Origin: an uncultured Candidatus Saccharibacteria bacterium
Lineage (GTDB): Bacteria; Patescibacteriota; WWE3; UBA101185; UBA10185
Assembly (NCBI GenBank): GCA_964559585.1
Contig: CAZLHE010000001.1
Location: 1-45,254, forward strand
Length of the DNA stretch: 45,254 nt
Direction: 5' to 3'
Below are positions 1-45,254 of the stretch, in pieces. A program made the position numbers and the translations under genes. A model generated the notes under the pieces. The model saw only the letters and a program-made list of their open reading frames with translations. It was not told where the DNA came from and searched no databases. The stretch's first letter is position 1. Every line of letters begins with the position of its first letter.

Positions 1-27
1 GGAGTTTTCTTTTTGTCTAAATTAAAA

Positions 28-732
28 TTACTTCTTTTCTTCTTTTTTCTCTTGAGGTTTTACTTCGGGTTTTTTAACTTCTTCTTCCTCACCCTCTTCT
101 TCAGGTTTTTCTTTTGTGGCTTCAACCTGTGCAATGGCCTCTTCCTCAGAAACTGCCTCTTCCGGCTCTTCTTGGATCTTTACTTCCTCAAGTCTCACAA
201 CCATTTCTTCAGGATCGATATCAGGAATGGAAACCTTCGTTTTATCATAATCGAGCTGCGATATTGAGATTCCCCTACCAAATTCCTTCAAGTTAGAAAT
301 ATCAACCTTAAATTCGTGTGGAAGGTCTTCAGGCAATGCTTCAACAGTAACTTCTTGTAATAGCTGCAAGGCGATTCCAGTCCCAGCTTTAACAATCTCG
401 TTGTTTTCTTCTCCGACAACAACAACAGGAACCTGAGCCTCAATTTTAATTGTGAGATCCGGCTTATAAAACCCTACATGTGAAACCACGTCAGTTACCG
501 GGTCAACCTGAACGTCCTTTATAAGAACTTTGAATTTTTTATCCCCGCAGGTTATATCAATAAGATCCGTCTCTCCTGATTGCTTATAAACTTTCATAAA
601 TTCGTTGTGTTTCAAGGAAATGGATAAAGACTCCATACCTTTTCCGAATATAACTGCCGGAATAATTTTGGCTCTTCTTAAATGTTTATTTGCTTTTCCA
701 AGCTCTTTTCTTGTTTCTGCTTTTAGTTCCAT
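28..732 (-). CDS. rplY: 50S ribosomal protein L25 / general stress protein Ctc (long form) with Glu/Lys-rich C-terminal tail
   Basis: 234-aa ORF. The N-terminus RKELGKANKHLRRAKIIPAVIFGKG and the two-domain length are typical of L25/Ctc. The last ~45 aa are low-complexity E/K. A TATAAA hexamer lies 5 nt upstream of the ATG on the minus strand. Confidence 0.9.
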   Translation of the reverse strand: MELKAETRKELGKANKHLRRAKIIPAVIFGKGMESLSISLKHNEFMKVYKQSGETDLIDITCGDKKFKVLIKDVQVDPVTDVVSHVGFYKPDLTIKIEAQVPVVVVGEENNEIVKAGTGIALQLLQEVTVEALPEDLPHEFKVDISNLKEFGRGISISQLDYDKTKVSIPDIDPEEMVVRLEEVKIQEEPEEAVSEEEAIAQVEATKEKPEEEGEEEEVKKPEVKPQEKKEEKK

Positions 733-822
733 AGACGTTTATAGGGCATCGGTATTTTACTTTGTAAGCTTAATGCGGTCAATATTGAATAATTGTACTA
801 AAAAAGGGATCAAAAGTAGGTT

Positions 823-2643
823 TTAAAGGCCTATTTTGTATACTTTGCTTCCGTTTAAGACAAAAAGTGTCTTTTCGTCAGGCGAAACGGAGATACTTCT
901 AATATCGTTCCAAGTGTCCGATGTGTCGTATTTATACTGTTTTACGAGATTCCCTTTATCGTCCAATAAAACAATACTTTTGTTTCCTTTATCGGCTACG
1001 TAAATATAATTCAAATCGGCATCGGCAACTATCTTTGATGTGTCTGAAAACGGGTTTTCTAACCCCGAAACAGAAAAGGAGGTTTTGGTGCCTGCTGAGT
1101 ATGAAACCAACTCCCCGTTTGATTTAAGAATGTATATGTTAAAGGCAATGGTCATTGACCTCGCACCACTAAAATCAGGACTCTTTGCCCACACCGATCC
1201 TTCCAAGATCCCTGCTTTTTCGGTTTCTTTAATCAGGGTGTCGTCTGAGATAACATAAATAAATCCAGCATATGGGAACGTGAGAGAAAGCCCTTCAACT
1301 TTGTAAGATTTTCCTACTGCCATCGTTTTTAAATCAAAAGTTTTATATCCAACCGTGTCGTTAAAACCCAGTGATTCACCACTGACTGACAGAGATTTAA
1401 TGCCTGGGAAAGTTGCCGCCGCAACCTTAAAATTGGGAGTTTGAGTGTCAGACACAAACATTTTTCCAGTCGCTTTATCTACCACAACAACCTGTGTCCC
1501 GACTATTTGAATGTCCGTAGGTTCGGACTGGGGCTCTGCAATTTTGATATCATAAAAAACTTCCGGATTTATTCTTGAAACTTTAAACTGTTCGTCTTTG
1601 GATTTATCTTCTTGGGGTTGTGTTGGAGAGGCTATCGATTGATTGTTTGAAGACATCCCGCTTGTGTTATCGACAAGTTTCTTTTTATTTTTAAACACGC
1701 TTGATCTGATTGTGAAAAAAACCGATATGGCCAAAAGTACTGCTATACCTCCAAGGAAGGCCCAGCCCTTAAGTTTTCCACGGTCGCCTTTTGAAATTTG
1801 GGATAATTTGTTTGTTATTATAGTTGCTTTTCTCCTCGGAAGCCTTTTGATTAGTTTTGCTCCCAAAAGTTTTAGTGATGAGGATAATTTCCTTCCAAAA
1901 ACAGCAATTTTTTCGAAAAAATCTTTTAGCGCGGAGACAATTTTTTCTGATCTAACCCTCATCTTGTTTTGTGACACCGCCTCCCCAAGTCCGAAATCTA
2001 TAACCTCATCCTGCGAAAAAGAAGTATCTATCAAAAGTCTCATTAACAGACATGATTGGTTAGGGTCTAAATCACTTTCCGAAAGACTCGAAGACAAAAG
2101 TTTTTCAGGAGGAACCGACTCTTCAAACGGATCCGTACAAAATATTAATACTTCGTCTTCGTCCACAACCTTTGAGGAGGTCGAGAAATTTCCTTCAGAA
2201 ATCATTTCCATCGGAACAACACCGCCGCCTTTTACCGTATAGCACTTTGCAGACCCAAACTTAACTATATACAAAACATTTCCCCATAATACAGCTGACA
2301 TAACGTTAAGAACTACCCTTTGAGGGTTGGTGGTGTTGGTGTCTGCAGAAAGCTGAAGGATTTTCTCTTTTGTTTCAAGAATAGACCTTTCCATTGATTG
2401 AATTGGGGAGATGCTTTCGGAGTTAAAGTAAGAATCGTGCAAAACATCATAAACAACTTTACATACAAGCTCTGTGTCAAAGTTAGAGCCTCCGGACAAA
2501 TCAAACATGATGTATAAAGTACCTTTTTTAAGAAGAAGTTCCTGGCTTTCCGGTTTGATAGTTAAACATTTTGAAAACGAGTTGCTGTATTGGGGCAGCT
2601 TTGGGTTTAGTTCTTGTGTTTTTGCTGTCAGTTTTTTTAACAT
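823..2643 (-). CDS. membrane protein: cytoplasmic PP2C/SpoIIE-like (partly degenerate) domain, one TM helix, beta-propeller-like ectodomain
   Basis: 606-aa ORF. The N-terminal ~190 aa follow PP2C motif order (FDLSGG / VLYIVKFGSAK / LIFCTDPF) but lack the Asp of the GDSR motif. A hydrophobic helix WAFLGGIAVLLAISVFFTI follows. The C-terminal half is beta-rich with an NHL-like stretch YIYVADKGNKSIVLLDDKGNLV. Confidence 0.5.
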   Translation of the reverse strand: MLKKLTAKTQELNPKLPQYSNSFSKCLTIKPESQELLLKKGTLYIMFDLSGGSNFDTELVCKVVYDVLHDSYFNSESISPIQSMERSILETKEKILQLSADTNTTNPQRVVLNVMSAVLWGNVLYIVKFGSAKCYTVKGGGVVPMEMISEGNFSTSSKVVDEDEVLIFCTDPFEESVPPEKLLSSSLSESDLDPNQSCLLMRLLIDTSFSQDEVIDFGLGEAVSQNKMRVRSEKIVSALKDFFEKIAVFGRKLSSSLKLLGAKLIKRLPRRKATIITNKLSQISKGDRGKLKGWAFLGGIAVLLAISVFFTIRSSVFKNKKKLVDNTSGMSSNNQSIASPTQPQEDKSKDEQFKVSRINPEVFYDIKIAEPQSEPTDIQIVGTQVVVVDKATGKMFVSDTQTPNFKVAAATFPGIKSLSVSGESLGFNDTVGYKTFDLKTMAVGKSYKVEGLSLTFPYAGFIYVISDDTLIKETEKAGILEGSVWAKSPDFSGARSMTIAFNIYILKSNGELVSYSAGTKTSFSVSGLENPFSDTSKIVADADLNYIYVADKGNKSIVLLDDKGNLVKQYKYDTSDTWNDIRSISVSPDEKTLFVLNGSKVYKIGL

Positions 2644-2644
2644 G

Positions 2645-2926
2645 TTATTTAATCAGGGTAAGAAGAGTAATTGCTATAATGGCTAGAGGTGCAATCAGGT
2701 TTGTGAAGGCAAGAAGTGAAAAAACCGGTGCGAGCGGGGTTTTGAAGTTTGTATTCATTATCTTTACCCTTCTTGTAAGAAGAAACGCAAAGAATAAGTA
2801 AAAAAGGGTCAGCACCAACACAACGATTTCTGTTACAGTCGGAACCAGCCCCACAATCTTTCCGATTTCCGTATCTATGGGGTAACTGGGTTTAATTATT
2901 TCTGGCGCGTTACTAAATATGTCCAT
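2645..2926 (-). CDS. small hydrophobic membrane protein (hypothetical)
   Basis: 93-aa ORF with 2-3 hydrophobic helices. It overlaps the upstream gene by 14 nt and stops 1 nt before the downstream gene start, so it is tightly packed in an operon. Confidence 0.45.
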   Translation of the reverse strand: MDIFSNAPEIIKPSYPIDTEIGKIVGLVPTVTEIVVLVLTLFYLFFAFLLTRRVKIMNTNFKTPLAPVFSLLAFTNLIAPLAIIAITLLTLIK

Positions 2927-3473
2927 TTCTTTTCTCCTTTGTTACCAAATCTGATATTGCATCTCTAACAACGGAAGGGTTATCAATCATATTAATTTCA
3001 AACTCTGTGGTTTTCCCCGCAGTCTGTATGAATATGCTACCTATATTTAATATTTCTCCGATACTTCCATGTATCTTAGAATTAATATCCTGAATATTTA
3101 TAATAGGGGTTTCCGAAATACTTCTACAACCCTTATTTATGTCCACAACTTTCTTACTTGTGACGAGAAAAACTTCAAAATACCAATAGAGAAATACTTC
3201 AAATACAAAACCGACTGCAAAAAGATAAAAAAAGAGGGCAAAGATAAAAAGAGAAGGCCCATCGAAAATATGCACTTTATAGACAGTGGCTTTTGCCAAA
3301 AATGGGATTAAAAATAAAGGAGCGGCAAAGAGAAAAAAAGCCATTAGAAATTTTGGAAAAAGAGTGTAAAGACTTTTTCTTAAGAGTATTTCTATAGTCT
3401 CGTCGGAATCTCTGCCCTGATAATCGGTATTAGCAGGTCTTTCAATGAACGTTTTAAAAATACCTATCGCCAT
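2913..3473 (-). CDS. membrane protein with C-terminal bacterial PH-like (YdbS/YdbT-type) domain
   Basis: 186-aa ORF. Two adjacent TM helices (FLMAFFLFAAPLFLIPF, LFIFALFFYLFAVGFVF) are followed by a ~70-aa beta-rich domain (KKVVDINKG...GSIFIQTAGKTTEFEINMIDNP) in the arrangement typical of bPH_2 proteins. Confidence 0.45.
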   Translation of the reverse strand: MAIGIFKTFIERPANTDYQGRDSDETIEILLRKSLYTLFPKFLMAFFLFAAPLFLIPFLAKATVYKVHIFDGPSLFIFALFFYLFAVGFVFEVFLYWYFEVFLVTSKKVVDINKGCRSISETPIINIQDINSKIHGSIGEILNIGSIFIQTAGKTTEFEINMIDNPSVVRDAISDLVTKEKRNGHI

Positions 3474-3534
3474 TGTTTTTATTATACCATCGAGAATAAA
3501 AAAGATTTCTGAGGCCCAAAAACAAGTAGTCGAC

Positions 3535-5079
3535 TTATTTTTTTTTGATTATGATGCTTATTTCATCCTCGTACACAGATTTCCATTGGGAGTTTTGATT
3601 GCTTTTTTCCAAAAGGTATTTAATAACTTTGCTTTTTGGTGTATCCAAAATCCAGGTTATGTTGTAGTCAGACAGGTACTTGTTTAGTAAATCAGAGTTT
3701 TTTTCGGGATCGTAGGAGATTAGACGGTACTCTTTAATAAAGAATTTTCCATTTTCATTCCAGGAGGTCATCCTCCCGTCAATAAATGTTTTGTATTCCG
3801 GAAGTTGCCATATCAAGTAACCACCCCAGTTATATACATTCCACATATTACCAACTATCGGGTTACTTTTGATGTACACCAAAGCGTTATATGGGTACTC
3901 TGCGTCCACAGACCAGTTGGAAATATCTGCTGCCAAAAAAACATTCTTCATAAATAAAGAACTTGTAGCAAAAACTAGGCACGCTAAAAAAACAACCAAA
4001 CATGTTTTTGGCAGATGCATTTTTTTATTCTTTACAAATGTAGATGTGTCTTCTATCAAAATCTCAAGCTCTTGGATTATGGCAAACGAGGATATGATAA
4101 AAAATATTCTTCCGAGATAAGATGCCTTAATCGAAAGCATGTAGAAGAGTACTATTAGGACTTTATACCACCAACCAAACCGAGCCTGCTTCCTCTTAAA
4201 AGCTGATAGGCCTGAAATTAAACCAACTGCTAAAAAAATGCTAATAAAAAGTGCCATGGGATCTTCAAAACTAAAGTTAAACGGCGCCCACTCTTGCACA
4301 AAGGATTTAATTGGCAGAGTGAGCTCTTTTGTAAGTGTGGTCCAAAGCTGTACCCCATAAGGGTTTAATAAAGTTAAAAGAGTGCAGAGTAAAAAAATCT
4401 TGAATGAGTTCAGGAAAGAACTGACAAAAAACCATAAGTTTTTAGTTTCTTTTATTCGAGCTATTTTTTGAACCCAGTTGTCTAAACAGTAAGCGCCATA
4501 GACGAAAAGTGCTAGTACAAAATCAGCGTGTACATTCGCCCAGATTAGAAAAATGAAGGGGAGAAACTTGATCCAATCTTTTTTAAAAAGGAGAATGTAA
4601 AACAGGAAAAACATAAATATAGTGCTGTAGTAGAAGGGTCTTACTGTAAGCGTATATATTGATAGAGCTACTGAAAGCAAGATGTAATTAATGGATAAGT
4701 TTAGAAGACTTTTCGTTTGTCTTTTTATTAAAATCAGAAGAATTGTATTCAAAATAAGGCTTAGAATTAATGTTGAGATAATACTTCCAAGAAAGTGGTG
4801 CGAAAGATACATAATTAATTCCGCGACCCAGTAGGAGTTAACCCATTTGTAATTTGTATTCGTATAGGAAAAGATGTTCTCCCTTAGAATCTTACCGTGT
4901 TGAACAAAGTACTCCCCATATTTATAGTGCCAGCCAAAATCAGGGTCGCTCGGCGGTTTAAAAGAAACGAGAGTTCCAAATATTACCAAGAGTAAGTAAA
5001 CGAGATTTGTTGTGTTGAAAATTTTTTTCACAATAAGCGAATTATATATTAATAAGTAAAAACTAGAGAATAACAACAA
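3535..5079 (-). CDS. polytopic membrane protein, GT-C-like glycosyltransferase candidate
   Basis: 514-aa ORF with a TTG start. It has 10 or more hydrophobic segments, an acidic first loop KPPSDPDFGWHYKYGEY, and a soluble C-terminal ~130 aa. The topology resembles ArnT/PMT-type GT-C enzymes; the family is not identified. Confidence 0.45.
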   Translation of the reverse strand: MLLFSSFYLLIYNSLIVKKIFNTTNLVYLLLVIFGTLVSFKPPSDPDFGWHYKYGEYFVQHGKILRENIFSYTNTNYKWVNSYWVAELIMYLSHHFLGSIISTLILSLILNTILLILIKRQTKSLLNLSINYILLSVALSIYTLTVRPFYYSTIFMFFLFYILLFKKDWIKFLPFIFLIWANVHADFVLALFVYGAYCLDNWVQKIARIKETKNLWFFVSSFLNSFKIFLLCTLLTLLNPYGVQLWTTLTKELTLPIKSFVQEWAPFNFSFEDPMALFISIFLAVGLISGLSAFKRKQARFGWWYKVLIVLFYMLSIKASYLGRIFFIISSFAIIQELEILIEDTSTFVKNKKMHLPKTCLVVFLACLVFATSSLFMKNVFLAADISNWSVDAEYPYNALVYIKSNPIVGNMWNVYNWGGYLIWQLPEYKTFIDGRMTSWNENGKFFIKEYRLISYDPEKNSDLLNKYLSDYNITWILDTPKSKVIKYLLEKSNQNSQWKSVYEDEISIIIKKK

Positions 5080-5118
5080 GCACGGGTTGTAGGGTAATAC
5101 CTGACGGATGATTCACAG

Positions 5119-6918
5119 CTAATTAACTATTTCAAAATCAAACAGCGTGTTTTTTATTGAAACATACCCTGGGGCCCGAAGATTGAACACATTTTTAAAA
5201 ACACCTCCGTCGATAGTTACGTTTCCGTTATTTGTTTTTAATGTTACTTTTGAAGTGTACCCACCATTACTTATGTCCACGCTTATGTCGGACACGCTTG
5301 TATATTTGTTGTCTATATACTTTTCCGCAACGTCCCCCATCTTGTCTGTGGAGTACGGATCTCCTCCCCAACAGCTTGTTGTCAGAGGAGTTATGTGACT
5401 CTTTTCACCACTTGAACCTTTTGTATAAACAACCCACGCATTCAATATGTCCGCCATTTCAGATGATTTCATCCATGGGTGTGGGTGTCCGCACGTGCTG
5501 TTATCGTTGTAGCTTTTTGTGTACCAAGCTTTATAAAACCAGGGGGAACCGGCTTTCTTTTCGTATGCATCTGACGGCCAATCTCCTTTTACATCCCACC
5601 CCACATTGTTAATATAACCGCCGGTTGTGGATGAGTACTGGGACGTCTTTGGGTTGTCCAGGATTACACCCTTTGTTGAATCGACAGCATCTTTCCATTT
5701 CGACGGCGGGTTGTCGGATTTGCTTTTCGAAAATACCTGGCATGCCTGTGTTGTACAGATTGGTTTGCCGGATCTATAAGCGTAGGTTCTTGCAGCAATT
5801 GCCTGGGCTTTAAGAGCATCTGAATCCCAATCACTTGGCATTTCTGCTATGCCGTAAAGGTATTTTTGAAAGTCTAGTGTTCCATAGCCCTGTACACTGA
5901 TTGTTTTTGGAAAACTGCTTGGTTTTGTTGTTCCAACTTTGTAATAAAATTTCAAAATATCTTTATATCCCTGTCCGTTGTCGGCTCTTCCTTTTGCTCC
6001 GTACTGGCTCATTCCATTGCCATGGGTATATGCGCCGTAGCTGAATGCAGCAAAGGCTGGTTTAAAAGGAGCGGAAGGAGTTTTAGAAGATGGTTGCTCG
6101 TAATCTCCGACCGATCCATTTTCATCACTGTATTTCAAAGCTAATATTTTGTTTTGAAGGTTCTCAAGTTCTTTCTCATACTGAGTTGTTTTTTGTGAAA
6201 GTTCTTTTGCTTGACTTTGGGCTGTGGTTTTTCTTGCGGCAATGTCGTTTGTTAGAGAAATTAGATTTTTCTGTGCGGTTTCAAGTTTAGCTTTTAATTC
6301 TTCCGCAGTTTTTTTATCCTGTTCAAAACCTTGGATTTCGGAGTTTAAGGCGCTAATTATTTTTAAGGTTTCTTCATTCGCGGCTTTGCTGAATGCATAA
6401 AGGTAACTTGAAAGTTGAAAACCGGTAAGATTTGCGTTTTCGTTTCTGGCAAAGAAAAGTTCCAGGTCATTTAGAATGTTTTTCTTTGAGTAGTTTCGAA
6501 GAAGGGAGTTTCGAATTGCAATTTTGTCTGAGAGTTTCTGATTTCTGTCTGAGAGGTTTTGGCTTATTTCGTCTAGATCTTTTTTTATTCCGTTGATATC
6601 GTTTTGAACACCATCCAATTGAGCTTGGGTGACTGTTAGCTGGGATGAGAGTTGGTTGATGTTGTTTAGGGTTGAATCGAGAAGTGCCCTTGCGTTGCTA
6701 AGTTTAGCTTGTGTTTCCCTTTCTTTTTTTTCATAGCACGCGGTCCGGTCACTTAAATCTGATATGTTTTTACAAGTATCTTCAGCATAAGTATGTAATG
6801 GTTTTTCCGTTAGAAAAGTTAGAAATAATAGGGCGGTTGCCGTTACGAGTAATATTTTATTTGAGATTTTTTTTTGAAACATGTTGGTTAACCAAATTCT
6901 TGGAAAATAGCCTAGCAT
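5119..6918 (-). CDS. SpoIID/LytB-domain peptidoglycan-remodelling protein with N-terminal anchor and long coiled coil
   Basis: 599-aa ORF with a hydrophobic N-terminus and a ~220-aa heptad-rich Q/L/N/K region. SpoIID hallmarks are present: GMSQYGAKGRADNGQGYKDILKFYY and ALKAQAIAARTYA. Confidence 0.85.
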   Translation of the reverse strand: MLGYFPRIWLTNMFQKKISNKILLVTATALLFLTFLTEKPLHTYAEDTCKNISDLSDRTACYEKKERETQAKLSNARALLDSTLNNINQLSSQLTVTQAQLDGVQNDINGIKKDLDEISQNLSDRNQKLSDKIAIRNSLLRNYSKKNILNDLELFFARNENANLTGFQLSSYLYAFSKAANEETLKIISALNSEIQGFEQDKKTAEELKAKLETAQKNLISLTNDIAARKTTAQSQAKELSQKTTQYEKELENLQNKILALKYSDENGSVGDYEQPSSKTPSAPFKPAFAAFSYGAYTHGNGMSQYGAKGRADNGQGYKDILKFYYKVGTTKPSSFPKTISVQGYGTLDFQKYLYGIAEMPSDWDSDALKAQAIAARTYAYRSGKPICTTQACQVFSKSKSDNPPSKWKDAVDSTKGVILDNPKTSQYSSTTGGYINNVGWDVKGDWPSDAYEKKAGSPWFYKAWYTKSYNDNSTCGHPHPWMKSSEMADILNAWVVYTKGSSGEKSHITPLTTSCWGGDPYSTDKMGDVAEKYIDNKYTSVSDISVDISNGGYTSKVTLKTNNGNVTIDGGVFKNVFNLRAPGYVSIKNTLFDFEIVN

Positions 6919-6926
6919 ATATGGAA

Positions 6927-6935
6927 ATTATATCA
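6927..6935 (-). promoter_or_regulatory. extended -10 (TGATATAAT) for the SpoIID gene, 8 nt from its ATG (leaderless-type)
   Basis: Plus-strand attatatca reverse-complements to TGATATAAT. The ATG is at 6918-6916. Confidence 0.5.
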
Positions 6936-6957
6936 GTTTAATTACATGTGGTTTTGA

Positions 6958-6966
6958 TGGTATATT
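6958..6966 (+). promoter_or_regulatory. extended -10 (TGGTATATT) exactly 6 nt upstream of the ATG at 6973 (leaderless-type)
   Basis: The sequence reads tggtatatt tctagt ATG. No Shine-Dalgarno is possible in the 6-nt gap. Confidence 0.5.
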
Positions 6967-6972
6967 TCTAGT

Positions 6973-7968
6973 ATGAGGAAGATATTTTTTGCCTTTTTCT
7001 TTTTTTTGTTCCTTTTCTTTTGTATTATTCCCTTAAGTGTTGGTAAAACCTTTGCCGCTTGCGATTTCGTAACTGGATATGGATGTACGTATTGCGTTGA
7101 TAACGCAGGTACTTGTATGGTTGATTCAAGCAGGTCTACTTGTCCCAGTGGAGAATACCCCGACGCAGGCTACTGTGTAGACCTCGGAGGAGGTTGTCCT
7201 ACCGCACCAGGTCCCTGTTCAGCAACTTCTACGTGCGGTCATAATACCGACCCTTGTAGCGGACCTGGTGCGGGCACTTGCTGTAGTGGTGAAAATCTTG
7301 TCTGTCAAGGCGGCAGCTGTGCTATTCAGACTCTGTGCGTCATTTCCGGTGCGGTGTGTACTGGAATAAGTACACAGGGGAACTGCTGCGATATAACACA
7401 AATATGCGACTACTATGGTGGTAGTACAACGTTAACATGTGGAACCCCGCAAACACTCCTGGGATATGCTTGTGATATGTTCAGCCATGTCTGTGTTCCG
7501 TGCTATGATACAAGCCAAACTGGATGCAACCCCCCTCAATATGATCCTGGTAGTTATAATACTTGTGATGCCGCCTGCAAAGGAACAATACCCACGAGGT
7601 TCAATTGCCTAAATGGTGATTGTACTCCGGCCCAAAATGGGTCGTATTCAGACTATCTGACCTGCAAGCAAAATTGTTCTCCTACATCGCCATATGACTA
7701 CAAGTACGACTACTCCTATAGTGGCTTGCGCTTCTCCAACTTGGAGGCGGTGCTAGCCCCCGTTGCAAAGATACTCTTTTACGCATCACTTGTAGTTGGA
7801 GTACTTTTAATTATCTACTCAGGATATGCATTAATGACTAGCGAAGGCAATCCTCAAAAAGTGCAGCAAAGTCAGGAACAGCTTACCGCCGCGATTCTTG
7901 GAATAATCTTCATTTTATTGTCAGCTGCAATTCTTCGTGTCATAATAAACTCTATACTGGTAGCATAG
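6973..7968 (+). CDS. secreted Cys-rich ectodomain fused to a C-terminal VirB2/TrbC-type (T4SS pilin-like) TM-loop-TM module
   Basis: 331 aa with signal peptide MRKIFFAFFFFLFLFFCIIPLSVGKTFA. About 30 Cys lie in ~230 aa. The C-terminus reads ILFYASLVVGVLLIIYSGYALMTSEGNPQKVQQSQEQLTAAILGIIFILLSAAIL, the same module as the next three ORFs. Confidence 0.6.
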   Translation: MRKIFFAFFFFLFLFFCIIPLSVGKTFAACDFVTGYGCTYCVDNAGTCMVDSSRSTCPSGEYPDAGYCVDLGGGCPTAPGPCSATSTCGHNTDPCSGPGAGTCCSGENLVCQGGSCAIQTLCVISGAVCTGISTQGNCCDITQICDYYGGSTTLTCGTPQTLLGYACDMFSHVCVPCYDTSQTGCNPPQYDPGSYNTCDAACKGTIPTRFNCLNGDCTPAQNGSYSDYLTCKQNCSPTSPYDYKYDYSYSGLRFSNLEAVLAPVAKILFYASLVVGVLLIIYSGYALMTSEGNPQKVQQSQEQLTAAILGIIFILLSAAILRVIINSILVA

Positions 7969-8000
7969 TAGTAAATTAATTATTCAAGGGGGTGTAATAA

Positions 8001-8324
8001 ATGTCTAAACTAGCATATTTGGTAGCAGCGGCTATTCCTTCTAACAATGAGCTTAATCCTCTACTAGGAATTACAAACCTGAGAACACTTTTCACGTTTG
8101 TAACAAACGCGGTAATTATTATTGGTTTGGGTATCGTCATAGTAATGTTGGCAATGGGATTTATTAGTTTCGTAACATCTCAAGGTGACAAGGTAAAGAC
8201 AGAACAGGCACAAAAATGGGTAACATACGCTGTTATAGGAGGAATTGGTTTATTTGCCGTTTACGCTATAAGAGCAGTCATCTACAGCATAGTGGGTGCC
8301 AACAATGATTTTACCAATTACTAA
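8001..8324 (+). CDS. VirB2/TrbC-type T4SS pilin-like protein (paralogue 2)
   Basis: 107 aa. The SD AAGGGGGT lies 8 nt upstream. Module: VIIIGLGIVIVMLAMGFISFVTSQGDKVKTEQAQKWVTYAVIGGIGLFAVYAI. Confidence 0.6.
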   Translation: MSKLAYLVAAAIPSNNELNPLLGITNLRTLFTFVTNAVIIIGLGIVIVMLAMGFISFVTSQGDKVKTEQAQKWVTYAVIGGIGLFAVYAIRAVIYSIVGANNDFTNY

Positions 8325-8399
8325 TTTACTTTGGGCTACCGTCTAGTAATTAGTTGGTTGGGGTAGTTGTGTTGCATATCTTTGGTCTATCGATGATTT

Positions 8400-8711
8400 A
8401 TGTTATTAGCAGGTGCCTTTAATAAATATTATAATATAATGAATTTTGCACCACAGGGTGGTCAATACACGGAGGTGCAGTCTTTCGTATATTTAGTTGC
8501 TAACGCTTTTGTTGTGATTGCTGTAGGGATATCAGTCGCTATGTTAGCCTTTGGGTTTTTACAAATGGCAACAAGTAGCGGAGACCCAAAGAATGCAGAA
8601 AGGGCGCAGCGTGCAATACTTTGGGGAGCAGTCGGAATACTAGTCTCTCTATTCGCATACGCACTTAAACTTGTCTTGCTAAACGCGGCGGGAGTTAGTG
8701 ATTTATATTAA
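8400..8711 (+). CDS. VirB2/TrbC-type T4SS pilin-like protein (paralogue 3)
   Basis: 103 aa. Module: FVVIAVGISVAMLAFGFLQMATSSGDPKNAERAQRAILWGAVGILVSLFAYAL. The start codon is uncertain; an internal Met lies 13 codons in. Confidence 0.55.
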   Translation: MLLAGAFNKYYNIMNFAPQGGQYTEVQSFVYLVANAFVVIAVGISVAMLAFGFLQMATSSGDPKNAERAQRAILWGAVGILVSLFAYALKLVLLNAAGVSDLY

Positions 8712-9199
8712 TGAAAAAAAGTATAGGTAATTGGATAAAAATAGTTTTTTCTTCCGCGTCTTTCGTGTCGATGCTATTTTATATCACAAGATACGCTGTT
8801 GCTGCCCTAAGTGATCCCCCTACATTTTCTGAGCTTCAACCAATCCTAGTGAGAATTATAAATGTCTTTATTATGTGCGCGGGACTTGTTTTGGTTGTGA
8901 TGATTGCCTATGGTGTTTGGAAATCCTCTTTAGCTACTGGGGATCCAAGGGGGTTGGAGGGGGCAAAGAGTACATGGACCTACGCTTTATATGGTTTTTT
9001 TATCGTTGTTGGAGTTTTTGCTATTATTATGATTATAGAGGGTATTATTGGAATTTCTTCAGGTGCCTCCGGTGGGCTTGTCGGCAAGCTTATTGATGCC
9101 ATTAATGAGCTTTTGAATATTCAGCCCACCCCACCACCCTGCCCCGCTCCTTCTACATGTCCCCCACTCCCGTGTCCTCGTCTCCCAACATGCCCGTGA
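8711..9199 (+). CDS. VirB2/TrbC-type T4SS pilin-like protein (paralogue 4) with Cys-Pro-rich C-terminal tail
   Basis: 162 aa. Its ATG abuts the stop of the previous gene (TAATG). Module: CAGLVLVVMIAYGVWKSSLATGDPRGLEGAKSTWTYALYGFFIVVGVFAII. Tail: PTPPPCPAPSTCPPLPCPRLPTCP. Confidence 0.6.
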   Translation: MKKSIGNWIKIVFSSASFVSMLFYITRYAVAALSDPPTFSELQPILVRIINVFIMCAGLVLVVMIAYGVWKSSLATGDPRGLEGAKSTWTYALYGFFIVVGVFAIIMIIEGIIGISSGASGGLVGKLIDAINELLNIQPTPPPCPAPSTCPPLPCPRLPTCP

Positions 9200-9267
9200 T
9201 CTTTACCGATTGTTTGAGTGGCGTAGCGTGGAAAAAAGGAAAAGTTAGTTTCCAAAGTACTGTTTAC

Positions 9268-12200
9268 CTAATTTTCTTCACATTGTATACTGGATGTTTC
9301 GTATCCCTCACACTCATCCATTGATGAGGGAACTCCCGTGCCAATTACAAAACTTTCCGATGTTATTATAACTTGGTCGTAACAGGTTTTTTCACTCCCG
9401 TCTATTTTTGGGATACTTACGGTGAAAAAGTTCTGAATCCGTGTGTTTTGAAGATCCGGATCCGCACTGTCAATTTCAATGTCGTATGTTATTTCTGTAT
9501 TGCCAGTGAAGTTTGTCAGCGGGAATGGGCCGTAACTACCTATTGGAATAATAACATCTTCATTTCCTTCTCTTTTAATACCCGCCACATTGTCTGTATA
9601 CATGACTCCGGCATCGGCAGGAATATTTGAGGCCTCCCCACCCGGTTTAATGGTAACTTTATATGTCACCTTTGTAGCACTTTGTGCGACAATCTCTTTT
9701 TCTAAAGTAAAAAATGAATTCGAGTTTTTATAGCATCTGACTGTTGAGGATGCTGTTCTATCAATAGGAGATACGCTAATTCCGAAAATGGCATAAAACA
9801 GACCTACAAATAATAAAAAAGGTGTTGCGACTGTAAGACAGCCCCACAGATAACATGTCGCCATTCTTTTTATATCTTTCTCTATCATTTTCGTAAGATC
9901 ACCGAAATCTCCTTTGAGCATGCCTCTAATCACCGCCTCCCCGTAACCGAGTACTTTCTTTAAAACAAAAGCAAGCGCCTTTTCTATTACGGGCATGATG
10001 ACAGCCAACCAGCCTGTTGCGGCTGCGGCACCGGCAATAAGTTTTGATATTAATTCTGATACAAGTGCGGAAACTTTGTTTGCCACAATGTCTTTCCAGT
10101 TTTGTATGGACGAGATGAGTTTTCCGGCCTTTGAGGCTATAAACCGTTTCTGAATCTCTTCGAGTTTCATGTGTACTTTCTCGAAGCTGCCTATGAAAGA
10201 TCGGTTTAGTTTATATCCCTGAGGAAGTTGCTTATTTTTCTTGAGGAGTTGTTTGAAAAGAGCAACTTGAAAATCCGGATCTAAAGCTTTGTCCCCGAGA
10301 TTTTCTGCATTCTTATGCATCCATTCTTTGTACCCTCCCATTTTTTTGAGAAAAGAAACATATTCCCCCTTATACTCACTGTTGTTTAGAACCTGCTCCA
10401 AACTAAGACCTCCGAAAAGTTTTTTGGCAAGCTCTTCACTTGTTGCTCTGTCTCTACCGCCAGTAAGTAGTTTTTTAAGCAGGGCTGTATCCTCAGCGTC
10501 ATCTAGGTCGAATAGTTTTCGATTGTTCAACTTCCCAATGCTCAAAAAGTCAAAATGTCCCCCTCCTTTTACAGTGAGATTTTTCAGCCCCCACGATTTA
10601 GTAAAATCGTTGTCAAAATTAACCTTTACATTAAAGCCGTATTTTTTAGCAATCTTTACATACTTATTGCCGGTAGGGTCGGTTTTCCTAAGATGATCAA
10701 AAACTGTTTTCATATCTTCGGATACTTTGAGTCCAAAGTAGTTTTGACTTTCTAGAAATTTTTCTACGTAATAAGATGGTAGAGCGGTTTTTATTCTTGG
10801 TTTGATTCTGTTATTCCATAGGTAGTTTTCAAGTAATTTTCCCTTATCCCAAGATTCTAAGAATTCTTCTGTTGCGTATCCTATTTTTTCTCTTCTTAGT
10901 CTGTATGCGACAGGAGCTAGCTTGCTGGCTTCTATTCTATATTTTTCATCTTGACGCAATGTTTCGTCTTGAAAAAGGGATCCTATTTGATCGTGTACCA
11001 GCTCTCCTTTTGAATTCTTTCTTTCCTTTGTACCTAGCATATCGGCTTCCATGTTCCTTCCTAGCTTTCTTTCGAGGCTGTCCTGGAACATGTCACCCTC
11101 GGTTAACTTAATCGATCTAAGTGAGGCGGCCCGGTTGAACGCTTCTATAGCAGCTTTTCCGGTAAGTCCTTTGGAGTTAATATTGGAAATTGTACTATCA
11201 AGGTCTCTAATATAACTTTTGTAATCCCCGGTGATTTTTTTGATGTTGTTGTATTGATAGTCCGAGATCTTACCATCGCTTTTTAGTTTTTCTATCGCTG
11301 CAAGATCTCTCTCAAGTGATGATTTTGCCCCAGTAATTCCATTTTTAAGATAATTAAACGAATCGCCCTTTTTCAGATAATCAAACGAATTGCCCTTCTC
11401 GTCCTTCGTTACTCCAACTAAAATCTGTTTTTTACTCCCTTTTATGTTATCATCGATAGATTTTTGAAGGTTACCAACATTTTTTAATATGTTATTTTTA
11501 ACATCGAATAATTCAACAGCACCGGAGTATTCTTCAAACCGCCTTTTTACTATGTCGCCTCCATTTTTAATACCATCGTTGTACTTTGAAGTTATCTCAA
11601 TGTTGACCGCTGATACAGCTTCTTTTAGGAAATCGTCGTGTCTGCTGTCTCTGAACTTAATATTTTCTCTGTTTTTCTCAAACTCCCCTATTTTATCCAC
11701 AGTTTTTTTGTACAAATCTTTATATGCTGGTAACCCAATCGACTCATCACCTTCTATATCTACCCCCTTTAAGTTCAACGGGTTGTCTGTTGTTCCGGAT
11801 GTTTTGAATCCGTAGGCAACTAGTGCCGCTACTGTTGATTCGGCGGATCCAATATCAAAAGGAATCTTTTCTTCTCCAAATCCCAAAGCCAGTTTCCACG
11901 TTCTTTCTCTTGTTTTATTTTCTATATCACTAAAGTCGCTATTAAAAACATCTTTCATGTCCACCCCTATTGTTTTTCTGACCCAGTCGTTAAGAGTTTT
12001 CGTAACTATTTTCCCAGAGTCTTTTTTCTTAGGGTCTTTAATATAATCAGCAGGATTTAAGGAGATTGAAATACCTTGTGCACCCGGAAGATCTTCCATC
12101 TCATAGTCGTCCAGCTCCGTTATGTTAATCTTAGTCGGCAAAATAGCAATTTTTAGGGAGTCCTTGAAATCATTGACAATACGGTCAACAACCCATTTCG

Positions 12201-12417
12201 GGGCCCCGAGCATCGTAGTTTCTTTAACCATTCTGGCCGTTTCGTCAATGTGATCCATCAAAACATCGCCGCTATATTCAATTGGTTGGATGAAATTTTT
12301 TGAGAGAGGGCGTCTTTGAATGGGTTGCCCCGCATAATAACCAGGATACAAAGGGTTAAATGAACCTTCGTCTTTTTTCTTTGGGGAGTAGCCCGGATAC
12401 AAAGGATTGTTCGCCAT
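9268..12417 (-). CDS. giant hypothetical protein: ~790-aa cytoplasmic region, TM hairpin, ~150-aa beta-rich C-terminal ectodomain
   Basis: 1049-aa uninterrupted ORF with no signal peptide. The N-terminus carries the repeat NPLYPGY twice. Hydrophobic segments are LIAGAAAATGWLAVIMPVI and CYLWGCLTVATPFLLFVGLFYAIFGISV. The C-terminus is beta-rich (TKVTYKVTIKPGG...) and ends in a Cys/Glu-rich tail. I saw no Walker A motif. Confidence 0.65.
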   Translation of the reverse strand: MANNPLYPGYSPKKKDEGSFNPLYPGYYAGQPIQRRPLSKNFIQPIEYSGDVLMDHIDETARMVKETTMLGAPKWVVDRIVNDFKDSLKIAILPTKINITELDDYEMEDLPGAQGISISLNPADYIKDPKKKDSGKIVTKTLNDWVRKTIGVDMKDVFNSDFSDIENKTRERTWKLALGFGEEKIPFDIGSAESTVAALVAYGFKTSGTTDNPLNLKGVDIEGDESIGLPAYKDLYKKTVDKIGEFEKNRENIKFRDSRHDDFLKEAVSAVNIEITSKYNDGIKNGGDIVKRRFEEYSGAVELFDVKNNILKNVGNLQKSIDDNIKGSKKQILVGVTKDEKGNSFDYLKKGDSFNYLKNGITGAKSSLERDLAAIEKLKSDGKISDYQYNNIKKITGDYKSYIRDLDSTISNINSKGLTGKAAIEAFNRAASLRSIKLTEGDMFQDSLERKLGRNMEADMLGTKERKNSKGELVHDQIGSLFQDETLRQDEKYRIEASKLAPVAYRLRREKIGYATEEFLESWDKGKLLENYLWNNRIKPRIKTALPSYYVEKFLESQNYFGLKVSEDMKTVFDHLRKTDPTGNKYVKIAKKYGFNVKVNFDNDFTKSWGLKNLTVKGGGHFDFLSIGKLNNRKLFDLDDAEDTALLKKLLTGGRDRATSEELAKKLFGGLSLEQVLNNSEYKGEYVSFLKKMGGYKEWMHKNAENLGDKALDPDFQVALFKQLLKKNKQLPQGYKLNRSFIGSFEKVHMKLEEIQKRFIASKAGKLISSIQNWKDIVANKVSALVSELISKLIAGAAAATGWLAVIMPVIEKALAFVLKKVLGYGEAVIRGMLKGDFGDLTKMIEKDIKRMATCYLWGCLTVATPFLLFVGLFYAIFGISVSPIDRTASSTVRCYKNSNSFFTLEKEIVAQSATKVTYKVTIKPGGEASNIPADAGVMYTDNVAGIKREGNEDVIIPIGSYGPFPLTNFTGNTEITYDIEIDSADPDLQNTRIQNFFTVSIPKIDGSEKTCYDQVIITSESFVIGTGVPSSMDECEGYETSSIQCEEN

Positions 12418-12449
12418 ATATTGTTATTCTATAATTAGCTAGTATTTAG

Positions 12450-12455
12450 TACAAT
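12450..12455 (+). promoter_or_regulatory. -10-like TACAAT exactly 6 nt upstream of the ATG at 12462 (leaderless-type)
   Basis: The sequence reads tacaat tagttc ATG, inside the 44-nt divergent gap between the 1049-aa and 465-aa genes. Confidence 0.4.
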
Positions 12456-12461
12456 TAGTTC

Positions 12462-13859
12462 ATGCCAAAAATGAAAAGAATATTTTTTGTTAAGCTACTA
12501 TTCATACCCCTACTTTTTACGTCGTTAGCCTTCTTGGGAAAAGGCAGGGTACTTGCTGCTGCAGATGATGTTGGTGTTTGTAAGCCCTACGAGGCCTCAT
12601 GGAAAATTAGTATCTGGAAATCGATCGACATGCAAAGTACAACGGAGAATCTTAGTAAGTCTGTTGCAAATACTATATTTGGAGCAGTTTATGGTAAAGA
12701 CACAAATGCTGTGGTGCTGTGCGAGAATCAAATATTCGGTTCAATGACAAGTATGAGTAACGTTGCACCTACTGGCGGCGCTGGAGGATTTGGCAATGCC
12801 GAAAAATGCGGGGCTAGCGCAACGGATGATCAGAAAGCTGTGTGCGACGAGATAATGAATACTACCAAAACAGCCTATATGTATAAAGGTAAACCAGCTG
12901 ATCTTTTGGCCGTTGACTCAAGCCTAATCGGAATTTCTAATAGGATTCAAAACACAGTACTTAGGGATCCAATTGCTGTAAACCTAGCTTATTACTGGAG
13001 AAGTCAGGTGGCAAAAATACCTTTTGTTGGGAAAACTTATGCGGCTGTAACCTTAGGTAAGAATGATATGGCAATTATCAATGCCGCGCTAAATGTTTGG
13101 AAGGCTTGCAGAGATATTTCCTTGGGGTTTATGGCTGTAATACTTATGTACACAGGACTTATGATAGTTATGAGAAAGAAAATCAACCCACAACTTGTAG
13201 TTACCGTTCAGTACGCAATACCAAAAATTATTATCGGTTTAATTCTTATTTTGTTTAGTTACCCTATCGGTGCTGCGATAACCGGTTTGAGCTGGGGACT
13301 ATTCAGAAGCTCAACTGAGATTGTTGTAGACGCTTTATATCCTCTTGCATCCTCCTCTGCTTTTGCGAATCAGGTAATGTTGGCACTTGTTATTGGGGCT
13401 TTGAAAATGGGTTTCTTTGCCGGCATAGGATTTTTATTAGTTATTCTTGTTGCGGTGGCTGCCATAATAATACTCATAATTGTTTACATCAAAGCACTTA
13501 TTATCTACATAAAGATGGTATTTTCAACCATTATTTCGCCTTTTGAATTTGCTTTGGGTACCGTACCGGGAAGTGAAGATCGAATTAAAGATTGGTTTTT
13601 GAGAATGGCGAAATACGGCCTTACAATTTTTGCAATGGGTTTGATTATTCCTGCAACACTGTCCGTAGCTTTTGAAGTTTTGATGTACTACAGTTTTTCC
13701 TGTGTAGGAAGTGTTTGTAATGTCGAAACAGCGGGTTTAGGCACTTTCATGATGGTAGCGGCTCCTTTAGTGATTGTAATTCTTGGATTTTCCCTGGCAA
13801 TGAAAATGGAAGATAGTGTTGACAAAATGATATTCGGCGGCAAGGGCAAAAAGAAATAA
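12462..13859 (+). CDS. polytopic membrane protein with VirB6/TrbL-like topology
   Basis: 465 aa. Signal peptide ...FTSLAFLGKGRVLAAADD, a ~190-aa exported domain, then 5-7 TM helices (e.g. ISLGFMAVILMYTGLMIVM, IIIGLILILFSYPIGAAITGL, FLLVILVAVAAIIILIIVYI). The assignment rests on topology and context only. Confidence 0.4.
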   Translation: MPKMKRIFFVKLLFIPLLFTSLAFLGKGRVLAAADDVGVCKPYEASWKISIWKSIDMQSTTENLSKSVANTIFGAVYGKDTNAVVLCENQIFGSMTSMSNVAPTGGAGGFGNAEKCGASATDDQKAVCDEIMNTTKTAYMYKGKPADLLAVDSSLIGISNRIQNTVLRDPIAVNLAYYWRSQVAKIPFVGKTYAAVTLGKNDMAIINAALNVWKACRDISLGFMAVILMYTGLMIVMRKKINPQLVVTVQYAIPKIIIGLILILFSYPIGAAITGLSWGLFRSSTEIVVDALYPLASSSAFANQVMLALVIGALKMGFFAGIGFLLVILVAVAAIIILIIVYIKALIIYIKMVFSTIISPFEFALGTVPGSEDRIKDWFLRMAKYGLTIFAMGLIIPATLSVAFEVLMYYSFSCVGSVCNVETAGLGTFMMVAAPLVIVILGFSLAMKMEDSVDKMIFGGKGKKK

Positions 13860-13863
13860 TTCA

Positions 13864-16800
13864 TCAGTTCCTACAAGCATCAAATATAAATTTGGTGTTT
13901 CTTTCGTCATTGTCAGCTGAGAACAGTGTGTTATCATCAGGTTTTCCCTGTAGGTAAAATCCCCAAGCGAATTTCAATAAAGCCTGTCGTGCATCTTCCC
14001 ATGTCCAGTCTTCACAATTAGAAGGACCTGCGACGCTTTTTAACATAGCCGCAGCCACAAAAGTGCTGTCTAAGAAATTACATCTGGCGGCAGTTTTGTG
14101 CCTTCCCACAGCCAGCTCGTCCAAAGTATCTTTAGTTACTTTCACCCCACCGTTGAACCATTGTAGTATTAGGTCGTATGGTCCCACCGCGGCTGAATTC
14201 ATTTCATCACACCCAGGAAAAGACCCATACCAAGGATAGCTTGCATCTTCTAAGTCTTTTTCTCCCTCTGTTGTGAAGTAGTAACCATATTTAGTTTGCT
14301 TACCAACCCCAGAAATGAGACTCATCAAAACAGATGCGGGTATGTTAATTCTTGACGCAGCGGCATTCAAAATGTTTACAAATGCAGGGGAGAATTTAAC
14401 ATCTTCTGGTATCGGTGTACTAGGACCAAACACTAACGAAAAAACATCATGTATACAGGCATCTGAAGGATTAAACCTACATGCTGGTTTGACAGGGAAT
14501 CTTGTGAAGTATTCTTCTAAATCCACTACCTCAGGTATCGGTGGGTCATTTACCATGCACGCCCAATTACCCGTTTGGAACGATCCCATTTCCTCTGCAC
14601 TTTGAAGATTGGAAACAAATGCTCCGGTGTTGGTGTTATCTTCTATACTGCAGTGAAGATTTACTTTATTGTATACAGGATCTTCTGTCAGCAGAGGGGC
14701 GGAGAACATGCCTCTGGTAATTGCTCCATTTTGAGTGTCTCCACCAATACCTAGTGTGCCTTTCCTTTTTGCAATGTTATTGCTACCTACGGTCCTAATT
14801 GAAGAGTCCCCGCTTTCAAAGGCAGCGGGTCCATATGTAAACCTTGCTTCAAAAGGTGATTGGAAACTTTTTCTCAATTCATTATTTGCGATTGCTAAGG
14901 AATCCGCATTTTGCGGAGGTACTATACTTCCGTTTGGATTGTCGGGCAATGGACCTGTTTTTGTAACAAGCTCCGAGTCTTTTTCTAGTGTGCCTCCACA
15001 CGTATACGGTCCTGCCATTGACACTTTACAAGCTGGTTCATCCGGGAAGGTACGTGAAATGACATTACTATCATATTCTCCTTTGGCTGGGGGATCGGGG
15101 TAGTCATCATCGTCGCAATCAATATCAAATGTGTGTCCATATGCGGCTTTAAGGCAGCTCGTATCCGGAGTGTCTCCATCCAAACAGGTTATTTGTTTTT
15201 GAGCGCAAACAAGCCTATTATCTACTGAACATTCTATATTATCTATATTATCGGTATTACAATCATCCTGCCAATAATTTGTATTGCCATCCTCGTCGGT
15301 GTACGCGTGACACGTACAGTGTACTTCTATTACTTTACAATCGTCAACTCGGCAGGTTCTGGAAATTCCATCGGTAGACTCGGTCTTATCGGTATTACAT
15401 GTTTCCTTTTCTATATCTATGGGGTATGTTGCAACTGGCATTATATTCCACTCATAGCAAGCGACGTTTCCCCCTTTTCCTCCCCATGCTTTTACATCGA
15501 GATTACTCGGTGTTGGTAAAGGAAATTCGGTTGTGAAATTTTCTTCTGAAAGCGTAAATTCCGTTTCTAAATCGTTTCTTGTTTCAACATTATCGCCCGT
15601 TAACGGTAGCGTCGTTTGGGCGTTTTTTCTATCAAAGAACGATTTACTCTCAGAAGAACCAATACTTCCCACGATATTGTCCCACCAAGTTTGCCCGAAA
15701 GTAGGTATGTTAGCAGGGTTTTCTAAATCAGTTTTTCCTTTACCATATAGTATTGAGAGAAAAGAGTCATACGTATCCTGTGAAGTTCCTCCCTGTGTTT
15801 CTAACAATTTTATTCTCTTTATGGCTGGATCAGTGAGGTAAATTGCAGAGGTTGCGGTTCTGGTCCCATTACGTAAGCTATCATCGCCACCTTGATCCAC
15901 TAAGGGGTGGTGGTCCAGGTTACCCTTGAATAGTATGTTGCTTATTATTTTCTGGTCGTTTTCGGGTTCAATCGTAATTTGTTCGGGAAAGTTATTTACT
16001 TTTGAAAACTCCCCTATCTTCATCGTTTTTGAGCCCAGGGTAGGGACAATAATACCGGATAAAATTTTAAGCTCATAAAGCCCATCTTTTGTGGGGGGAG
16101 ATAAAAGGCTAGTAAGTGCATTCGAGGAATCTTTGGTTACCTTGTTGCTTGATATAGCTGCAGCCCCCCCCATTGTGTTATTCGGTCTCTTTCCTCCGCT
16201 AGTATACATCGCAAAAGTACCTCCTCTTACCGGTTGGCTTGCGGCTTCTTCTCCAGCTGTGAATGGTTTTTCATTTACTCCGCTGCCTGCCGCAAAAGAA
16301 TCGTTATTACTTTGAAATGTAAAACCATATTTGGCGGCCACATTGTTTTTTCCAAAGTAATATACTAGTTCAGGACTCCAATAAGAAGAATCCAATACGT
16401 AGCCACTCATATTGGTCTCCCAAGGAGGTTGAATTTGACCTACCCTTATTGCTTCTTCAGCGTCGTTCTCCGGATTAATTTTGCAGACCCGCGCACCCTC
16501 TATGCCCATAGGTATATTTGTAAGGTATTCGTCGCGAAATGTATTTGGGCTTGCCAAAAGTTTGGCTGGTCCACTGGTAGTCTGTACGTTTAGATAGCTG
16601 TTTTGTCTGCTGATTACTTCATTGCATTTTTGAAGCTTTGAACACGCAATATACTTATCTTTAGCGATTTCATTGTCTTTTCTTAGAAATACACTTCCAA
16701 TGCAGTTTGAGAATTGTAGACTTAAAAACTTTGCTGGATCAGTTGGGTCTTGAATAAACTCCTCAATATCTTGTCTGGCAGGAAATTCTTTATAAAACCT

Positions 16801-17907
16801 AATGCTGGGTTGTGGTGGGATATTCGGCAATTTGTTTTGAATCACAAAGTCCGAATTTGTATATAAATTACTGGTGTAATCCGCGATTCGACCACTCCTT
16901 GTTGGGTCAGTGGCCTCGTCCACGTTCTGGGCTCCAGGTGTCATACAAAATTCCTTATCGTCGGGGTATTTTGTAACGCAATCTCTCGACCAAAAGGCCC
17001 CCTCCAAAAACTTATTTAGACCCAATATACTTAAATAAACTCCTCCTCCTGCATTCCCATATATAAACCTCGGGTCAGCATTTTCTAACTTCAGATCAAC
17101 ATTCATTGATACAAGCGTTGAGTAATTACTTATCGGAAAAAGGCCGTTTTTTGCTTGTATAGACTGTTCTGGTTTAAAGCTGAATTGTGCGGTCAGGTGG
17201 TTTATATACGTGTCCTTGTTTATGATGGGGTCACACCATACTACATAGTTGTCGAGATCACCTTCTGCAAGCATCTTTTCACAGTCTTTTTCCATATCAT
17301 CGGTTCCCATCTGGTTTGCCAGCAGTTGATTTGAGGTTGATTCTTCGTTGGGTAATACGGACATCACATTTTTAGGAGCAACATAAGCCTGTATGGGTCT
17401 GCAGTCTACTTCCTGAATTACATATGTAAGGTCAAGATAGGATGGTATCTCCTGCATGCCTGCAAGGGTTTTTCCGCAAGAAAAAACAAGGTATCGTTTT
17501 TTAGACATAAGATTTCTTTGTGTTGCTGTGCCGCTTGCTGGTGGTTCTTCGTAGTTGTCCAGTTTCCTTGCCCACAAGTAAAACATCCCGTCCTTGTTTG
17601 TTGAAGTCGAGGAAAAAGGACGTATTAAATCACCATTTAGTTTGCACGAGGGTGACTGATTATTACATTCATAAACGTAAACCGATACCCCCGGGACTCC
17701 TTTTGGCGCTTCGTAAGTTGTTATTCCATTTTTAGTAATGGAGGTTGGCCTAGCGGATTTTACAACTCCACAAATAGAAGTTAGAGATTTATCCGGAGAC
17801 TTGGGGCATTTTGTACCGGGGATGTACTCAGCGTGGGTTTCTTTTATAAAACCCGATAGAACTAAACATATTGAGTACACAAAAAGTACCTTAAAAAAGC
17901 GTTTCAT
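13864..17907 (-). CDS. giant secreted surface protein (1347 aa) with prealbumin-like N-terminal domain and Cys/Asp-rich central module
   Basis: Signal peptide MKRFFKVLFVYSICLVLSGFIKETHA. A CarboxypepD_reg-like stretch reads GVPGVSVYVYE...STNKDGMFYLWARK. The central segment CRVDDCKVIEVHCTCHAYTDEDGNTNYWQDDCNTDNIDNIECS...DIDCDDDDYPDPP is Cys/Asp-rich. The C-terminal ~250 aa have an SLT-like motif order, but no catalytic Glu could be located. Confidence 0.65.
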   Translation of the reverse strand: MKRFFKVLFVYSICLVLSGFIKETHAEYIPGTKCPKSPDKSLTSICGVVKSARPTSITKNGITTYEAPKGVPGVSVYVYECNNQSPSCKLNGDLIRPFSSTSTNKDGMFYLWARKLDNYEEPPASGTATQRNLMSKKRYLVFSCGKTLAGMQEIPSYLDLTYVIQEVDCRPIQAYVAPKNVMSVLPNEESTSNQLLANQMGTDDMEKDCEKMLAEGDLDNYVVWCDPIINKDTYINHLTAQFSFKPEQSIQAKNGLFPISNYSTLVSMNVDLKLENADPRFIYGNAGGGVYLSILGLNKFLEGAFWSRDCVTKYPDDKEFCMTPGAQNVDEATDPTRSGRIADYTSNLYTNSDFVIQNKLPNIPPQPSIRFYKEFPARQDIEEFIQDPTDPAKFLSLQFSNCIGSVFLRKDNEIAKDKYIACSKLQKCNEVISRQNSYLNVQTTSGPAKLLASPNTFRDEYLTNIPMGIEGARVCKINPENDAEEAIRVGQIQPPWETNMSGYVLDSSYWSPELVYYFGKNNVAAKYGFTFQSNNDSFAAGSGVNEKPFTAGEEAASQPVRGGTFAMYTSGGKRPNNTMGGAAAISSNKVTKDSSNALTSLLSPPTKDGLYELKILSGIIVPTLGSKTMKIGEFSKVNNFPEQITIEPENDQKIISNILFKGNLDHHPLVDQGGDDSLRNGTRTATSAIYLTDPAIKRIKLLETQGGTSQDTYDSFLSILYGKGKTDLENPANIPTFGQTWWDNIVGSIGSSESKSFFDRKNAQTTLPLTGDNVETRNDLETEFTLSEENFTTEFPLPTPSNLDVKAWGGKGGNVACYEWNIMPVATYPIDIEKETCNTDKTESTDGISRTCRVDDCKVIEVHCTCHAYTDEDGNTNYWQDDCNTDNIDNIECSVDNRLVCAQKQITCLDGDTPDTSCLKAAYGHTFDIDCDDDDYPDPPAKGEYDSNVISRTFPDEPACKVSMAGPYTCGGTLEKDSELVTKTGPLPDNPNGSIVPPQNADSLAIANNELRKSFQSPFEARFTYGPAAFESGDSSIRTVGSNNIAKRKGTLGIGGDTQNGAITRGMFSAPLLTEDPVYNKVNLHCSIEDNTNTGAFVSNLQSAEEMGSFQTGNWACMVNDPPIPEVVDLEEYFTRFPVKPACRFNPSDACIHDVFSLVFGPSTPIPEDVKFSPAFVNILNAAASRINIPASVLMSLISGVGKQTKYGYYFTTEGEKDLEDASYPWYGSFPGCDEMNSAAVGPYDLILQWFNGGVKVTKDTLDELAVGRHKTAARCNFLDSTFVAAAMLKSVAGPSNCEDWTWEDARQALLKFAWGFYLQGKPDDNTLFSADNDERNTKFIFDACRN

Positions 17908-17951
17908 AATCTTTAACCATTATAGCAAAGACCTGCTAAAATAAAGCACAT

Positions 17952-18434
17952 ATGACGGGAAAAGGACTTTTATTAGCTAAAAATAGAAAAGCAATGTTTA
18001 ATCGTACTCTTTTGGAGAAATACTGCGCCGGTATTGTGTTAAAAGGATATGAGGTAAAGGCTATAAGAGAGGGAAAAGTAGACTTTGAAGGTTCCTATAT
18101 AAAGTTAATCAGCGGGGCGCTGTATGTTACTGGTCTATATATAGGTAAGTATTCCAAGCAGTCAAAAACTCCAGAAAAGTTCGAGGAAAAAAGATCAAGA
18201 CCGCTCCTTCTAAACAAAAAAGAAGTGGCGGATATAACAAGAGAACTTTCGGAAAAGGGCAAGACAGCGGTTCCTACAGCTTTAGTTATGCAGCACGGCA
18301 AGATTAAGCTTGAATTTGCAGTTGTAAAAGGAAAAAAAGAGTTTGAAAAGAAACAAACAGCTAAAGACAGGCAGATAAAAATAGATTTGGCTAAGGAATC
18401 AAAGGAAATAAAGAGAAGCATTTGGACCCAGTAA
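17952..18434 (+). CDS. smpB: SsrA-binding protein SmpB
   Basis: 160 aa. The sequence AKNRKAMFNRTLLEKYCAGIVLKGYEVKAIREGKVDFEGSYI and a basic C-terminal tail are typical of SmpB. The tmRNA gene follows directly. Confidence 0.9.
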   Translation: MTGKGLLLAKNRKAMFNRTLLEKYCAGIVLKGYEVKAIREGKVDFEGSYIKLISGALYVTGLYIGKYSKQSKTPEKFEEKRSRPLLLNKKEVADITRELSEKGKTAVPTALVMQHGKIKLEFAVVKGKKEFEKKQTAKDRQIKIDLAKESKEIKRSIWTQ

Positions 18435-18520
18435 CCTATTCGTTTTGAGTTGATTTATCAGTGTTTCTGTAGTAATATCTCATCACTCTTACACTTTCGT
18501 ATAGAGTTGTACTTTTACAT

Positions 18521-18901
18521 GGGGATGCATTGGATTTGACCGGTGCAGTTATTATATGGTTGCAAGTAGGTTCGCAGACACCTTAAAAGTCAGCAAAAAT
18601 ATAAATGCCGATAAAAAAGCATTTGTGCCAGCAATGGCATACGTTAACGCTTAACAAAGCGGAAACTGGCAACAAAAATTCTTCCTGGAGAGTTTTTGGC
18701 TTAGCCTAATAAAACCAGGATGAGGTCATTTGGGTACGGTTGCCCCAAGTCGCCAAGGGAGAAATTCCAAAGAAAAAACCTGCAGAAAGCATTAAAGGGT
18801 TTACTGGATACCTGCTTTCTTAAGATAATGTTCGGTTAAACTTGTAGAAACTGTATAAAAAAGGCTTCGGAACGTGGGTTCAACTCCCGCCATCCCTACC
18901 A
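18521..18901 (+). ncRNA. ssrA: tmRNA (SsrA)
   Basis: The 5' end GGGGATGCATTGGATTTGACCGG matches the tmRNA 5' consensus (GGGGnUGaUUcUGGAUUCGAC). The 3' end GTGGGTTCAACTCCCGCCATCCCTACCA has a T-arm, acceptor and CCA. The proposed tag ORF is GCC...GCT TAA at 18607-18654, giving ADKKAFVPAMAYVNA. Confidence 0.85.
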
Positions 18902-18955
18902 AGTAATTTACTATATGAAAAATGCGGTAGTTGTAGAAACTTATAACCCAAAAAT

Positions 18956-19696
18956 CTACTGACAAGCTGTTCTTATCTCCCAGTACTTCTCGAACTTTCT
19001 TAGATCTTTATTAAATCTATATTTTTCTTCAATTTTAGTGTCATTTCCGTGATCGCCACAATCAAATAAGTAATAATAGTCCCCATCTTTATCCGGCCTG
19101 AATCTGGGAATCCACTTGGAGTAAAGGACAGCCTTGTTGCTCACCTCATCGTAACCGCCAACCAAACCATCATAAAATCCACAACCTCCACCAGTTGTAA
19201 ATATGTTGAATTCATTTGCTTTTCCGTCTCCCGTCAGATCCTTTAGGTCTAAAAGTTTAACATCAACCAAGGTGTTTTTCTCACTTTCGGGGTACTCTCC
19301 TACCTTTAATAAGTTTGATTTGGTGTTTTGTAAAGCTAGAGAAACAAACCCGTCATCTTCGTAAGCACCTGGAATTAAAACATCATTCACGACTCTATCC
19401 TTCTGGACCAAAGCAAGATGATACCTTCCTACTAATGCGTTTCCTAAAACGGCGCCAGGACAGCTATAAAAACTCCAATTATCAGTTTTGTACCCAGGTT
19501 CCATATACAATAATAAAGTTTTTCCACCATCCACGGTGGAATAATCTCTTAAATAAGCATCTTTCGGAACAAGCTTCTGTAGTGACTCTTTGTTTAAGAT
19601 AGATCCTCTAGAGGAGTTGAGGGTAAAAAGATATAAAAAAACACCTGCGCTTAGTACCACAAGTACACAAATAAAAATACCTTTCTTTATCCACAT
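18956..19696 (-). CDS. N-terminally anchored exported hypothetical protein
   Basis: 246 aa with an N-terminal TM helix IFICVLVVLSAGVFLYLF. An FG-GAP/VCBS-like stretch reads LTGDGKANEFNIFTTGGGCG. Confidence 0.55.
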   Translation of the reverse strand: MWIKKGIFICVLVVLSAGVFLYLFTLNSSRGSILNKESLQKLVPKDAYLRDYSTVDGGKTLLLYMEPGYKTDNWSFYSCPGAVLGNALVGRYHLALVQKDRVVNDVLIPGAYEDDGFVSLALQNTKSNLLKVGEYPESEKNTLVDVKLLDLKDLTGDGKANEFNIFTTGGGCGFYDGLVGGYDEVSNKAVLYSKWIPRFRPDKDGDYYYLFDCGDHGNDTKIEEKYRFNKDLRKFEKYWEIRTACQ

Positions 19697-19702
19697 AACC
19701 TG

Positions 19703-19711
19703 ATTGTATCA
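19703..19711 (-). promoter_or_regulatory. extended -10 (TGATACAAT) exactly 6 nt upstream of the ATG at 19696 (leaderless-type)
   Basis: The minus strand reads TGATACAAT caggtt ATG. Confidence 0.5.
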
Positions 19712-19880
19712 CCCCCAGCAGAAGTTCCCAACATACTTGACCAGTGTCTAGCAAAGAATAAATTCTCCTCATTTATTAGTTATTCCTAAACATCGTGCTA
19801 TACATTACTATCAGCTTATTTAAATATATGACTACAGGTCCCACAACAAAGAATCGCTGCCATAACAACAAATGAAGAAT

Positions 19881-19946
19881 TGTGGATAACCTATGGATAA
19901 CTGGTATAAATTGCATAAAATGGGGTTTTTGGTATTTATAGCCACA
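19881..19946. promoter_or_regulatory. cluster of DnaA-box-like 9-mers
   Basis: TGTGGATAA at 19881-19889 is a perfect complement of TTATCCACA. TATGGATAA at 19892-19900 has 1 mismatch. ATAGCCACA at 19938-19946 has 2 mismatches and the opposite orientation. All lie in a 340-bp AT-rich non-coding gap. Confidence 0.3.
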
Positions 19947-20009
19947 AATAACGATATAAAGCAGGCCCCGTTGGTTAATTGCTAATTTTTAATCAAAAAT
20001 CAGTATCTT

Positions 20010-20018
20010 TGGTATAAT
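20010..20018 (+). promoter_or_regulatory. extended -10 promoter (TGGTATAAT) for the tRNA-Ser pair
   Basis: The sequence is tggtataat, 19 nt upstream of the first tRNA 5' end. Confidence 0.55.
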
Positions 20019-20037
20019 GTGAGAGCTTTAAGATGCT

Positions 20038-20126
20038 GGAGGGTTGGCAGAGTGGTAATGCAGCGGCTTGCTAAGCCGTGACTGGGTTAAACCGGTCCAC
20101 AGGTTCAAATCCTGTACCCTCCGCCA
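20038..20126 (+). tRNA. tRNA-Ser (anticodon GCU), CCA encoded
   Basis: Hand-folded cloverleaf. The acceptor GGAGGGT/ACCCTCC pairs, with G73 and CCA. The D stem is 3 bp. The anticodon stem GCGGC/GCCGT closes the loop TTGCTAA. It has a long variable arm and a T arm ACAGG-TTCAAAT-CCTGT. Confidence 0.9.
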
Positions 20127-20146
20127 TAACTTTAGTAATTTTGAAT

Positions 20147-20234
20147 GGAGAAGTCGCATAGTGGCCGAGTGCAGCGGTTTACTAAACCGCCATACCGCAA
20201 GGTATCGTGGGTTCGAATCCCACCTTCTCCGCCA
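20147..20234 (+). tRNA. Ser-type (class II) tRNA with anticodon ACU (A34), CCA encoded
   Basis: The acceptor GGAGAAG/CTTCTCC pairs, with G73 and CCA. The D stem is GCA/TGC. The anticodon stem GCGGT/ACCGC closes the loop TTACTAA, placing anticodon ACT at 20181-20183. The variable arm is ATACC-GCAA-GGTAT and the T arm is GTGGG-TTCGAAT-CCCAC. Confidence 0.75.
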
Positions 20235-20303
20235 AGAATTTTCTATTGTCACTAGAATAAAGCATCTTGCTTAGCATCTATGCACTGTGTTCCAAATCCT
20301 TTA

Positions 20304-20507
20304 ATGTCTACATTTACAACTTCCCAACTAAAAAGGTTCTCAAATATTTTTGATAATGCGGGACAGGTAATGTTCGGATCTTTGGTTCTAAATCCGTTGC
20401 TTACACCTGCTGATTTACGAGGATTACTACCAGCCACATTACTAGGTACCAGCTTGACTTTGTTTCTTTGGTGGGTATCCTTAAGACTAGAAAGGATTTC
20501 TTTATGA
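20304..20507 (+). CDS. small membrane protein, cassette gene 1 (copy 1; paralogue of 27629..27826)
   Basis: 67 aa from the Met that aligns with copy 2 (the track ORF starts at 20280). The copies share QLKRFSNIFDNxGQVxxGSLxL and WWVSLxxERxSL. The stop overlaps the next start (ATGA). Confidence 0.55.
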   Translation: MSTFTTSQLKRFSNIFDNAGQVMFGSLVLNPLLTPADLRGLLPATLLGTSLTLFLWWVSLRLERISL

Positions 20508-20617
20508 ACGTAAATTCTTTAAACACCCTTGTTTTAGTTTATATCGGTTTTGCGGTTATTGCTGTCGGCGTAGTGTTGATGATTTTTATGGGGAATAGGC
20601 CACCAAGGAAAGATTAG
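20504..20617 (+). CDS. 37-aa single-TM peptide, cassette gene 2 (copy 1; paralogue of 27823..27936)
   Basis: The peptide is MNVNSLNTLVLVYIGFAVIAVGVVLMIFMGNRPPRKD. Copy 2 has the same length, the same ATGA coupling and a similar sequence. It is below the ORF-track size cut-off and was translated by hand. Confidence 0.5.
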   Translation: MNVNSLNTLVLVYIGFAVIAVGVVLMIFMGNRPPRKD

Positions 20618-20637
20618 GCCTAATCATAGCCAGATAT

Positions 20638-20670
20638 TTTCCAATACCGCCCCACGCTCTCCACCACCAA
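20638..20670. repeat. tRNA-Ser 3'-end-like repeat, copy C
   Basis: TTTCCAATACCGCCCCACGCTCTCCACCACCA matches copy A at 20 of 30 positions. Its tail matches the 3' end CCCACCTTCTCCGCCA of the tRNA at 20147-20234 at 13 of 16 positions. Confidence 0.45.
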
Positions 20671-20763
20671 GTATGTTAGTTTTCATCGATGGCTCCGAAG
20701 ACCCTGGGTTTAAAATAGAACGTGGTTCAGGTCGACCATTCGTTTGTGTTGTATAATTTAAAT

Positions 20764-21354
20764 ATGAACCTCTCAAGTCTTGGAAATATGGTAGGTATAA
20801 AAAGTTCTCACGAGAATTTAGAACCTCCGAAAGTGCCGGGGTATAGCAGGGAGCAGCTTGGAGAAAAGAAGATATTTCTTAGCTGGGAGGCCACAAGCCA
20901 CCCCGAGACGCGAGGGATGAACAAAAGATTTATTAGAGCCCTCACGATTATAGGGATTTTTGTCGGCTTACTGCTCCTTGCCATGCAGGAATTTTTTGTA
21001 ATTTTGGTTATCGGAAGTATTATTTTTGTCACTCAGGCCTTAATGAAAATGCCCCCCGAGAAGATGAGTTACGAACTAAACTCATTTGGTATAACTGTAA
21101 ACGGGAAATTGTATTATTGGGACGAACTTAGAAGATATTTTTTTATACATAGGGGAGAAACTGAGATTGCTGTTGTTGATACCACAATGGGAATTCCCGG
21201 AAGACTATTTATCCACTTTGATCCAAAAGATAAGGAAAAGATAAAGGATGTTTTTAATAAATACCTTCACTTTTTGGAGCAGGAGCCCAAAACGTTTTTT
21301 GATGAAGCGTACGACAAGATAGTTAAGAAATTTGGCGTTGAAGATAAAGAATAA
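20764..21354 (+). CDS. membrane protein with C-terminal PH-like domain (hypothetical)
   Basis: The track ORF is 20722..21354 from a GTG. I prefer the ATG at 20764, which lies 6 nt after TATAAT (20752-20757). It has two TM helices (ALTIIGIFVGLLLLAM, FFVILVIGSIIFVTQAL) followed by a soluble domain. Confidence 0.5.
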   Translation: MNLSSLGNMVGIKSSHENLEPPKVPGYSREQLGEKKIFLSWEATSHPETRGMNKRFIRALTIIGIFVGLLLLAMQEFFVILVIGSIIFVTQALMKMPPEKMSYELNSFGITVNGKLYYWDELRRYFFIHRGETEIAVVDTTMGIPGRLFIHFDPKDKEKIKDVFNKYLHFLEQEPKTFFDEAYDKIVKKFGVEDKE

Positions 21355-21407
21355 GGACTATCTTTAAGCTATAATATCCCCAAGAATTGTTCGTTTGTTG
21401 TTTTTAT

Positions 21408-21483
21408 GCACCCGTAGTTCAGTGGATAGAACGCAGCGTTGCGGACGCTGAAGTCGGGGGTTCGAGTCCCTCCGGGTGCGCCA
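21408..21483 (+). tRNA. tRNA-Arg (anticodon GCG), CCA encoded
   Basis: 76 nt. The acceptor GCACCCG/CGGGTGC pairs. The D stem is GTTC/GAAC with A20. The anticodon stem CAGCG/CGCTG closes the loop TTGCGGA, placing GCG at 21441-21443. The T loop is TTCGAGT. A TATAAT lies at 21370-21375 upstream. Confidence 0.85.
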
Positions 21484-21535
21484 TTTCAATCTATCCAGTT
21501 ATTTTGAGTTTTTTAATGTAAAATAGGGTAGTTAT

Positions 21536-21611
21536 GGGCCGTTAGCTCAGTTGGTAGAGCACTGCATTCGCATTGCAGAGATCAGCGGTTCGATTCCGCT
21601 ACGGTCCACCA
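21536..21611 (+). tRNA. tRNA-Ala (anticodon CGC), CCA encoded
   Basis: 76 nt. The acceptor GGGCCGT/ACGGTCC contains the G3:U70 Ala identity pair. The anticodon stem CTGCA/TGCAG closes the loop TTCGCAT. Confidence 0.9.
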
Positions 21612-21621
21612 GTGATTTATT

Positions 21622-22410
21622 ATGATGCACATATATCTACTACCTGTTTATAACGAAGAGAAGATAATAAATAAATCCGTAGCCCTGTTACATGAGGTAC
21701 TATCTCGGCAATATTTAGGGTCACCGCAGCAATTTAAAATTGCTATTATTGATAACGCATCTAATGACTCCACACGTGTTTTAGTACAGCAGCTACAGGG
21801 TACTTATCAAGAAAATCTAATGTATTTTTATACTTCCCAAAAAGGTAGAGGCAGTGCTTTAAAAAGATTATCAAGGGAGTATGACGCGGACCACTATACC
21901 TACTTGGATATAGATTTACCTATTGAACTTGATAAACTTCCTGATTTCGTTGGCCCTGTTGTTTCAGGTGATTACGATATTTCATTAGTTAAGAGATTGG
22001 GGTCGAGATCTTTTGGCCGTGTTTTTATGACTAAATTACATCAGTTATTTAGTTGTATATTTTTAAATCTTCCGTTTTCTGATCCACAAAGCGGAGCCAA
22101 AACGTATAACAGGAATGTAGCTAAAACTATATTTCCCCTTACGCACCAGACTGGTTACTTTTTTGACACCGAAATTTTGGCTTTAGCTAAATTAAAGGGA
22201 ATGCGTATAAAAGAGATACCTCTAACCTGGATCGAAAGCCGTTTTTCCGGAAGACACAGTAAAGTAAAGAGATTAAGAGATTCCCTTGAAGCTTTTTTGG
22301 CTATAATTGATATCTCAAGAAGAAATTTCCCTCTTAGGTTTTTTATAGTAACAGTTACTATTTTTAGTTTATTATCACTAGTAACATTATCTTTATATGT
22401 ATTACTCTAA
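21622..22410 (+). CDS. family 2 glycosyltransferase (polyprenyl-phosphate glycosyltransferase-like) with C-terminal TM helix
   Basis: 262 aa. The sequence YLLPVYNEEKIINKSV...KIAIIDNASNDST...YLDIDL is typical of GT2/Dpm1-GtrB-like enzymes. The C-terminal helix is FFIVTVTIFSLLSLVTLSLYVLL. Confidence 0.75.
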   Translation: MMHIYLLPVYNEEKIINKSVALLHEVLSRQYLGSPQQFKIAIIDNASNDSTRVLVQQLQGTYQENLMYFYTSQKGRGSALKRLSREYDADHYTYLDIDLPIELDKLPDFVGPVVSGDYDISLVKRLGSRSFGRVFMTKLHQLFSCIFLNLPFSDPQSGAKTYNRNVAKTIFPLTHQTGYFFDTEILALAKLKGMRIKEIPLTWIESRFSGRHSKVKRLRDSLEAFLAIIDISRRNFPLRFFIVTVTIFSLLSLVTLSLYVLL

Positions 22411-23095
22411 AGATTTCGATAATGTTGCGCCCAACTACAGAGACACACACAATCAAAGTATTAAGTTTACGGGTGCTGCAAGCTCCTACTTTTGTGAATA
22501 TAAGGTAAAAAATTCGATACGTATACTCGGACCTAGTAGTAATCCTGTAATTCTAGATTTTGGTTGTGGGGACGGTTTGGCTTGTTTGTTTTTCAATAAA
22601 TATTTGCCTAACGCTCAGTTATTCGGGATAGACACCTCTTCAGAATCTATTCATGTTGCTTCTGGAAAGAATATACCAAATACTAAGTTTTGTGTGTTTA
22701 ATGGAACTTCACTTTCTTATCCTGATTTAACATTTGATCTAGTTTATGTTTCCTGTGTTCTACATCATATTGATAGCGCTCTATACCCAAATATTCTAAA
22801 AGAGCTATATCGTGTTTTAAAAAAAGGCGGAATTATTCATATTTACGAGCACAATCCAAATAATATTTTTACACAATACGCAGTTTCTACTTGTACCTTT
22901 GACGAGGGAGTCACTCTGCTTAATCCGCGTAACTTAAAAAAAGCAGTGTTCTCTGTGGGATTTGAAAATGTGAATGTAGATTACATATTTTTTTATCCAA
23001 GATGGGGTTTTCTTAAAAAAATAGATGGATTAGAACATCTATGCTCAAAAGTACCGTTGGGTGCCCAATACCTACTGAAAGGATCAAAAAGATGA
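22397..23095 (+). CDS. class I SAM-dependent methyltransferase
   Basis: 232 aa. Motif I is ILDFGCGDGL. The sequence DLVYVSCVLHHI...LKKGGIIHIYEHN is typical of Methyltransf_11/25-type enzymes. It overlaps the neighbours on both sides, indicating an operon. Confidence 0.8.
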   Translation: MYYSKDFDNVAPNYRDTHNQSIKFTGAASSYFCEYKVKNSIRILGPSSNPVILDFGCGDGLACLFFNKYLPNAQLFGIDTSSESIHVASGKNIPNTKFCVFNGTSLSYPDLTFDLVYVSCVLHHIDSALYPNILKELYRVLKKGGIIHIYEHNPNNIFTQYAVSTCTFDEGVTLLNPRNLKKAVFSVGFENVNVDYIFFYPRWGFLKKIDGLEHLCSKVPLGAQYLLKGSKR

Positions 23096-24804
23096 GAACG
23101 TTTGCTAAATTGTTACTCTACATTTTAATTTCTTTTGTATTAACCTATACCTTTCTTGGTATTTACAGGTTACAGCCTGGTGATTTTATAGGTGAGGGTC
23201 ATGACTCTTTTGTTTACTCCGGTTTTATGTATTTAGCTAAACAAAATATTAGTGATGGGAAATGGCCTTATACACATACCAATGCCTTCCGGTATAAAAA
23301 TGGATTTGATTACTCGTGTGGTTTTGACGGTTTTCTCCCTATAACCTCTGGTGCACTGCTTAGTTTTATAACCTCTCCTTCAAATGCCTTTAATATATCA
23401 GTGTTCATATATTTTCTACTCAATATATTTCTCTCTTGGATTTCATTTGAAACGATCTCGAGGAAGTTGACAAATAATAACTATAATAAGTTTCTACCAT
23501 TTATAATTGCACTTATCTACGGCGCGTCCCCCTATGTATTTGCTAGAGCGTCTAATCATTTAAACTTATTTTTTATAGCAGGATTTCCCGTTGCACTTTT
23601 AGGTTTAGTTTCTACTCATATAGATATTAAGAGCGAAACCCTTAATTTAAAAAGTTTGTTAACGTTTTTTATTGGCATTCTTCTAATAGCCTTTGGGTCT
23701 ATTCAGTACATTCTAATTCTTTCTATGTTAGCCCCCCTCTTAGTAATAACCTTAATGGTTAAGTATGAAAATAAACGTTTTTTTCTCGATTTTTGGATTA
23801 TGGAAGAGGTAAAAAATTTTATAATTTCCCTGCGTAGCAAAAAGAATCTACGTAAATTTATATTAAGCACAGTAGCATTTCTGTTAATATTTTTATTCGT
23901 GTATAAAGGATATTTTAGGTGTGTCTTTCTTGGACAGTTTGGACCTCATATCTGGAATGCTGCCGCATCGATATTAGATATTTTCGTGCCAAATCCATAT
24001 CTTGGTAGCTACTGGAATATATTCAACCTGCGGCCCAAGCAAATCGAGTTCGTAGTAACTCCCGGCATTGTCGAACTATTATTTTTTGCTTACCTTCTTA
24101 AAAATAGCGCTTCTTCCCGAATGAGAAGGTTTACCTTAATAGTAGGTGCGCTATATGTATTATTTACACTTAATCTGCTAAAAATATTTTTTGTATCTGA
24201 AAATATGCGGTTCGTCGTAGTTGCACTTTTGGTATTTTGCTTGTTTGCAATTAAACAAAATCCAAAGATTCCAACTAGAGTAAGTATTTTTCTAATCTCA
24301 ATACTTATTTTAGAAAGATTATTTTATTATGTTCCTGTATCCAGACTCTATTCATACGAAAATATTAGTAAGTTAAAAAACTATGATGGCACCGCATTAT
24401 TGAATGTTCCTGCTACTATATGGTCGGATTACAGCGGTATTAATAGCGCTTTAGCAAATTATCATGGTAAGAAGCTGTTAGAAGGTCACTTGAATCCCGG
24501 TAATAATTCGAGTGAAACCTTATATTCCCTATATCGTACCGACCTACTCATGTTTGTGTGCGACGAAAGTAGGACTTCTATTAATCGTACTAACTATTAC
24601 ACGCAATCGAGTGTTAAACAAGCAGACTCTCTAATAAGTGAATACGATGTTAAATTTATTGTTTTACAGAAAACATTTATAAATACAACACTCTGTACTA
24701 AAGCAAGAGACTGGTGGTCTTATTATATGTCTAACACCCAACTGTATTGGAAAGTTATATACGATGACTCAGAAAGCACAGGCTACCATTTAGAGGATTT
24801 ATGA
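23092..24804 (+). CDS. polytopic membrane protein with soluble C-terminal domain (GT-C/YfhO-like candidate)
   Basis: I chose the ATG at 23092, which forms an ATGA overlap with the methyltransferase stop (the track ORF starts at 23041). It has about 12 hydrophobic helices and then ~170 soluble aa. The family is not identified. Confidence 0.5.
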   Translation: MRTFAKLLLYILISFVLTYTFLGIYRLQPGDFIGEGHDSFVYSGFMYLAKQNISDGKWPYTHTNAFRYKNGFDYSCGFDGFLPITSGALLSFITSPSNAFNISVFIYFLLNIFLSWISFETISRKLTNNNYNKFLPFIIALIYGASPYVFARASNHLNLFFIAGFPVALLGLVSTHIDIKSETLNLKSLLTFFIGILLIAFGSIQYILILSMLAPLLVITLMVKYENKRFFLDFWIMEEVKNFIISLRSKKNLRKFILSTVAFLLIFLFVYKGYFRCVFLGQFGPHIWNAAASILDIFVPNPYLGSYWNIFNLRPKQIEFVVTPGIVELLFFAYLLKNSASSRMRRFTLIVGALYVLFTLNLLKIFFVSENMRFVVVALLVFCLFAIKQNPKIPTRVSIFLISILILERLFYYVPVSRLYSYENISKLKNYDGTALLNVPATIWSDYSGINSALANYHGKKLLEGHLNPGNNSSETLYSLYRTDLLMFVCDESRTSINRTNYYTQSSVKQADSLISEYDVKFIVLQKTFINTTLCTKARDWWSYYMSNTQLYWKVIYDDSESTGYHLEDL

Positions 24805-25135
24805 CCGTTGGGATCTTGATGTAAGCTCTCTTTCAAAAACGGAGGAAAAAAAGAGTTAACATCGTCTGAGTTAGTCCCAACATAGCCCAGAATGGCCCAC
24901 TAACTCTTTTGTTGTTTTAATTTCCGAAAATGTGAGTACCACACAGTGCGTGCCAGACAGTCAGTACTACCCAAACTGCGTAACAGGTTGGTGTTATAAA
25001 AACTGCAAAGGTCGCGGTGATAAAAAAAGGTTTAACAAAACTTCCATTACAAACTTGTCCCCTCCTTTGGATTTTCTTAAGAGCTTATTGTCTGTGAAAG
25101 ATTCTGAAAGTTTATCAACGCAAAAGTAAAATATA

Positions 25136-25164
25136 TTGACTTTCTTAGTTCAATGTTATAACAT
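25136..25164 (+). promoter_or_regulatory. promoter (TTGACT-N15-TATAAC) with a 12-bp perfect palindrome ATGTTATAACAT overlapping the -10
   Basis: TTGACT is at 25136-25141, TATAAC at 25157-25162 and the palindrome at 25153-25164. The antitoxin ATG is at 25174. Confidence 0.5.
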
Positions 25165-25173
25165 GTTATTACT

Positions 25174-25410
25174 ATGACATACGAACAAAAACTAACAAAA
25201 ATAGGAAATTCTGTAGGAGTAATAATCCCGTCTGAGGTGCTGAAAAGACTGAAGCTAACCTCCGGAAGCAAGGTCTTTTTAGAGCAAGTGCAGGACCAAA
25301 TACTTCTCAAAAGAACAGAGGATGTATACGTTTCCCCCGAGTTTTTAAGAGTGGCTGAAAAGGTTTCTGATAAGTATAAAAAAGCCTTTAGAGAACTAGC
25401 ACTAAAATGA
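25174..25410 (+). CDS. AbrB/MazE/SpoVT-fold antitoxin (Phd-equivalent partner of Doc)
   Basis: 78 aa. KLTKIGNSVGVIIPSEVLKRLKL is a SpoVT-AbrB looped-hinge motif. It overlaps the Doc gene by 4 nt (ATGA). Confidence 0.8.
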   Translation: MTYEQKLTKIGNSVGVIIPSEVLKRLKLTSGSKVFLEQVQDQILLKRTEDVYVSPEFLRVAEKVSDKYKKAFRELALK

Positions 25411-25805
25411 GATACCTGTCTCTTGAAGAAGTTCTTATCCTCCACGACCACCAAATTGAAAAATATGGAGGGGAGTATGGCATATTAAACACCTCACTGT
25501 TAGAGTCAGCAGTTTTTAGGCCACAGATGACTCTAAGTGGTAAAGAAGTTTTCCCAAGTGTATTTGAAAAAGCAGCTGTTTTAGCAGTTTCGTTGATTCA
25601 GTTTCACCCCTTTTTAGATGGAAACAAGAGAACGGGGCTTTATTCAGCGCTGGTATTTTTAAGACTTAATGATGTCAAAGTGAGTATTAGAGATTCCGCT
25701 TTGGTTAAACTCGGGATCAGAATTGCTACGAATAAGATCCCCCTGAAAGAAGTGGTTTCTATATTTGAAAGAGGAAGCAAGTCAAAAACGAAGAGGAAAA
25801 ACTAG
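25407..25805 (+). CDS. doc: Doc (death-on-curing) family Fic-fold toxin
   Basis: 132 aa. The motif HPFLDGNKRTG matches the Doc-type Fic motif HxFx(D/N)(A/G)NKR. Confidence 0.85.
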   Translation: MRYLSLEEVLILHDHQIEKYGGEYGILNTSLLESAVFRPQMTLSGKEVFPSVFEKAAVLAVSLIQFHPFLDGNKRTGLYSALVFLRLNDVKVSIRDSALVKLGIRIATNKIPLKEVVSIFERGSKSKTKRKN

Positions 25806-26182
25806 ATTCCATACTTATCAGGTATTCCGAAAATATAATCCTGTTCCAACTCGAGTTTCTTAAGTGTTTTTATGTCCGGTCTCCATCTATATTTTTCGAT
25901 ATCAATTTTTAAACTCCTTCTGACCTCTACACCCTCTTTCTCTAGAAGTTTTTGTTGATGGTCCGCGGTGTGCTCAAGGCATTTTGTACTTATTCTTCCG
26001 GCATTGTTTATGACTCTCCACCAAGGGGTTTTCCCGTCCTCACCCGATAGATGAAGTACCCAACCAACCTGAAGTGCGGCTCTTGGAACTCCAGCCATTA
26101 GAGATACCTGACCGTAGCTTACGACTTTTCCATAAGGAACTTTTCTCACAATTTTTATAATTCGGTTCGTAAATTTAGACAT
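25802..26182 (-). CDS. alkyltransferase-like protein (ATL/YbaZ type; MGMT DNA-binding domain lacking the acceptor Cys)
   Basis: 126 aa. The sequence VPYGKVVSYGQVSLMAGVPRAALQVGWVL...TPWWRVINNAGRIS has PWWRV where MGMT has PCHRV. Confidence 0.8.
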   Translation of the reverse strand: MSKFTNRIIKIVRKVPYGKVVSYGQVSLMAGVPRAALQVGWVLHLSGEDGKTPWWRVINNAGRISTKCLEHTADHQQKLLEKEGVEVRRSLKIDIEKYRWRPDIKTLKKLELEQDYIFGIPDKYGI

Positions 26183-26229
26183 GCATGGATATTATAGGAA
26201 TGTTAAAATGACAATGCAAAATGTGTCTT

Positions 26230-26320
26230 GGAGGGATACCGAAGTGGTCATAACGGGCTGGTCTCGAAAACCAAGCGTGGCGCAAGTCACCCGAGAGTTC
26301 GAATCTCTCTCCCTCCGCCA
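26230..26320 (+). tRNA. tRNA-Ser (anticodon CGA), CCA encoded
   Basis: The acceptor GGAGGGA/TCCCTCC pairs, with G73 and CCA. The anticodon loop is CTCGAAA on a 4-bp stem plus a C:A mismatch. It has a long variable arm and a T loop TTCGAAT. Confidence 0.85.
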
Positions 26321-26349
26321 TGCTACAATCTATTAAGTAAGATTAAGAT

Positions 26350-26574
26350 ATGAAAAAAGACAAACATCTTTTACTTATAATTCTTCTTGTGGCTCTTGTT
26401 ATTTCTGCATTTGCACTGACCCTCCTTTACAAAGGGATGAGTTCCGTTAAAGGGAAGGCTATTAGTTGTGGTGGAGATTGGAGTTACAATGTAAAATGCC
26501 CTTTGGGAACCTATTGCAAATCTTTAAATCAAGGGCCTTTAGCTGGAGGGGTTTGTACTCCTTTGGGTAAGTAA
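26350..26574 (+). CDS. small N-terminally anchored Cys-containing protein (hypothetical)
   Basis: 74 aa. A TM helix LLLIILLVALVISAFALTLLY is followed by CGGDWSYNVKCPLGTYCKSLNQGPLAGGVC. Confidence 0.45.
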   Translation: MKKDKHLLLIILLVALVISAFALTLLYKGMSSVKGKAISCGGDWSYNVKCPLGTYCKSLNQGPLAGGVCTPLGK

Positions 26575-26723
26575 CTCGAGTAAAAAGTTTCTAATACATT
26601 CCACTTCCCCTGCTATGTGTCAAAATCGTTATAGCTGTTTTTCCATTTTCTTATTTTTCTTACTGTACGCCAATGATACTACACTCCCCAAGTCATGTTA
26701 AAATCTCTGTTGTTATCAGTTTT

Positions 26724-26814
26724 GGAGGGATCGCATAGTTGGTCTAGTGCGCAGTCCTGGAAAGACTGTATGGGAGTAATCTCATCGGGGGTTCGAATCC
26801 CCCTCCCTCCGCCA
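26724..26814 (+). tRNA. tRNA-Ser (anticodon GGA), CCA encoded
   Basis: The acceptor GGAGGGA/TCCCTCC pairs, with G73 and CCA. The anticodon stem CAGTC/GACTG closes the loop CTGGAAA. It has a long variable arm and a T arm GGGGG-TTCGAAT-CCCCC. Confidence 0.9.
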
Positions 26815-26872
26815 TGTATATACTTTGGAACATATTCAGACTTTACGAAGAAGTTGCACTATAATAAGTTAT

Positions 26873-27175
26873 ATGAAGAAAGCAATTTTTAAGTCTCTAT
26901 TTTTCTCTTTTATACTAACTAACCTTTCCTTCCTAGTAAAAAAGCCTGTGATTTGTGATAGCGGAAGTTTGTTTGTTGTTTCGTTTGCACCTGACTGTGT
27001 TAGTGAAAAGGTCGCTTATTTTTTAAGAGGGTGGCCAGTTGAGTTCTTTTGGAGCAATAAAACAGGTTTTGTATTGATATGGTATTTGGTAGATATCCTA
27101 ATTTATTTATGTGTAGGATTGTTTATATTTTCAATAGTAATTCCAATATTTAATAAATTCCTGCTAAAAAAATAA
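26873..27175 (+). CDS. small membrane protein (hypothetical)
   Basis: 100 aa from the ATG at 26873, which lies 7 nt after TATAAT (26860-26865). The track ORF from 26825 would start almost inside the tRNA. There are three hydrophobic segments. The stop is followed immediately by repeat A. Confidence 0.45.
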   Translation: MKKAIFKSLFFSFILTNLSFLVKKPVICDSGSLFVVSFAPDCVSEKVAYFLRGWPVEFFWSNKTGFVLIWYLVDILIYLCVGLFIFSIVIPIFNKFLLKK

Positions 27176-27205
27176 GTTCCAAGTGCGTCCCACGCCCTCC
27201 GTCAG
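27176..27205. repeat. tRNA-Ser 3'-end-like repeat, copy A
   Basis: GTTCCAAGTGCGTCCCACGCCCTCCGTCAG starts directly after a TAA stop. It matches copy B at 27 of 30 positions. Confidence 0.55.
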
Positions 27206-27251
27206 AATATGCCTCTGGAACTACTACATAAATTTAGATACACTTTTGTTA

Positions 27252-27503
27252 ATGCAAAAAGTATTACGGTTTATCAAACCTTCTTTAAGAAAAATTGTGG
27301 TTTTTCTTTTAGTTTGGGCTCTCATAGCAATAGTTTCCCACCTGTTTTACTCTTCCTGTCTATTTGCTGATTGCTTTGCCAATGGTCAGAGGGCGCCGTG
27401 TTGTAGTGATTTACACTCAACCCTAGCTGTTGTTCTATACAGAGCGAAACTGATATTTCCTTTAACTTCTTACGTAATAGCTTGCTATATCATTAAGAAG
27501 TAA
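27252..27503 (+). CDS. small membrane protein (hypothetical)
   Basis: 83 aa from the ATG at 27252. The track start at 27183 lies inside repeat A. The sequence MQKVLRFIKPSLRKIVVFLLVWALIAIVSHLF has one clear TM helix and 4 Cys. The stop is followed immediately by repeat B. Confidence 0.4.
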   Translation: MQKVLRFIKPSLRKIVVFLLVWALIAIVSHLFYSSCLFADCFANGQRAPCCSDLHSTLAVVLYRAKLIFPLTSYVIACYIIKK

Positions 27504-27533
27504 GTTCCAAGTACGTCCCACCCCCTCCGCCAG
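27504..27533. repeat. tRNA-Ser 3'-end-like repeat, copy B
   Basis: In GTTCCAAGTACGTCCCACCCCCTCCGCCAG, the tail CCCACCCCCTCCGCCA matches the 3' end CCCACCTTCTCCGCCA of the tRNA at 20147-20234 at 14 of 16 positions. Confidence 0.55.
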
Positions 27534-27628
27534 TTATTGAACGCACGTCCCATTATTTTCAAACAAGTCTACTTTCACTAGAGACTCATTGCTGTTGGTT
27601 TTGTTTTTCATATGTTATATAAATATTT

Positions 27629-27826
27629 ATGTTGTTGCTTACTAAACCCCAACTTAAAAGATTTTCGAATATATTTGACAATATCGGTCAAGTTTTGCTT
27701 GGATCATTAATATTAGACCTGTTGCTTAATCCGACAAATACATCTGGTGTTATAATAACGTTAGGCATACCCATGACCTTGGTGGTCTGGTGGGTGTCTT
27801 TAAAAATTGAAAGGGGTTCCTTATGA
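27629..27826 (+). CDS. small membrane protein, cassette gene 1 (copy 2)
   Basis: 65 aa: MLLLTKPQLKRFSNIFDNIGQVLLGSLILDLLL...VVWWVSLKIERGSL. It is a paralogue of 20304..20507. Confidence 0.55.
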   Translation: MLLLTKPQLKRFSNIFDNIGQVLLGSLILDLLLNPTNTSGVIITLGIPMTLVVWWVSLKIERGSL

Positions 27827-27936
27827 ATGTAGCTTCAATAAATACTACTTTGCTCATCTATATCTGCCTTGGAGTTATTTCAATAATAGTGTTGCTGCTT
27901 GTTTTTCTAGGAAATGAACCTCGAATTAAGAAATAG
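27823..27936 (+). CDS. 37-aa single-TM peptide, cassette gene 2 (copy 2)
   Basis: The peptide is MNVASINTTLLIYICLGVISIIVLLLVFLGNEPRIKK. It has an ATGA overlap with gene 1 and was translated by hand. Confidence 0.5.
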   Translation: MNVASINTTLLIYICLGVISIIVLLLVFLGNEPRIKK

Positions 27937-28238
27937 CTGATATTAAACTCTTTGATATTTCTCATACAGCGTCTTAAAATTTGCACATATGCAAGAAAGT
28001 AAAAACCAAGACTGTAGTAGTTGTTTTTCTTTTTGTCATTGTAATCGTTTCGGGGCTTGTGATGGTAAGCTTGTACAAGAAACAATCCGCAGTGGTCAAG
28101 GGTGCAAGCACCTACATAAAATAAGATCTGTTTGGAAGAAGTTATAAATACTCATGAGAATAGAACATTTCCTTTTGTAAAAACAATAAAACTATGCTAT
28201 ACAATGCTTGGTAGCCAAGTTTTAGGCTTAATATAAAC

Positions 28239-30008
28239 ATGGAAGACACAGTAACTCAGATAAAACAAAAATTAGACATTGTTGATGTGATTGGAAGCTA
28301 TGTAAGTCTTAAAAAATCGGGTAGAAATTACAAAACTACCTGTCCTTTTCATTCAGAGAAAACCCCCTCCTTTATGGTTTCTCAGGCTCTTCAGATATTT
28401 AAGTGTTTTGGCTGCGGCGTTGCCGGAGATATGTTTAATTTCGTTGAGCAGATTGAAGGAGTTGATTTTCCAAGGGCAATGGAGATTTTGGCTGATAGGG
28501 CCGGGGTAAAGATTGTAAAATATGACCAATTTGAAGAACAAAACAATCAGAAAAAGCAGATTTACTACATAAACGACCTTGCGACCCAGTTTTATGAGTA
28601 TATTTTGTTAAAACAAAAGGCTGGAAAGAAAGCTTTAGATTATTTGAAGAAAGAGAGAAAACTTACAGAAGCAACAATTCGAGAATTTAGACTTGGTTAC
28701 GCGCCGGATTCTTGGGACACTCTTTATAAATTTTTACTTTTAAAGAAAATAAAAATCGAAGATATGGTTATGGCGGGAGTTATTATTAAAAAAGCTAACG
28801 GAAGTGGGTATCTGGATAAATTTAAGGGAAGAATAATCTTTCCTCTTACGGGAATCGATGGAAAAGTTATTGGTTTCACAGCCAGAACAATTTTTAACAG
28901 AGAACCCAAGTATCTAAACACAAGCGATACCCCCGTGTTTCACAAATCATTTTTTCTGTTTGGTCTTGATAAAAGTAGGGTTGCGATAAAAACCGAAGGT
29001 GCGGTTTTTGTTGAGGGTCAGATGGATCTTATAAGTGCTTATCAGTCGGGGATTAAGAATTTGATATGTGTTTCGGGTACGGCAATGACTGATAATCAAT
29101 TGGTAATTCTTTCAAGATACACATCAGACGTGACATTTTGTTTCGACTCGGATTTTGCCGGTGTAGAGGCATCTTATAGAGCCATTGAAATTGCGGAAAG
29201 AAGAAATTTTAATGTAAAAGTAGCAATAATCCCCTCTCCTTATAAAGATTTAGATGAACTTATTAATGCAAATCTTGATGAAGCCAAGAAAGTTTTACAA
29301 AACGGAGTCCCAGTATACGACTATTTTTTAGTTACGACACTCAAGAAATACAACAAGGCTACGGCCCTGGGTAAGAAAAACATTATGGAGGATCTCGTTC
29401 CTTTGTTTTCAAAAATATCAAACAAGGTTTTGTTGGATCACTATGCAAAAAGAATATCTTCTGAGCTGAATGTTTCTTTGGAAACCGTTTACTCAATGCT
29501 TAAGGATAATACGAAAGAAGAAAGGGAAAGCAGAGGGGAATTTAAGGATGACGATGCAAGGTCTTCAGAGAAGATTCACATAGAAGGATATCTGATTTCT
29601 CTTCTTCTAAAATCTTCTGTAGAGATATCCCAGGAATTTATAGGAGAGCTGGGAAAAGAGGATTTTGAAAACGAAGAAATTGGAGAGATTTACGAAGTTT
29701 TAGCTAAATACCTGAAAAGTAGAAAGACTGCCGTTAACATAAAATCATTTCTTGGAAAGCTTGACGAAAATAAATCTAAAGTCGCTTCAGAGCTTTACCT
29801 AAGGGATTTGGATGGAAAAGAAGAACTTGAGGAAAGACTTCTTAAGCGGGAGCTTAAGGATTTGGTTAAAAGATTGAAAAACGAATCGGTTAAAAGGCAG
29901 TTGAAAAGTATAAGCGAAGAGATTAAAATAGCCGAGATCGAAAGGAGAACCTCTGAGTTAGAAAGGCTTACAAAGAAGTTTGAAAAGTTGTCAAAGAGCC
30001 TTTTATAG
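28239..30008 (+). CDS. dnaG: DNA primase DnaG
   Basis: 589 aa. The CHC2 zinc finger reads CPFHSEKTPSFMVS...FKCFGCG. The RNA-polymerase core has IIFPL and the TOPRIM region reads VFVEGQMDLIS...FDSDFAG. Confidence 0.9.
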   Translation: MEDTVTQIKQKLDIVDVIGSYVSLKKSGRNYKTTCPFHSEKTPSFMVSQALQIFKCFGCGVAGDMFNFVEQIEGVDFPRAMEILADRAGVKIVKYDQFEEQNNQKKQIYYINDLATQFYEYILLKQKAGKKALDYLKKERKLTEATIREFRLGYAPDSWDTLYKFLLLKKIKIEDMVMAGVIIKKANGSGYLDKFKGRIIFPLTGIDGKVIGFTARTIFNREPKYLNTSDTPVFHKSFFLFGLDKSRVAIKTEGAVFVEGQMDLISAYQSGIKNLICVSGTAMTDNQLVILSRYTSDVTFCFDSDFAGVEASYRAIEIAERRNFNVKVAIIPSPYKDLDELINANLDEAKKVLQNGVPVYDYFLVTTLKKYNKATALGKKNIMEDLVPLFSKISNKVLLDHYAKRISSELNVSLETVYSMLKDNTKEERESRGEFKDDDARSSEKIHIEGYLISLLLKSSVEISQEFIGELGKEDFENEEIGEIYEVLAKYLKSRKTAVNIKSFLGKLDENKSKVASELYLRDLDGKEELEERLLKRELKDLVKRLKNESVKRQLKSISEEIKIAEIERRTSELERLTKKFEKLSKSLL

Positions 30009-30051
30009 AGTATAAATTTTTTGTACGAAGTTGCCTATTTTTCCATTAATT

Positions 30052-31401
30052 ATGCAAAAAAAACCAAAGAAAGTTTCTTTAAAAAAGGTAGCTAAAAAGG
30101 TAATAAAAAGAGTTTCTAAAAATCTGAAGAAGGAAGTTAAGAGAGTTGAGAAACCAGCTAAAAAGGTAGTAAGGAAAAAAGATAAGACTTCTGTGAGAAA
30201 ACCGGGAATAAAAAAAACCAGAGTGGTTGTTTTAAAAGCTTCCAAAAAATCCAAGAGGATCGAAAAGCTAGAAGAAGAGGAATTGCTTGGTGAAGAAGGT
30301 ATTAAAGCCGAGAAAGAAAAAAGAGTAAAAATAGATTCCAGAGATCTTGGCATTAAAAAGCTTGTTAAAAAGGGGAAAAAGCAGGGCTACTTAACGCTTG
30401 ATGATGTTTTAGTTTTATTTCCAGACGCAGAAGATGATATAGAAACACTCGATTTCCTTTACGAGAAATTACTTGATGCGGGCATTGACGTTTTTGATAT
30501 GGATTCCGAAAAGGAAGCTTCTAAGCTTGCTAAGCTGGAAGAGATAGATTTAACGAAAATCAAACTGGATAAAACAACTACGTCCGATCCTGTAAGAATG
30601 TATTTAAAAGAAATCGGAAGCTATAATCTTTTAACAAAAGACGAGGAGGTAGAGCTTGCAAAAAGAGTTGAGAAGAGCGACGAGGACGCAAAAATAAGAT
30701 TGGCAAGAGCAAATCTAAGACTTGTTGTTTCAATAGCGAAAAAATATATGGGGAGAGGCTTGATGTTTTTAGATCTTATACAGGAAGGAAACATTGGTCT
30801 TATGAGAGCTGTTGATAAGTTTGATTGGAGAAGGGGGTTTAAATTTTCAACATACGCAACCTGGTGGATAAGGCAGGCAATAACCAGAGCAATTGCAGAT
30901 CAGGCAAAAACCATAAGAATTCCGGTTCACATGGTTGAAACTATCAATAAATACAAAAAAATCGAAAGACAGCTAGAACAAAAACTCGAAAGAGCACCGA
31001 CACCTGAAGAAATTGCAAAAATAATGGAAATTGAGCCTGAAAAAGCGCATGAAATCGTGAAAATTTCCCAATCAACCACATCTTTGGAAACCCCGGTTGG
31101 GAAAGAAGAAGATACAAGACTTAAGGAATTCATTGAGGACGAGGTGACATTATCTCCGTTCGAATCCGCAAGCAGGGAACTTTTGAAAGATCATATTGGG
31201 GATGTTCTTCGTACCTTAAACGCTAGAGAAAAAAGGGTCTTGGAACTAAGATTCGGTCTTAAGGATGGAAGAACAAGAACTTTGGAAGAGGTGGGGAGAG
31301 AGTTTGGAGTTACAAGGGAAAGAATTAGGCAGATAGAAGCAAAGGCTTTGAGAAAACTCAGACATCCATCAAGAAGCAAGAGACTAAGAGACTATTTATA
31401 A
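30052..31401 (+). CDS. rpoD: RNA polymerase primary sigma factor (RpoD/SigA) with Lys-rich N-terminal extension
   Basis: The ATG at 30052 is preferred over the TTG at 30031 used by the track. Region 2 reads [44 protein letters not shown]. Region 4 reads [12 protein letters not shown]...[28 protein letters not shown]. Confidence 0.9.
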
Positions 31402-31413
31402 AGATACCTCAAG

Positions 31414-31779
31414 CTAACTAACAATCTGGTCGAATATAGCTGAGACTAGCTCAATGAATTTCATCCAGCTGTTGACGAAGAAAGCATTTATATTTCCAAG
31501 AGCTTTGGTCGTATTTACAAAGGAGGTTGCATCTTTTGATACTGTTTTTTTATCCACAGTAATGTCAACTTGAGGTTTGAGATTTTCGTTGAGACTGGTA
31601 CCTATTACTACACCATCTTCATTATAAAAAACAATTTGACCGAGCGACTTGGATCCGAGAACAGTTGAATTCTCACTTTGAATATCCTCGGGAAGTGTCA
31701 GATTTGAAACAGCGGTGTGTTTTTTATTTAGAACTAAAAAGAATATGGAAAGCAACACCACAAATGCAACTAAAACCAC
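31414..31779 (-). CDS. N-terminally anchored hypothetical protein
   Basis: 121 aa with a GTG start. It has one TM helix (VLVAFVVLLSIFFLVL) and no recognisable domain. Confidence 0.4.
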   Translation of the reverse strand: MVLVAFVVLLSIFFLVLNKKHTAVSNLTLPEDIQSENSTVLGSKSLGQIVFYNEDGVVIGTSLNENLKPQVDITVDKKTVSKDATSFVNTTKALGNINAFFVNSWMKFIELVSAIFDQIVS

Positions 31780-32016
31780 AACCGAAACCTTACTATTTAG
31801 TAGCCTTTTACTTATAAGCGCAGCTTTTTTGGAAAGTGTTGTTATATATATAATTTAACAGAAAAAGACCCTTTAGATAAGTCCGGCCCGCCCCTTTATT
31901 AACAGGAAGGATTTATAGCAAACTTGTAAATAATTTTAGTAAAGTTTCTTCCTACTTGGTTTGTTTGTTGCATTTGTGATATAAGAATTAAAAACCTATT
32001 TAAAAGGAGAGTAAAA

Positions 32017-32529
32017 ATGGATACCCGTAATAGACCGTCGTGGGATCATTTCTGGTTTGTTCAAGCAATGATGTATTCTACCAGAGGAACCTGCGATAGA
32101 CTAAGGACAGCCTGCATCATTGTGAAAGACAAACATTTGGTTGGTGCTGGATACAACGGATCTCCAAAAGGAGCTCCTCACTGTGATGACGAGGGTGTTG
32201 GTCATCTAATGATCGATGATCACTGTGAAAGGACTCTTCATGGTGAGGAGAACGCAATTATTAATACCGAAAGACCAAATCTCGTCGGTGCGACTGCATA
32301 TACAATCGGAACTCCCTGTATCAGGTGTGCAAAGCTTTTGGTAAACTCTGGAGTTTTGGAAGTAAAATATCTTGGAACTTACGAGAACTCTCGAGGCAAG
32401 GAATATATCGATCAGCTTTCCAAACAGTCAAAAGTTAAGTTTACTCCCTGCAGCGAAGACCCAAAAGATCTTTTGGAGGAGGCCATCGGAAGACTAGGCG
32501 AAAAAGGTGGGGTACTGGCGAAAAAATAG
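32017..32529 (+). CDS. deoxycytidylate (dCMP) deaminase, ComEB family
   Basis: 170 aa. The SD AAGGAGAG lies 7 nt upstream. The zinc motifs are HGEENAI and PCIRCAKLL. Confidence 0.85.
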   Translation: MDTRNRPSWDHFWFVQAMMYSTRGTCDRLRTACIIVKDKHLVGAGYNGSPKGAPHCDDEGVGHLMIDDHCERTLHGEENAIINTERPNLVGATAYTIGTPCIRCAKLLVNSGVLEVKYLGTYENSRGKEYIDQLSKQSKVKFTPCSEDPKDLLEEAIGRLGEKGGVLAKK

Positions 32530-32550
32530 GAATTGAAAGGGGTAGAAACC

Positions 32551-32590
32551 AAAAAGGCACCAAAGTTTTAAATCAGGTGCCTTTTTATTT
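32551..32590. terminator. bidirectional rho-independent terminator
   Basis: An 11-bp perfect stem AAAAAGGCACC ... GGTGCCTTTTT is followed by ATTTT. It sits between convergent genes. Confidence 0.7.
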
Positions 32591-32609
32591 TCGATAATTT
32601 ACAACTTTA

Positions 32610-33041
32610 TTATTTGTAGGATTCTCTGATCTGAAAGATCAGGTACAAAGAAATTAGTGTGCCGATGGTTCCCCCTACTATATTAAAAGTGAATATCGCG
32701 TAAACAAAATAAAGTAAGATGGAGTAGACAAGAAAATTCCACCCTTTTATTGATTTGGCAAAAAGTCCCTTTATAGAAAGACCTCTTAATACAAGGTTAG
32801 CTACAAGGAAAACAACTATGAGCGTGAATCTCATTCCCCAATGGGCGAAGAAATACTCCTCCTTCCCATGGACCCCATAGTATGAGCTTGTTGCCAAAAT
32901 AGATAAAACAGCTGGGATGGCAATAACCACTGATAAAAGTGCTGCCCATGGTGCAAAATCTACTAGCAACTCCTTTATATTTTCCGGTAGAGCAGGAACC
33001 CTTCTTACGTATTTGTCTATTTCTTCTATTAGTTTTTTCAT
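32610..33041 (-). CDS. 4-TM membrane protein (hypothetical)
   Basis: 143 aa. The SD GAAGGAA lies upstream. It has four hydrophobic helices. Confidence 0.5.
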   Translation of the reverse strand: MKKLIEEIDKYVRRVPALPENIKELLVDFAPWAALLSVVIAIPAVLSILATSSYYGVHGKEEYFFAHWGMRFTLIVVFLVANLVLRGLSIKGLFAKSIKGWNFLVYSILLYFVYAIFTFNIVGGTIGTLISLYLIFQIRESYK

Positions 33042-33154
33042 AGATTTCCTTCAAAAAATAAATATTATTTTCTTTTCTAACTTATTTAAATAAAATATAA
33101 CATCTCCAATTGTTTTTTAATAACTGCCTTGTAGATTAATAAGGGTGATGGGAT

Positions 33155-33188
33155 AAAAAAGGAACTGAATTTTTACGTATTCAGTTCC
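33155..33188 (-). terminator. rho-independent terminator of the 33219..33560 gene
   Basis: A 10-bp stem GGAACTGAAT / ATTCAGTTCC with an 8-nt loop is followed on the minus strand by TTTTTT. Confidence 0.7.
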
Positions 33189-33218
33189 TTGGTTAGTCGC
33201 TAACTGATGGTGAGTGCA

Positions 33219-33560
33219 TTAAGTCTTTTGTTCAATCTCGTTTTCACTCACTTTTGCTTCTCCTTTCTTGTCAGTGTCGTGGAGTACGGTTAAAATTTCC
33301 TTTCGATATTTATCGTAAACGACGACCATCTCAGGAGAGCCACTTATGTGGACTTTCCATAAGGACCGGCGAAGAGACTCATTCCGAATAAAAATCGCTT
33401 CTTTTCTTTTTATTGCGTCAATGATTTGAGATCTGAGCTCGTTTGTAAGATGAATATTGTATCTTTCCAAGGCTCTTTCTCTGCTGTGATCGATTTCGTA
33501 TCTTTTCTTCCAGTTTTTTTTACCCTTACGACGGGACGGGATTATCGAGTAGTAGCTCAT
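33219..33560 (-). CDS. small basic hypothetical protein
   Basis: 113 aa, Lys/Arg-rich, with no TM helix and no recognised motif. It has its own terminator. Confidence 0.45.
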   Translation of the reverse strand: MSYYSIIPSRRKGKKNWKKRYEIDHSRERALERYNIHLTNELRSQIIDAIKRKEAIFIRNESLRRSLWKVHISGSPEMVVVYDKYRKEILTVLHDTDKKGEAKVSENEIEQKT

Positions 33561-33658
33561 GTGTGTCTCCTCTTTTTTAGATTTTGTTGCTGGATTATAT
33601 TCCTTTTCAAAAAGAGCATCAAATACTGCAAGATATATGAAAAATGTTTTATAACAAC

Positions 33659-34381
33659 TTAATATTTATTGTGCCCTTGTCTTTTTAGAAACTGTAGGGA
33701 TGTAGCCGATGTTACAAAGAAAAATACCGAGCACCAAAAAGCTGTATACGGGGGCTTAAATTTCGGGTCGGCAATCAAATAAGTTACCAGAATTATAAAA
33801 GTATAGATATAAACTTGAAATTTCATGATTCTGTCAAAGCTTTTTTGTTTTTCAATTTTGTTTATCCACACGCCCCAATAGAACATAGCCCCGCATAGGA
33901 TGCCAATAATAATTCCCAAGTACAAAGCAAGTTTACTGGAAATTATTGAGATTGGGAAAAACAAATTTAGTTCTCCTAAAAAAAGCATCACCAAAAGTGC
34001 TCCAGAATAAACTACTAAGTGCGATAGCCAAAGATGAAAATATTCTGAATGTTCAAAAACATCAAATAGGGGATCTTTTGATTTTTTTATTTGAAAAGAC
34101 TTAGTTAGGGAATGTATTACAACAAAAGAATAGGTGTAAAGAGCAATTACTGTGAGTGCGGTGTCGATCCAATACGTATCGTTGATACTTACCCCAAGTT
34201 CGTGCCTTAGATTGAAAAAAAGGGCTGTCTTTACCCAAATTATTATTGCCGGTGTCAAAACAAAGGCGTACAAAAACTGAACAAAATCCATTTTCATCAG
34301 CTCTTTTCTTCCGGAAAACCTATATGTAAGGGGTATCAAAAGCAAAAGAACAATTAATAGAAAGACTAGTGTTAGTCTCAT
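33659..34381 (-). CDS. 7-8 TM membrane protein (hypothetical)
   Basis: 240 aa and strongly hydrophobic throughout. Confidence 0.5.
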   Translation of the reverse strand: MRLTLVFLLIVLLLLIPLTYRFSGRKELMKMDFVQFLYAFVLTPAIIIWVKTALFFNLRHELGVSINDTYWIDTALTVIALYTYSFVVIHSLTKSFQIKKSKDPLFDVFEHSEYFHLWLSHLVVYSGALLVMLFLGELNLFFPISIISSKLALYLGIIIGILCGAMFYWGVWINKIEKQKSFDRIMKFQVYIYTFIILVTYLIADPKFKPPYTAFWCSVFFFVTSATSLQFLKRQGHNKY

Positions 34382-34453
34382 ATGAAATTATTACTTAATA
34401 ACCAAATATAGGTTAATTTATTCACTAACAAAGAGCGGACCTCACCCAAAATG

Positions 34454-35029
34454 TTATTTGTTAAATAATTTAGCAACCCAGCCAAACAAACTGAATTTAC
34501 TTTCGTTTTGAGTAATGAAGTTATTAATATTTGTCTGTTCCTGCTCAAGTGCTGTGATTTGATTTTGCAATATTGTTTTATCTTCCGGAGTTGTTGTTTT
34601 ATCAACTAATCTTTGAAGTTGGTCTACTCTATTTCTAGTTTTTACCATTTCGCTTCTGAGTGCCCCAAGGTTTTTATAGTCCGATCCGATAAGGAAAGTC
34701 TTTATCTTGCTTCTGCCCTCAACCGCATTAAGTTTTTCGGAAACCTTAGTCTTGGAATCATTCTGTTGCTGGGCAATTACTCTAACTTGCTCCCCAATGC
34801 CACCTTCTCTATCAGCTACGGTTAGAAGGTTTTGAACAAAGGTTGATACTACGCTTCTGTGAGTAGCGGCAGCTTGTTGTCCCTTTTCTCCTTTTGAAGT
34901 TTGGGCCGCTATTGCTTGTTCTGATTTAGGAGCGGCTAGCACTCTTATAAGAGAGGAAGGAAAAGTAAGTGTTAGAAAAGAAGACACCGCCACTAATACT
35001 ATAAGGACTTTTGTATTTGTTTTTTTCAT
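34454..35029 (-). CDS. secreted coiled-coil protein (hypothetical)
   Basis: 191 aa with signal peptide MKKTNTKVLIVLVAVSSFLTLTFPSSLIRVLAA and a Q/E/K-rich helical remainder. Confidence 0.5.
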   Translation of the reverse strand: MKKTNTKVLIVLVAVSSFLTLTFPSSLIRVLAAPKSEQAIAAQTSKGEKGQQAAATHRSVVSTFVQNLLTVADREGGIGEQVRVIAQQQNDSKTKVSEKLNAVEGRSKIKTFLIGSDYKNLGALRSEMVKTRNRVDQLQRLVDKTTTPEDKTILQNQITALEQEQTNINNFITQNESKFSLFGWVAKLFNK

Positions 35030-35035
35030 ATCGTT

Positions 35036-35044
35036 ATTATATCA
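35036..35044 (-). promoter_or_regulatory. extended -10 (TGATATAAT) exactly 6 nt upstream of the ATG at 35029 (leaderless-type)
   Basis: The minus strand reads TGATATAAT aacgat ATG. Confidence 0.5.
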
Positions 35045-35087
35045 AAAAACTTGATTACTTATCGACTATCTGTAGTTTGTGTAGGTA

Positions 35088-35240
35088 TCACTTTATTAAA
35101 CCCAGACCGATAATTCCAACAATAATAAGGTAAAAAGCTATTAGATAGTTAAGAAATTTCGGAAACATGAGAATTAATATCCCAAAAACTAAAGAAGTCA
35201 AAGGACTTAAACTTGTAAGAGAAATACTCAATATGCCCAC
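35088..35240 (-). CDS. small 2-TM protein, DUF3096-like (family recalled from memory)
   Basis: Hand translation gives (V/M)GILSISLTSLSPLTSLVFGILILMFPKFLNYLIAFYLIIVGIIGLGLIK. The start is uncertain (GTG at 35240 or TTG at 35231), with AAGGGGG just upstream. It is below the ORF-track cut-off. Confidence 0.35.
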   Translation of the reverse strand: MGILSISLTSLSPLTSLVFGILILMFPKFLNYLIAFYLIIVGIIGLGLIK

Positions 35241-35275
35241 CCCCTTAATAATTAATAACAGTTACATGTTCGCAT

Positions 35276-35416
35276 CTACACACCCAAAAGACGGGCAACC
35301 AAGATAATAAATGCGATAACAAGCAGTAAATGAATTAATCCCCCGCCGATATGGAAACTAAATCCTCCCAACCAGGAAATTACTAATATTATAATAACGA
35401 TATCCAACAAACTCAT
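35276..35416 (-). CDS. lmo0937-family small membrane protein
   Basis: Hand translation gives MSLLDIVIIILVISWLGGFSFHIGGGLIHLLLVIAFIILVARLLGV (46 aa). The HIGGGLIHLLLVIA core is characteristic of this family as I recall it. Confidence 0.5.
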   Translation of the reverse strand: MSLLDIVIIILVISWLGGFSFHIGGGLIHLLLVIAFIILVARLLGV

Positions 35417-35483
35417 TGTTTATTTGCCACCGTTCCTTGTGCTGTACAATCAAATACCCAGATTAGAAAACATTCTGAATAAA

Positions 35484-35882
35484 CTAATTCGACTGCTGTT
35501 TTTCGCCGGAGAATATTCGTATTAGCTTAACAATTCCCCAAGCCAAAAAGGCGTACACAATAAGTGCGACCAATGTTGCTGGCTCAAGAACTGAAGTTGT
35601 TTCTATTCCTTGGGAAAGACCCCTATGAAATATCCCTTCAAAAGGTAAGATAAATAATCCGCTTACACCATAGATAAAACCAACAAAGGCACTTGAGATA
35701 CTTGCTCCCATCAACTTAAGAACAAGACGGAAAGCCAAAAGTATTTCTAAAGCTCCAAAGAAGAAATATATTAAATATTCATACGTCTCAGTATTAGTTG
35801 CTTTCACTTTAATTGGAGGTACTACAACCGTGTCCGTGTTACCCTCTTGTGTAGTTACAGTTTCTTTTACAATTTCTGCCAT
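35484..35882 (-). CDS. YggT-like membrane protein
   Basis: 132 aa. LEILLAFRLVLKLMGA...YGVSGLFILPFEGIF resembles the YggT repeat. A strong SD AAGGTGGTGA lies upstream. Confidence 0.5.
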   Translation of the reverse strand: MAEIVKETVTTQEGNTDTVVVPPIKVKATNTETYEYLIYFFFGALEILLAFRLVLKLMGASISSAFVGFIYGVSGLFILPFEGIFHRGLSQGIETTSVLEPATLVALIVYAFLAWGIVKLIRIFSGEKQQSN

Positions 35883-35958
35883 ATTTTTTCACCACCTTTT
35901 ATTTTTACAAATAATTACAAATAATTTCGAATTTTTTCTTATTCCTTGCCTTGTTTTT

Positions 35959-36207
35959 CTATTTACGAACAAGTCGTGCAAAGGCAATTACTACAATCGC
36001 ACCAATGACCGCAACAACAAGGCTATAAAGGTTAAATCCCGTAACACCTTCTTGACCAACCAAGCCCATCAACATGCCTCCTACCACGGCTCCAACTATA
36101 CCCATAATTATGTCCATTACAGTGCCCTGATTGTAATTGGTTTTCATGATTACCGATGCAATCCATCCTGCCAGTGCCCCAAAAATTATCCAAAGTACAA
36201 TACCCAT
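35959..36207 (-). CDS. GlsB/YeaQ/YmgE-family stress-response membrane protein
   Basis: 82 aa. The sequence GIVLWIIFGALAGWIASVIM...MDIIMGIVGAVVGGMLMG is typical of the transglycosylase-associated (GlsB) family. It has the same SD AAGGTGGTGA. Confidence 0.8.
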   Translation of the reverse strand: MGIVLWIIFGALAGWIASVIMKTNYNQGTVMDIIMGIVGAVVGGMLMGLVGQEGVTGFNLYSLVVAVIGAIVVIAFARLVRK

Positions 36208-36379
36208 ACTTCACTCACCACCTTTTATTTACTAAATTTAATTACCCCCTAAATCTACCACAAAGATATTATATAAGATTATTTTGGATCCCCATACGGA
36301 ACTTTATCCGAAGTTTTATAGGTGTGTTTAGTTTTGTGTGAGAAAAAGGAGTGAACCAATGCTTGAGTAAAAATGACCA

Positions 36380-36388
36380 TGATATATT
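36380..36388 (+). promoter_or_regulatory. extended -10 (TGATATATT) exactly 6 nt upstream of the ATG at 36395 (leaderless-type)
   Basis: The sequence reads tgatatatt tgttgt ATG. Confidence 0.45.
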
Positions 36389-36394
36389 TGTTGT

Positions 36395-37005
36395 ATGAAT
36401 ATGGGAATGTTGGTTGTATTTGTAATCTGTCTTTTGGTTGTTCCGGTATATTACAAAACTAAATCTTTTAACTCAAAGAATGGCATTTTACTATTTATAC
36501 TAGGTTTTTCTGCACTTTTTCTCCGAATGCTTTTTTTCAGAAAATATCCTCTTTTAGCAACACTGAACAAAGACACCCTGTTTCTTTCTGGAATTATCCT
36601 GTTTATCCCCTTTGTATTGTTTTTTGCATACTCCTTATCAAAAAATGTGAATATTCTTAGAAAGAGACATAGCTATTTGTTCAAATTATTACTTTCCTAT
36701 CTTCTTTTTGGCGCATTACAGCAGCTATTTTTTTAACCGTATTCACTGATTCTGTGTACTACCTTTCTTCAAACCTTAACATCACGTTTTTAACATCAGT
36801 CATTTTCTTTTTCACCTTTCATCTAAATTGGGATAAAGAACTGAGAAAGTTTTTGTTATACCTGGTTATTTTTGGAATTTTAAATACCTTTATATACTTA
36901 TGGCTAAAAAATGTAATACCTCAAATGGTGGTGCATGGTTTGATCGGTAGCATTTTGTATACAGCCTTTTCAAAAGAGGATCAGTTTAAGAAAAGATTGT
37001 CCTGA
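36395..37005 (+). pseudogene. CPBP(Abi)-like membrane protein split by a frameshift at a T7 run (36728-36734)
   Basis: ORFs 36395..36736 and 36754..37005 are in different frames. Adding one T to the T7 run fuses them into ...GALQQLFFLTVFTDSVYYLSSNLNITF.... The motif spacing resembles CPBP EExxxR / FxxxH / HxxxN, but the residues are QQLFF / FTFH / HGLIG. Confidence 0.45.
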
Positions 37006-37034
37006 GTCTAGGGTATATTATCGGGAAGATAAAA

Positions 37035-39611
37035 TCATTTTTGAGTTTCAAAAACTTCAAGCCCGATATTTACGGTGTCCCCTGCTTTGATTTCATTCTC
37101 AAGCATCTTTACCGCCAAGAAGGATTGAACTGAGTCCTCAATGACTCTCGCCAATGGTCGTGCACCCCACTGGGGGCTGTATCCTAACTCAACAATTTTT
37201 TGAACCAGCTCGGGTTTAAATGTAAGGGAAATTCCCTTTTCAGCAGCCATTTTTTTGACTCCGTTTAACTGTAACTTTGCAATTTGTTGAATATCAGTCA
37301 TAGACAGGGGATTGAACACTATTATTCCGGTGAATCTGTTTAGAAATTCCGGGGCAAATTTATTTTTTACATCCGCCATTGCCGTTTCAGACATTTCAGG
37401 GTAAGTTGCGTCCCTTGCAAAAGCTTCTTGAATAGATCTTGTTCCAACGTTACTCGTCATTATTATTATTGTGTTTGTGAAGTCAACAAGAGTTCCGGAA
37501 GAGTCCGTTAAGCGCCCCTCGTCCAGGACTTGAAGAAAAGTAAGCAAAATATTTGAATGTGCTTTTTCCACCTCGTCTATAAGAAGAAGCGCAAAGGGTT
37601 TTGCTCTAACGCTGTCTGTCAGAATTCCCCTAGTTGAGCCGTCCGGAGATCCTATAAGTCTGCTTAAGCTGTCAAGCTGTTGGTACTCACTCATATCAAG
37701 TCTTATCATGTTTTTTTCATCGCCGAAATAATTTTTTGCCAGGGCCTTGGCTGTTTGGGTTTTTCCAACACCCGTTGTACCTACAAACAAAAAGCTGGCA
37801 ATTGGTTTTTTCTCATCTCTAATTCCGGTTCTGGCTCTTTGCAAGGCAGCGGCAACTTTTTCAAGAGCCTGGTCTTGTCCTATTACCATCTTTTTCATTT
37901 CACCCTCAATGTTTAAAAGTTTGTGTGCCTCATTTTGGGTTATGGAAGTAACAGGTATATTAGTCATTCCTGCAACCTCTTTTTCTACTTCGGCCGCTGT
38001 TAGATACTTTGTTTCTTCCCTTACGGTTGTGGCCGTTCTATTAAGTATGTCTATTGCCTTGTCGGGGAGAACTCTTTCATGGATAAGTTTTTCCGAAAGC
38101 TCTACACTTTTTGAAATAGCCGGATAGGAAATAGTTATTTTGTACTTTTTTTCATATTTTCTCGCTACATATTTGAGAATTAAAATCGTATCTTCCTTTG
38201 TCGCTTGGTTTATTTGAACGGTCTGAAAAAGTCTTGCTATCACCTCGTTTGGCTCAATATACCTTCTATAGTTTGATATTGATGTGGCGCCAATAAACCG
38301 AATTCTGTCGTCGGTAAGATGTTTTTCCAGCATGGAAAAAACAATTGAGGATTCGCCTCCATCCTCACCAAGACCGGTCACAAGATTTTGAATCTCATCC
38401 AAAAAGAGAATTATATCTCCGGAACCCTCTGCATCTTCCATTACACTTGTCAATTTATCAGCAATTTCACCTGGGGATCTGGCACCTGAAAGAAGGGAGC
38501 CTACATCTAAACTTATAATTCTCTTGTTGTTTAAAGTTTTGTATTCAGTTCCACAGATTATTTTGTATGCTATTCCCTTAAGTATTGAAGTTTTTCCGCA
38601 GCCCGGTTCGCCTATGATCAGAATATTTCCCTTGCTCCCATCAAGCATTTCTGATATTTTTTTAATCTCCTCTTCCCGGCCGATTATTCTGTCAATCCTG
38701 CCTTTTTGAACTTCTTTTGTAAGATCCTGTGATACAGAATCCAAGATCGGAGTTACCCGGCCCAGCATCCCTTTGCTTATTCCCCCAAGAGGCGACATTT
38801 CATATTCGGCCTGCCAGACATAGACTTTAGCTAGGTACTCACGCTCTTCGACTATCCATAGTGCCGCTTGTTTTATAACTTCAGATCTTGAGTTGTATGC
38901 GGAAAGGACCGTTTCAATAGCTGGTATATTTTGAATAATTGCCGTGAAAAGGTGCTCAAGTTCAACATAGCGTGACTTATTTTCCCTGGCTAAATCAAAA
39001 GCTTTCTTTTCAAGATCGTCGCATTTTATTTTAGTTGCTAAACAAAGCTTATCTTTCAGTTCTTTAGTATTAAGCTCGGATTTTTGTAGTAGATAGATTA
39101 TTTCTTTTTTGCTTAGTATTTTTCTCAACGCTGCTTTCTGGTGTTTTATTACTAAATTTAAAAAGTAGAGTGCTACCGGGCGGAAGCATTTTTTATAGTT
39201 TGTGTCTTTTAGCTGTTTTAGCTTTTTGTCGGGTATATCAAGGTTACATATGCCCCAGCAAACATACATTCCAACGACAAGTACAAGTGCTACTTCAACG
39301 GAGACAAAATAACATATAGCTAAGGGAATAGTCAGCCACACAATCGGGGTTGCTATTACTAAAACTAAAAGAACGGTCATGAACAAAAATCCAAAAAAGA
39401 TCATGAAAATGCGGGCTATGAAACTCATGGCCCTTCCAACGATAGACTTGTTTCCATATAAAGGTACAAAAATGAGCCGGATATTCATTAAAAACGACAT
39501 TTCATTGTTAGCTACGGCAAGAATAGTTCTGGCTATATCAAAAGCTTTTATTGGTGCTTTCACAGCCCACCACACAAGGAATTTGTGAGGCAGTTTAAAC
39601 GAGTAGGGCAT
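37035..39611 (-). CDS. membrane-anchored double-ring AAA+ Clp/Hsp100-family ATPase
   Basis: 858 aa. The N-terminal ~115 aa contain 3-4 hydrophobic helices, followed by a Clp_N-like region (VELEHLFTAIIQ). NBD1 has GEPGCGKTS and ILFLDEIQ. NBD2 has GTTGVGKTQ and LLLIDEVEKA. The inter-ring linker is short. Confidence 0.85.
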   Translation of the reverse strand: MPYSFKLPHKFLVWWAVKAPIKAFDIARTILAVANNEMSFLMNIRLIFVPLYGNKSIVGRAMSFIARIFMIFFGFLFMTVLLVLVIATPIVWLTIPLAICYFVSVEVALVLVVGMYVCWGICNLDIPDKKLKQLKDTNYKKCFRPVALYFLNLVIKHQKAALRKILSKKEIIYLLQKSELNTKELKDKLCLATKIKCDDLEKKAFDLARENKSRYVELEHLFTAIIQNIPAIETVLSAYNSRSEVIKQAALWIVEEREYLAKVYVWQAEYEMSPLGGISKGMLGRVTPILDSVSQDLTKEVQKGRIDRIIGREEEIKKISEMLDGSKGNILIIGEPGCGKTSILKGIAYKIICGTEYKTLNNKRIISLDVGSLLSGARSPGEIADKLTSVMEDAEGSGDIILFLDEIQNLVTGLGEDGGESSIVFSMLEKHLTDDRIRFIGATSISNYRRYIEPNEVIARLFQTVQINQATKEDTILILKYVARKYEKKYKITISYPAISKSVELSEKLIHERVLPDKAIDILNRTATTVREETKYLTAAEVEKEVAGMTNIPVTSITQNEAHKLLNIEGEMKKMVIGQDQALEKVAAALQRARTGIRDEKKPIASFLFVGTTGVGKTQTAKALAKNYFGDEKNMIRLDMSEYQQLDSLSRLIGSPDGSTRGILTDSVRAKPFALLLIDEVEKAHSNILLTFLQVLDEGRLTDSSGTLVDFTNTIIIMTSNVGTRSIQEAFARDATYPEMSETAMADVKNKFAPEFLNRFTGIIVFNPLSMTDIQQIAKLQLNGVKKMAAEKGISLTFKPELVQKIVELGYSPQWGARPLARVIEDSVQSFLAVKMLENEIKAGDTVNIGLEVFETQK

Positions 39612-39735
39612 ATATTAAAAGAATACCAAAAACTAAACGTGTACGATATGTTTGTTGTTTAGAAGTGACGTTATTTCAGGGTTTAAGCACAAAATTTTAT
39701 TTGGAATTTGGCTGAGGTGTCTAGTTTTGTGAGAG

Positions 39736-39769
39736 AAAAAAATAAGCTCCAAGTTTTCACAGGGAGCTT
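39736..39769 (-). terminator. rho-independent terminator of the 40262..39787 two-gene unit
   Basis: The minus strand reads AAGCTCC-ctgtgaaaactt-GGAGCTT followed by ATTTTTTT. Confidence 0.65.
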
Positions 39770-39786
39770 TTGGTGGAGCCTGGTGA

Positions 39787-40011
39787 TTAACGGCGCGCTT
39801 CAACATTTAGGACGAAGCCGCGCTGTAACAACTCCAGTAGGAAGGCCGCGACGTTTCTGATATTTCCGAATTCGCACCTGAGAATTCCAAAACGGTTTCC
39901 TTTCCCACTATCGTTCCAGTCTGCTGTTCCAAAATTATTTTCGCAGAGCTGTGTAATGGGCCGCGCTTCTGGAGATTCTCTAGGCAGCTTCACAACAACA
40001 GTAGTACTCAT
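39787..40011 (-). CDS. 74-aa soluble hypothetical protein (GC-rich unit, gene 2)
   Basis: I chose the internal ATG at 40011, which has an SD AAAGGAGAG and an ATGA overlap with the upstream stop. The protein begins MSTTVVVKLPRESPEARPITQLCENNFGTADWNDSGKGNRFGILRCEF.... Confidence 0.5.
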   Translation of the reverse strand: MSTTVVVKLPRESPEARPITQLCENNFGTADWNDSGKGNRFGILRCEFGNIRNVAAFLLELLQRGFVLNVEARR

Positions 40012-40262
40012 TGTCTCATCTCTCCTTTTGTTTGATCTTGAATTTCTCGGTGTCCGAAGGCCTGCAACCCGAGCAAAACAAGAAGGGTTGCACAAACAAT
40101 CGCCTGTACCCACGCCACGTTTGTATTGGCGGCCATCCCATCGATACAACTAAGGAGGCCCGGTGTACCCAGGATTTCCGGTACCAACAGGATCGCCAAT
40201 ACCAAAATTGGAATGGCAAAGATCGAAAAACAATACAGCATGCTTGCTTTTTCTTTGTTCAT
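40008..40262 (-). CDS. 84-aa two-TM hypothetical protein (GC-rich unit, gene 1)
   Basis: The sequence MNKEKASMLYCFSIFAIPILVLAILLVPEIL...VAWVQAIVCATLLVLLGLQAF has two TM helices. The region is visibly more GC-rich than its flanks. Confidence 0.5.
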   Translation of the reverse strand: MNKEKASMLYCFSIFAIPILVLAILLVPEILGTPGLLSCIDGMAANTNVAWVQAIVCATLLVLLGLQAFGHREIQDQTKGEMRQ

Positions 40263-40403
40263 TTTTCTCTCCTTTCACCGTTTTGGTGTATTACCGGGGA
40301 TTATATCAGGGTAATCCCAAAATAGCAACCTATAGGTATATTGACTCTCTATTGCTTTGGAGGTTCGAAAATGTTTTATGTGGAAGCTACCCTTAGTTTT
40401 TAG

Positions 40404-40409
40404 TATAAT
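40404..40409 (+). promoter_or_regulatory. TATAAT exactly 6 nt upstream of the ATG at 40416 (leaderless-type)
   Basis: The sequence reads tataat agtgtt ATG. Confidence 0.45.
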
Positions 40410-40415
40410 AGTGTT

Positions 40416-40718
40416 ATGAATGTAGTACCTTCTAAATTCCAACCTTTATTTCCAAGCTCAAATATACAAAACCTAGATACCCAAAGGGATAAAGGCTATA
40501 TCATTCAAACTCTCTTAAAAACCTCAACATTGGATGGCTGGAAATGGATGCTAGAAACATACTCAAATGAAGATATTTCTGCAGTTCTCAGAACTTCTAG
40601 ATTGCTAACACCAAAAGATGCATATTTTTGGGGCCTTTTTTTACATGTCCCTCAAAGTGAAATATTATGTTTGAACAAAGACTTACAGAAAACGCCAAAA
40701 ACATCTTGGGTATATTAA
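40416..40718 (+). CDS. small protein upstream of the AbiEii-like nucleotidyltransferase (putative cognate antitoxin/partner)
   Basis: 100 aa. It overlaps the NTase gene by 52 nt. I recognised no motif, so the role is inferred from position only. Confidence 0.4.
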   Translation: MNVVPSKFQPLFPSSNIQNLDTQRDKGYIIQTLLKTSTLDGWKWMLETYSNEDISAVLRTSRLLTPKDAYFWGLFLHVPQSEILCLNKDLQKTPKTSWVY

Positions 40719-41308
40719 ATAAAGTTACGCCTCCCAAAAGTTATTTGGCTGGGGGTACAGCCCTTGCACTATGGATAAATCATAGAAATTCTTATGATCT
40801 GGATATTTATTCGCCTGTAGAGTTTGATCTTGATGAAATGACGCAAAAATTTGGTAGTGGGATTTCTGAATTTCAACTTATTTCTACTTCGTGGCAAACC
40901 TTACATGGAAAGTCAATAGACACTAAAATAAGTCTGTTTTACTATCAATATGAGCTTTTGAAAGAGGCAACAGAGTTTTTAAACTTTAAAATTGCGTCTG
41001 TTGAAGATATTGCAGCTATGAAACTAGAAGCAATAGCGGGAAGAGGTTTAAAAAGAGATTTTTACGATGTGTATAAAATAGCTAAAAATAAAGGGTGGTC
41101 TCTTAAGTATATGATTGGGCTAAATGATAAAAAATATGCTCGGCAGGGGAGTTTCACGCCCCATATCTTGAGGTCATTAGTGTACTTTGATGACGCAGAA
41201 AATTTGTCTGAACGATCTGTCGAGGTAGAAAAAGAGTGGGAAGAAGTAAAGCAGTTTTTTATACGGGAAATTTCACAATTATCGGAAAATAGACTTCAAA
41301 ATCTTTAA
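40667..41308 (+). CDS. nucleotidyltransferase AbiEii/AbiGii toxin-family protein
   Basis: 213 aa. YLAGGTALALWINHRNSYDLDIY (GGTAL...R.S.DLD) and later KRDFYDVYKI and LVYFDDAE are typical of the AbiEii (DUF1814) NTase fold. Confidence 0.7.
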   Translation: MFEQRLTENAKNILGILNKVTPPKSYLAGGTALALWINHRNSYDLDIYSPVEFDLDEMTQKFGSGISEFQLISTSWQTLHGKSIDTKISLFYYQYELLKEATEFLNFKIASVEDIAAMKLEAIAGRGLKRDFYDVYKIAKNKGWSLKYMIGLNDKKYARQGSFTPHILRSLVYFDDAENLSERSVEVEKEWEEVKQFFIREISQLSENRLQNL

Positions 41309-41426
41309 TTGGCTCCGCACCGTGAACAACGTTAGAACCATTTTTGAACATAAAGATGAGCATGTCTATATTCCAGACTTAAGACAAACAGCTTAATTTA
41401 CCCTACCATCTAACTCACTATTGTTT
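41309..41426. repeat. cassette-boundary repeat R1, copy a (~118 nt)
   Basis: TTGGCTCCGCACCGTGAACAACGTTAGAACCATTTTTGA... aligns along its whole length with 44852-44971. It starts directly after the AbiEii stop codon. Confidence 0.7.
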
Positions 41427-41497
41427 GAGAGAAAAAAAGCAGGGTCTATCTCGCTGGGATTATCCATACAAGTAGACCCCCTGTGTTATGCTGGCTT

Positions 41498-41764
41498 TTA
41501 GAATCTGCCGAACAGTCCTCCGAAGAGCAAAGAAAAGAGTCCACCTACTATAACCGCCACTATGAATGCGTAGTAGAGCAGATAGACCAGAGCCAGGAAG
41601 TACACGATGGAAGCTAAAGCCAAAAACACTCCCAAAACAATACTTCCTGCGGAGAATGCCCAAACGCATCCGCCTACGAGGACAAGCAGTATGACAAGAG
41701 CGAGCCACCCGAACCAAGTCTGGGCGAGGGCTTTGAACATATCACTTACCTTCAACGTAAACAT
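41498..41764 (-). CDS. 88-aa three-TM hypothetical protein (GC-rich)
   Basis: The SD AAGGAGA lies 8 nt upstream of the ATG. The protein is strongly hydrophobic. The overlapping alternative-frame ORF 41460..41717 is rejected. Confidence 0.55.
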   Translation of the reverse strand: MFTLKVSDMFKALAQTWFGWLALVILLVLVGGCVWAFSAGSIVLGVFLALASIVYFLALVYLLYYAFIVAVIVGGLFSLLFGGLFGRF

Positions 41765-41864
41765 ATGATATCTCCTTTGTTTAGTGTTCAGATGGGGTTT
41801 GTTACAGATTGTTATCAGTGTGATTATAGCTTAAAAAGGTTGTTTAGTCAACCTATAGCTTTTA

Positions 41865-41895
41865 TTGGCCCCCCATAGTGGACCTTATGCGAACC
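41865..41895. repeat. cassette-boundary repeat R2, copy a (31-nt core)
   Basis: TTGGCCCCCCATAGTGGACCTTATGCGAACC matches 43835-43865 at 30 of 31 positions and the first 31 nt of R1 at 20 of 31. Confidence 0.75.
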
Positions 41896-41983
41896 ATAGG
41901 GGAGTGTGCGTTAGGAGAAATAAAAATTCGTAAGGTCAGAGATATAGCTGAACTTTTCTGATGGGGATGTTAAAAAACTTCAA

Positions 41984-43795
41984 TTAGTCCAATTCCCATG
42001 CAACTGGTAGTGTGCCTTTGAAGGGGTAGTCTCCGAACAGGATATCAGCCACACCCTGTCCCTCACTACCGGGTAACCATGCTGCGACAATGGCGTCCCA
42101 ATCTCGATAGTACTTATTTATATCGAGTGGTCTGCCAGATACTATTACTACAACTACCTTCTTACTGACCGCCTTTATTCTCTGTATAGCTAAAAGGTCA
42201 ACTTCGCTTAGTGAGGGGTGTTCGGAGTCTCCCCACCCTTCGGCATAAGGCTTTTCACCAACAACAACAATTCCAACATCTGCAAAATCATTTTCCATAG
42301 AAAAATCTCCTTTTTCGTTATATTCAACCTCTGTATTTTTAGAAGCCGTATTTTTTATTGCCTCAAGTATAGTGGTCCCTAAAATACCATAATTACCATC
42401 TATGCCTTGCCACTCTGTCGTCCATCCTCCTGCCTGGCGGCCTAGATTGTCTGCTGATGCTCCAGCAACTACAATTTTGTTCAATGATTTAGATAGCGGC
42501 AATACAGAGTTTTTATTTTTTAATAGTACCTGAGATTTACGAACTGCTTCCCTGGCTAACTCACGATGTTGGTCGTTGCCTATAACAGACAATCCTTCTG
42601 GCTGGGCCTCGGGGCGGTCAAATAATCCTGTCTCAAATTTTACAGTTAAAATTCTTTTTACGGCATCGTCTATTCTCTCTTTTGTTATGTCGCCATTAGA
42701 TAAAGCCCTTTGCATATTAGTCATAAAGTCTTTGTATGTAAACGGGGTCATTACCATATCAATACCTGCATTAATCGCAATTACCAGAGAATCATATTTG
42801 CTAGGCGAGATTGCATAAACTCCCCACCAATCAGAGACTATAAAACCGGAAAAGCTAAGCTCGTTTTTTAATACATCTGTTAAAAGATAATGATTAGTAG
42901 AATTTAATTTACCTTTCCAACTGCCCGTGTTTACCATAATAACTCGTGCTCCGCCAGCCACGGCTTTTTGAAAAGGAACGAGGTGGACTTGGCGCAAAGT
43001 TTTTTCGTCTAAAGTTATATCTCCCTCTTCAATTTTGAAATCTTTATTACGGGAAGTTCCATATTCCATATCTCCACCAGCTATAAAGTGTTTGGAACTA
43101 GCTAACACTTTTAAATAGCCCTCGGAGGAATTCTGAGTTCCTTTTAGATAAGCTAAGCCTAGTTGTGAAACATTTGTGGTATCTGATCCGAAAGTTTCAT
43201 ATGTTTTACCCCAACGAATATCCTTAACAACATCAAGATTGGGAGCGAAGTTCCAATAAATCCCAGTGGCAGCCATCTCTTCTGCAGTTGCTTCCGCAAC
43301 TCGTCTTACTAAATCCGGGTCCCTGGTTGCCCCCAAACCAATAAAATGAGGAAAAATTGTAGCTCCCAAAACATTACCATGCCCGTGTATAGCATCAGTT
43401 CCATAGAGAAGCGGTATTCCTAGACAAGTTTTTTTTGTTGCTGATTGGAAGTTGTTTATCATTTGAAGCCATGCCAATGGAGTGTCTTGTTTAGGCCCCG
43501 CCCCACCGCCACTCAATAACGCTCCCAAATTATATTGTGTGATATCGTTAATGTTGTGAATGCTGTTTTTTTCAATTAAAACCATTTGACCAATTTTTTC
43601 CCAATCATTCATTTTACTCATTAAGTCATTTACTCTATCTTGGATGGGCAAATTAGAATTCAAGTATGGTAAATCTTTTTGTTTGCATCTCTCAGATAAA
43701 TTATCATTGCGTGGAATTGCGCGTTTATTTTTTAACGCAAAAAAACCTAAAGTTAGAAGTATTACAGTGCAAAACAATATCGATAAATACTTCAT
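41984..43795 (-). CDS. glycoside hydrolase family 3 (beta-glucosidase/BglX-like), N-terminally anchored
   Basis: 603 aa with an N-terminal TM helix. GH3 motifs are present: KHFIAGGDMEYG, and the nucleophile context SGFIVSDWWGV. The C-terminal domain has VVVIVSGRPL. Confidence 0.85.
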   Translation of the reverse strand: MKYLSILFCTVILLTLGFFALKNKRAIPRNDNLSERCKQKDLPYLNSNLPIQDRVNDLMSKMNDWEKIGQMVLIEKNSIHNINDITQYNLGALLSGGGAGPKQDTPLAWLQMINNFQSATKKTCLGIPLLYGTDAIHGHGNVLGATIFPHFIGLGATRDPDLVRRVAEATAEEMAATGIYWNFAPNLDVVKDIRWGKTYETFGSDTTNVSQLGLAYLKGTQNSSEGYLKVLASSKHFIAGGDMEYGTSRNKDFKIEEGDITLDEKTLRQVHLVPFQKAVAGGARVIMVNTGSWKGKLNSTNHYLLTDVLKNELSFSGFIVSDWWGVYAISPSKYDSLVIAINAGIDMVMTPFTYKDFMTNMQRALSNGDITKERIDDAVKRILTVKFETGLFDRPEAQPEGLSVIGNDQHRELAREAVRKSQVLLKNKNSVLPLSKSLNKIVVAGASADNLGRQAGGWTTEWQGIDGNYGILGTTILEAIKNTASKNTEVEYNEKGDFSMENDFADVGIVVVGEKPYAEGWGDSEHPSLSEVDLLAIQRIKAVSKKVVVVIVSGRPLDINKYYRDWDAIVAAWLPGSEGQGVADILFGDYPFKGTLPVAWELD

Positions 43796-43834
43796 AAACT
43801 AATGATAATACTATAAAGGAATACAAACTACCAA

Positions 43835-43865
43835 TTGGCTCCCCATAGTGGACCTTATGCGAACC
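43835..43865. repeat. cassette-boundary repeat R2, copy b (31-nt core)
   Basis: The sequence is TTGGCTCCCCATAGTGGACCTTATGCGAACC. Confidence 0.75.
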
Positions 43866-43910
43866 GTTGAGAAGTTAGTGTTTGCTAAGGCACAATGGAT
43901 GTAGGGGGTA

Positions 43911-44381
43911 TTAGTTATGAGGTGAATTTCGCTGTTTTAATGCCTCATCAATCAAAAACACCTGATTTTTTCGAAGAAGGGGAAGTTTGTCTTGGGTAAA
44001 GAAACCGCATTCAGAGACTTCATGAGTTGGGATGAAATCTCCACCAATTAGAACACCGATGTAACACATATCCAAACGGGCAGTGTCACGGTCGGTACGA
44101 GTTTTGAGTGATTCATCGATACTAACAACCAACCCTGACTCTTCTTCGATTTCTCTTTCTAGTGCTTCGCGGGGATGCTCACCGGATTTTAAATAACCAC
44201 CGGGTAAACTCCAAGCGTGTGATCTATAAGTATGTTTGAAAAGAAGAATTTCGTTTTTATCATTAAAAATAATCCCGGTGACACCAACTAAAAATCTATC
44301 TTGAAAAAAACGCATGACCAACAGTTGAAGACCTTTGGGGAGATGAAGTGCTTTCCAAAGTTTTGCTAGTAATGTTTTCAT
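43911..44381 (-). CDS. NUDIX hydrolase
   Basis: 156 aa. The Nudix box is GGYLKSGEHPREALEREIEEESGL (GX5EX7REUXEEXGU). Confidence 0.85.
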   Translation of the reverse strand: MKTLLAKLWKALHLPKGLQLLVMRFFQDRFLVGVTGIIFNDKNEILLFKHTYRSHAWSLPGGYLKSGEHPREALEREIEEESGLVVSIDESLKTRTDRDTARLDMCYIGVLIGGDFIPTHEVSECGFFTQDKLPLLRKNQVFLIDEALKQRNSPHN

Positions 44382-44722
44382 AAAGCGTTCGGATCTTCCG
44401 GTTTGACACCCTCGCCATGTTGTAGTTTTTCGTTTTCTAACTCTAATTGGTGGACACGTTTGGTTAACTCAAGCACCTCGTCTTTCCCTTTTTTTATTTC
44501 GTTATCTTTCCCACGGATTTTAAAGGAGATAGAAATGGCGTGGATAAGGTAAACCACATAGGACAGTACTAATCCGAAGAGCAGTGAACCAACAATTACG
44601 TAAAACAGTGGAATATTCGAAAAAGCATACCACCCCAAATTAACTGAAACCGGCGTAAAATTAAATTTTGATATATAGACAAGGATTAAGCCGACAACCA
44701 AAAGCAAGATTAAAACTAACAT
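44378..44722 (-). CDS. LapA-domain (DUF1049-like) membrane protein with C-terminal coiled coil
   Basis: 114 aa with two TM helices followed by KGKDEVLELTKRVHQLELENEKLQ. It overlaps the NUDIX gene by 4 nt. A TACAAT lies 7 nt upstream of its ATG. Confidence 0.5.
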   Translation of the reverse strand: MLVLILLLVVGLILVYISKFNFTPVSVNLGWYAFSNIPLFYVIVGSLLFGLVLSYVVYLIHAISISFKIRGKDNEIKKGKDEVLELTKRVHQLELENEKLQHGEGVKPEDPNAL

Positions 44723-44804
44723 ATACTTTATTGTACGCTTATCTAGTGTCCTTAAGGTACTTACGTAATAAGTTTAATCCTCGTGTGAGTTGAAAAAATA
44801 GCCT

Positions 44805-44939
44805 ATGGATGAGGTGAAAATAGAGTTGCGTAGAGTTCGGATAACACGTGCTTGGCTCCGCATCGTGAACAACGTTAGAACCATTTTTGAGAGGAAAGGT
44901 GAGTATATCTACATTCCCGACTTAAGACCAACAGTTTAG
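44805..44939 (+). CDS. possible 44-aa ORF whose C-terminal two-thirds is repeat R1b
   Basis: Hand translation gives MDEVKIELRRVRITRAWLRIVNNVRTIFERKGEYIYIPDLRPTV. There is no SD. The R1a copy has the same reading frame and stop position but no start codon. Confidence 0.25.
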   Translation: MDEVKIELRRVRITRAWLRIVNNVRTIFERKGEYIYIPDLRPTV

Positions 44940-44971
44940 TTTTTACCCCACCACACCACTCACTATTGTTT
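44852..44971. repeat. cassette-boundary repeat R1, copy b (~120 nt)
   Basis: TTGGCTCCGCATCGTGAACAACGTTAGAACCATTTTTGAGAGG...CACTCACTATTGTTT aligns with 41309-41426. Confidence 0.7.
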
Positions 44972-44981
44972 ACATATTTAG

Positions 44982-45254
44982 TTATCCGCCCAAAACTTTC
45001 GTGATCTCCCTTTTAAGCCTGGAAAAGCCATGTTTATTAAGATTCAATTCTTTAACCTCAAAGGTCTCGTCTAGGAAAACCTTAAGGCTATCTAAGCTCG
45101 TTTGTAAGTTGTAGATTTTCGAAATCTCCTTAATCTTGCTAAGTTCAACGACCCCTGAATTTATAAGAGCCAGTATGTCGATAAGATCCTTTCTTCCTTT
45201 ATTTGAGCGGCCTCTTTGTTGCAGTGTGAAAATTTTTAGAACCGCAAGATAGTT
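44982..45254 (-). CDS. 3' part of a CDS truncated by the window edge (hypothetical)
   Basis: The minus-strand frame is open from the window end to the TAA at 44984-44982 (90 codons). It reads ...QQRGRSNKGRKDLIDILALINSGVVELSKIKEI...REITKVLGG. It is absent from the ORF track because it has no start codon. Confidence 0.4.
   Translation of the reverse strand, partial: NYLAVLKIFTLQQRGRSNKGRKDLIDILALINSGVVELSKIKEISKIYNLQTSLDSLKVFLDETFEVKELNLNKHGFSRLKREITKVLGG

What the first reader, a model, noticed from the sequence alone, without database searches (positions are those of the whole stretch)
6973..7968. Pilin module fused to a ~230-aa ectodomain with about 30 cysteines
The first paralogue differs from the other three. 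After a clear signal peptide comes a Gly/Thr/Pro-rich region with roughly 30 Cys (e.g. CCSGENLVCQGGSC, GNCCDITQIC, FNCLNGDCTPAQNGSYSDYLTCKQNC). A Tyr-rich linker (YDYKYDYSYSG) follows, and only then the pilin TM-loop-TM module. A knottin- or EGF-like disulfide-rich head carried on a pilin anchor would be a built-in adhesin or tip subunit. I do not know of VirB2-family pilins described with such fusions. The segment is also visibly more GC-rich than its surroundings.
Basis: seen in the sequence. Interest (0 to 1): 0.6.

Follow-up and report, generated by a model that had tools for sequence, protein, structure and literature searches.

The report
Pilin with swappable cysteine-rich head
An ultrasmall, probably host-dependent bacterium (candidate division WWE3, Patescibacteria) encodes a secretion-system pilin whose membrane hairpin is conserved, while its 30-cysteine outer head is replaced wholesale between close relatives, which makes the head a good but untested candidate for the part that recognises the host or target surface.

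Summary
ORF 6973-7968 (331 aa) has a signal peptide, a ~210-aa head with 30 Cys, a Tyr-rich linker and a C-terminal helical hairpin that matches PF18895 (T4SS_pilin). The hairpin is homologous to the three short pilins downstream (HHalign 97%).

The fusion is not an assembly artefact. The same architecture heads the same conserved locus in about 25 species-level WWE3 genomes, and also in Woesebacteria.

Main new result: the head is a hypervariable cassette on a conserved anchor.
- Against a relative with 89-93% identical flanks, window 7005-7704 has no detectable similarity. Identity resumes exactly at the YDYSYSG linker.
- Among 21 syntenic loci, all 210 anchor pairs align but only 10 head pairs do.
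- Eight species of the same genus carry eight heads; only two share one 63-aa module.
- Within this head type the Cys scaffold is kept (29/30) while the loops diverge (33-49% identity).
- The same head also occurs on a different anchor subfamily and on a 1077-aa non-pilin protein in a similar locus.

The GC excess is explained by amino-acid composition alone. The head's fold is unrecognised: it has two C-C-CC-C-C (knottin-like) frameworks, but no fold-search match was significant.

Function (host or target recognition, displayed on a pilus or on the membrane) is inferred. No paper found describes headed VirB2-like pilins. I class it as a new variant of a known kind.

The parts
6919..6972 (+). 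Upstream region shared with the close relative: divergent promoter region between the SpoIID-like gene (5119-6918, minus strand) and the head-pilin gene
   Evidence: The stretch 6915-7004 is 78% identical to L005, with a well-conserved block just before the ATG. Promoter function was not tested.
6973..7968 (+). Head-pilin gene, 331 aa including stop
   Evidence: ORF listing; PF18895; orthologue P0002 at 54% identity over 91% of the length in an independent assembly.
6973..7056 (+). Sec-type signal peptide (aa 1-28, ...VGKTFA|A)
   Evidence: N-terminal hydrophobic stretch followed by an AxA-like site; similar signal peptides in P0079 and P0080. The cleavage site is inferred.
7057..7677 (+). Cys-rich head (aa 29-235), 30 Cys; the hypervariable cassette
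   Evidence: Cys count. No nucleotide similarity to L005 across 7005-7704 although the flanks are 89-93% identical. 29/30 Cys conserved against P0002 while non-Cys identity is 33-49%. Head homologues occur on other anchors.
7234..7320 (+). C-C-CC-C-C framework 1 (aa 88-116, CGHNTDPCSGPGAGTCCSGENLVCQGGSC)
   Evidence: Pattern scan; conserved in P0002 and P0072-74. The knotted connectivity was not shown.
7336..7440 (+). C-C-CC-C-C framework 2 (aa 122-156)
   Evidence: Pattern scan; conserved in homologues.
7459..7680 (+). Two tandem beta-hairpin + helix units (aa ~163-203 and ~209-236), the best-modelled part of the head
   Evidence: AF2 pLDDT 68-87 with E-E-H, E-E-H elements; the Y/F-x-C...C...Y...C-x3-C motif is conserved in P0002 and P0072-75.
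7678..7725 (+). Tyr-rich linker (aa 236-251, SPTSPYDYKYDYSYSG); the 3' recombination boundary lies within it
   Evidence: Similarity to L005 resumes at TACGACTACTCC, about nt 7706; Y249 and G251 are invariant in the anchor alignment.
7726..7965 (+). VirB2-like pilin module (aa 252-331): pre-TM helix, TM1 (~261-288), polar loop TSEGNPQKVQQSQEQ (289-303), TM2 (~304-329)
   Evidence: PF18895 at 7741-7944; AF2 helical hairpin; HHalign 97% probability against the short-pilin family; 87% identity and dN/dS 0.14 against P0002.
8001..8324 (+). Short pilin paralogue 2 (107 aa)
   Evidence: PF18895 at 23.6 bits; orthologues at 38-100% identity in about 25 syntenic loci.
8400..8711 (+). Short pilin paralogue 3 (103 aa)
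   Evidence: PF18895 at 30.3 bits, NF045849 at 33.9 bits; conserved in syntenic loci.
8711..9199 (+). Pilin paralogue 4 (162 aa) with a Cys-Pro tail
   Evidence: PF18895 at 17.2 bits; conserved in syntenic loci; the tail is absent in the L005 orthologue.
9268..17907 (.). Conserved partners of the locus: 1049-aa protein (minus strand, 2 TM near the C-terminus), 465-aa polytopic membrane protein (plus strand, ~7 hydrophobic segments, VirB6-like candidate), 1347-aa exported giant (minus strand)
   Evidence: Synteny in about 25 loci; hydropathy; no Pfam, NCBIfam or PHROG hits.
5119..6918 (-). SpoIID/LytB-domain protein with coiled coil, divergently placed; a candidate cell-wall remodelling partner
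   Evidence: PF08486 and TIGR02669; the same position in WWE3 and Woesebacteria loci.

Best explanation
Gene 6973-7968 encodes the first, 'headed' member of a conserved four-gene array of VirB2-like (PF18895) pilins on the chromosome of a WWE3-type Patescibacteria bacterium. The proposed mechanism runs as follows. The Sec signal peptide exports the ~210-aa head. The head is oxidised into a compact domain with about 15 disulfides: two knottin-like C-C-CC-C-C units plus two beta-hairpin/helix units. It stays tethered through a Tyr-rich linker to a pilin hairpin, N-out/C-out with a small polar loop on the cytoplasmic (later lumenal) side. The hairpin is the conserved, assembly-competent part shared with the three short pilins. 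The head is the variable, outward-facing part. Because a 22-kDa head cannot sit on every subunit of a tightly packed conjugative-type pilus, the protein most likely acts as a minor or terminal subunit, or stays at the membrane base. There it presents a species-specific binding surface for a host or target cell-envelope ligand. Heads are exchanged as cassettes by recombination between the conserved gene start and signal-peptide region and the conserved linker and anchor. The same head type is reused on other anchor subfamilies and on a giant protein of the same kind of locus. What is shown: gene reality, architecture, homology of the anchor to the short pilins, locus conservation, cassette replacement, Cys-scaffold conservation with loop divergence, and the presence of a DsbA-like oxidoreductase. 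What is inferred: disulfide formation, surface display, pilus incorporation, and the ligand-binding or host-specificity role.
For: Architecture. The anchor is homologous to the short pilins over 76 columns, HHalign probability 97%, E 1e-10. All 70 full-length homologues have Cys-rich heads of 6-54 Cys with a C-terminal PF18895 module. The locus SpoIID<- ->head-pilin, 3 short pilins, <-1049 aa, 465 aa->, <-1347 aa is conserved in about 25 species-level genomes labelled WWE3 or Patescibacteria, with the head-pilin always first. The same layout occurs in Woesebacteria. Cassette replacement: flanks 89-93% identical to L005, no similarity across 7005-7704, identity resuming at YDYSYSG. Of 210 species pairs, 210 anchors align but only 10 heads do. 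Eight same-genus species carry eight heads, only two of which share one module. Against P0002, 29/30 Cys are kept, non-Cys identity is 33-49% and dS is saturated, while the neighbouring pilins are 83-91% identical. The head module also sits on a second anchor subfamily (P0072-75, P0079-80) and on giant P0071 next to a pilin and a p465-like gene. A DsbA-like Thioredoxin_4 protein is present in the genome and in 17/21 relatives. Background: VirB2-like pilin arrays are widespread in Patescibacteria and essential in Southlakia epibionticum, and no dedicated adhesin has been detected (PMC12102498; PMC10633639; PMC12857230).
Against: No evidence here or in the literature shows that PF18895 proteins form a pilus in any Patescibacteria; PMC12857230 speaks only of a 'potential to elaborate conjugative pili'. 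No VirB4 or other T4SS motor lies in the locus or the 45-kb window. PF03135 finds nothing in the genome, and the only candidates are two DUF87/TraG-type ATPases on other contigs. The head has no recognisable fold or binding-domain homology, and AF2 confidence is low for its N-terminal half. Hypervariability could equally reflect evasion (of phages, predators or host defences) and not adhesion. Expression and read support could not be checked.
Confidence: 0.55

Rival explanations
1. Membrane-anchored variable surface protein. The hairpin serves only as a membrane anchor and never enters a filament. The Cys-rich head forms part of a variable cell-surface coat whose diversity serves evasion (of phage, predator or host defences) or self/non-self discrimination. 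The logic resembles Giardia VSPs, which have a Cys-rich variable ectodomain on a conserved TM tail.
For: No pilus has been demonstrated for PF18895 proteins, and no T4SS ATPase lies in the locus. The extreme head turnover with a conserved anchor fits a variable coat protein as well as an adhesin.
Against: The anchor is homologous over its whole length to the short pilins and is strongly conserved, with dN/dS 0.14 and invariant Y-x-G, P, G-Y, S-x-G-x-P and L-L-S-x-x-I-x-R positions. That is more constraint than a mere anchor needs. There is one gene per genome in a fixed operon position and no multigene family for switching.
Confidence: 0.25
2. Pro-protein. The head is released by cleavage near the conserved Y-x-G junction, giving a normal short pilin plus a soluble, secreted disulfide-rich factor. 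The factor could be an effector, toxin or signalling peptide with knottin-like modules acting on the host.
For: VirB2/TraA-family pilins are classically made with long leaders that are removed (established knowledge). An invariant Tyr-x-Gly lies just upstream of the region where the short pilins begin to align. C-C-CC-C-C frameworks are typical of secreted toxins and inhibitors (non-significant knottin toxin hits).
Against: No dedicated peptidase (TraF-like) was seen in the locus. The same head is also fused to a different anchor subfamily and to a 1077-aa protein, which suggests a tethered module and not a freely secreted product. There is no similarity to any known toxin or effector family.
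Confidence: 0.12
3. Artefact: a missed stop or frameshift, or a chimeric assembly, joining a secreted Cys-rich protein gene to a separate pilin gene.
For: The window is a metagenome-type assembly, and reads could not be inspected.
Against: The same uninterrupted architecture is present in an orthologue from another run (P0002), in 70/70 homologues, in over 40 species-representative genomes and in 8 same-genus genomes. The ORF has no internal stop, and the linker and anchor frame is conserved.
Confidence: 0.02
4. Target of a diversity-generating retroelement (DGRs are common in CPR genomes), with the head varied by mutagenic retrohoming.
For: Hypervariable exported domain in a CPR genome.
Against: No template-repeat/variable-repeat pair involves the gene, and there are no repeats of at least 40 nt touching 6973-7968. 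No reverse transcriptase was found among the window ORFs scanned. The variation is wholesale replacement including length changes (117-507 aa heads), not adenine-specific substitution in a fixed C-terminal scaffold.
Confidence: 0.01

Closest known systems
VirB2-like pilin arrays of the Patescibacteria T4SS (Pfam PF18895 T4SS_pilin; Wang et al. 2023, PMC10633639; Quinonero-Coronel et al. 2025, PMC12102498)
   Same: Same hairpin family. Tandem array of divergent paralogues on the chromosome of an ultrasmall bacterium. No relaxase or conjugation context in the window.
   Different: The described arrays consist of small pilins, and the papers do not mention large Cys-rich N-terminal domains; they state that no adhesin was detected. 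Here the first array member carries a ~210-aa, 30-Cys head that is replaced between close relatives. The array is also not next to a VirB4 gene.
Canonical conjugative pilins VirB2/TrbC/TraA (PF04956 and relatives) with VirB5-type tip proteins
   Same: Helical hairpin with a short loop and N-out/C-out topology. Division of labour between a structural subunit and a separate contact protein at the tip (established knowledge; PMC12857230).
   Different: No PF04956 match at E <= 0.1 and no match to solved pilins by sequence. Here the putative contact domain is covalently fused to a pilin hairpin and is not a separate VirB5-like protein. The organism is a monoderm.
Type IV pilus (type 4 filament) minor or tip pilins with grafted adhesin domains, and phage receptor-binding proteins with swappable distal domains
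   Same: A conserved assembly module joined to a variable, outward-facing recognition module. Recombination breakpoints lie at the conserved junction. Modules are shared between different carrier proteins.
   Different: Unrelated protein families and assembly machineries. This is an analogy of design only; no homology was found or claimed.
Knottin / inhibitor cystine-knot (ICK) mini-proteins
   Same: Two C-x6-C-x7-8-CC-x5-6-C-x4-10-C frameworks. The only small-domain fold hits are ICK toxins, with TM-score relative to target of about 0.6 over 37-40 columns.
   Different: The hits are not significant (E 4.8-7). Disulfide connectivity is unknown. Here the units are embedded in a larger 30-Cys domain tethered to a membrane protein in a bacterium.
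Large cysteine-rich extracellular proteins of CPR bacteria (Peribacteria; Anantharaman et al. 2016, PMC4736985)
   Same: Exported, very Cys-rich, strain-variable proteins proposed to mediate attachment in CPR genomes.
   Different: Those are large (about 1,655 aa on average), have about 7% Cys, and were not reported as pilin fusions. Here the protein has 331 aa, about 14% Cys in the head, and a PF18895 hairpin.

Membership tests
PF18895 T4SS_pilin (VirB2-like pilins of Patescibacteria and monoderm conjugation-type systems) | Profile match at or above the curated gathering score | tested here: met
   Borderline: 26.3 bits against a cut-off of 26.6 by hmmscan on the protein; 30.4 bits, over the cut-off, in the six-frame genome search; precomputed PF18895.6 label on the identical protein.
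PF18895 T4SS_pilin (VirB2-like pilins of Patescibacteria and monoderm conjugation-type systems) | Two hydrophobic helices joined by a short polar loop ([ST]-S-x-G-[DN]-P type) | tested here: met
   Hydropathy; AF2 helices 257-289 and 294-330; loop MTSEGNP with S, G and P invariant in 23 sequences.
PF18895 T4SS_pilin (VirB2-like pilins of Patescibacteria and monoderm conjugation-type systems) | Homology to the stand-alone short pilins of the same array | tested here: met
   HHalign A3 against A5: probability 97%, E 1.1e-10, 76 aligned columns.
PF18895 T4SS_pilin (VirB2-like pilins of Patescibacteria and monoderm conjugation-type systems) | Genomic association with T4SS core genes (VirB4, VirB6, VirB3) | tested here: inconclusive
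   No VirB4 in the window, and PF03135 is absent from the 85%-complete genome. Two TM-anchored DUF87/TrwB/TraG-type ATPases lie on other contigs. A conserved 7-segment polytopic neighbour, p465, is only a VirB6-like candidate.
PF18895 T4SS_pilin (VirB2-like pilins of Patescibacteria and monoderm conjugation-type systems) | Polymerises into an extracellular pilus | not testable with these tools
   Not shown for any Patescibacteria PF18895 protein in the literature read.
Canonical TrbC/VirB2 (PF04956) | Profile match | tested here: not met
   No PF04956 hit at E <= 0.1; a profile search of PDB sequences finds no pilin.
Knottin / ICK fold | Six-Cys C-C-CC-C-C framework | tested here: met
   Two occurrences, aa 88-116 and 122-156, conserved in homologues.
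Knottin / ICK fold | Knotted I-IV, II-V, III-VI disulfide connectivity and fold similarity | tested here: inconclusive
   AF2 pLDDT is 40-66 over these modules. Foldseek hits to ICK toxins have E 4.8-7 and are not significant.
EGF-like domains | Pfam EGF-family profile match | tested here: not met
   No EGF-type family at E <= 0.1; only non-significant giant-virus 'EGF-like' rows at E > 2.
DGR variable protein | Template repeat / variable repeat pair and a nearby reverse transcriptase | tested here: not met
   No direct repeat of at least 40 nt involves the gene; no RT among the ORFs scanned.

The most novel reading that the evidence does not exclude
The headed pilin is the host-specificity determinant of the enigmatic VirB2-like apparatus of Patescibacteria. 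It is displayed at the tip or the base of a T4SS-type filament. Its disulfide-knotted head is drawn from a pool of receptor-binding cassettes that are exchanged by recombination. The exchange runs between species, between anchor subfamilies (WWE3 and Woesebacteria) and between different proteins of the locus (pilins and giant wall-active proteins), much as phages exchange receptor-binding domains. If so, head type would predict the host of uncultured epibionts.
Probability: 0.3. Interest if true: 0.8.

Novelty: new variant of a known kind. Interest (0 to 1): 0.6.

Why it matters
The T4SS-like system and its pilin array are essential in the only genetically tractable Patescibacteria, yet its function is described as completely unknown, and a census of more than 3,000 genomes found no adhesin for it (PMC10633639, PMC11665869, PMC12102498). 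A pilin that carries its own hypervariable, disulfide-stabilised head in a fixed, conserved operon position is a concrete candidate for the missing contact or specificity element. It gives a testable handle: swap or delete heads, pull down ligands, and correlate head type with host in metagenomes. It also adds a compact, possibly very stable, bacterial disulfide-rich scaffold with natural loop diversity.

Tried and rejected
1. Foreign origin of the GC-rich segment: rejected. GC3 equals that of the other genes, and the GC expected from amino-acid composition matches the observed value.

2. DGR-driven variation: rejected, because no template repeat exists.

3. Frameshift or chimera: rejected by conservation across independent assemblies.

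4. Recognisable fold for the head: none found.
- Pfam, NCBIfam and PHROGs gave nothing.
- Two AF2 models had pLDDT 58 and 64.6.
- Three Foldseek searches gave no hit at E <= 0.001.

5. Word-index search with the head alone returned only the query. A profile of seven heads returned only six proteins, so the MSA stayed shallow.

6. Sequence relatives of the anchor among solved structures: none. Only spurious transporter TM matches at E about 0.2.

7. VirB4 by PF03135 in the genome: none. VKOR gave only a 17-bit fragment at a contig edge. DsbA-like Thioredoxin_4 was found.

8. The Pam pilus system (PMC13278184) was considered and rejected as unrelated: Ig-like donor-strand pilins.

Full report
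OBSERVATION.

- It has 31 Cys, one in the signal peptide and 30 between residues 30 and 235. That even number is compatible with 15 disulfides.
- The quoted motifs and the Tyr-rich linker YDYKYDYSYSG are present.
- The mean Cys content of the 467 ORFs of at least 150 aa in this genome is 0.96%. This protein is the richest of them, and P(>=30 Cys in 216 residues) is about 2e-25.
- The C-terminal 80 residues form two hydrophobic helices joined by the polar loop TSEGNPQKVQQSQEQ.
- That module matches Pfam PF18895 (T4SS_pilin) at 26.3 bits against a 26.6 cut-off on the protein, and at 30.4 bits in the six-frame genome search.
- The three following genes (8001-8324, 8400-8711, 8711-9199) hit the same family. 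These four are the only PF18895 matches in the 626-kb, 84-contig, 85%-complete genome.

The GC remark is correct but trivial. GC2 is 0.62 (Cys, Gly, Pro, Ala and Thr codons), GC3 is 0.38 as in all other genes, and the GC expected from composition with the local codon usage is 0.484 against 0.485 observed.

IS THE FUSION REAL?

Comparative evidence settles the point.
- All 70 proteins of 200-572 aa retrieved with the whole protein combine a Cys-rich N-terminal part (6-54 Cys) with the C-terminal hairpin.
- One of them, P0002, comes from an independent assembly. It is 54% identical over 91% of the length and keeps 29 of the 30 head Cys.
- A scan of species-representative genomes with the anchor profile gave 62 loci. 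Most are labelled candidate division WWE3, Levyibacteriota or Patescibacteria group. In most of them the anchor is the end of a 200-620 aa ORF.

WHAT THE ANCHOR IS.

A profile of 23 anchors aligns with a profile of the orthologues of the short pilin at 8400-8711 over 76 columns (HHalign probability 97%, E 1e-10). The headed protein therefore carries a complete pilin module, not just a similar-looking TM pair.
- It is under strong constraint: 87% identity and dN/dS 0.14 against P0002.
- Invariant positions include Y-x-G before the first helix, G-Y, S-x-G-x-P in the loop and L-L-S-x-x-I-x-R in the second helix.
- It does not match canonical TrbC/VirB2 (PF04956) or any solved pilin by sequence.

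LOCUS.

The gene order below is conserved in about 25 species-level genomes, with the headed pilin always first in the array:

L25 - 606 aa - DUF5657 - 186 aa - (514 aa) - SpoIID-like <- | -> headed pilin - three short pilins | <- 1049 aa | 465 aa -> | <- 1347 aa - SmpB

- A Woesebacteria locus (protein A2715_03925) has the same plan with eight pilins.
- The 465-aa neighbour has about seven hydrophobic segments. Its relatives sit beside pilin genes in distant lineages, so it is a VirB6-like candidate.
- No VirB4 lies in the window, and PF03135 finds nothing in the genome.
- Two paralogous TM-anchored DUF87/TrwB/TraG-type ATPases lie on other contigs.

THE HEAD IS A CASSETTE.

Against L005/L007 (a 'Patescibacteria group bacterium' from a marine glass biofilm), the flanks are 89-93% identical at the nucleotide level. 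Window 7005-7704 has no detectable similarity.
- The conserved sequence ends just after the start codon, within the signal peptide.
- It resumes at TACGACTACTCC, which encodes YDYSYSG.
- That relative's protein has 230 aa and an unrelated 18-Cys head.

Wider comparisons give the same picture.
- Among 21 syntenic loci, all 210 anchor pairs align (median 52% identity). Only 10 head pairs show any similarity, and 6 of those cover at least half the head.
- Eight species of the same genus carry eight Cys-rich heads. These are unrelated apart from one shared 63-aa module.
- Against P0002, the head keeps its Cys scaffold while non-Cys identity is 33-49%. The neighbouring pilins are 83-91% identical. 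Synonymous sites in the head are saturated while the neighbours have dS 0.16-0.8. That indicates an old allele brought in by recombination and not rapid in-situ divergence.
- No DGR-type repeat exists.

THE SAME HEAD ON OTHER CARRIERS.

A full HMMER pass of the head alone over 1.84 billion representatives found only eight other proteins.
- Four of them, plus two more found with a head profile, carry the head with a similar signal peptide on a different PF18895 anchor subfamily (TAIGCIP...GIGGGIAFLLIIYAGF.IMTS.GNPERL). In each of the two whose loci were fetched (P0080 and P0074), the gene is first in a pilin array.
- One, P0071 (1077 aa), carries the head at the N-terminus of a non-pilin giant protein. 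Its C-terminus weakly resembles that of the window's 1347-aa protein (E 6e-4). It lies directly between a pilin gene and a p465-like gene.

The head is thus a portable module used within this kind of locus.

HEAD STRUCTURE.

The head contains two C-C-CC-C-C frameworks (aa 88-116 and 122-156). These are followed by two units with the motif aromatic-x-C...C...Y...C-x3-C, which AF2 models as beta-hairpin plus helix with pLDDT 68-87.
- The N-terminal half is modelled poorly (pLDDT 33-66).
- Foldseek against the PDB and BFVD gave no hit at E <= 0.001. The only small-domain matches were ICK spider toxins at E 5-7.
- Pfam, NCBIfam and PHROGs have no family for the head.
- A DsbA-like Thioredoxin_4 protein is encoded in the genome and in 17 of 21 relatives, so extracytoplasmic oxidation is plausible.

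INTERPRETATION.

The best-supported reading (0.55) is a minor or terminal pilin, or a membrane-base subunit, of the Patescibacteria VirB2-like apparatus. It displays a species-specific, disulfide-stabilised binding module.
- In conjugative pili the hairpin loop faces the lumen and the termini face outward (established knowledge). An N-terminal head would therefore point outward.
- A 22-kDa head on every subunit is sterically implausible, hence a minor role (inference).

Rivals:
- A non-filament variable surface protein (0.25).
- A pro-protein whose head is released (0.12).
- Artefact (0.02).
- DGR target (0.01).

None of the functional steps (oxidation, display, incorporation, binding) is shown.

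LITERATURE AND NOVELTY.

VirB2-like arrays of 2-11 divergent pilins are described in Patescibacteria and are essential in Southlakia epibionticum. Their function is unknown, and 'no adhesins' were detected (PMC12102498, PMC10633639, PMC12857230, PMC11665869).
- None of these texts mentions Cys-rich domains on pilins.
- Cys-rich strain-variable extracellular proteins were noted in Peribacteria, but not as pilin fusions (PMC4736985).
- The recently described Pam pili are unrelated.
- Earlier AI notes of this scan report similar headed pilins in many other genomes. They agree with this reading but are not independent evidence.

I class the finding as a new variant of a known kind, with interest 0.6.

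Noticed in passing
window 8711-9199: The fourth pilin ends in an 18-aa Cys-Pro tail (PPCPAPSTCPPLPCPRLPTCP). The orthologues in L005 and L006 lack it and stop at ...PTPAPL*. This is a strain-specific C-terminal extension with five Cys.
   Followed up: partly
L072 202-3435 (protein P0071): A 1077-aa exported protein carries the same head type at its N-terminus, has no pilin module, and has a C-terminus weakly like that of the window's 1347-aa giant. It lies between a pilin gene and a p465-like polytopic membrane protein.
   Followed up: partly
own genome, contig C5 4199-6691 and contig C11 470-2875: Two paralogous 830- and 801-aa ATPases with an N-terminal TM segment and DUF87/TrwB/TraG-D_C matches. 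They are candidates for the VirB4/T4CP-like motor, but neither is linked to the pilin locus or to other T4SS genes.
   Followed up: partly
window 12462-13859: The 465-aa protein has about 7 hydrophobic segments and a ~200-aa outward loop. It is conserved next to the pilin array, and its relatives lie beside pilin genes in Levyibacteriota: a VirB6-like candidate with no family hit.
   Followed up: partly
own genome, contig C61 from 1744 (+): A second exported Cys-rich protein (348 aa, 24 Cys) with a weak thrombospondin type-1 (TSP_1) match.
   Followed up: no
window 41309-41399 / 44852-44942 and 41864-41912 / 43834-43882: Two pairs of intergenic direct repeats (86% and 84% identical) flanking the GH3 and NUDIX genes.
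   Followed up: no
window 20147-20234: ARAGORN calls a tRNA-Ser with anticodon ACT directly after tRNA-Ser(GCT).
   Followed up: no
window 40667-41308 and 25407-25805: An AbiEii-type toxin domain protein and a Fic/DOC protein in an otherwise housekeeping region. L072 also carries an AbiEii gene.
   Followed up: no

Follow-up and report, generated by a model that had tools for sequence, protein, structure and literature searches.

What are the repeats that separate the minus-strand gene modules at the right-hand end of the window (the whole stretch of DNA analysed here, 45,254 nucleotides), and how did they come to lie there? A sequence-only reading had described two related repeat pairs as the borders of an integron-like or serial-insertion cassette array, and its coordinates, identities and gene order held on re-alignment. 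R1a (41309-41426) and R1b (44852-44971) are 86% identical across the first 91 nt and 83% across the final 30 nt, with a 2-nt indel between the two matching blocks, and R2a (41865-41895) and R2b (43835-43865) are identical at 30 of 31 positions, with similarity extending to 49 nt at 84%. The frame common to R1 and R2, TTGGCYCCNCANNGTGRACNNNNTNNGAACC, occurs four times in the window against 0.00 expected from 100 shuffles, and the 31-nt head of the repeats reads TTGGCTCC...GAACC. Copies elsewhere in the genome, which the same reading had thought worth seeking, number at least 12 and, in this Patescibacteria (WWE3-like) genome of 626 kb, are spread over six further contigs. Its possible fifth copy at 20690 did not survive scrutiny: GAAC lies 3 nt out of register there (a 32-nt span compared with 29 nt in real copies) and the reading frame closes after 7 codons. 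Repeats of 120 nt may in principle also mislead an assembler where contigs are joined across them, which counts against the insertion model set out below.

The R1 peptide forms the C-terminus of an intact 552-aa ORF in the relative G040, which ends ...RPIWPRTVYNVRTIFEEQDEHIYIPDLKLIEVEI* and is followed by the same box after its stop codon. The ORF has Resolvase, Recombinase and Zn-ribbon domains (PF00239, 1.1e-23; PF07508, 7.9e-19; PF13408, E 4.5e-4, below the Pfam cut-off), its relatives share an invariant R8-V9-S10 that includes the catalytic serine, and its predicted model matches solved serine integrase-att complexes (Foldseek E 5.7e-21), all of which identify it as a large serine recombinase (LSR). 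R1 aligns collinearly with the 3' end of this gene and consists of the head, then the last ~20 LSR codons, a stop codon and a conserved 30-nt box. R1-type tails also occur in L176 and L180 and an R3-type tail in G018. A search of viral contigs with the G040 LSR returned no relatives and its tail region matched only itself in a set of 5.8 billion proteins.

The closest LSR homologues align to the G040 protein only as far as W522, after which they continue as W-L-x-x-D-S-N-P, the antisense of tRNA-Asn or tRNA-Gln. In most relatives the LSR gene runs on from this same TGG codon (the antisense of CCA) into the antisense tRNA strand, with ORFs reading into tRNA-Asn, -Gln or -Asp; such overlap was found in 45 of the best 80 LSR relatives across Patescibacteria, and ARAGORN confirmed the tRNA genes at the LSR 3' ends. 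Since the gene alternates between its own 3' end and an antisense tRNA after the same TGG, attP would lie inside the LSR gene. Each repeat is thus very probably the element-side part of an attL junction, derived from an LSR element whose attP sits within the 3' end of its recombinase gene. The identity of the repeats with that 3' end and the fusion to tRNA genes in relatives are established by comparison of sequences, as are two points taken up below, the geometry of the half-sites and purifying selection acting on the tail. The array as a whole is best read as the outcome of serial insertions at tRNA-Asn, with later loss of the recombinase modules.

The geometry of the heads points the same way. 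Every real head is a tRNA 3' end with exactly 5 bp added before T[CA]GAAC, spanning 29 nt, and the first base of this motif is nt 24 in every real head but nt 19 in the tRNAs. The insertion corresponds to the published difference between attP and attB, in which the zinc-ribbon-domain (ZD) motif is shifted 5 bp outward in attP (PMC3783163), and the heads are predicted P' half-sites of LSR attachment sites. Heads in the window start TGGCTCC and copy the 3' end of tRNA-Asn with these 5 bp inserted, and five other heads of the same genome agree with the 3' end of whichever antisense tRNA comes next (Tyr in two cases; Phe, Ser and Gln in one each). Elements with both ends at tRNA-Gln, attR and a far-end head, were recovered in G024 (~8.7 kb), G079 and G101, where the heads start TGGCTGG as tRNA-Gln does; a comparison with empty sites in the genus of G024 gave no DNA match. 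G101 also shares the array architecture of the window beside a live LSR, which likewise favours the insertion model.

Across 25 distinct R1-type copies the W frame alone is open in all, and 52% of single-base codon differences in tail codons 11-25 are synonymous compared with 20% expected, showing, by this codon-level measure, that the R1 tail peptide is under purifying selection. The protein-level conservation suspected from the shared peptide W-L-x-x-V-x-x-[VM]-R-T, whose Arg is encoded by AGA in R1 and CGA in R2, is accordingly real. Over the 30 nt that precede TGG the R1-type copies are unrelated (mean pairwise difference 0.73).

We propose that crossover takes place within TGGCTC, the antisense of the tRNA ...GAGCCA 3' end, so that integration at the tRNA CCA end would split the LSR gene. 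Some 520 LSR codons would stay beside the tRNA, now reading into its antisense strand, and the last ~14-31 codons (with the conserved 3' box in the R1 type) would pass to the far end of the element behind the 31-nt P' half-site, such that integration swaps the C-terminal tail of the enzyme. R1 would be the full form of this far-end piece and R2 that of a short-tail subfamily, which would explain why R2 is recognisable over only ~31-49 nt. In the predicted G040 model ~37 residues separate the tail that is lost from the last element folded with confidence, and residues 490-552 were left unmodelled by AlphaFold (pLDDT below 50). LSRs with an embedded attP appear to be a Patescibacteria-wide family. 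By repeated integration at tRNA-Asn each element would have added outward-facing cargo, and recombinase and replication modules would have been removed afterwards. One possible route for their clean removal, which we infer, starts from a tandem junction, at which a full-length LSR and an attP would be restored that could then recombine with a nearby pseudo-attB and delete their own module. As no serine recombinase gene was found in the whole assembly, extending the earlier remark that no recombinase was in view, the scars are most likely inert in the window genome.

Read from left to right, the window would record these events as follows. A scar that is possibly the outermost and oldest of the array, missed by the earlier reading, lies on the plus strand at 36240-36314 and comprises a box-like remnant (36240-36275) directly upstream of a degenerate head (36284-36314, TTGGATCCCCATACGGAACTTTATCCGAAGT), whose sequence is similar to that at the 3' end of the LSR gene in G018 (TGGCTCCCCATTGTTGTATTTATCCGAAGT). 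A plus-strand type IV toxin-antitoxin pair, a DUF6922 protein and an AbiEii nucleotidyltransferase toxin (40416-41308; PF21956 1.9e-8, PF08843 3.7e-14), ends in a stop codon that adjoins the head of R1a. This attL-type scar (41309-41426, plus strand), the same sequence as the 3' end of the intact G040 LSR gene, is made up of a head or putative P' half-site (41309-41339) with a putative crossover TC at 41314-41315, LSR tail codons at 41310-41393 (WLRTVNNVRTIFEHKDEHVYIPDLRQTA), a stop at 41394-41396 and the conserved 3' box at 41397-41426. The first cargo cassette encodes an 88-aa small membrane protein without a Pfam match (41498-41764, minus strand) and has its own promoter-like site at 41851-41823. 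It is followed by R2a (41865-41912, plus strand; head 41865-41895), an attL-type scar of the second LSR subfamily, and by the second cassette, a 603-aa GH3 glycoside hydrolase (41984-43795, minus strand; PF00933 5.7e-70, PF01915 4.7e-35). The GH3 gene is accessory, with just two of the 13 other genomes in the genus carrying it, and no heads lie beside its homologues in G012 and G008.

To the right of the second scar of this subfamily, R2b (43835-43882, plus strand; head 43835-43865), the third cassette (43911-44722, minus strand) carries a NUDIX hydrolase (43911-44381, PF00293 4.1e-16) and a LapA-domain membrane protein (44378-44722, PF06305 5.3e-9). R1b (44852-44971, plus strand) is again an attL-type scar, with a head at 44852-44882, tail codons at 44853-44936 (WLRIVNNVRTIFERKGEYIYIPDLRPTV), a stop at 44937-44939 and a box at 44942-44971; the 44-aa ORF reported here is present at 44805-44939. 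The cargo of the R1b element would be the minus-strand gene whose 3' part occupies 44982-45254, an AbiEii/DUF6036-like nucleotidyltransferase 96% identical to that of the sister genome G013. Described previously as truncated, it is indeed incomplete but cut solely by the contig end, and its 203-aa orthologue is intact in G013. Synteny with G013 starts exactly at 44853, the left edge of R1b, and in G013 this module occupies another locus; the proposal that the repeats are boundaries left by successive insertions is supported.

Several observations count against the insertion model. The window contig (C1) ends at 45254 and tRNA-Asn lies 73 nt from the start of another (C76), so the fragmented assembly offers no physical link between the array and its presumed target. 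Neither an Int(N) fragment nor a P arm (GT[TC]C[CT]NNN before TGG) was found to the left of any head, and clean loss of every recombinase module must be assumed. The box directly abuts the next head at three places, an arrangement not expected from the model. The intact G040 gene lies in an apparent tandem on a non-circular contig, and an excised circular form of the element was not recovered. Finally, a site already occupied is, to our knowledge, closed to re-integration under canonical LSR rules.

Of the competing explanations, the one that survives best is that the cassettes are still mobile, in the manner of cis-mobilisable elements or integron cassettes, their heads serving an LSR in trans that would excise, capture or reshuffle single cassettes. 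The same architecture of heads and minus-strand cargo recurs in G101, where the tRNA end carries a live LSR, the heads have kept their sequence well (that of R2b is identical to a copy at C24:6185), and the R1b module occupies different loci in the window genome and in G013. We nevertheless regard continued mobility as unlikely: all heads are co-oriented B|P'-type sites with no P arm beside them, the assembly has no serine recombinase to act on them, the putative crossover dinucleotide is not the same in the two R2 copies (C at 41870 in R2a, T in R2b), and attL x attL pairing is not known for LSRs (PMC3783163).

Far less probable is the suggestion of the earlier reading that a chromosomal target gene had its 3' end duplicated at each insertion and that the repeats are the nested remains. 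It would account for the protein-level conservation and the common left boundary, but the peptide belongs to the recombinase itself, as the 3' end of the elements' own LSR gene, and only the first ~7 nt (TGGCTCC) derive from a target, tRNA-Asn. The heads also carry the 5-bp attP-type insertion, ARAGORN calls no tRNA in them, and among 189 representative clusters there was no non-recombinase chromosomal gene ending WLRIVNNVRTIF...IPDLR. A tRNA gene or displaced tRNA fragment was likewise rejected, ARAGORN and Rfam being negative and the 5-bp insertion relative to tRNA-Asn breaking the T arm.

Equally hard to credit is that the repeats are independent small genes, such as the 44-aa ORF, or small or tRNA-like RNAs serving the minus-strand cassettes. 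About 30 copies have no conserved start or N-terminus, the motif ends 189 public short-ORF clusters of 24-378 aa with no length in common, and neither a fold signal nor an Rfam family was detected, against which can be set the ATG of R1b, a 5-bp minus-strand hairpin (CGUUG-UUCA-CGAUG) that tolerates G-U changes among copies, and the selection on the tail. The 44-aa ORF as a gene in its own right was discarded on its unrelated upstream sequence, the usual lack of a start and the absence of a common ORF length in public data. The right end of an IS or a TnpB guide-RNA scaffold, and a T7-like promoter in the box (ACTCACTAT), were dropped once the LSR 3' end had been found; a sigma-70 scan did not flag the box.

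An integron-like array, with repeats acting as attC sites whose folded single strands are recombined by a tyrosine integrase, shares with the locus one co-oriented repeat per cassette of unrelated accessory genes but can be set aside almost entirely, since the folding of either strand is no better than that of shuffled sequences (z -0.06 to +1.06, in keeping with the hairpin symmetry already reported missing), no Rfam match falls at the repeats, all three tyrosine recombinase genes are found away from the locus, on contigs C2, C5 and C73, no IntI accompanies the array, and repeats continuous with LSR genes in relatives would be double-strand half-sites.

The LSR elements favoured here resemble the large serine integrases of phages and ICEs (Listeria A118/LI Int, phiC31, Bxb1 and TP901-1) in their resolvase, recombinase and zinc-ribbon/coiled-coil architecture, and in short att sites with a central dinucleotide and a distal (ZD) motif 5 bp further out in attP. 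They would differ in placing attP in the enzyme's own 3' coding end, in targeting the tRNA CCA end, and in replacing a conserved 14-31-residue tail with antisense-tRNA residues upon integration. Serial accretion at one site by an enzyme of the serine-recombinase family is familiar from SCCmec/CcrAB composite islands at rlmH (orfX), where recombinase-less pseudo-SCC modules are bounded by direct repeats; unlike here, a protein-coding target gene supplies the repeat with its 3' end, and attSCC lies outside ccr. The Prochlorococcus tRNA islands built by tycheposons likewise grow by successive integrations at one tRNA that push older elements outward, leaving repeat-bounded cargo and degenerate remnants (10.1101/2020.12.28.424599), although their recombinases are mostly of the tyrosine type and their repeat is a partial tRNA rather than a putative P' half-site with a recombinase 3' end.

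A further parallel is with the SSV-type ('suicidal') tyrosine integrases found in viruses and plasmids of archaea, in which attP lies in the integrase ORF, tRNAs are the targets, the gene is partitioned into Int(N) and Int(C), Int(C) relics persist and hybrid genes are rebuilt in tandems, a design stated to be restricted to archaea so far (PMC7253208). All of these features appear to be shared, yet the present family falls outside the SSV type: SSV-type enzymes suffer an inactivating mid-gene split, whereas here a serine recombinase would lose only the last ~30 of ~550 residues, outside its folded domains. We found no description of an embedded-attP, tail-swapping serine integrase in the searchable literature, and the design seems to be undescribed in print. 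It would extend to bacterial serine integrases an arrangement reported only for archaeal tyrosine integrases, in a version that is not suicidal but swaps a tail.

The tail might also do more than mark the junction. We tentatively suggest, as a possibility we consider doubtful at present, that it is a physical read-out of integration state and that tandem self-deletion turns these elements into an integron-like, serine-recombinase cassette accumulator at tRNA genes. An enzyme of full length, conserved tail included, would be made from circular or tandem copies, and one ending in antisense-tRNA residues from a lone integrated copy. Each self-deletion would leave behind a cassette of cargo that has a promoter and is capped by a head. 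Should the tail govern activity or directionality, the element could do without a separate directionality factor.

The insertion model would explain how accessory genes such as toxin-antitoxin pairs, GH3, NUDIX and membrane proteins enter minimal genomes, and why they are arranged as co-oriented cassettes in these tiny bacteria. Serine integrases are widely used genome-engineering enzymes, and comparison of head with tRNA 3' end would make natural attP/attB pairs readable from genome sequence for hundreds of them. The model also flags many public short ORFs (189 representative-protein clusters) as probable miscalls across attL junctions.

In all R1 copies, each the long form of the repeat, a single reading frame (W-L-R-[IT]-V-N-N-V-R-T-I-F-E-x-x-x-E-[HY]-[IV]-Y-I-P-D-L-R) stays open from a TGG codon; it stops at the same place in every copy, with TAA, TAG or TGA, and is followed by a conserved box, TTTACCCCACC-N6-ACTCACTAT. 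Upstream of the TGG there is no conservation, and a start codon is usually absent. A six-frame search found the R1 peptide in 23 of 134 genomes of the class, in one of which (G040) it lies within a 557-aa open frame. The 552-aa product belongs to the large serine recombinases (LSRs; Resolvase, 1.1e-23; Recombinase, 7.9e-19), its zinc ribbon scoring below the Pfam cut-off. A Foldseek search with its AlphaFold model retrieved solved complexes of serine integrases with att sites (E 5.7e-21) and also Bxb1, phiC31 and LI integrase. A complete R1 element corresponds to the last 31 codons of this gene plus the downstream box, and a third repeat type, R3, occurs on contig C24 of the present genome and also in a relative, G018, where it forms the intact tail of a different LSR. 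R1 and R2 are far-end pieces of integrated elements, R2 belonging to an LSR subfamily with a short tail, and therefore only ~31-49 nt are shared. Among representative proteins, the tail motif forms 189 clusters, nearly always C-terminal on short ORFs (almost all 24-210 aa), with no common length in the ORFs or their N-termini, which fits detached 3' tail pieces, Int(C). Like the 44-aa ORF of the window, these clusters probably reflect erroneous gene calls that span attL junctions; with the motif almost confined to short ORFs, intact tail-bearing genes are rare in public data. Of 57 heads surveyed, 19 have the box (window 41397-41426 and 44942-44971; loci L035 and L036) after the LSR stop; in some relatives its place is taken by an intrinsic-terminator hairpin, and it was not flagged by a sigma-70 promoter scan.

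Alignments between the G040 LSR and its closest homologues (38-54% identity) stop at W522. Beyond the equivalent TGG the homologues read W-L-G-D-R-D-S-N-P..., the antisense of a tRNA gene, and ARAGORN places tRNA-Asn or tRNA-Gln exactly at these ends. Species-representative genomes contain at least 505 relatives of the family, mostly under titles of Patescibacteria lineages, and the nearest intact relative of the LSR gene is titled candidate division WWE3; among the best 80 of these at least 505 relatives, 45 ORFs overlap an antisense tRNA, mostly tRNA-Asn(GTT), and three keep R1-type tails. Since the homologues are fused to antisense tRNA from the TGG onward, the LSR gene contains attP, with the junction at TGG, the antisense of CCA. 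Integration would leave the gene up to that junction, Int(N), fused to the antisense tRNA at one element end, and the head (the first 31 nt of the repeat, the P' half-site), tail and any box at the other. Both ends are present in three relatives, G024 (~8.7 kb), G079 (~16 kb) and G101, with a head upstream of Int(N) joined to tRNA-Gln; the G024 element contains minus-strand cargo, a rolling-circle Rep (PF05144) and the LSR. Heads of the tRNA-Gln elements start TGGCTGG and those of the window TGGCTCC, a type of 3' end that in this genome belongs to tRNA-Asn only.

The 3' end of tRNA-Asn reads TGGCTCCCCCGGGTGGAT-TCGAACC, the R2 head TGGCTCCCCATAGTGGAC-CTTAT-GCGAACC and the R1 head TGGCTCCGCACCGTGAAC-AACGT-TAGAACC, and a flexible-spacing pattern search placed the distal motif exactly 5 bp further out in all real heads than in tRNAs. 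This is the same 5-bp difference as is established between attP and attB for LI integrase (PMC3783163). On our reading of the GTTC/GAAC symmetry of the Int(N) end and head, the symmetry axis would fall at nt 5-6 of TGGCTC; an axis there puts the end of the distal motif at half-site position 24 for heads and 19 for tRNAs, identical to the published outer limits (16-24 and 11-19; PMC3783163). The W frame is the only one open in all of 25 distinct R1-type copies. Tail codons 11-25 fall outside the 25-bp half-site; in them the differences at the three codon positions are 0.41, 0.21 and 0.52, and synonymous changes account for 52% of single-base codon differences (20% expected). The 30 nt upstream of these copies are random (mean pairwise difference 0.73). 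TTAGAAC is nearly invariant, third codon positions included, as would be expected of a coding sequence that doubles as a binding motif; this explains the use of AGA in R1 and CGA in R2 for a shared Arg, taken earlier as a hint of protein-level conservation.

The design resembles that of archaeal SSV-type tyrosine integrases, with attP in the enzyme's own ORF, a tRNA CCA end as target and, here, a tail swap on integration; by the published account, the SSV type is so far confined to archaea (PMC7253208). In the LSR, the split would remove only a tail, ~37 residues past the last confidently folded element of the model, so the integrated enzyme is probably not inactivated. We found no published description of an LSR combining these three features in the literature searched.

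The four repeats of the window stand where the sequence-only reading placed them: between R1a (41309-41426) and R1b (44852-44971) identity is 86% over 91 nt and 83% over the final 30 nt, R2a and R2b agree at 30 of 31 positions with similarity reaching 49 nt, and the frame common to R1 and R2 occurs four times in the window against none expected. A suggested fifth copy at 20690 is not a member, being 3 nt out of register with an early stop. The family nevertheless exceeds four copies in this genome (626 kb, 84 contigs, ~85% complete), with a degenerate copy in the window at 36284, a dense array on C24 (heads at 4592, 4710, 5249, 5360, 6185 and 6746) and more copies on C40, C42, C48, C26, C27 and C72. 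Five other heads (C26:677, C26:1658, C42:308, C48:2396 and C27:118) begin with 6-7 nt that agree with the 3' end of whichever antisense tRNA comes next (Tyr twice, Phe, Ser and Gln); the genome therefore has at least five tRNA-linked islands, yet no serine recombinase gene, the domain being absent throughout the assembly. The C24 array (3300-6800; locus L009) packs at least six heads of three types (R1, R2 and R3) into 3.5 kb, with a full R unit abutting the next head without intervening cargo in two places, and a further NUDIX gene (5522-6121, minus strand) is part of its cargo.

In the window itself there are only relics. Neither an Int(N) fragment nor a P arm lies left of any head, and no excised element form was recovered. 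Simple decay does not explain these missing parts, the lack of any serine recombinase domain in the assembly, the spacing of heads and promoter-like sites relative to the cassettes (given below), or the three places where the box directly abuts the next head (C24:4709/4710, C24:5359/5360 and window 36275/36284). We infer only that a route of module loss is mechanistically possible: a second insertion beside a resident element would make the Int(N)-head junction a complete LSR gene and attP, and recombination of attP with a nearby pseudo-attB could then delete the recombinase module, leaving flank joined to head. Intact LSR genes lie inside apparent tandems in G040 and G018. The R2a and R2b heads differ solely by C (41870) versus T (43840), at the putative crossover dinucleotide, a difference that, were the sites active, would render the two incompatible as partners.

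Synteny with the sister genome G013 (96%) starts exactly at 44853, and at tRNA-Asn (C76) it stops exactly at CCA. The same R1 plus nucleotidyltransferase module sits in G013 between flanks lying 400 bp apart on C46 of the present genome, and two R1 copies lie <3 kb from the G013 tRNA-Asn. G101 shares the layout of the window, with four co-oriented heads, minus-strand accessory genes after each, and lastly a live, LSR-bearing element at tRNA-Gln. Given this layout and the G013 copies, we interpret the window array, which has no physical link to tRNA-Asn in the assembly, as the product of elements inserted one after another at tRNA-Asn, with the older ones lying further away, an arrangement described for tycheposon islands (10.1101/2020.12.28.424599). 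On G013 contig C1 (L060), identical tRNA-Ile(GAT) copies (10493-10569 and 11976-12052) bracket 1.4 kb just downstream of a 26-nt tRNA-Asn-like fragment with attB-type spacing (TGGCTCCCTAGAATGGGCTCGAACC), and the segment has the appearance of an element that lacks an LSR and was captured in a second, distinct island.

Genes between the repeats agree with the earlier description: DUF6922 and AbiEii (plus strand) are followed on the minus strand by an 88-aa membrane protein, GH3, NUDIX with a LapA-domain protein, and a gene cut by the contig end. Between every head and the start codon of the cassette to its left there are 40-130 bp. Only R2a (TTGACT-17-TATAAT, 11/12 positions, 41851-41823, minus) and R2b (TTGGTA-18-TATTAT, 43834-43805, minus) were found to have promoter-like sites beside them, upstream of the membrane-protein and GH3 genes, respectively, and both cassettes seem to have promoters of their own. 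In three genomes, genes for an AbiE-like nucleotidyltransferase (type IV TA-like) lie tail-to-tail with the R1 box end (window 44982-45254; L060:8423-9602; L061 near 7500), suggesting a stabilising module beside the LSR 3' end.
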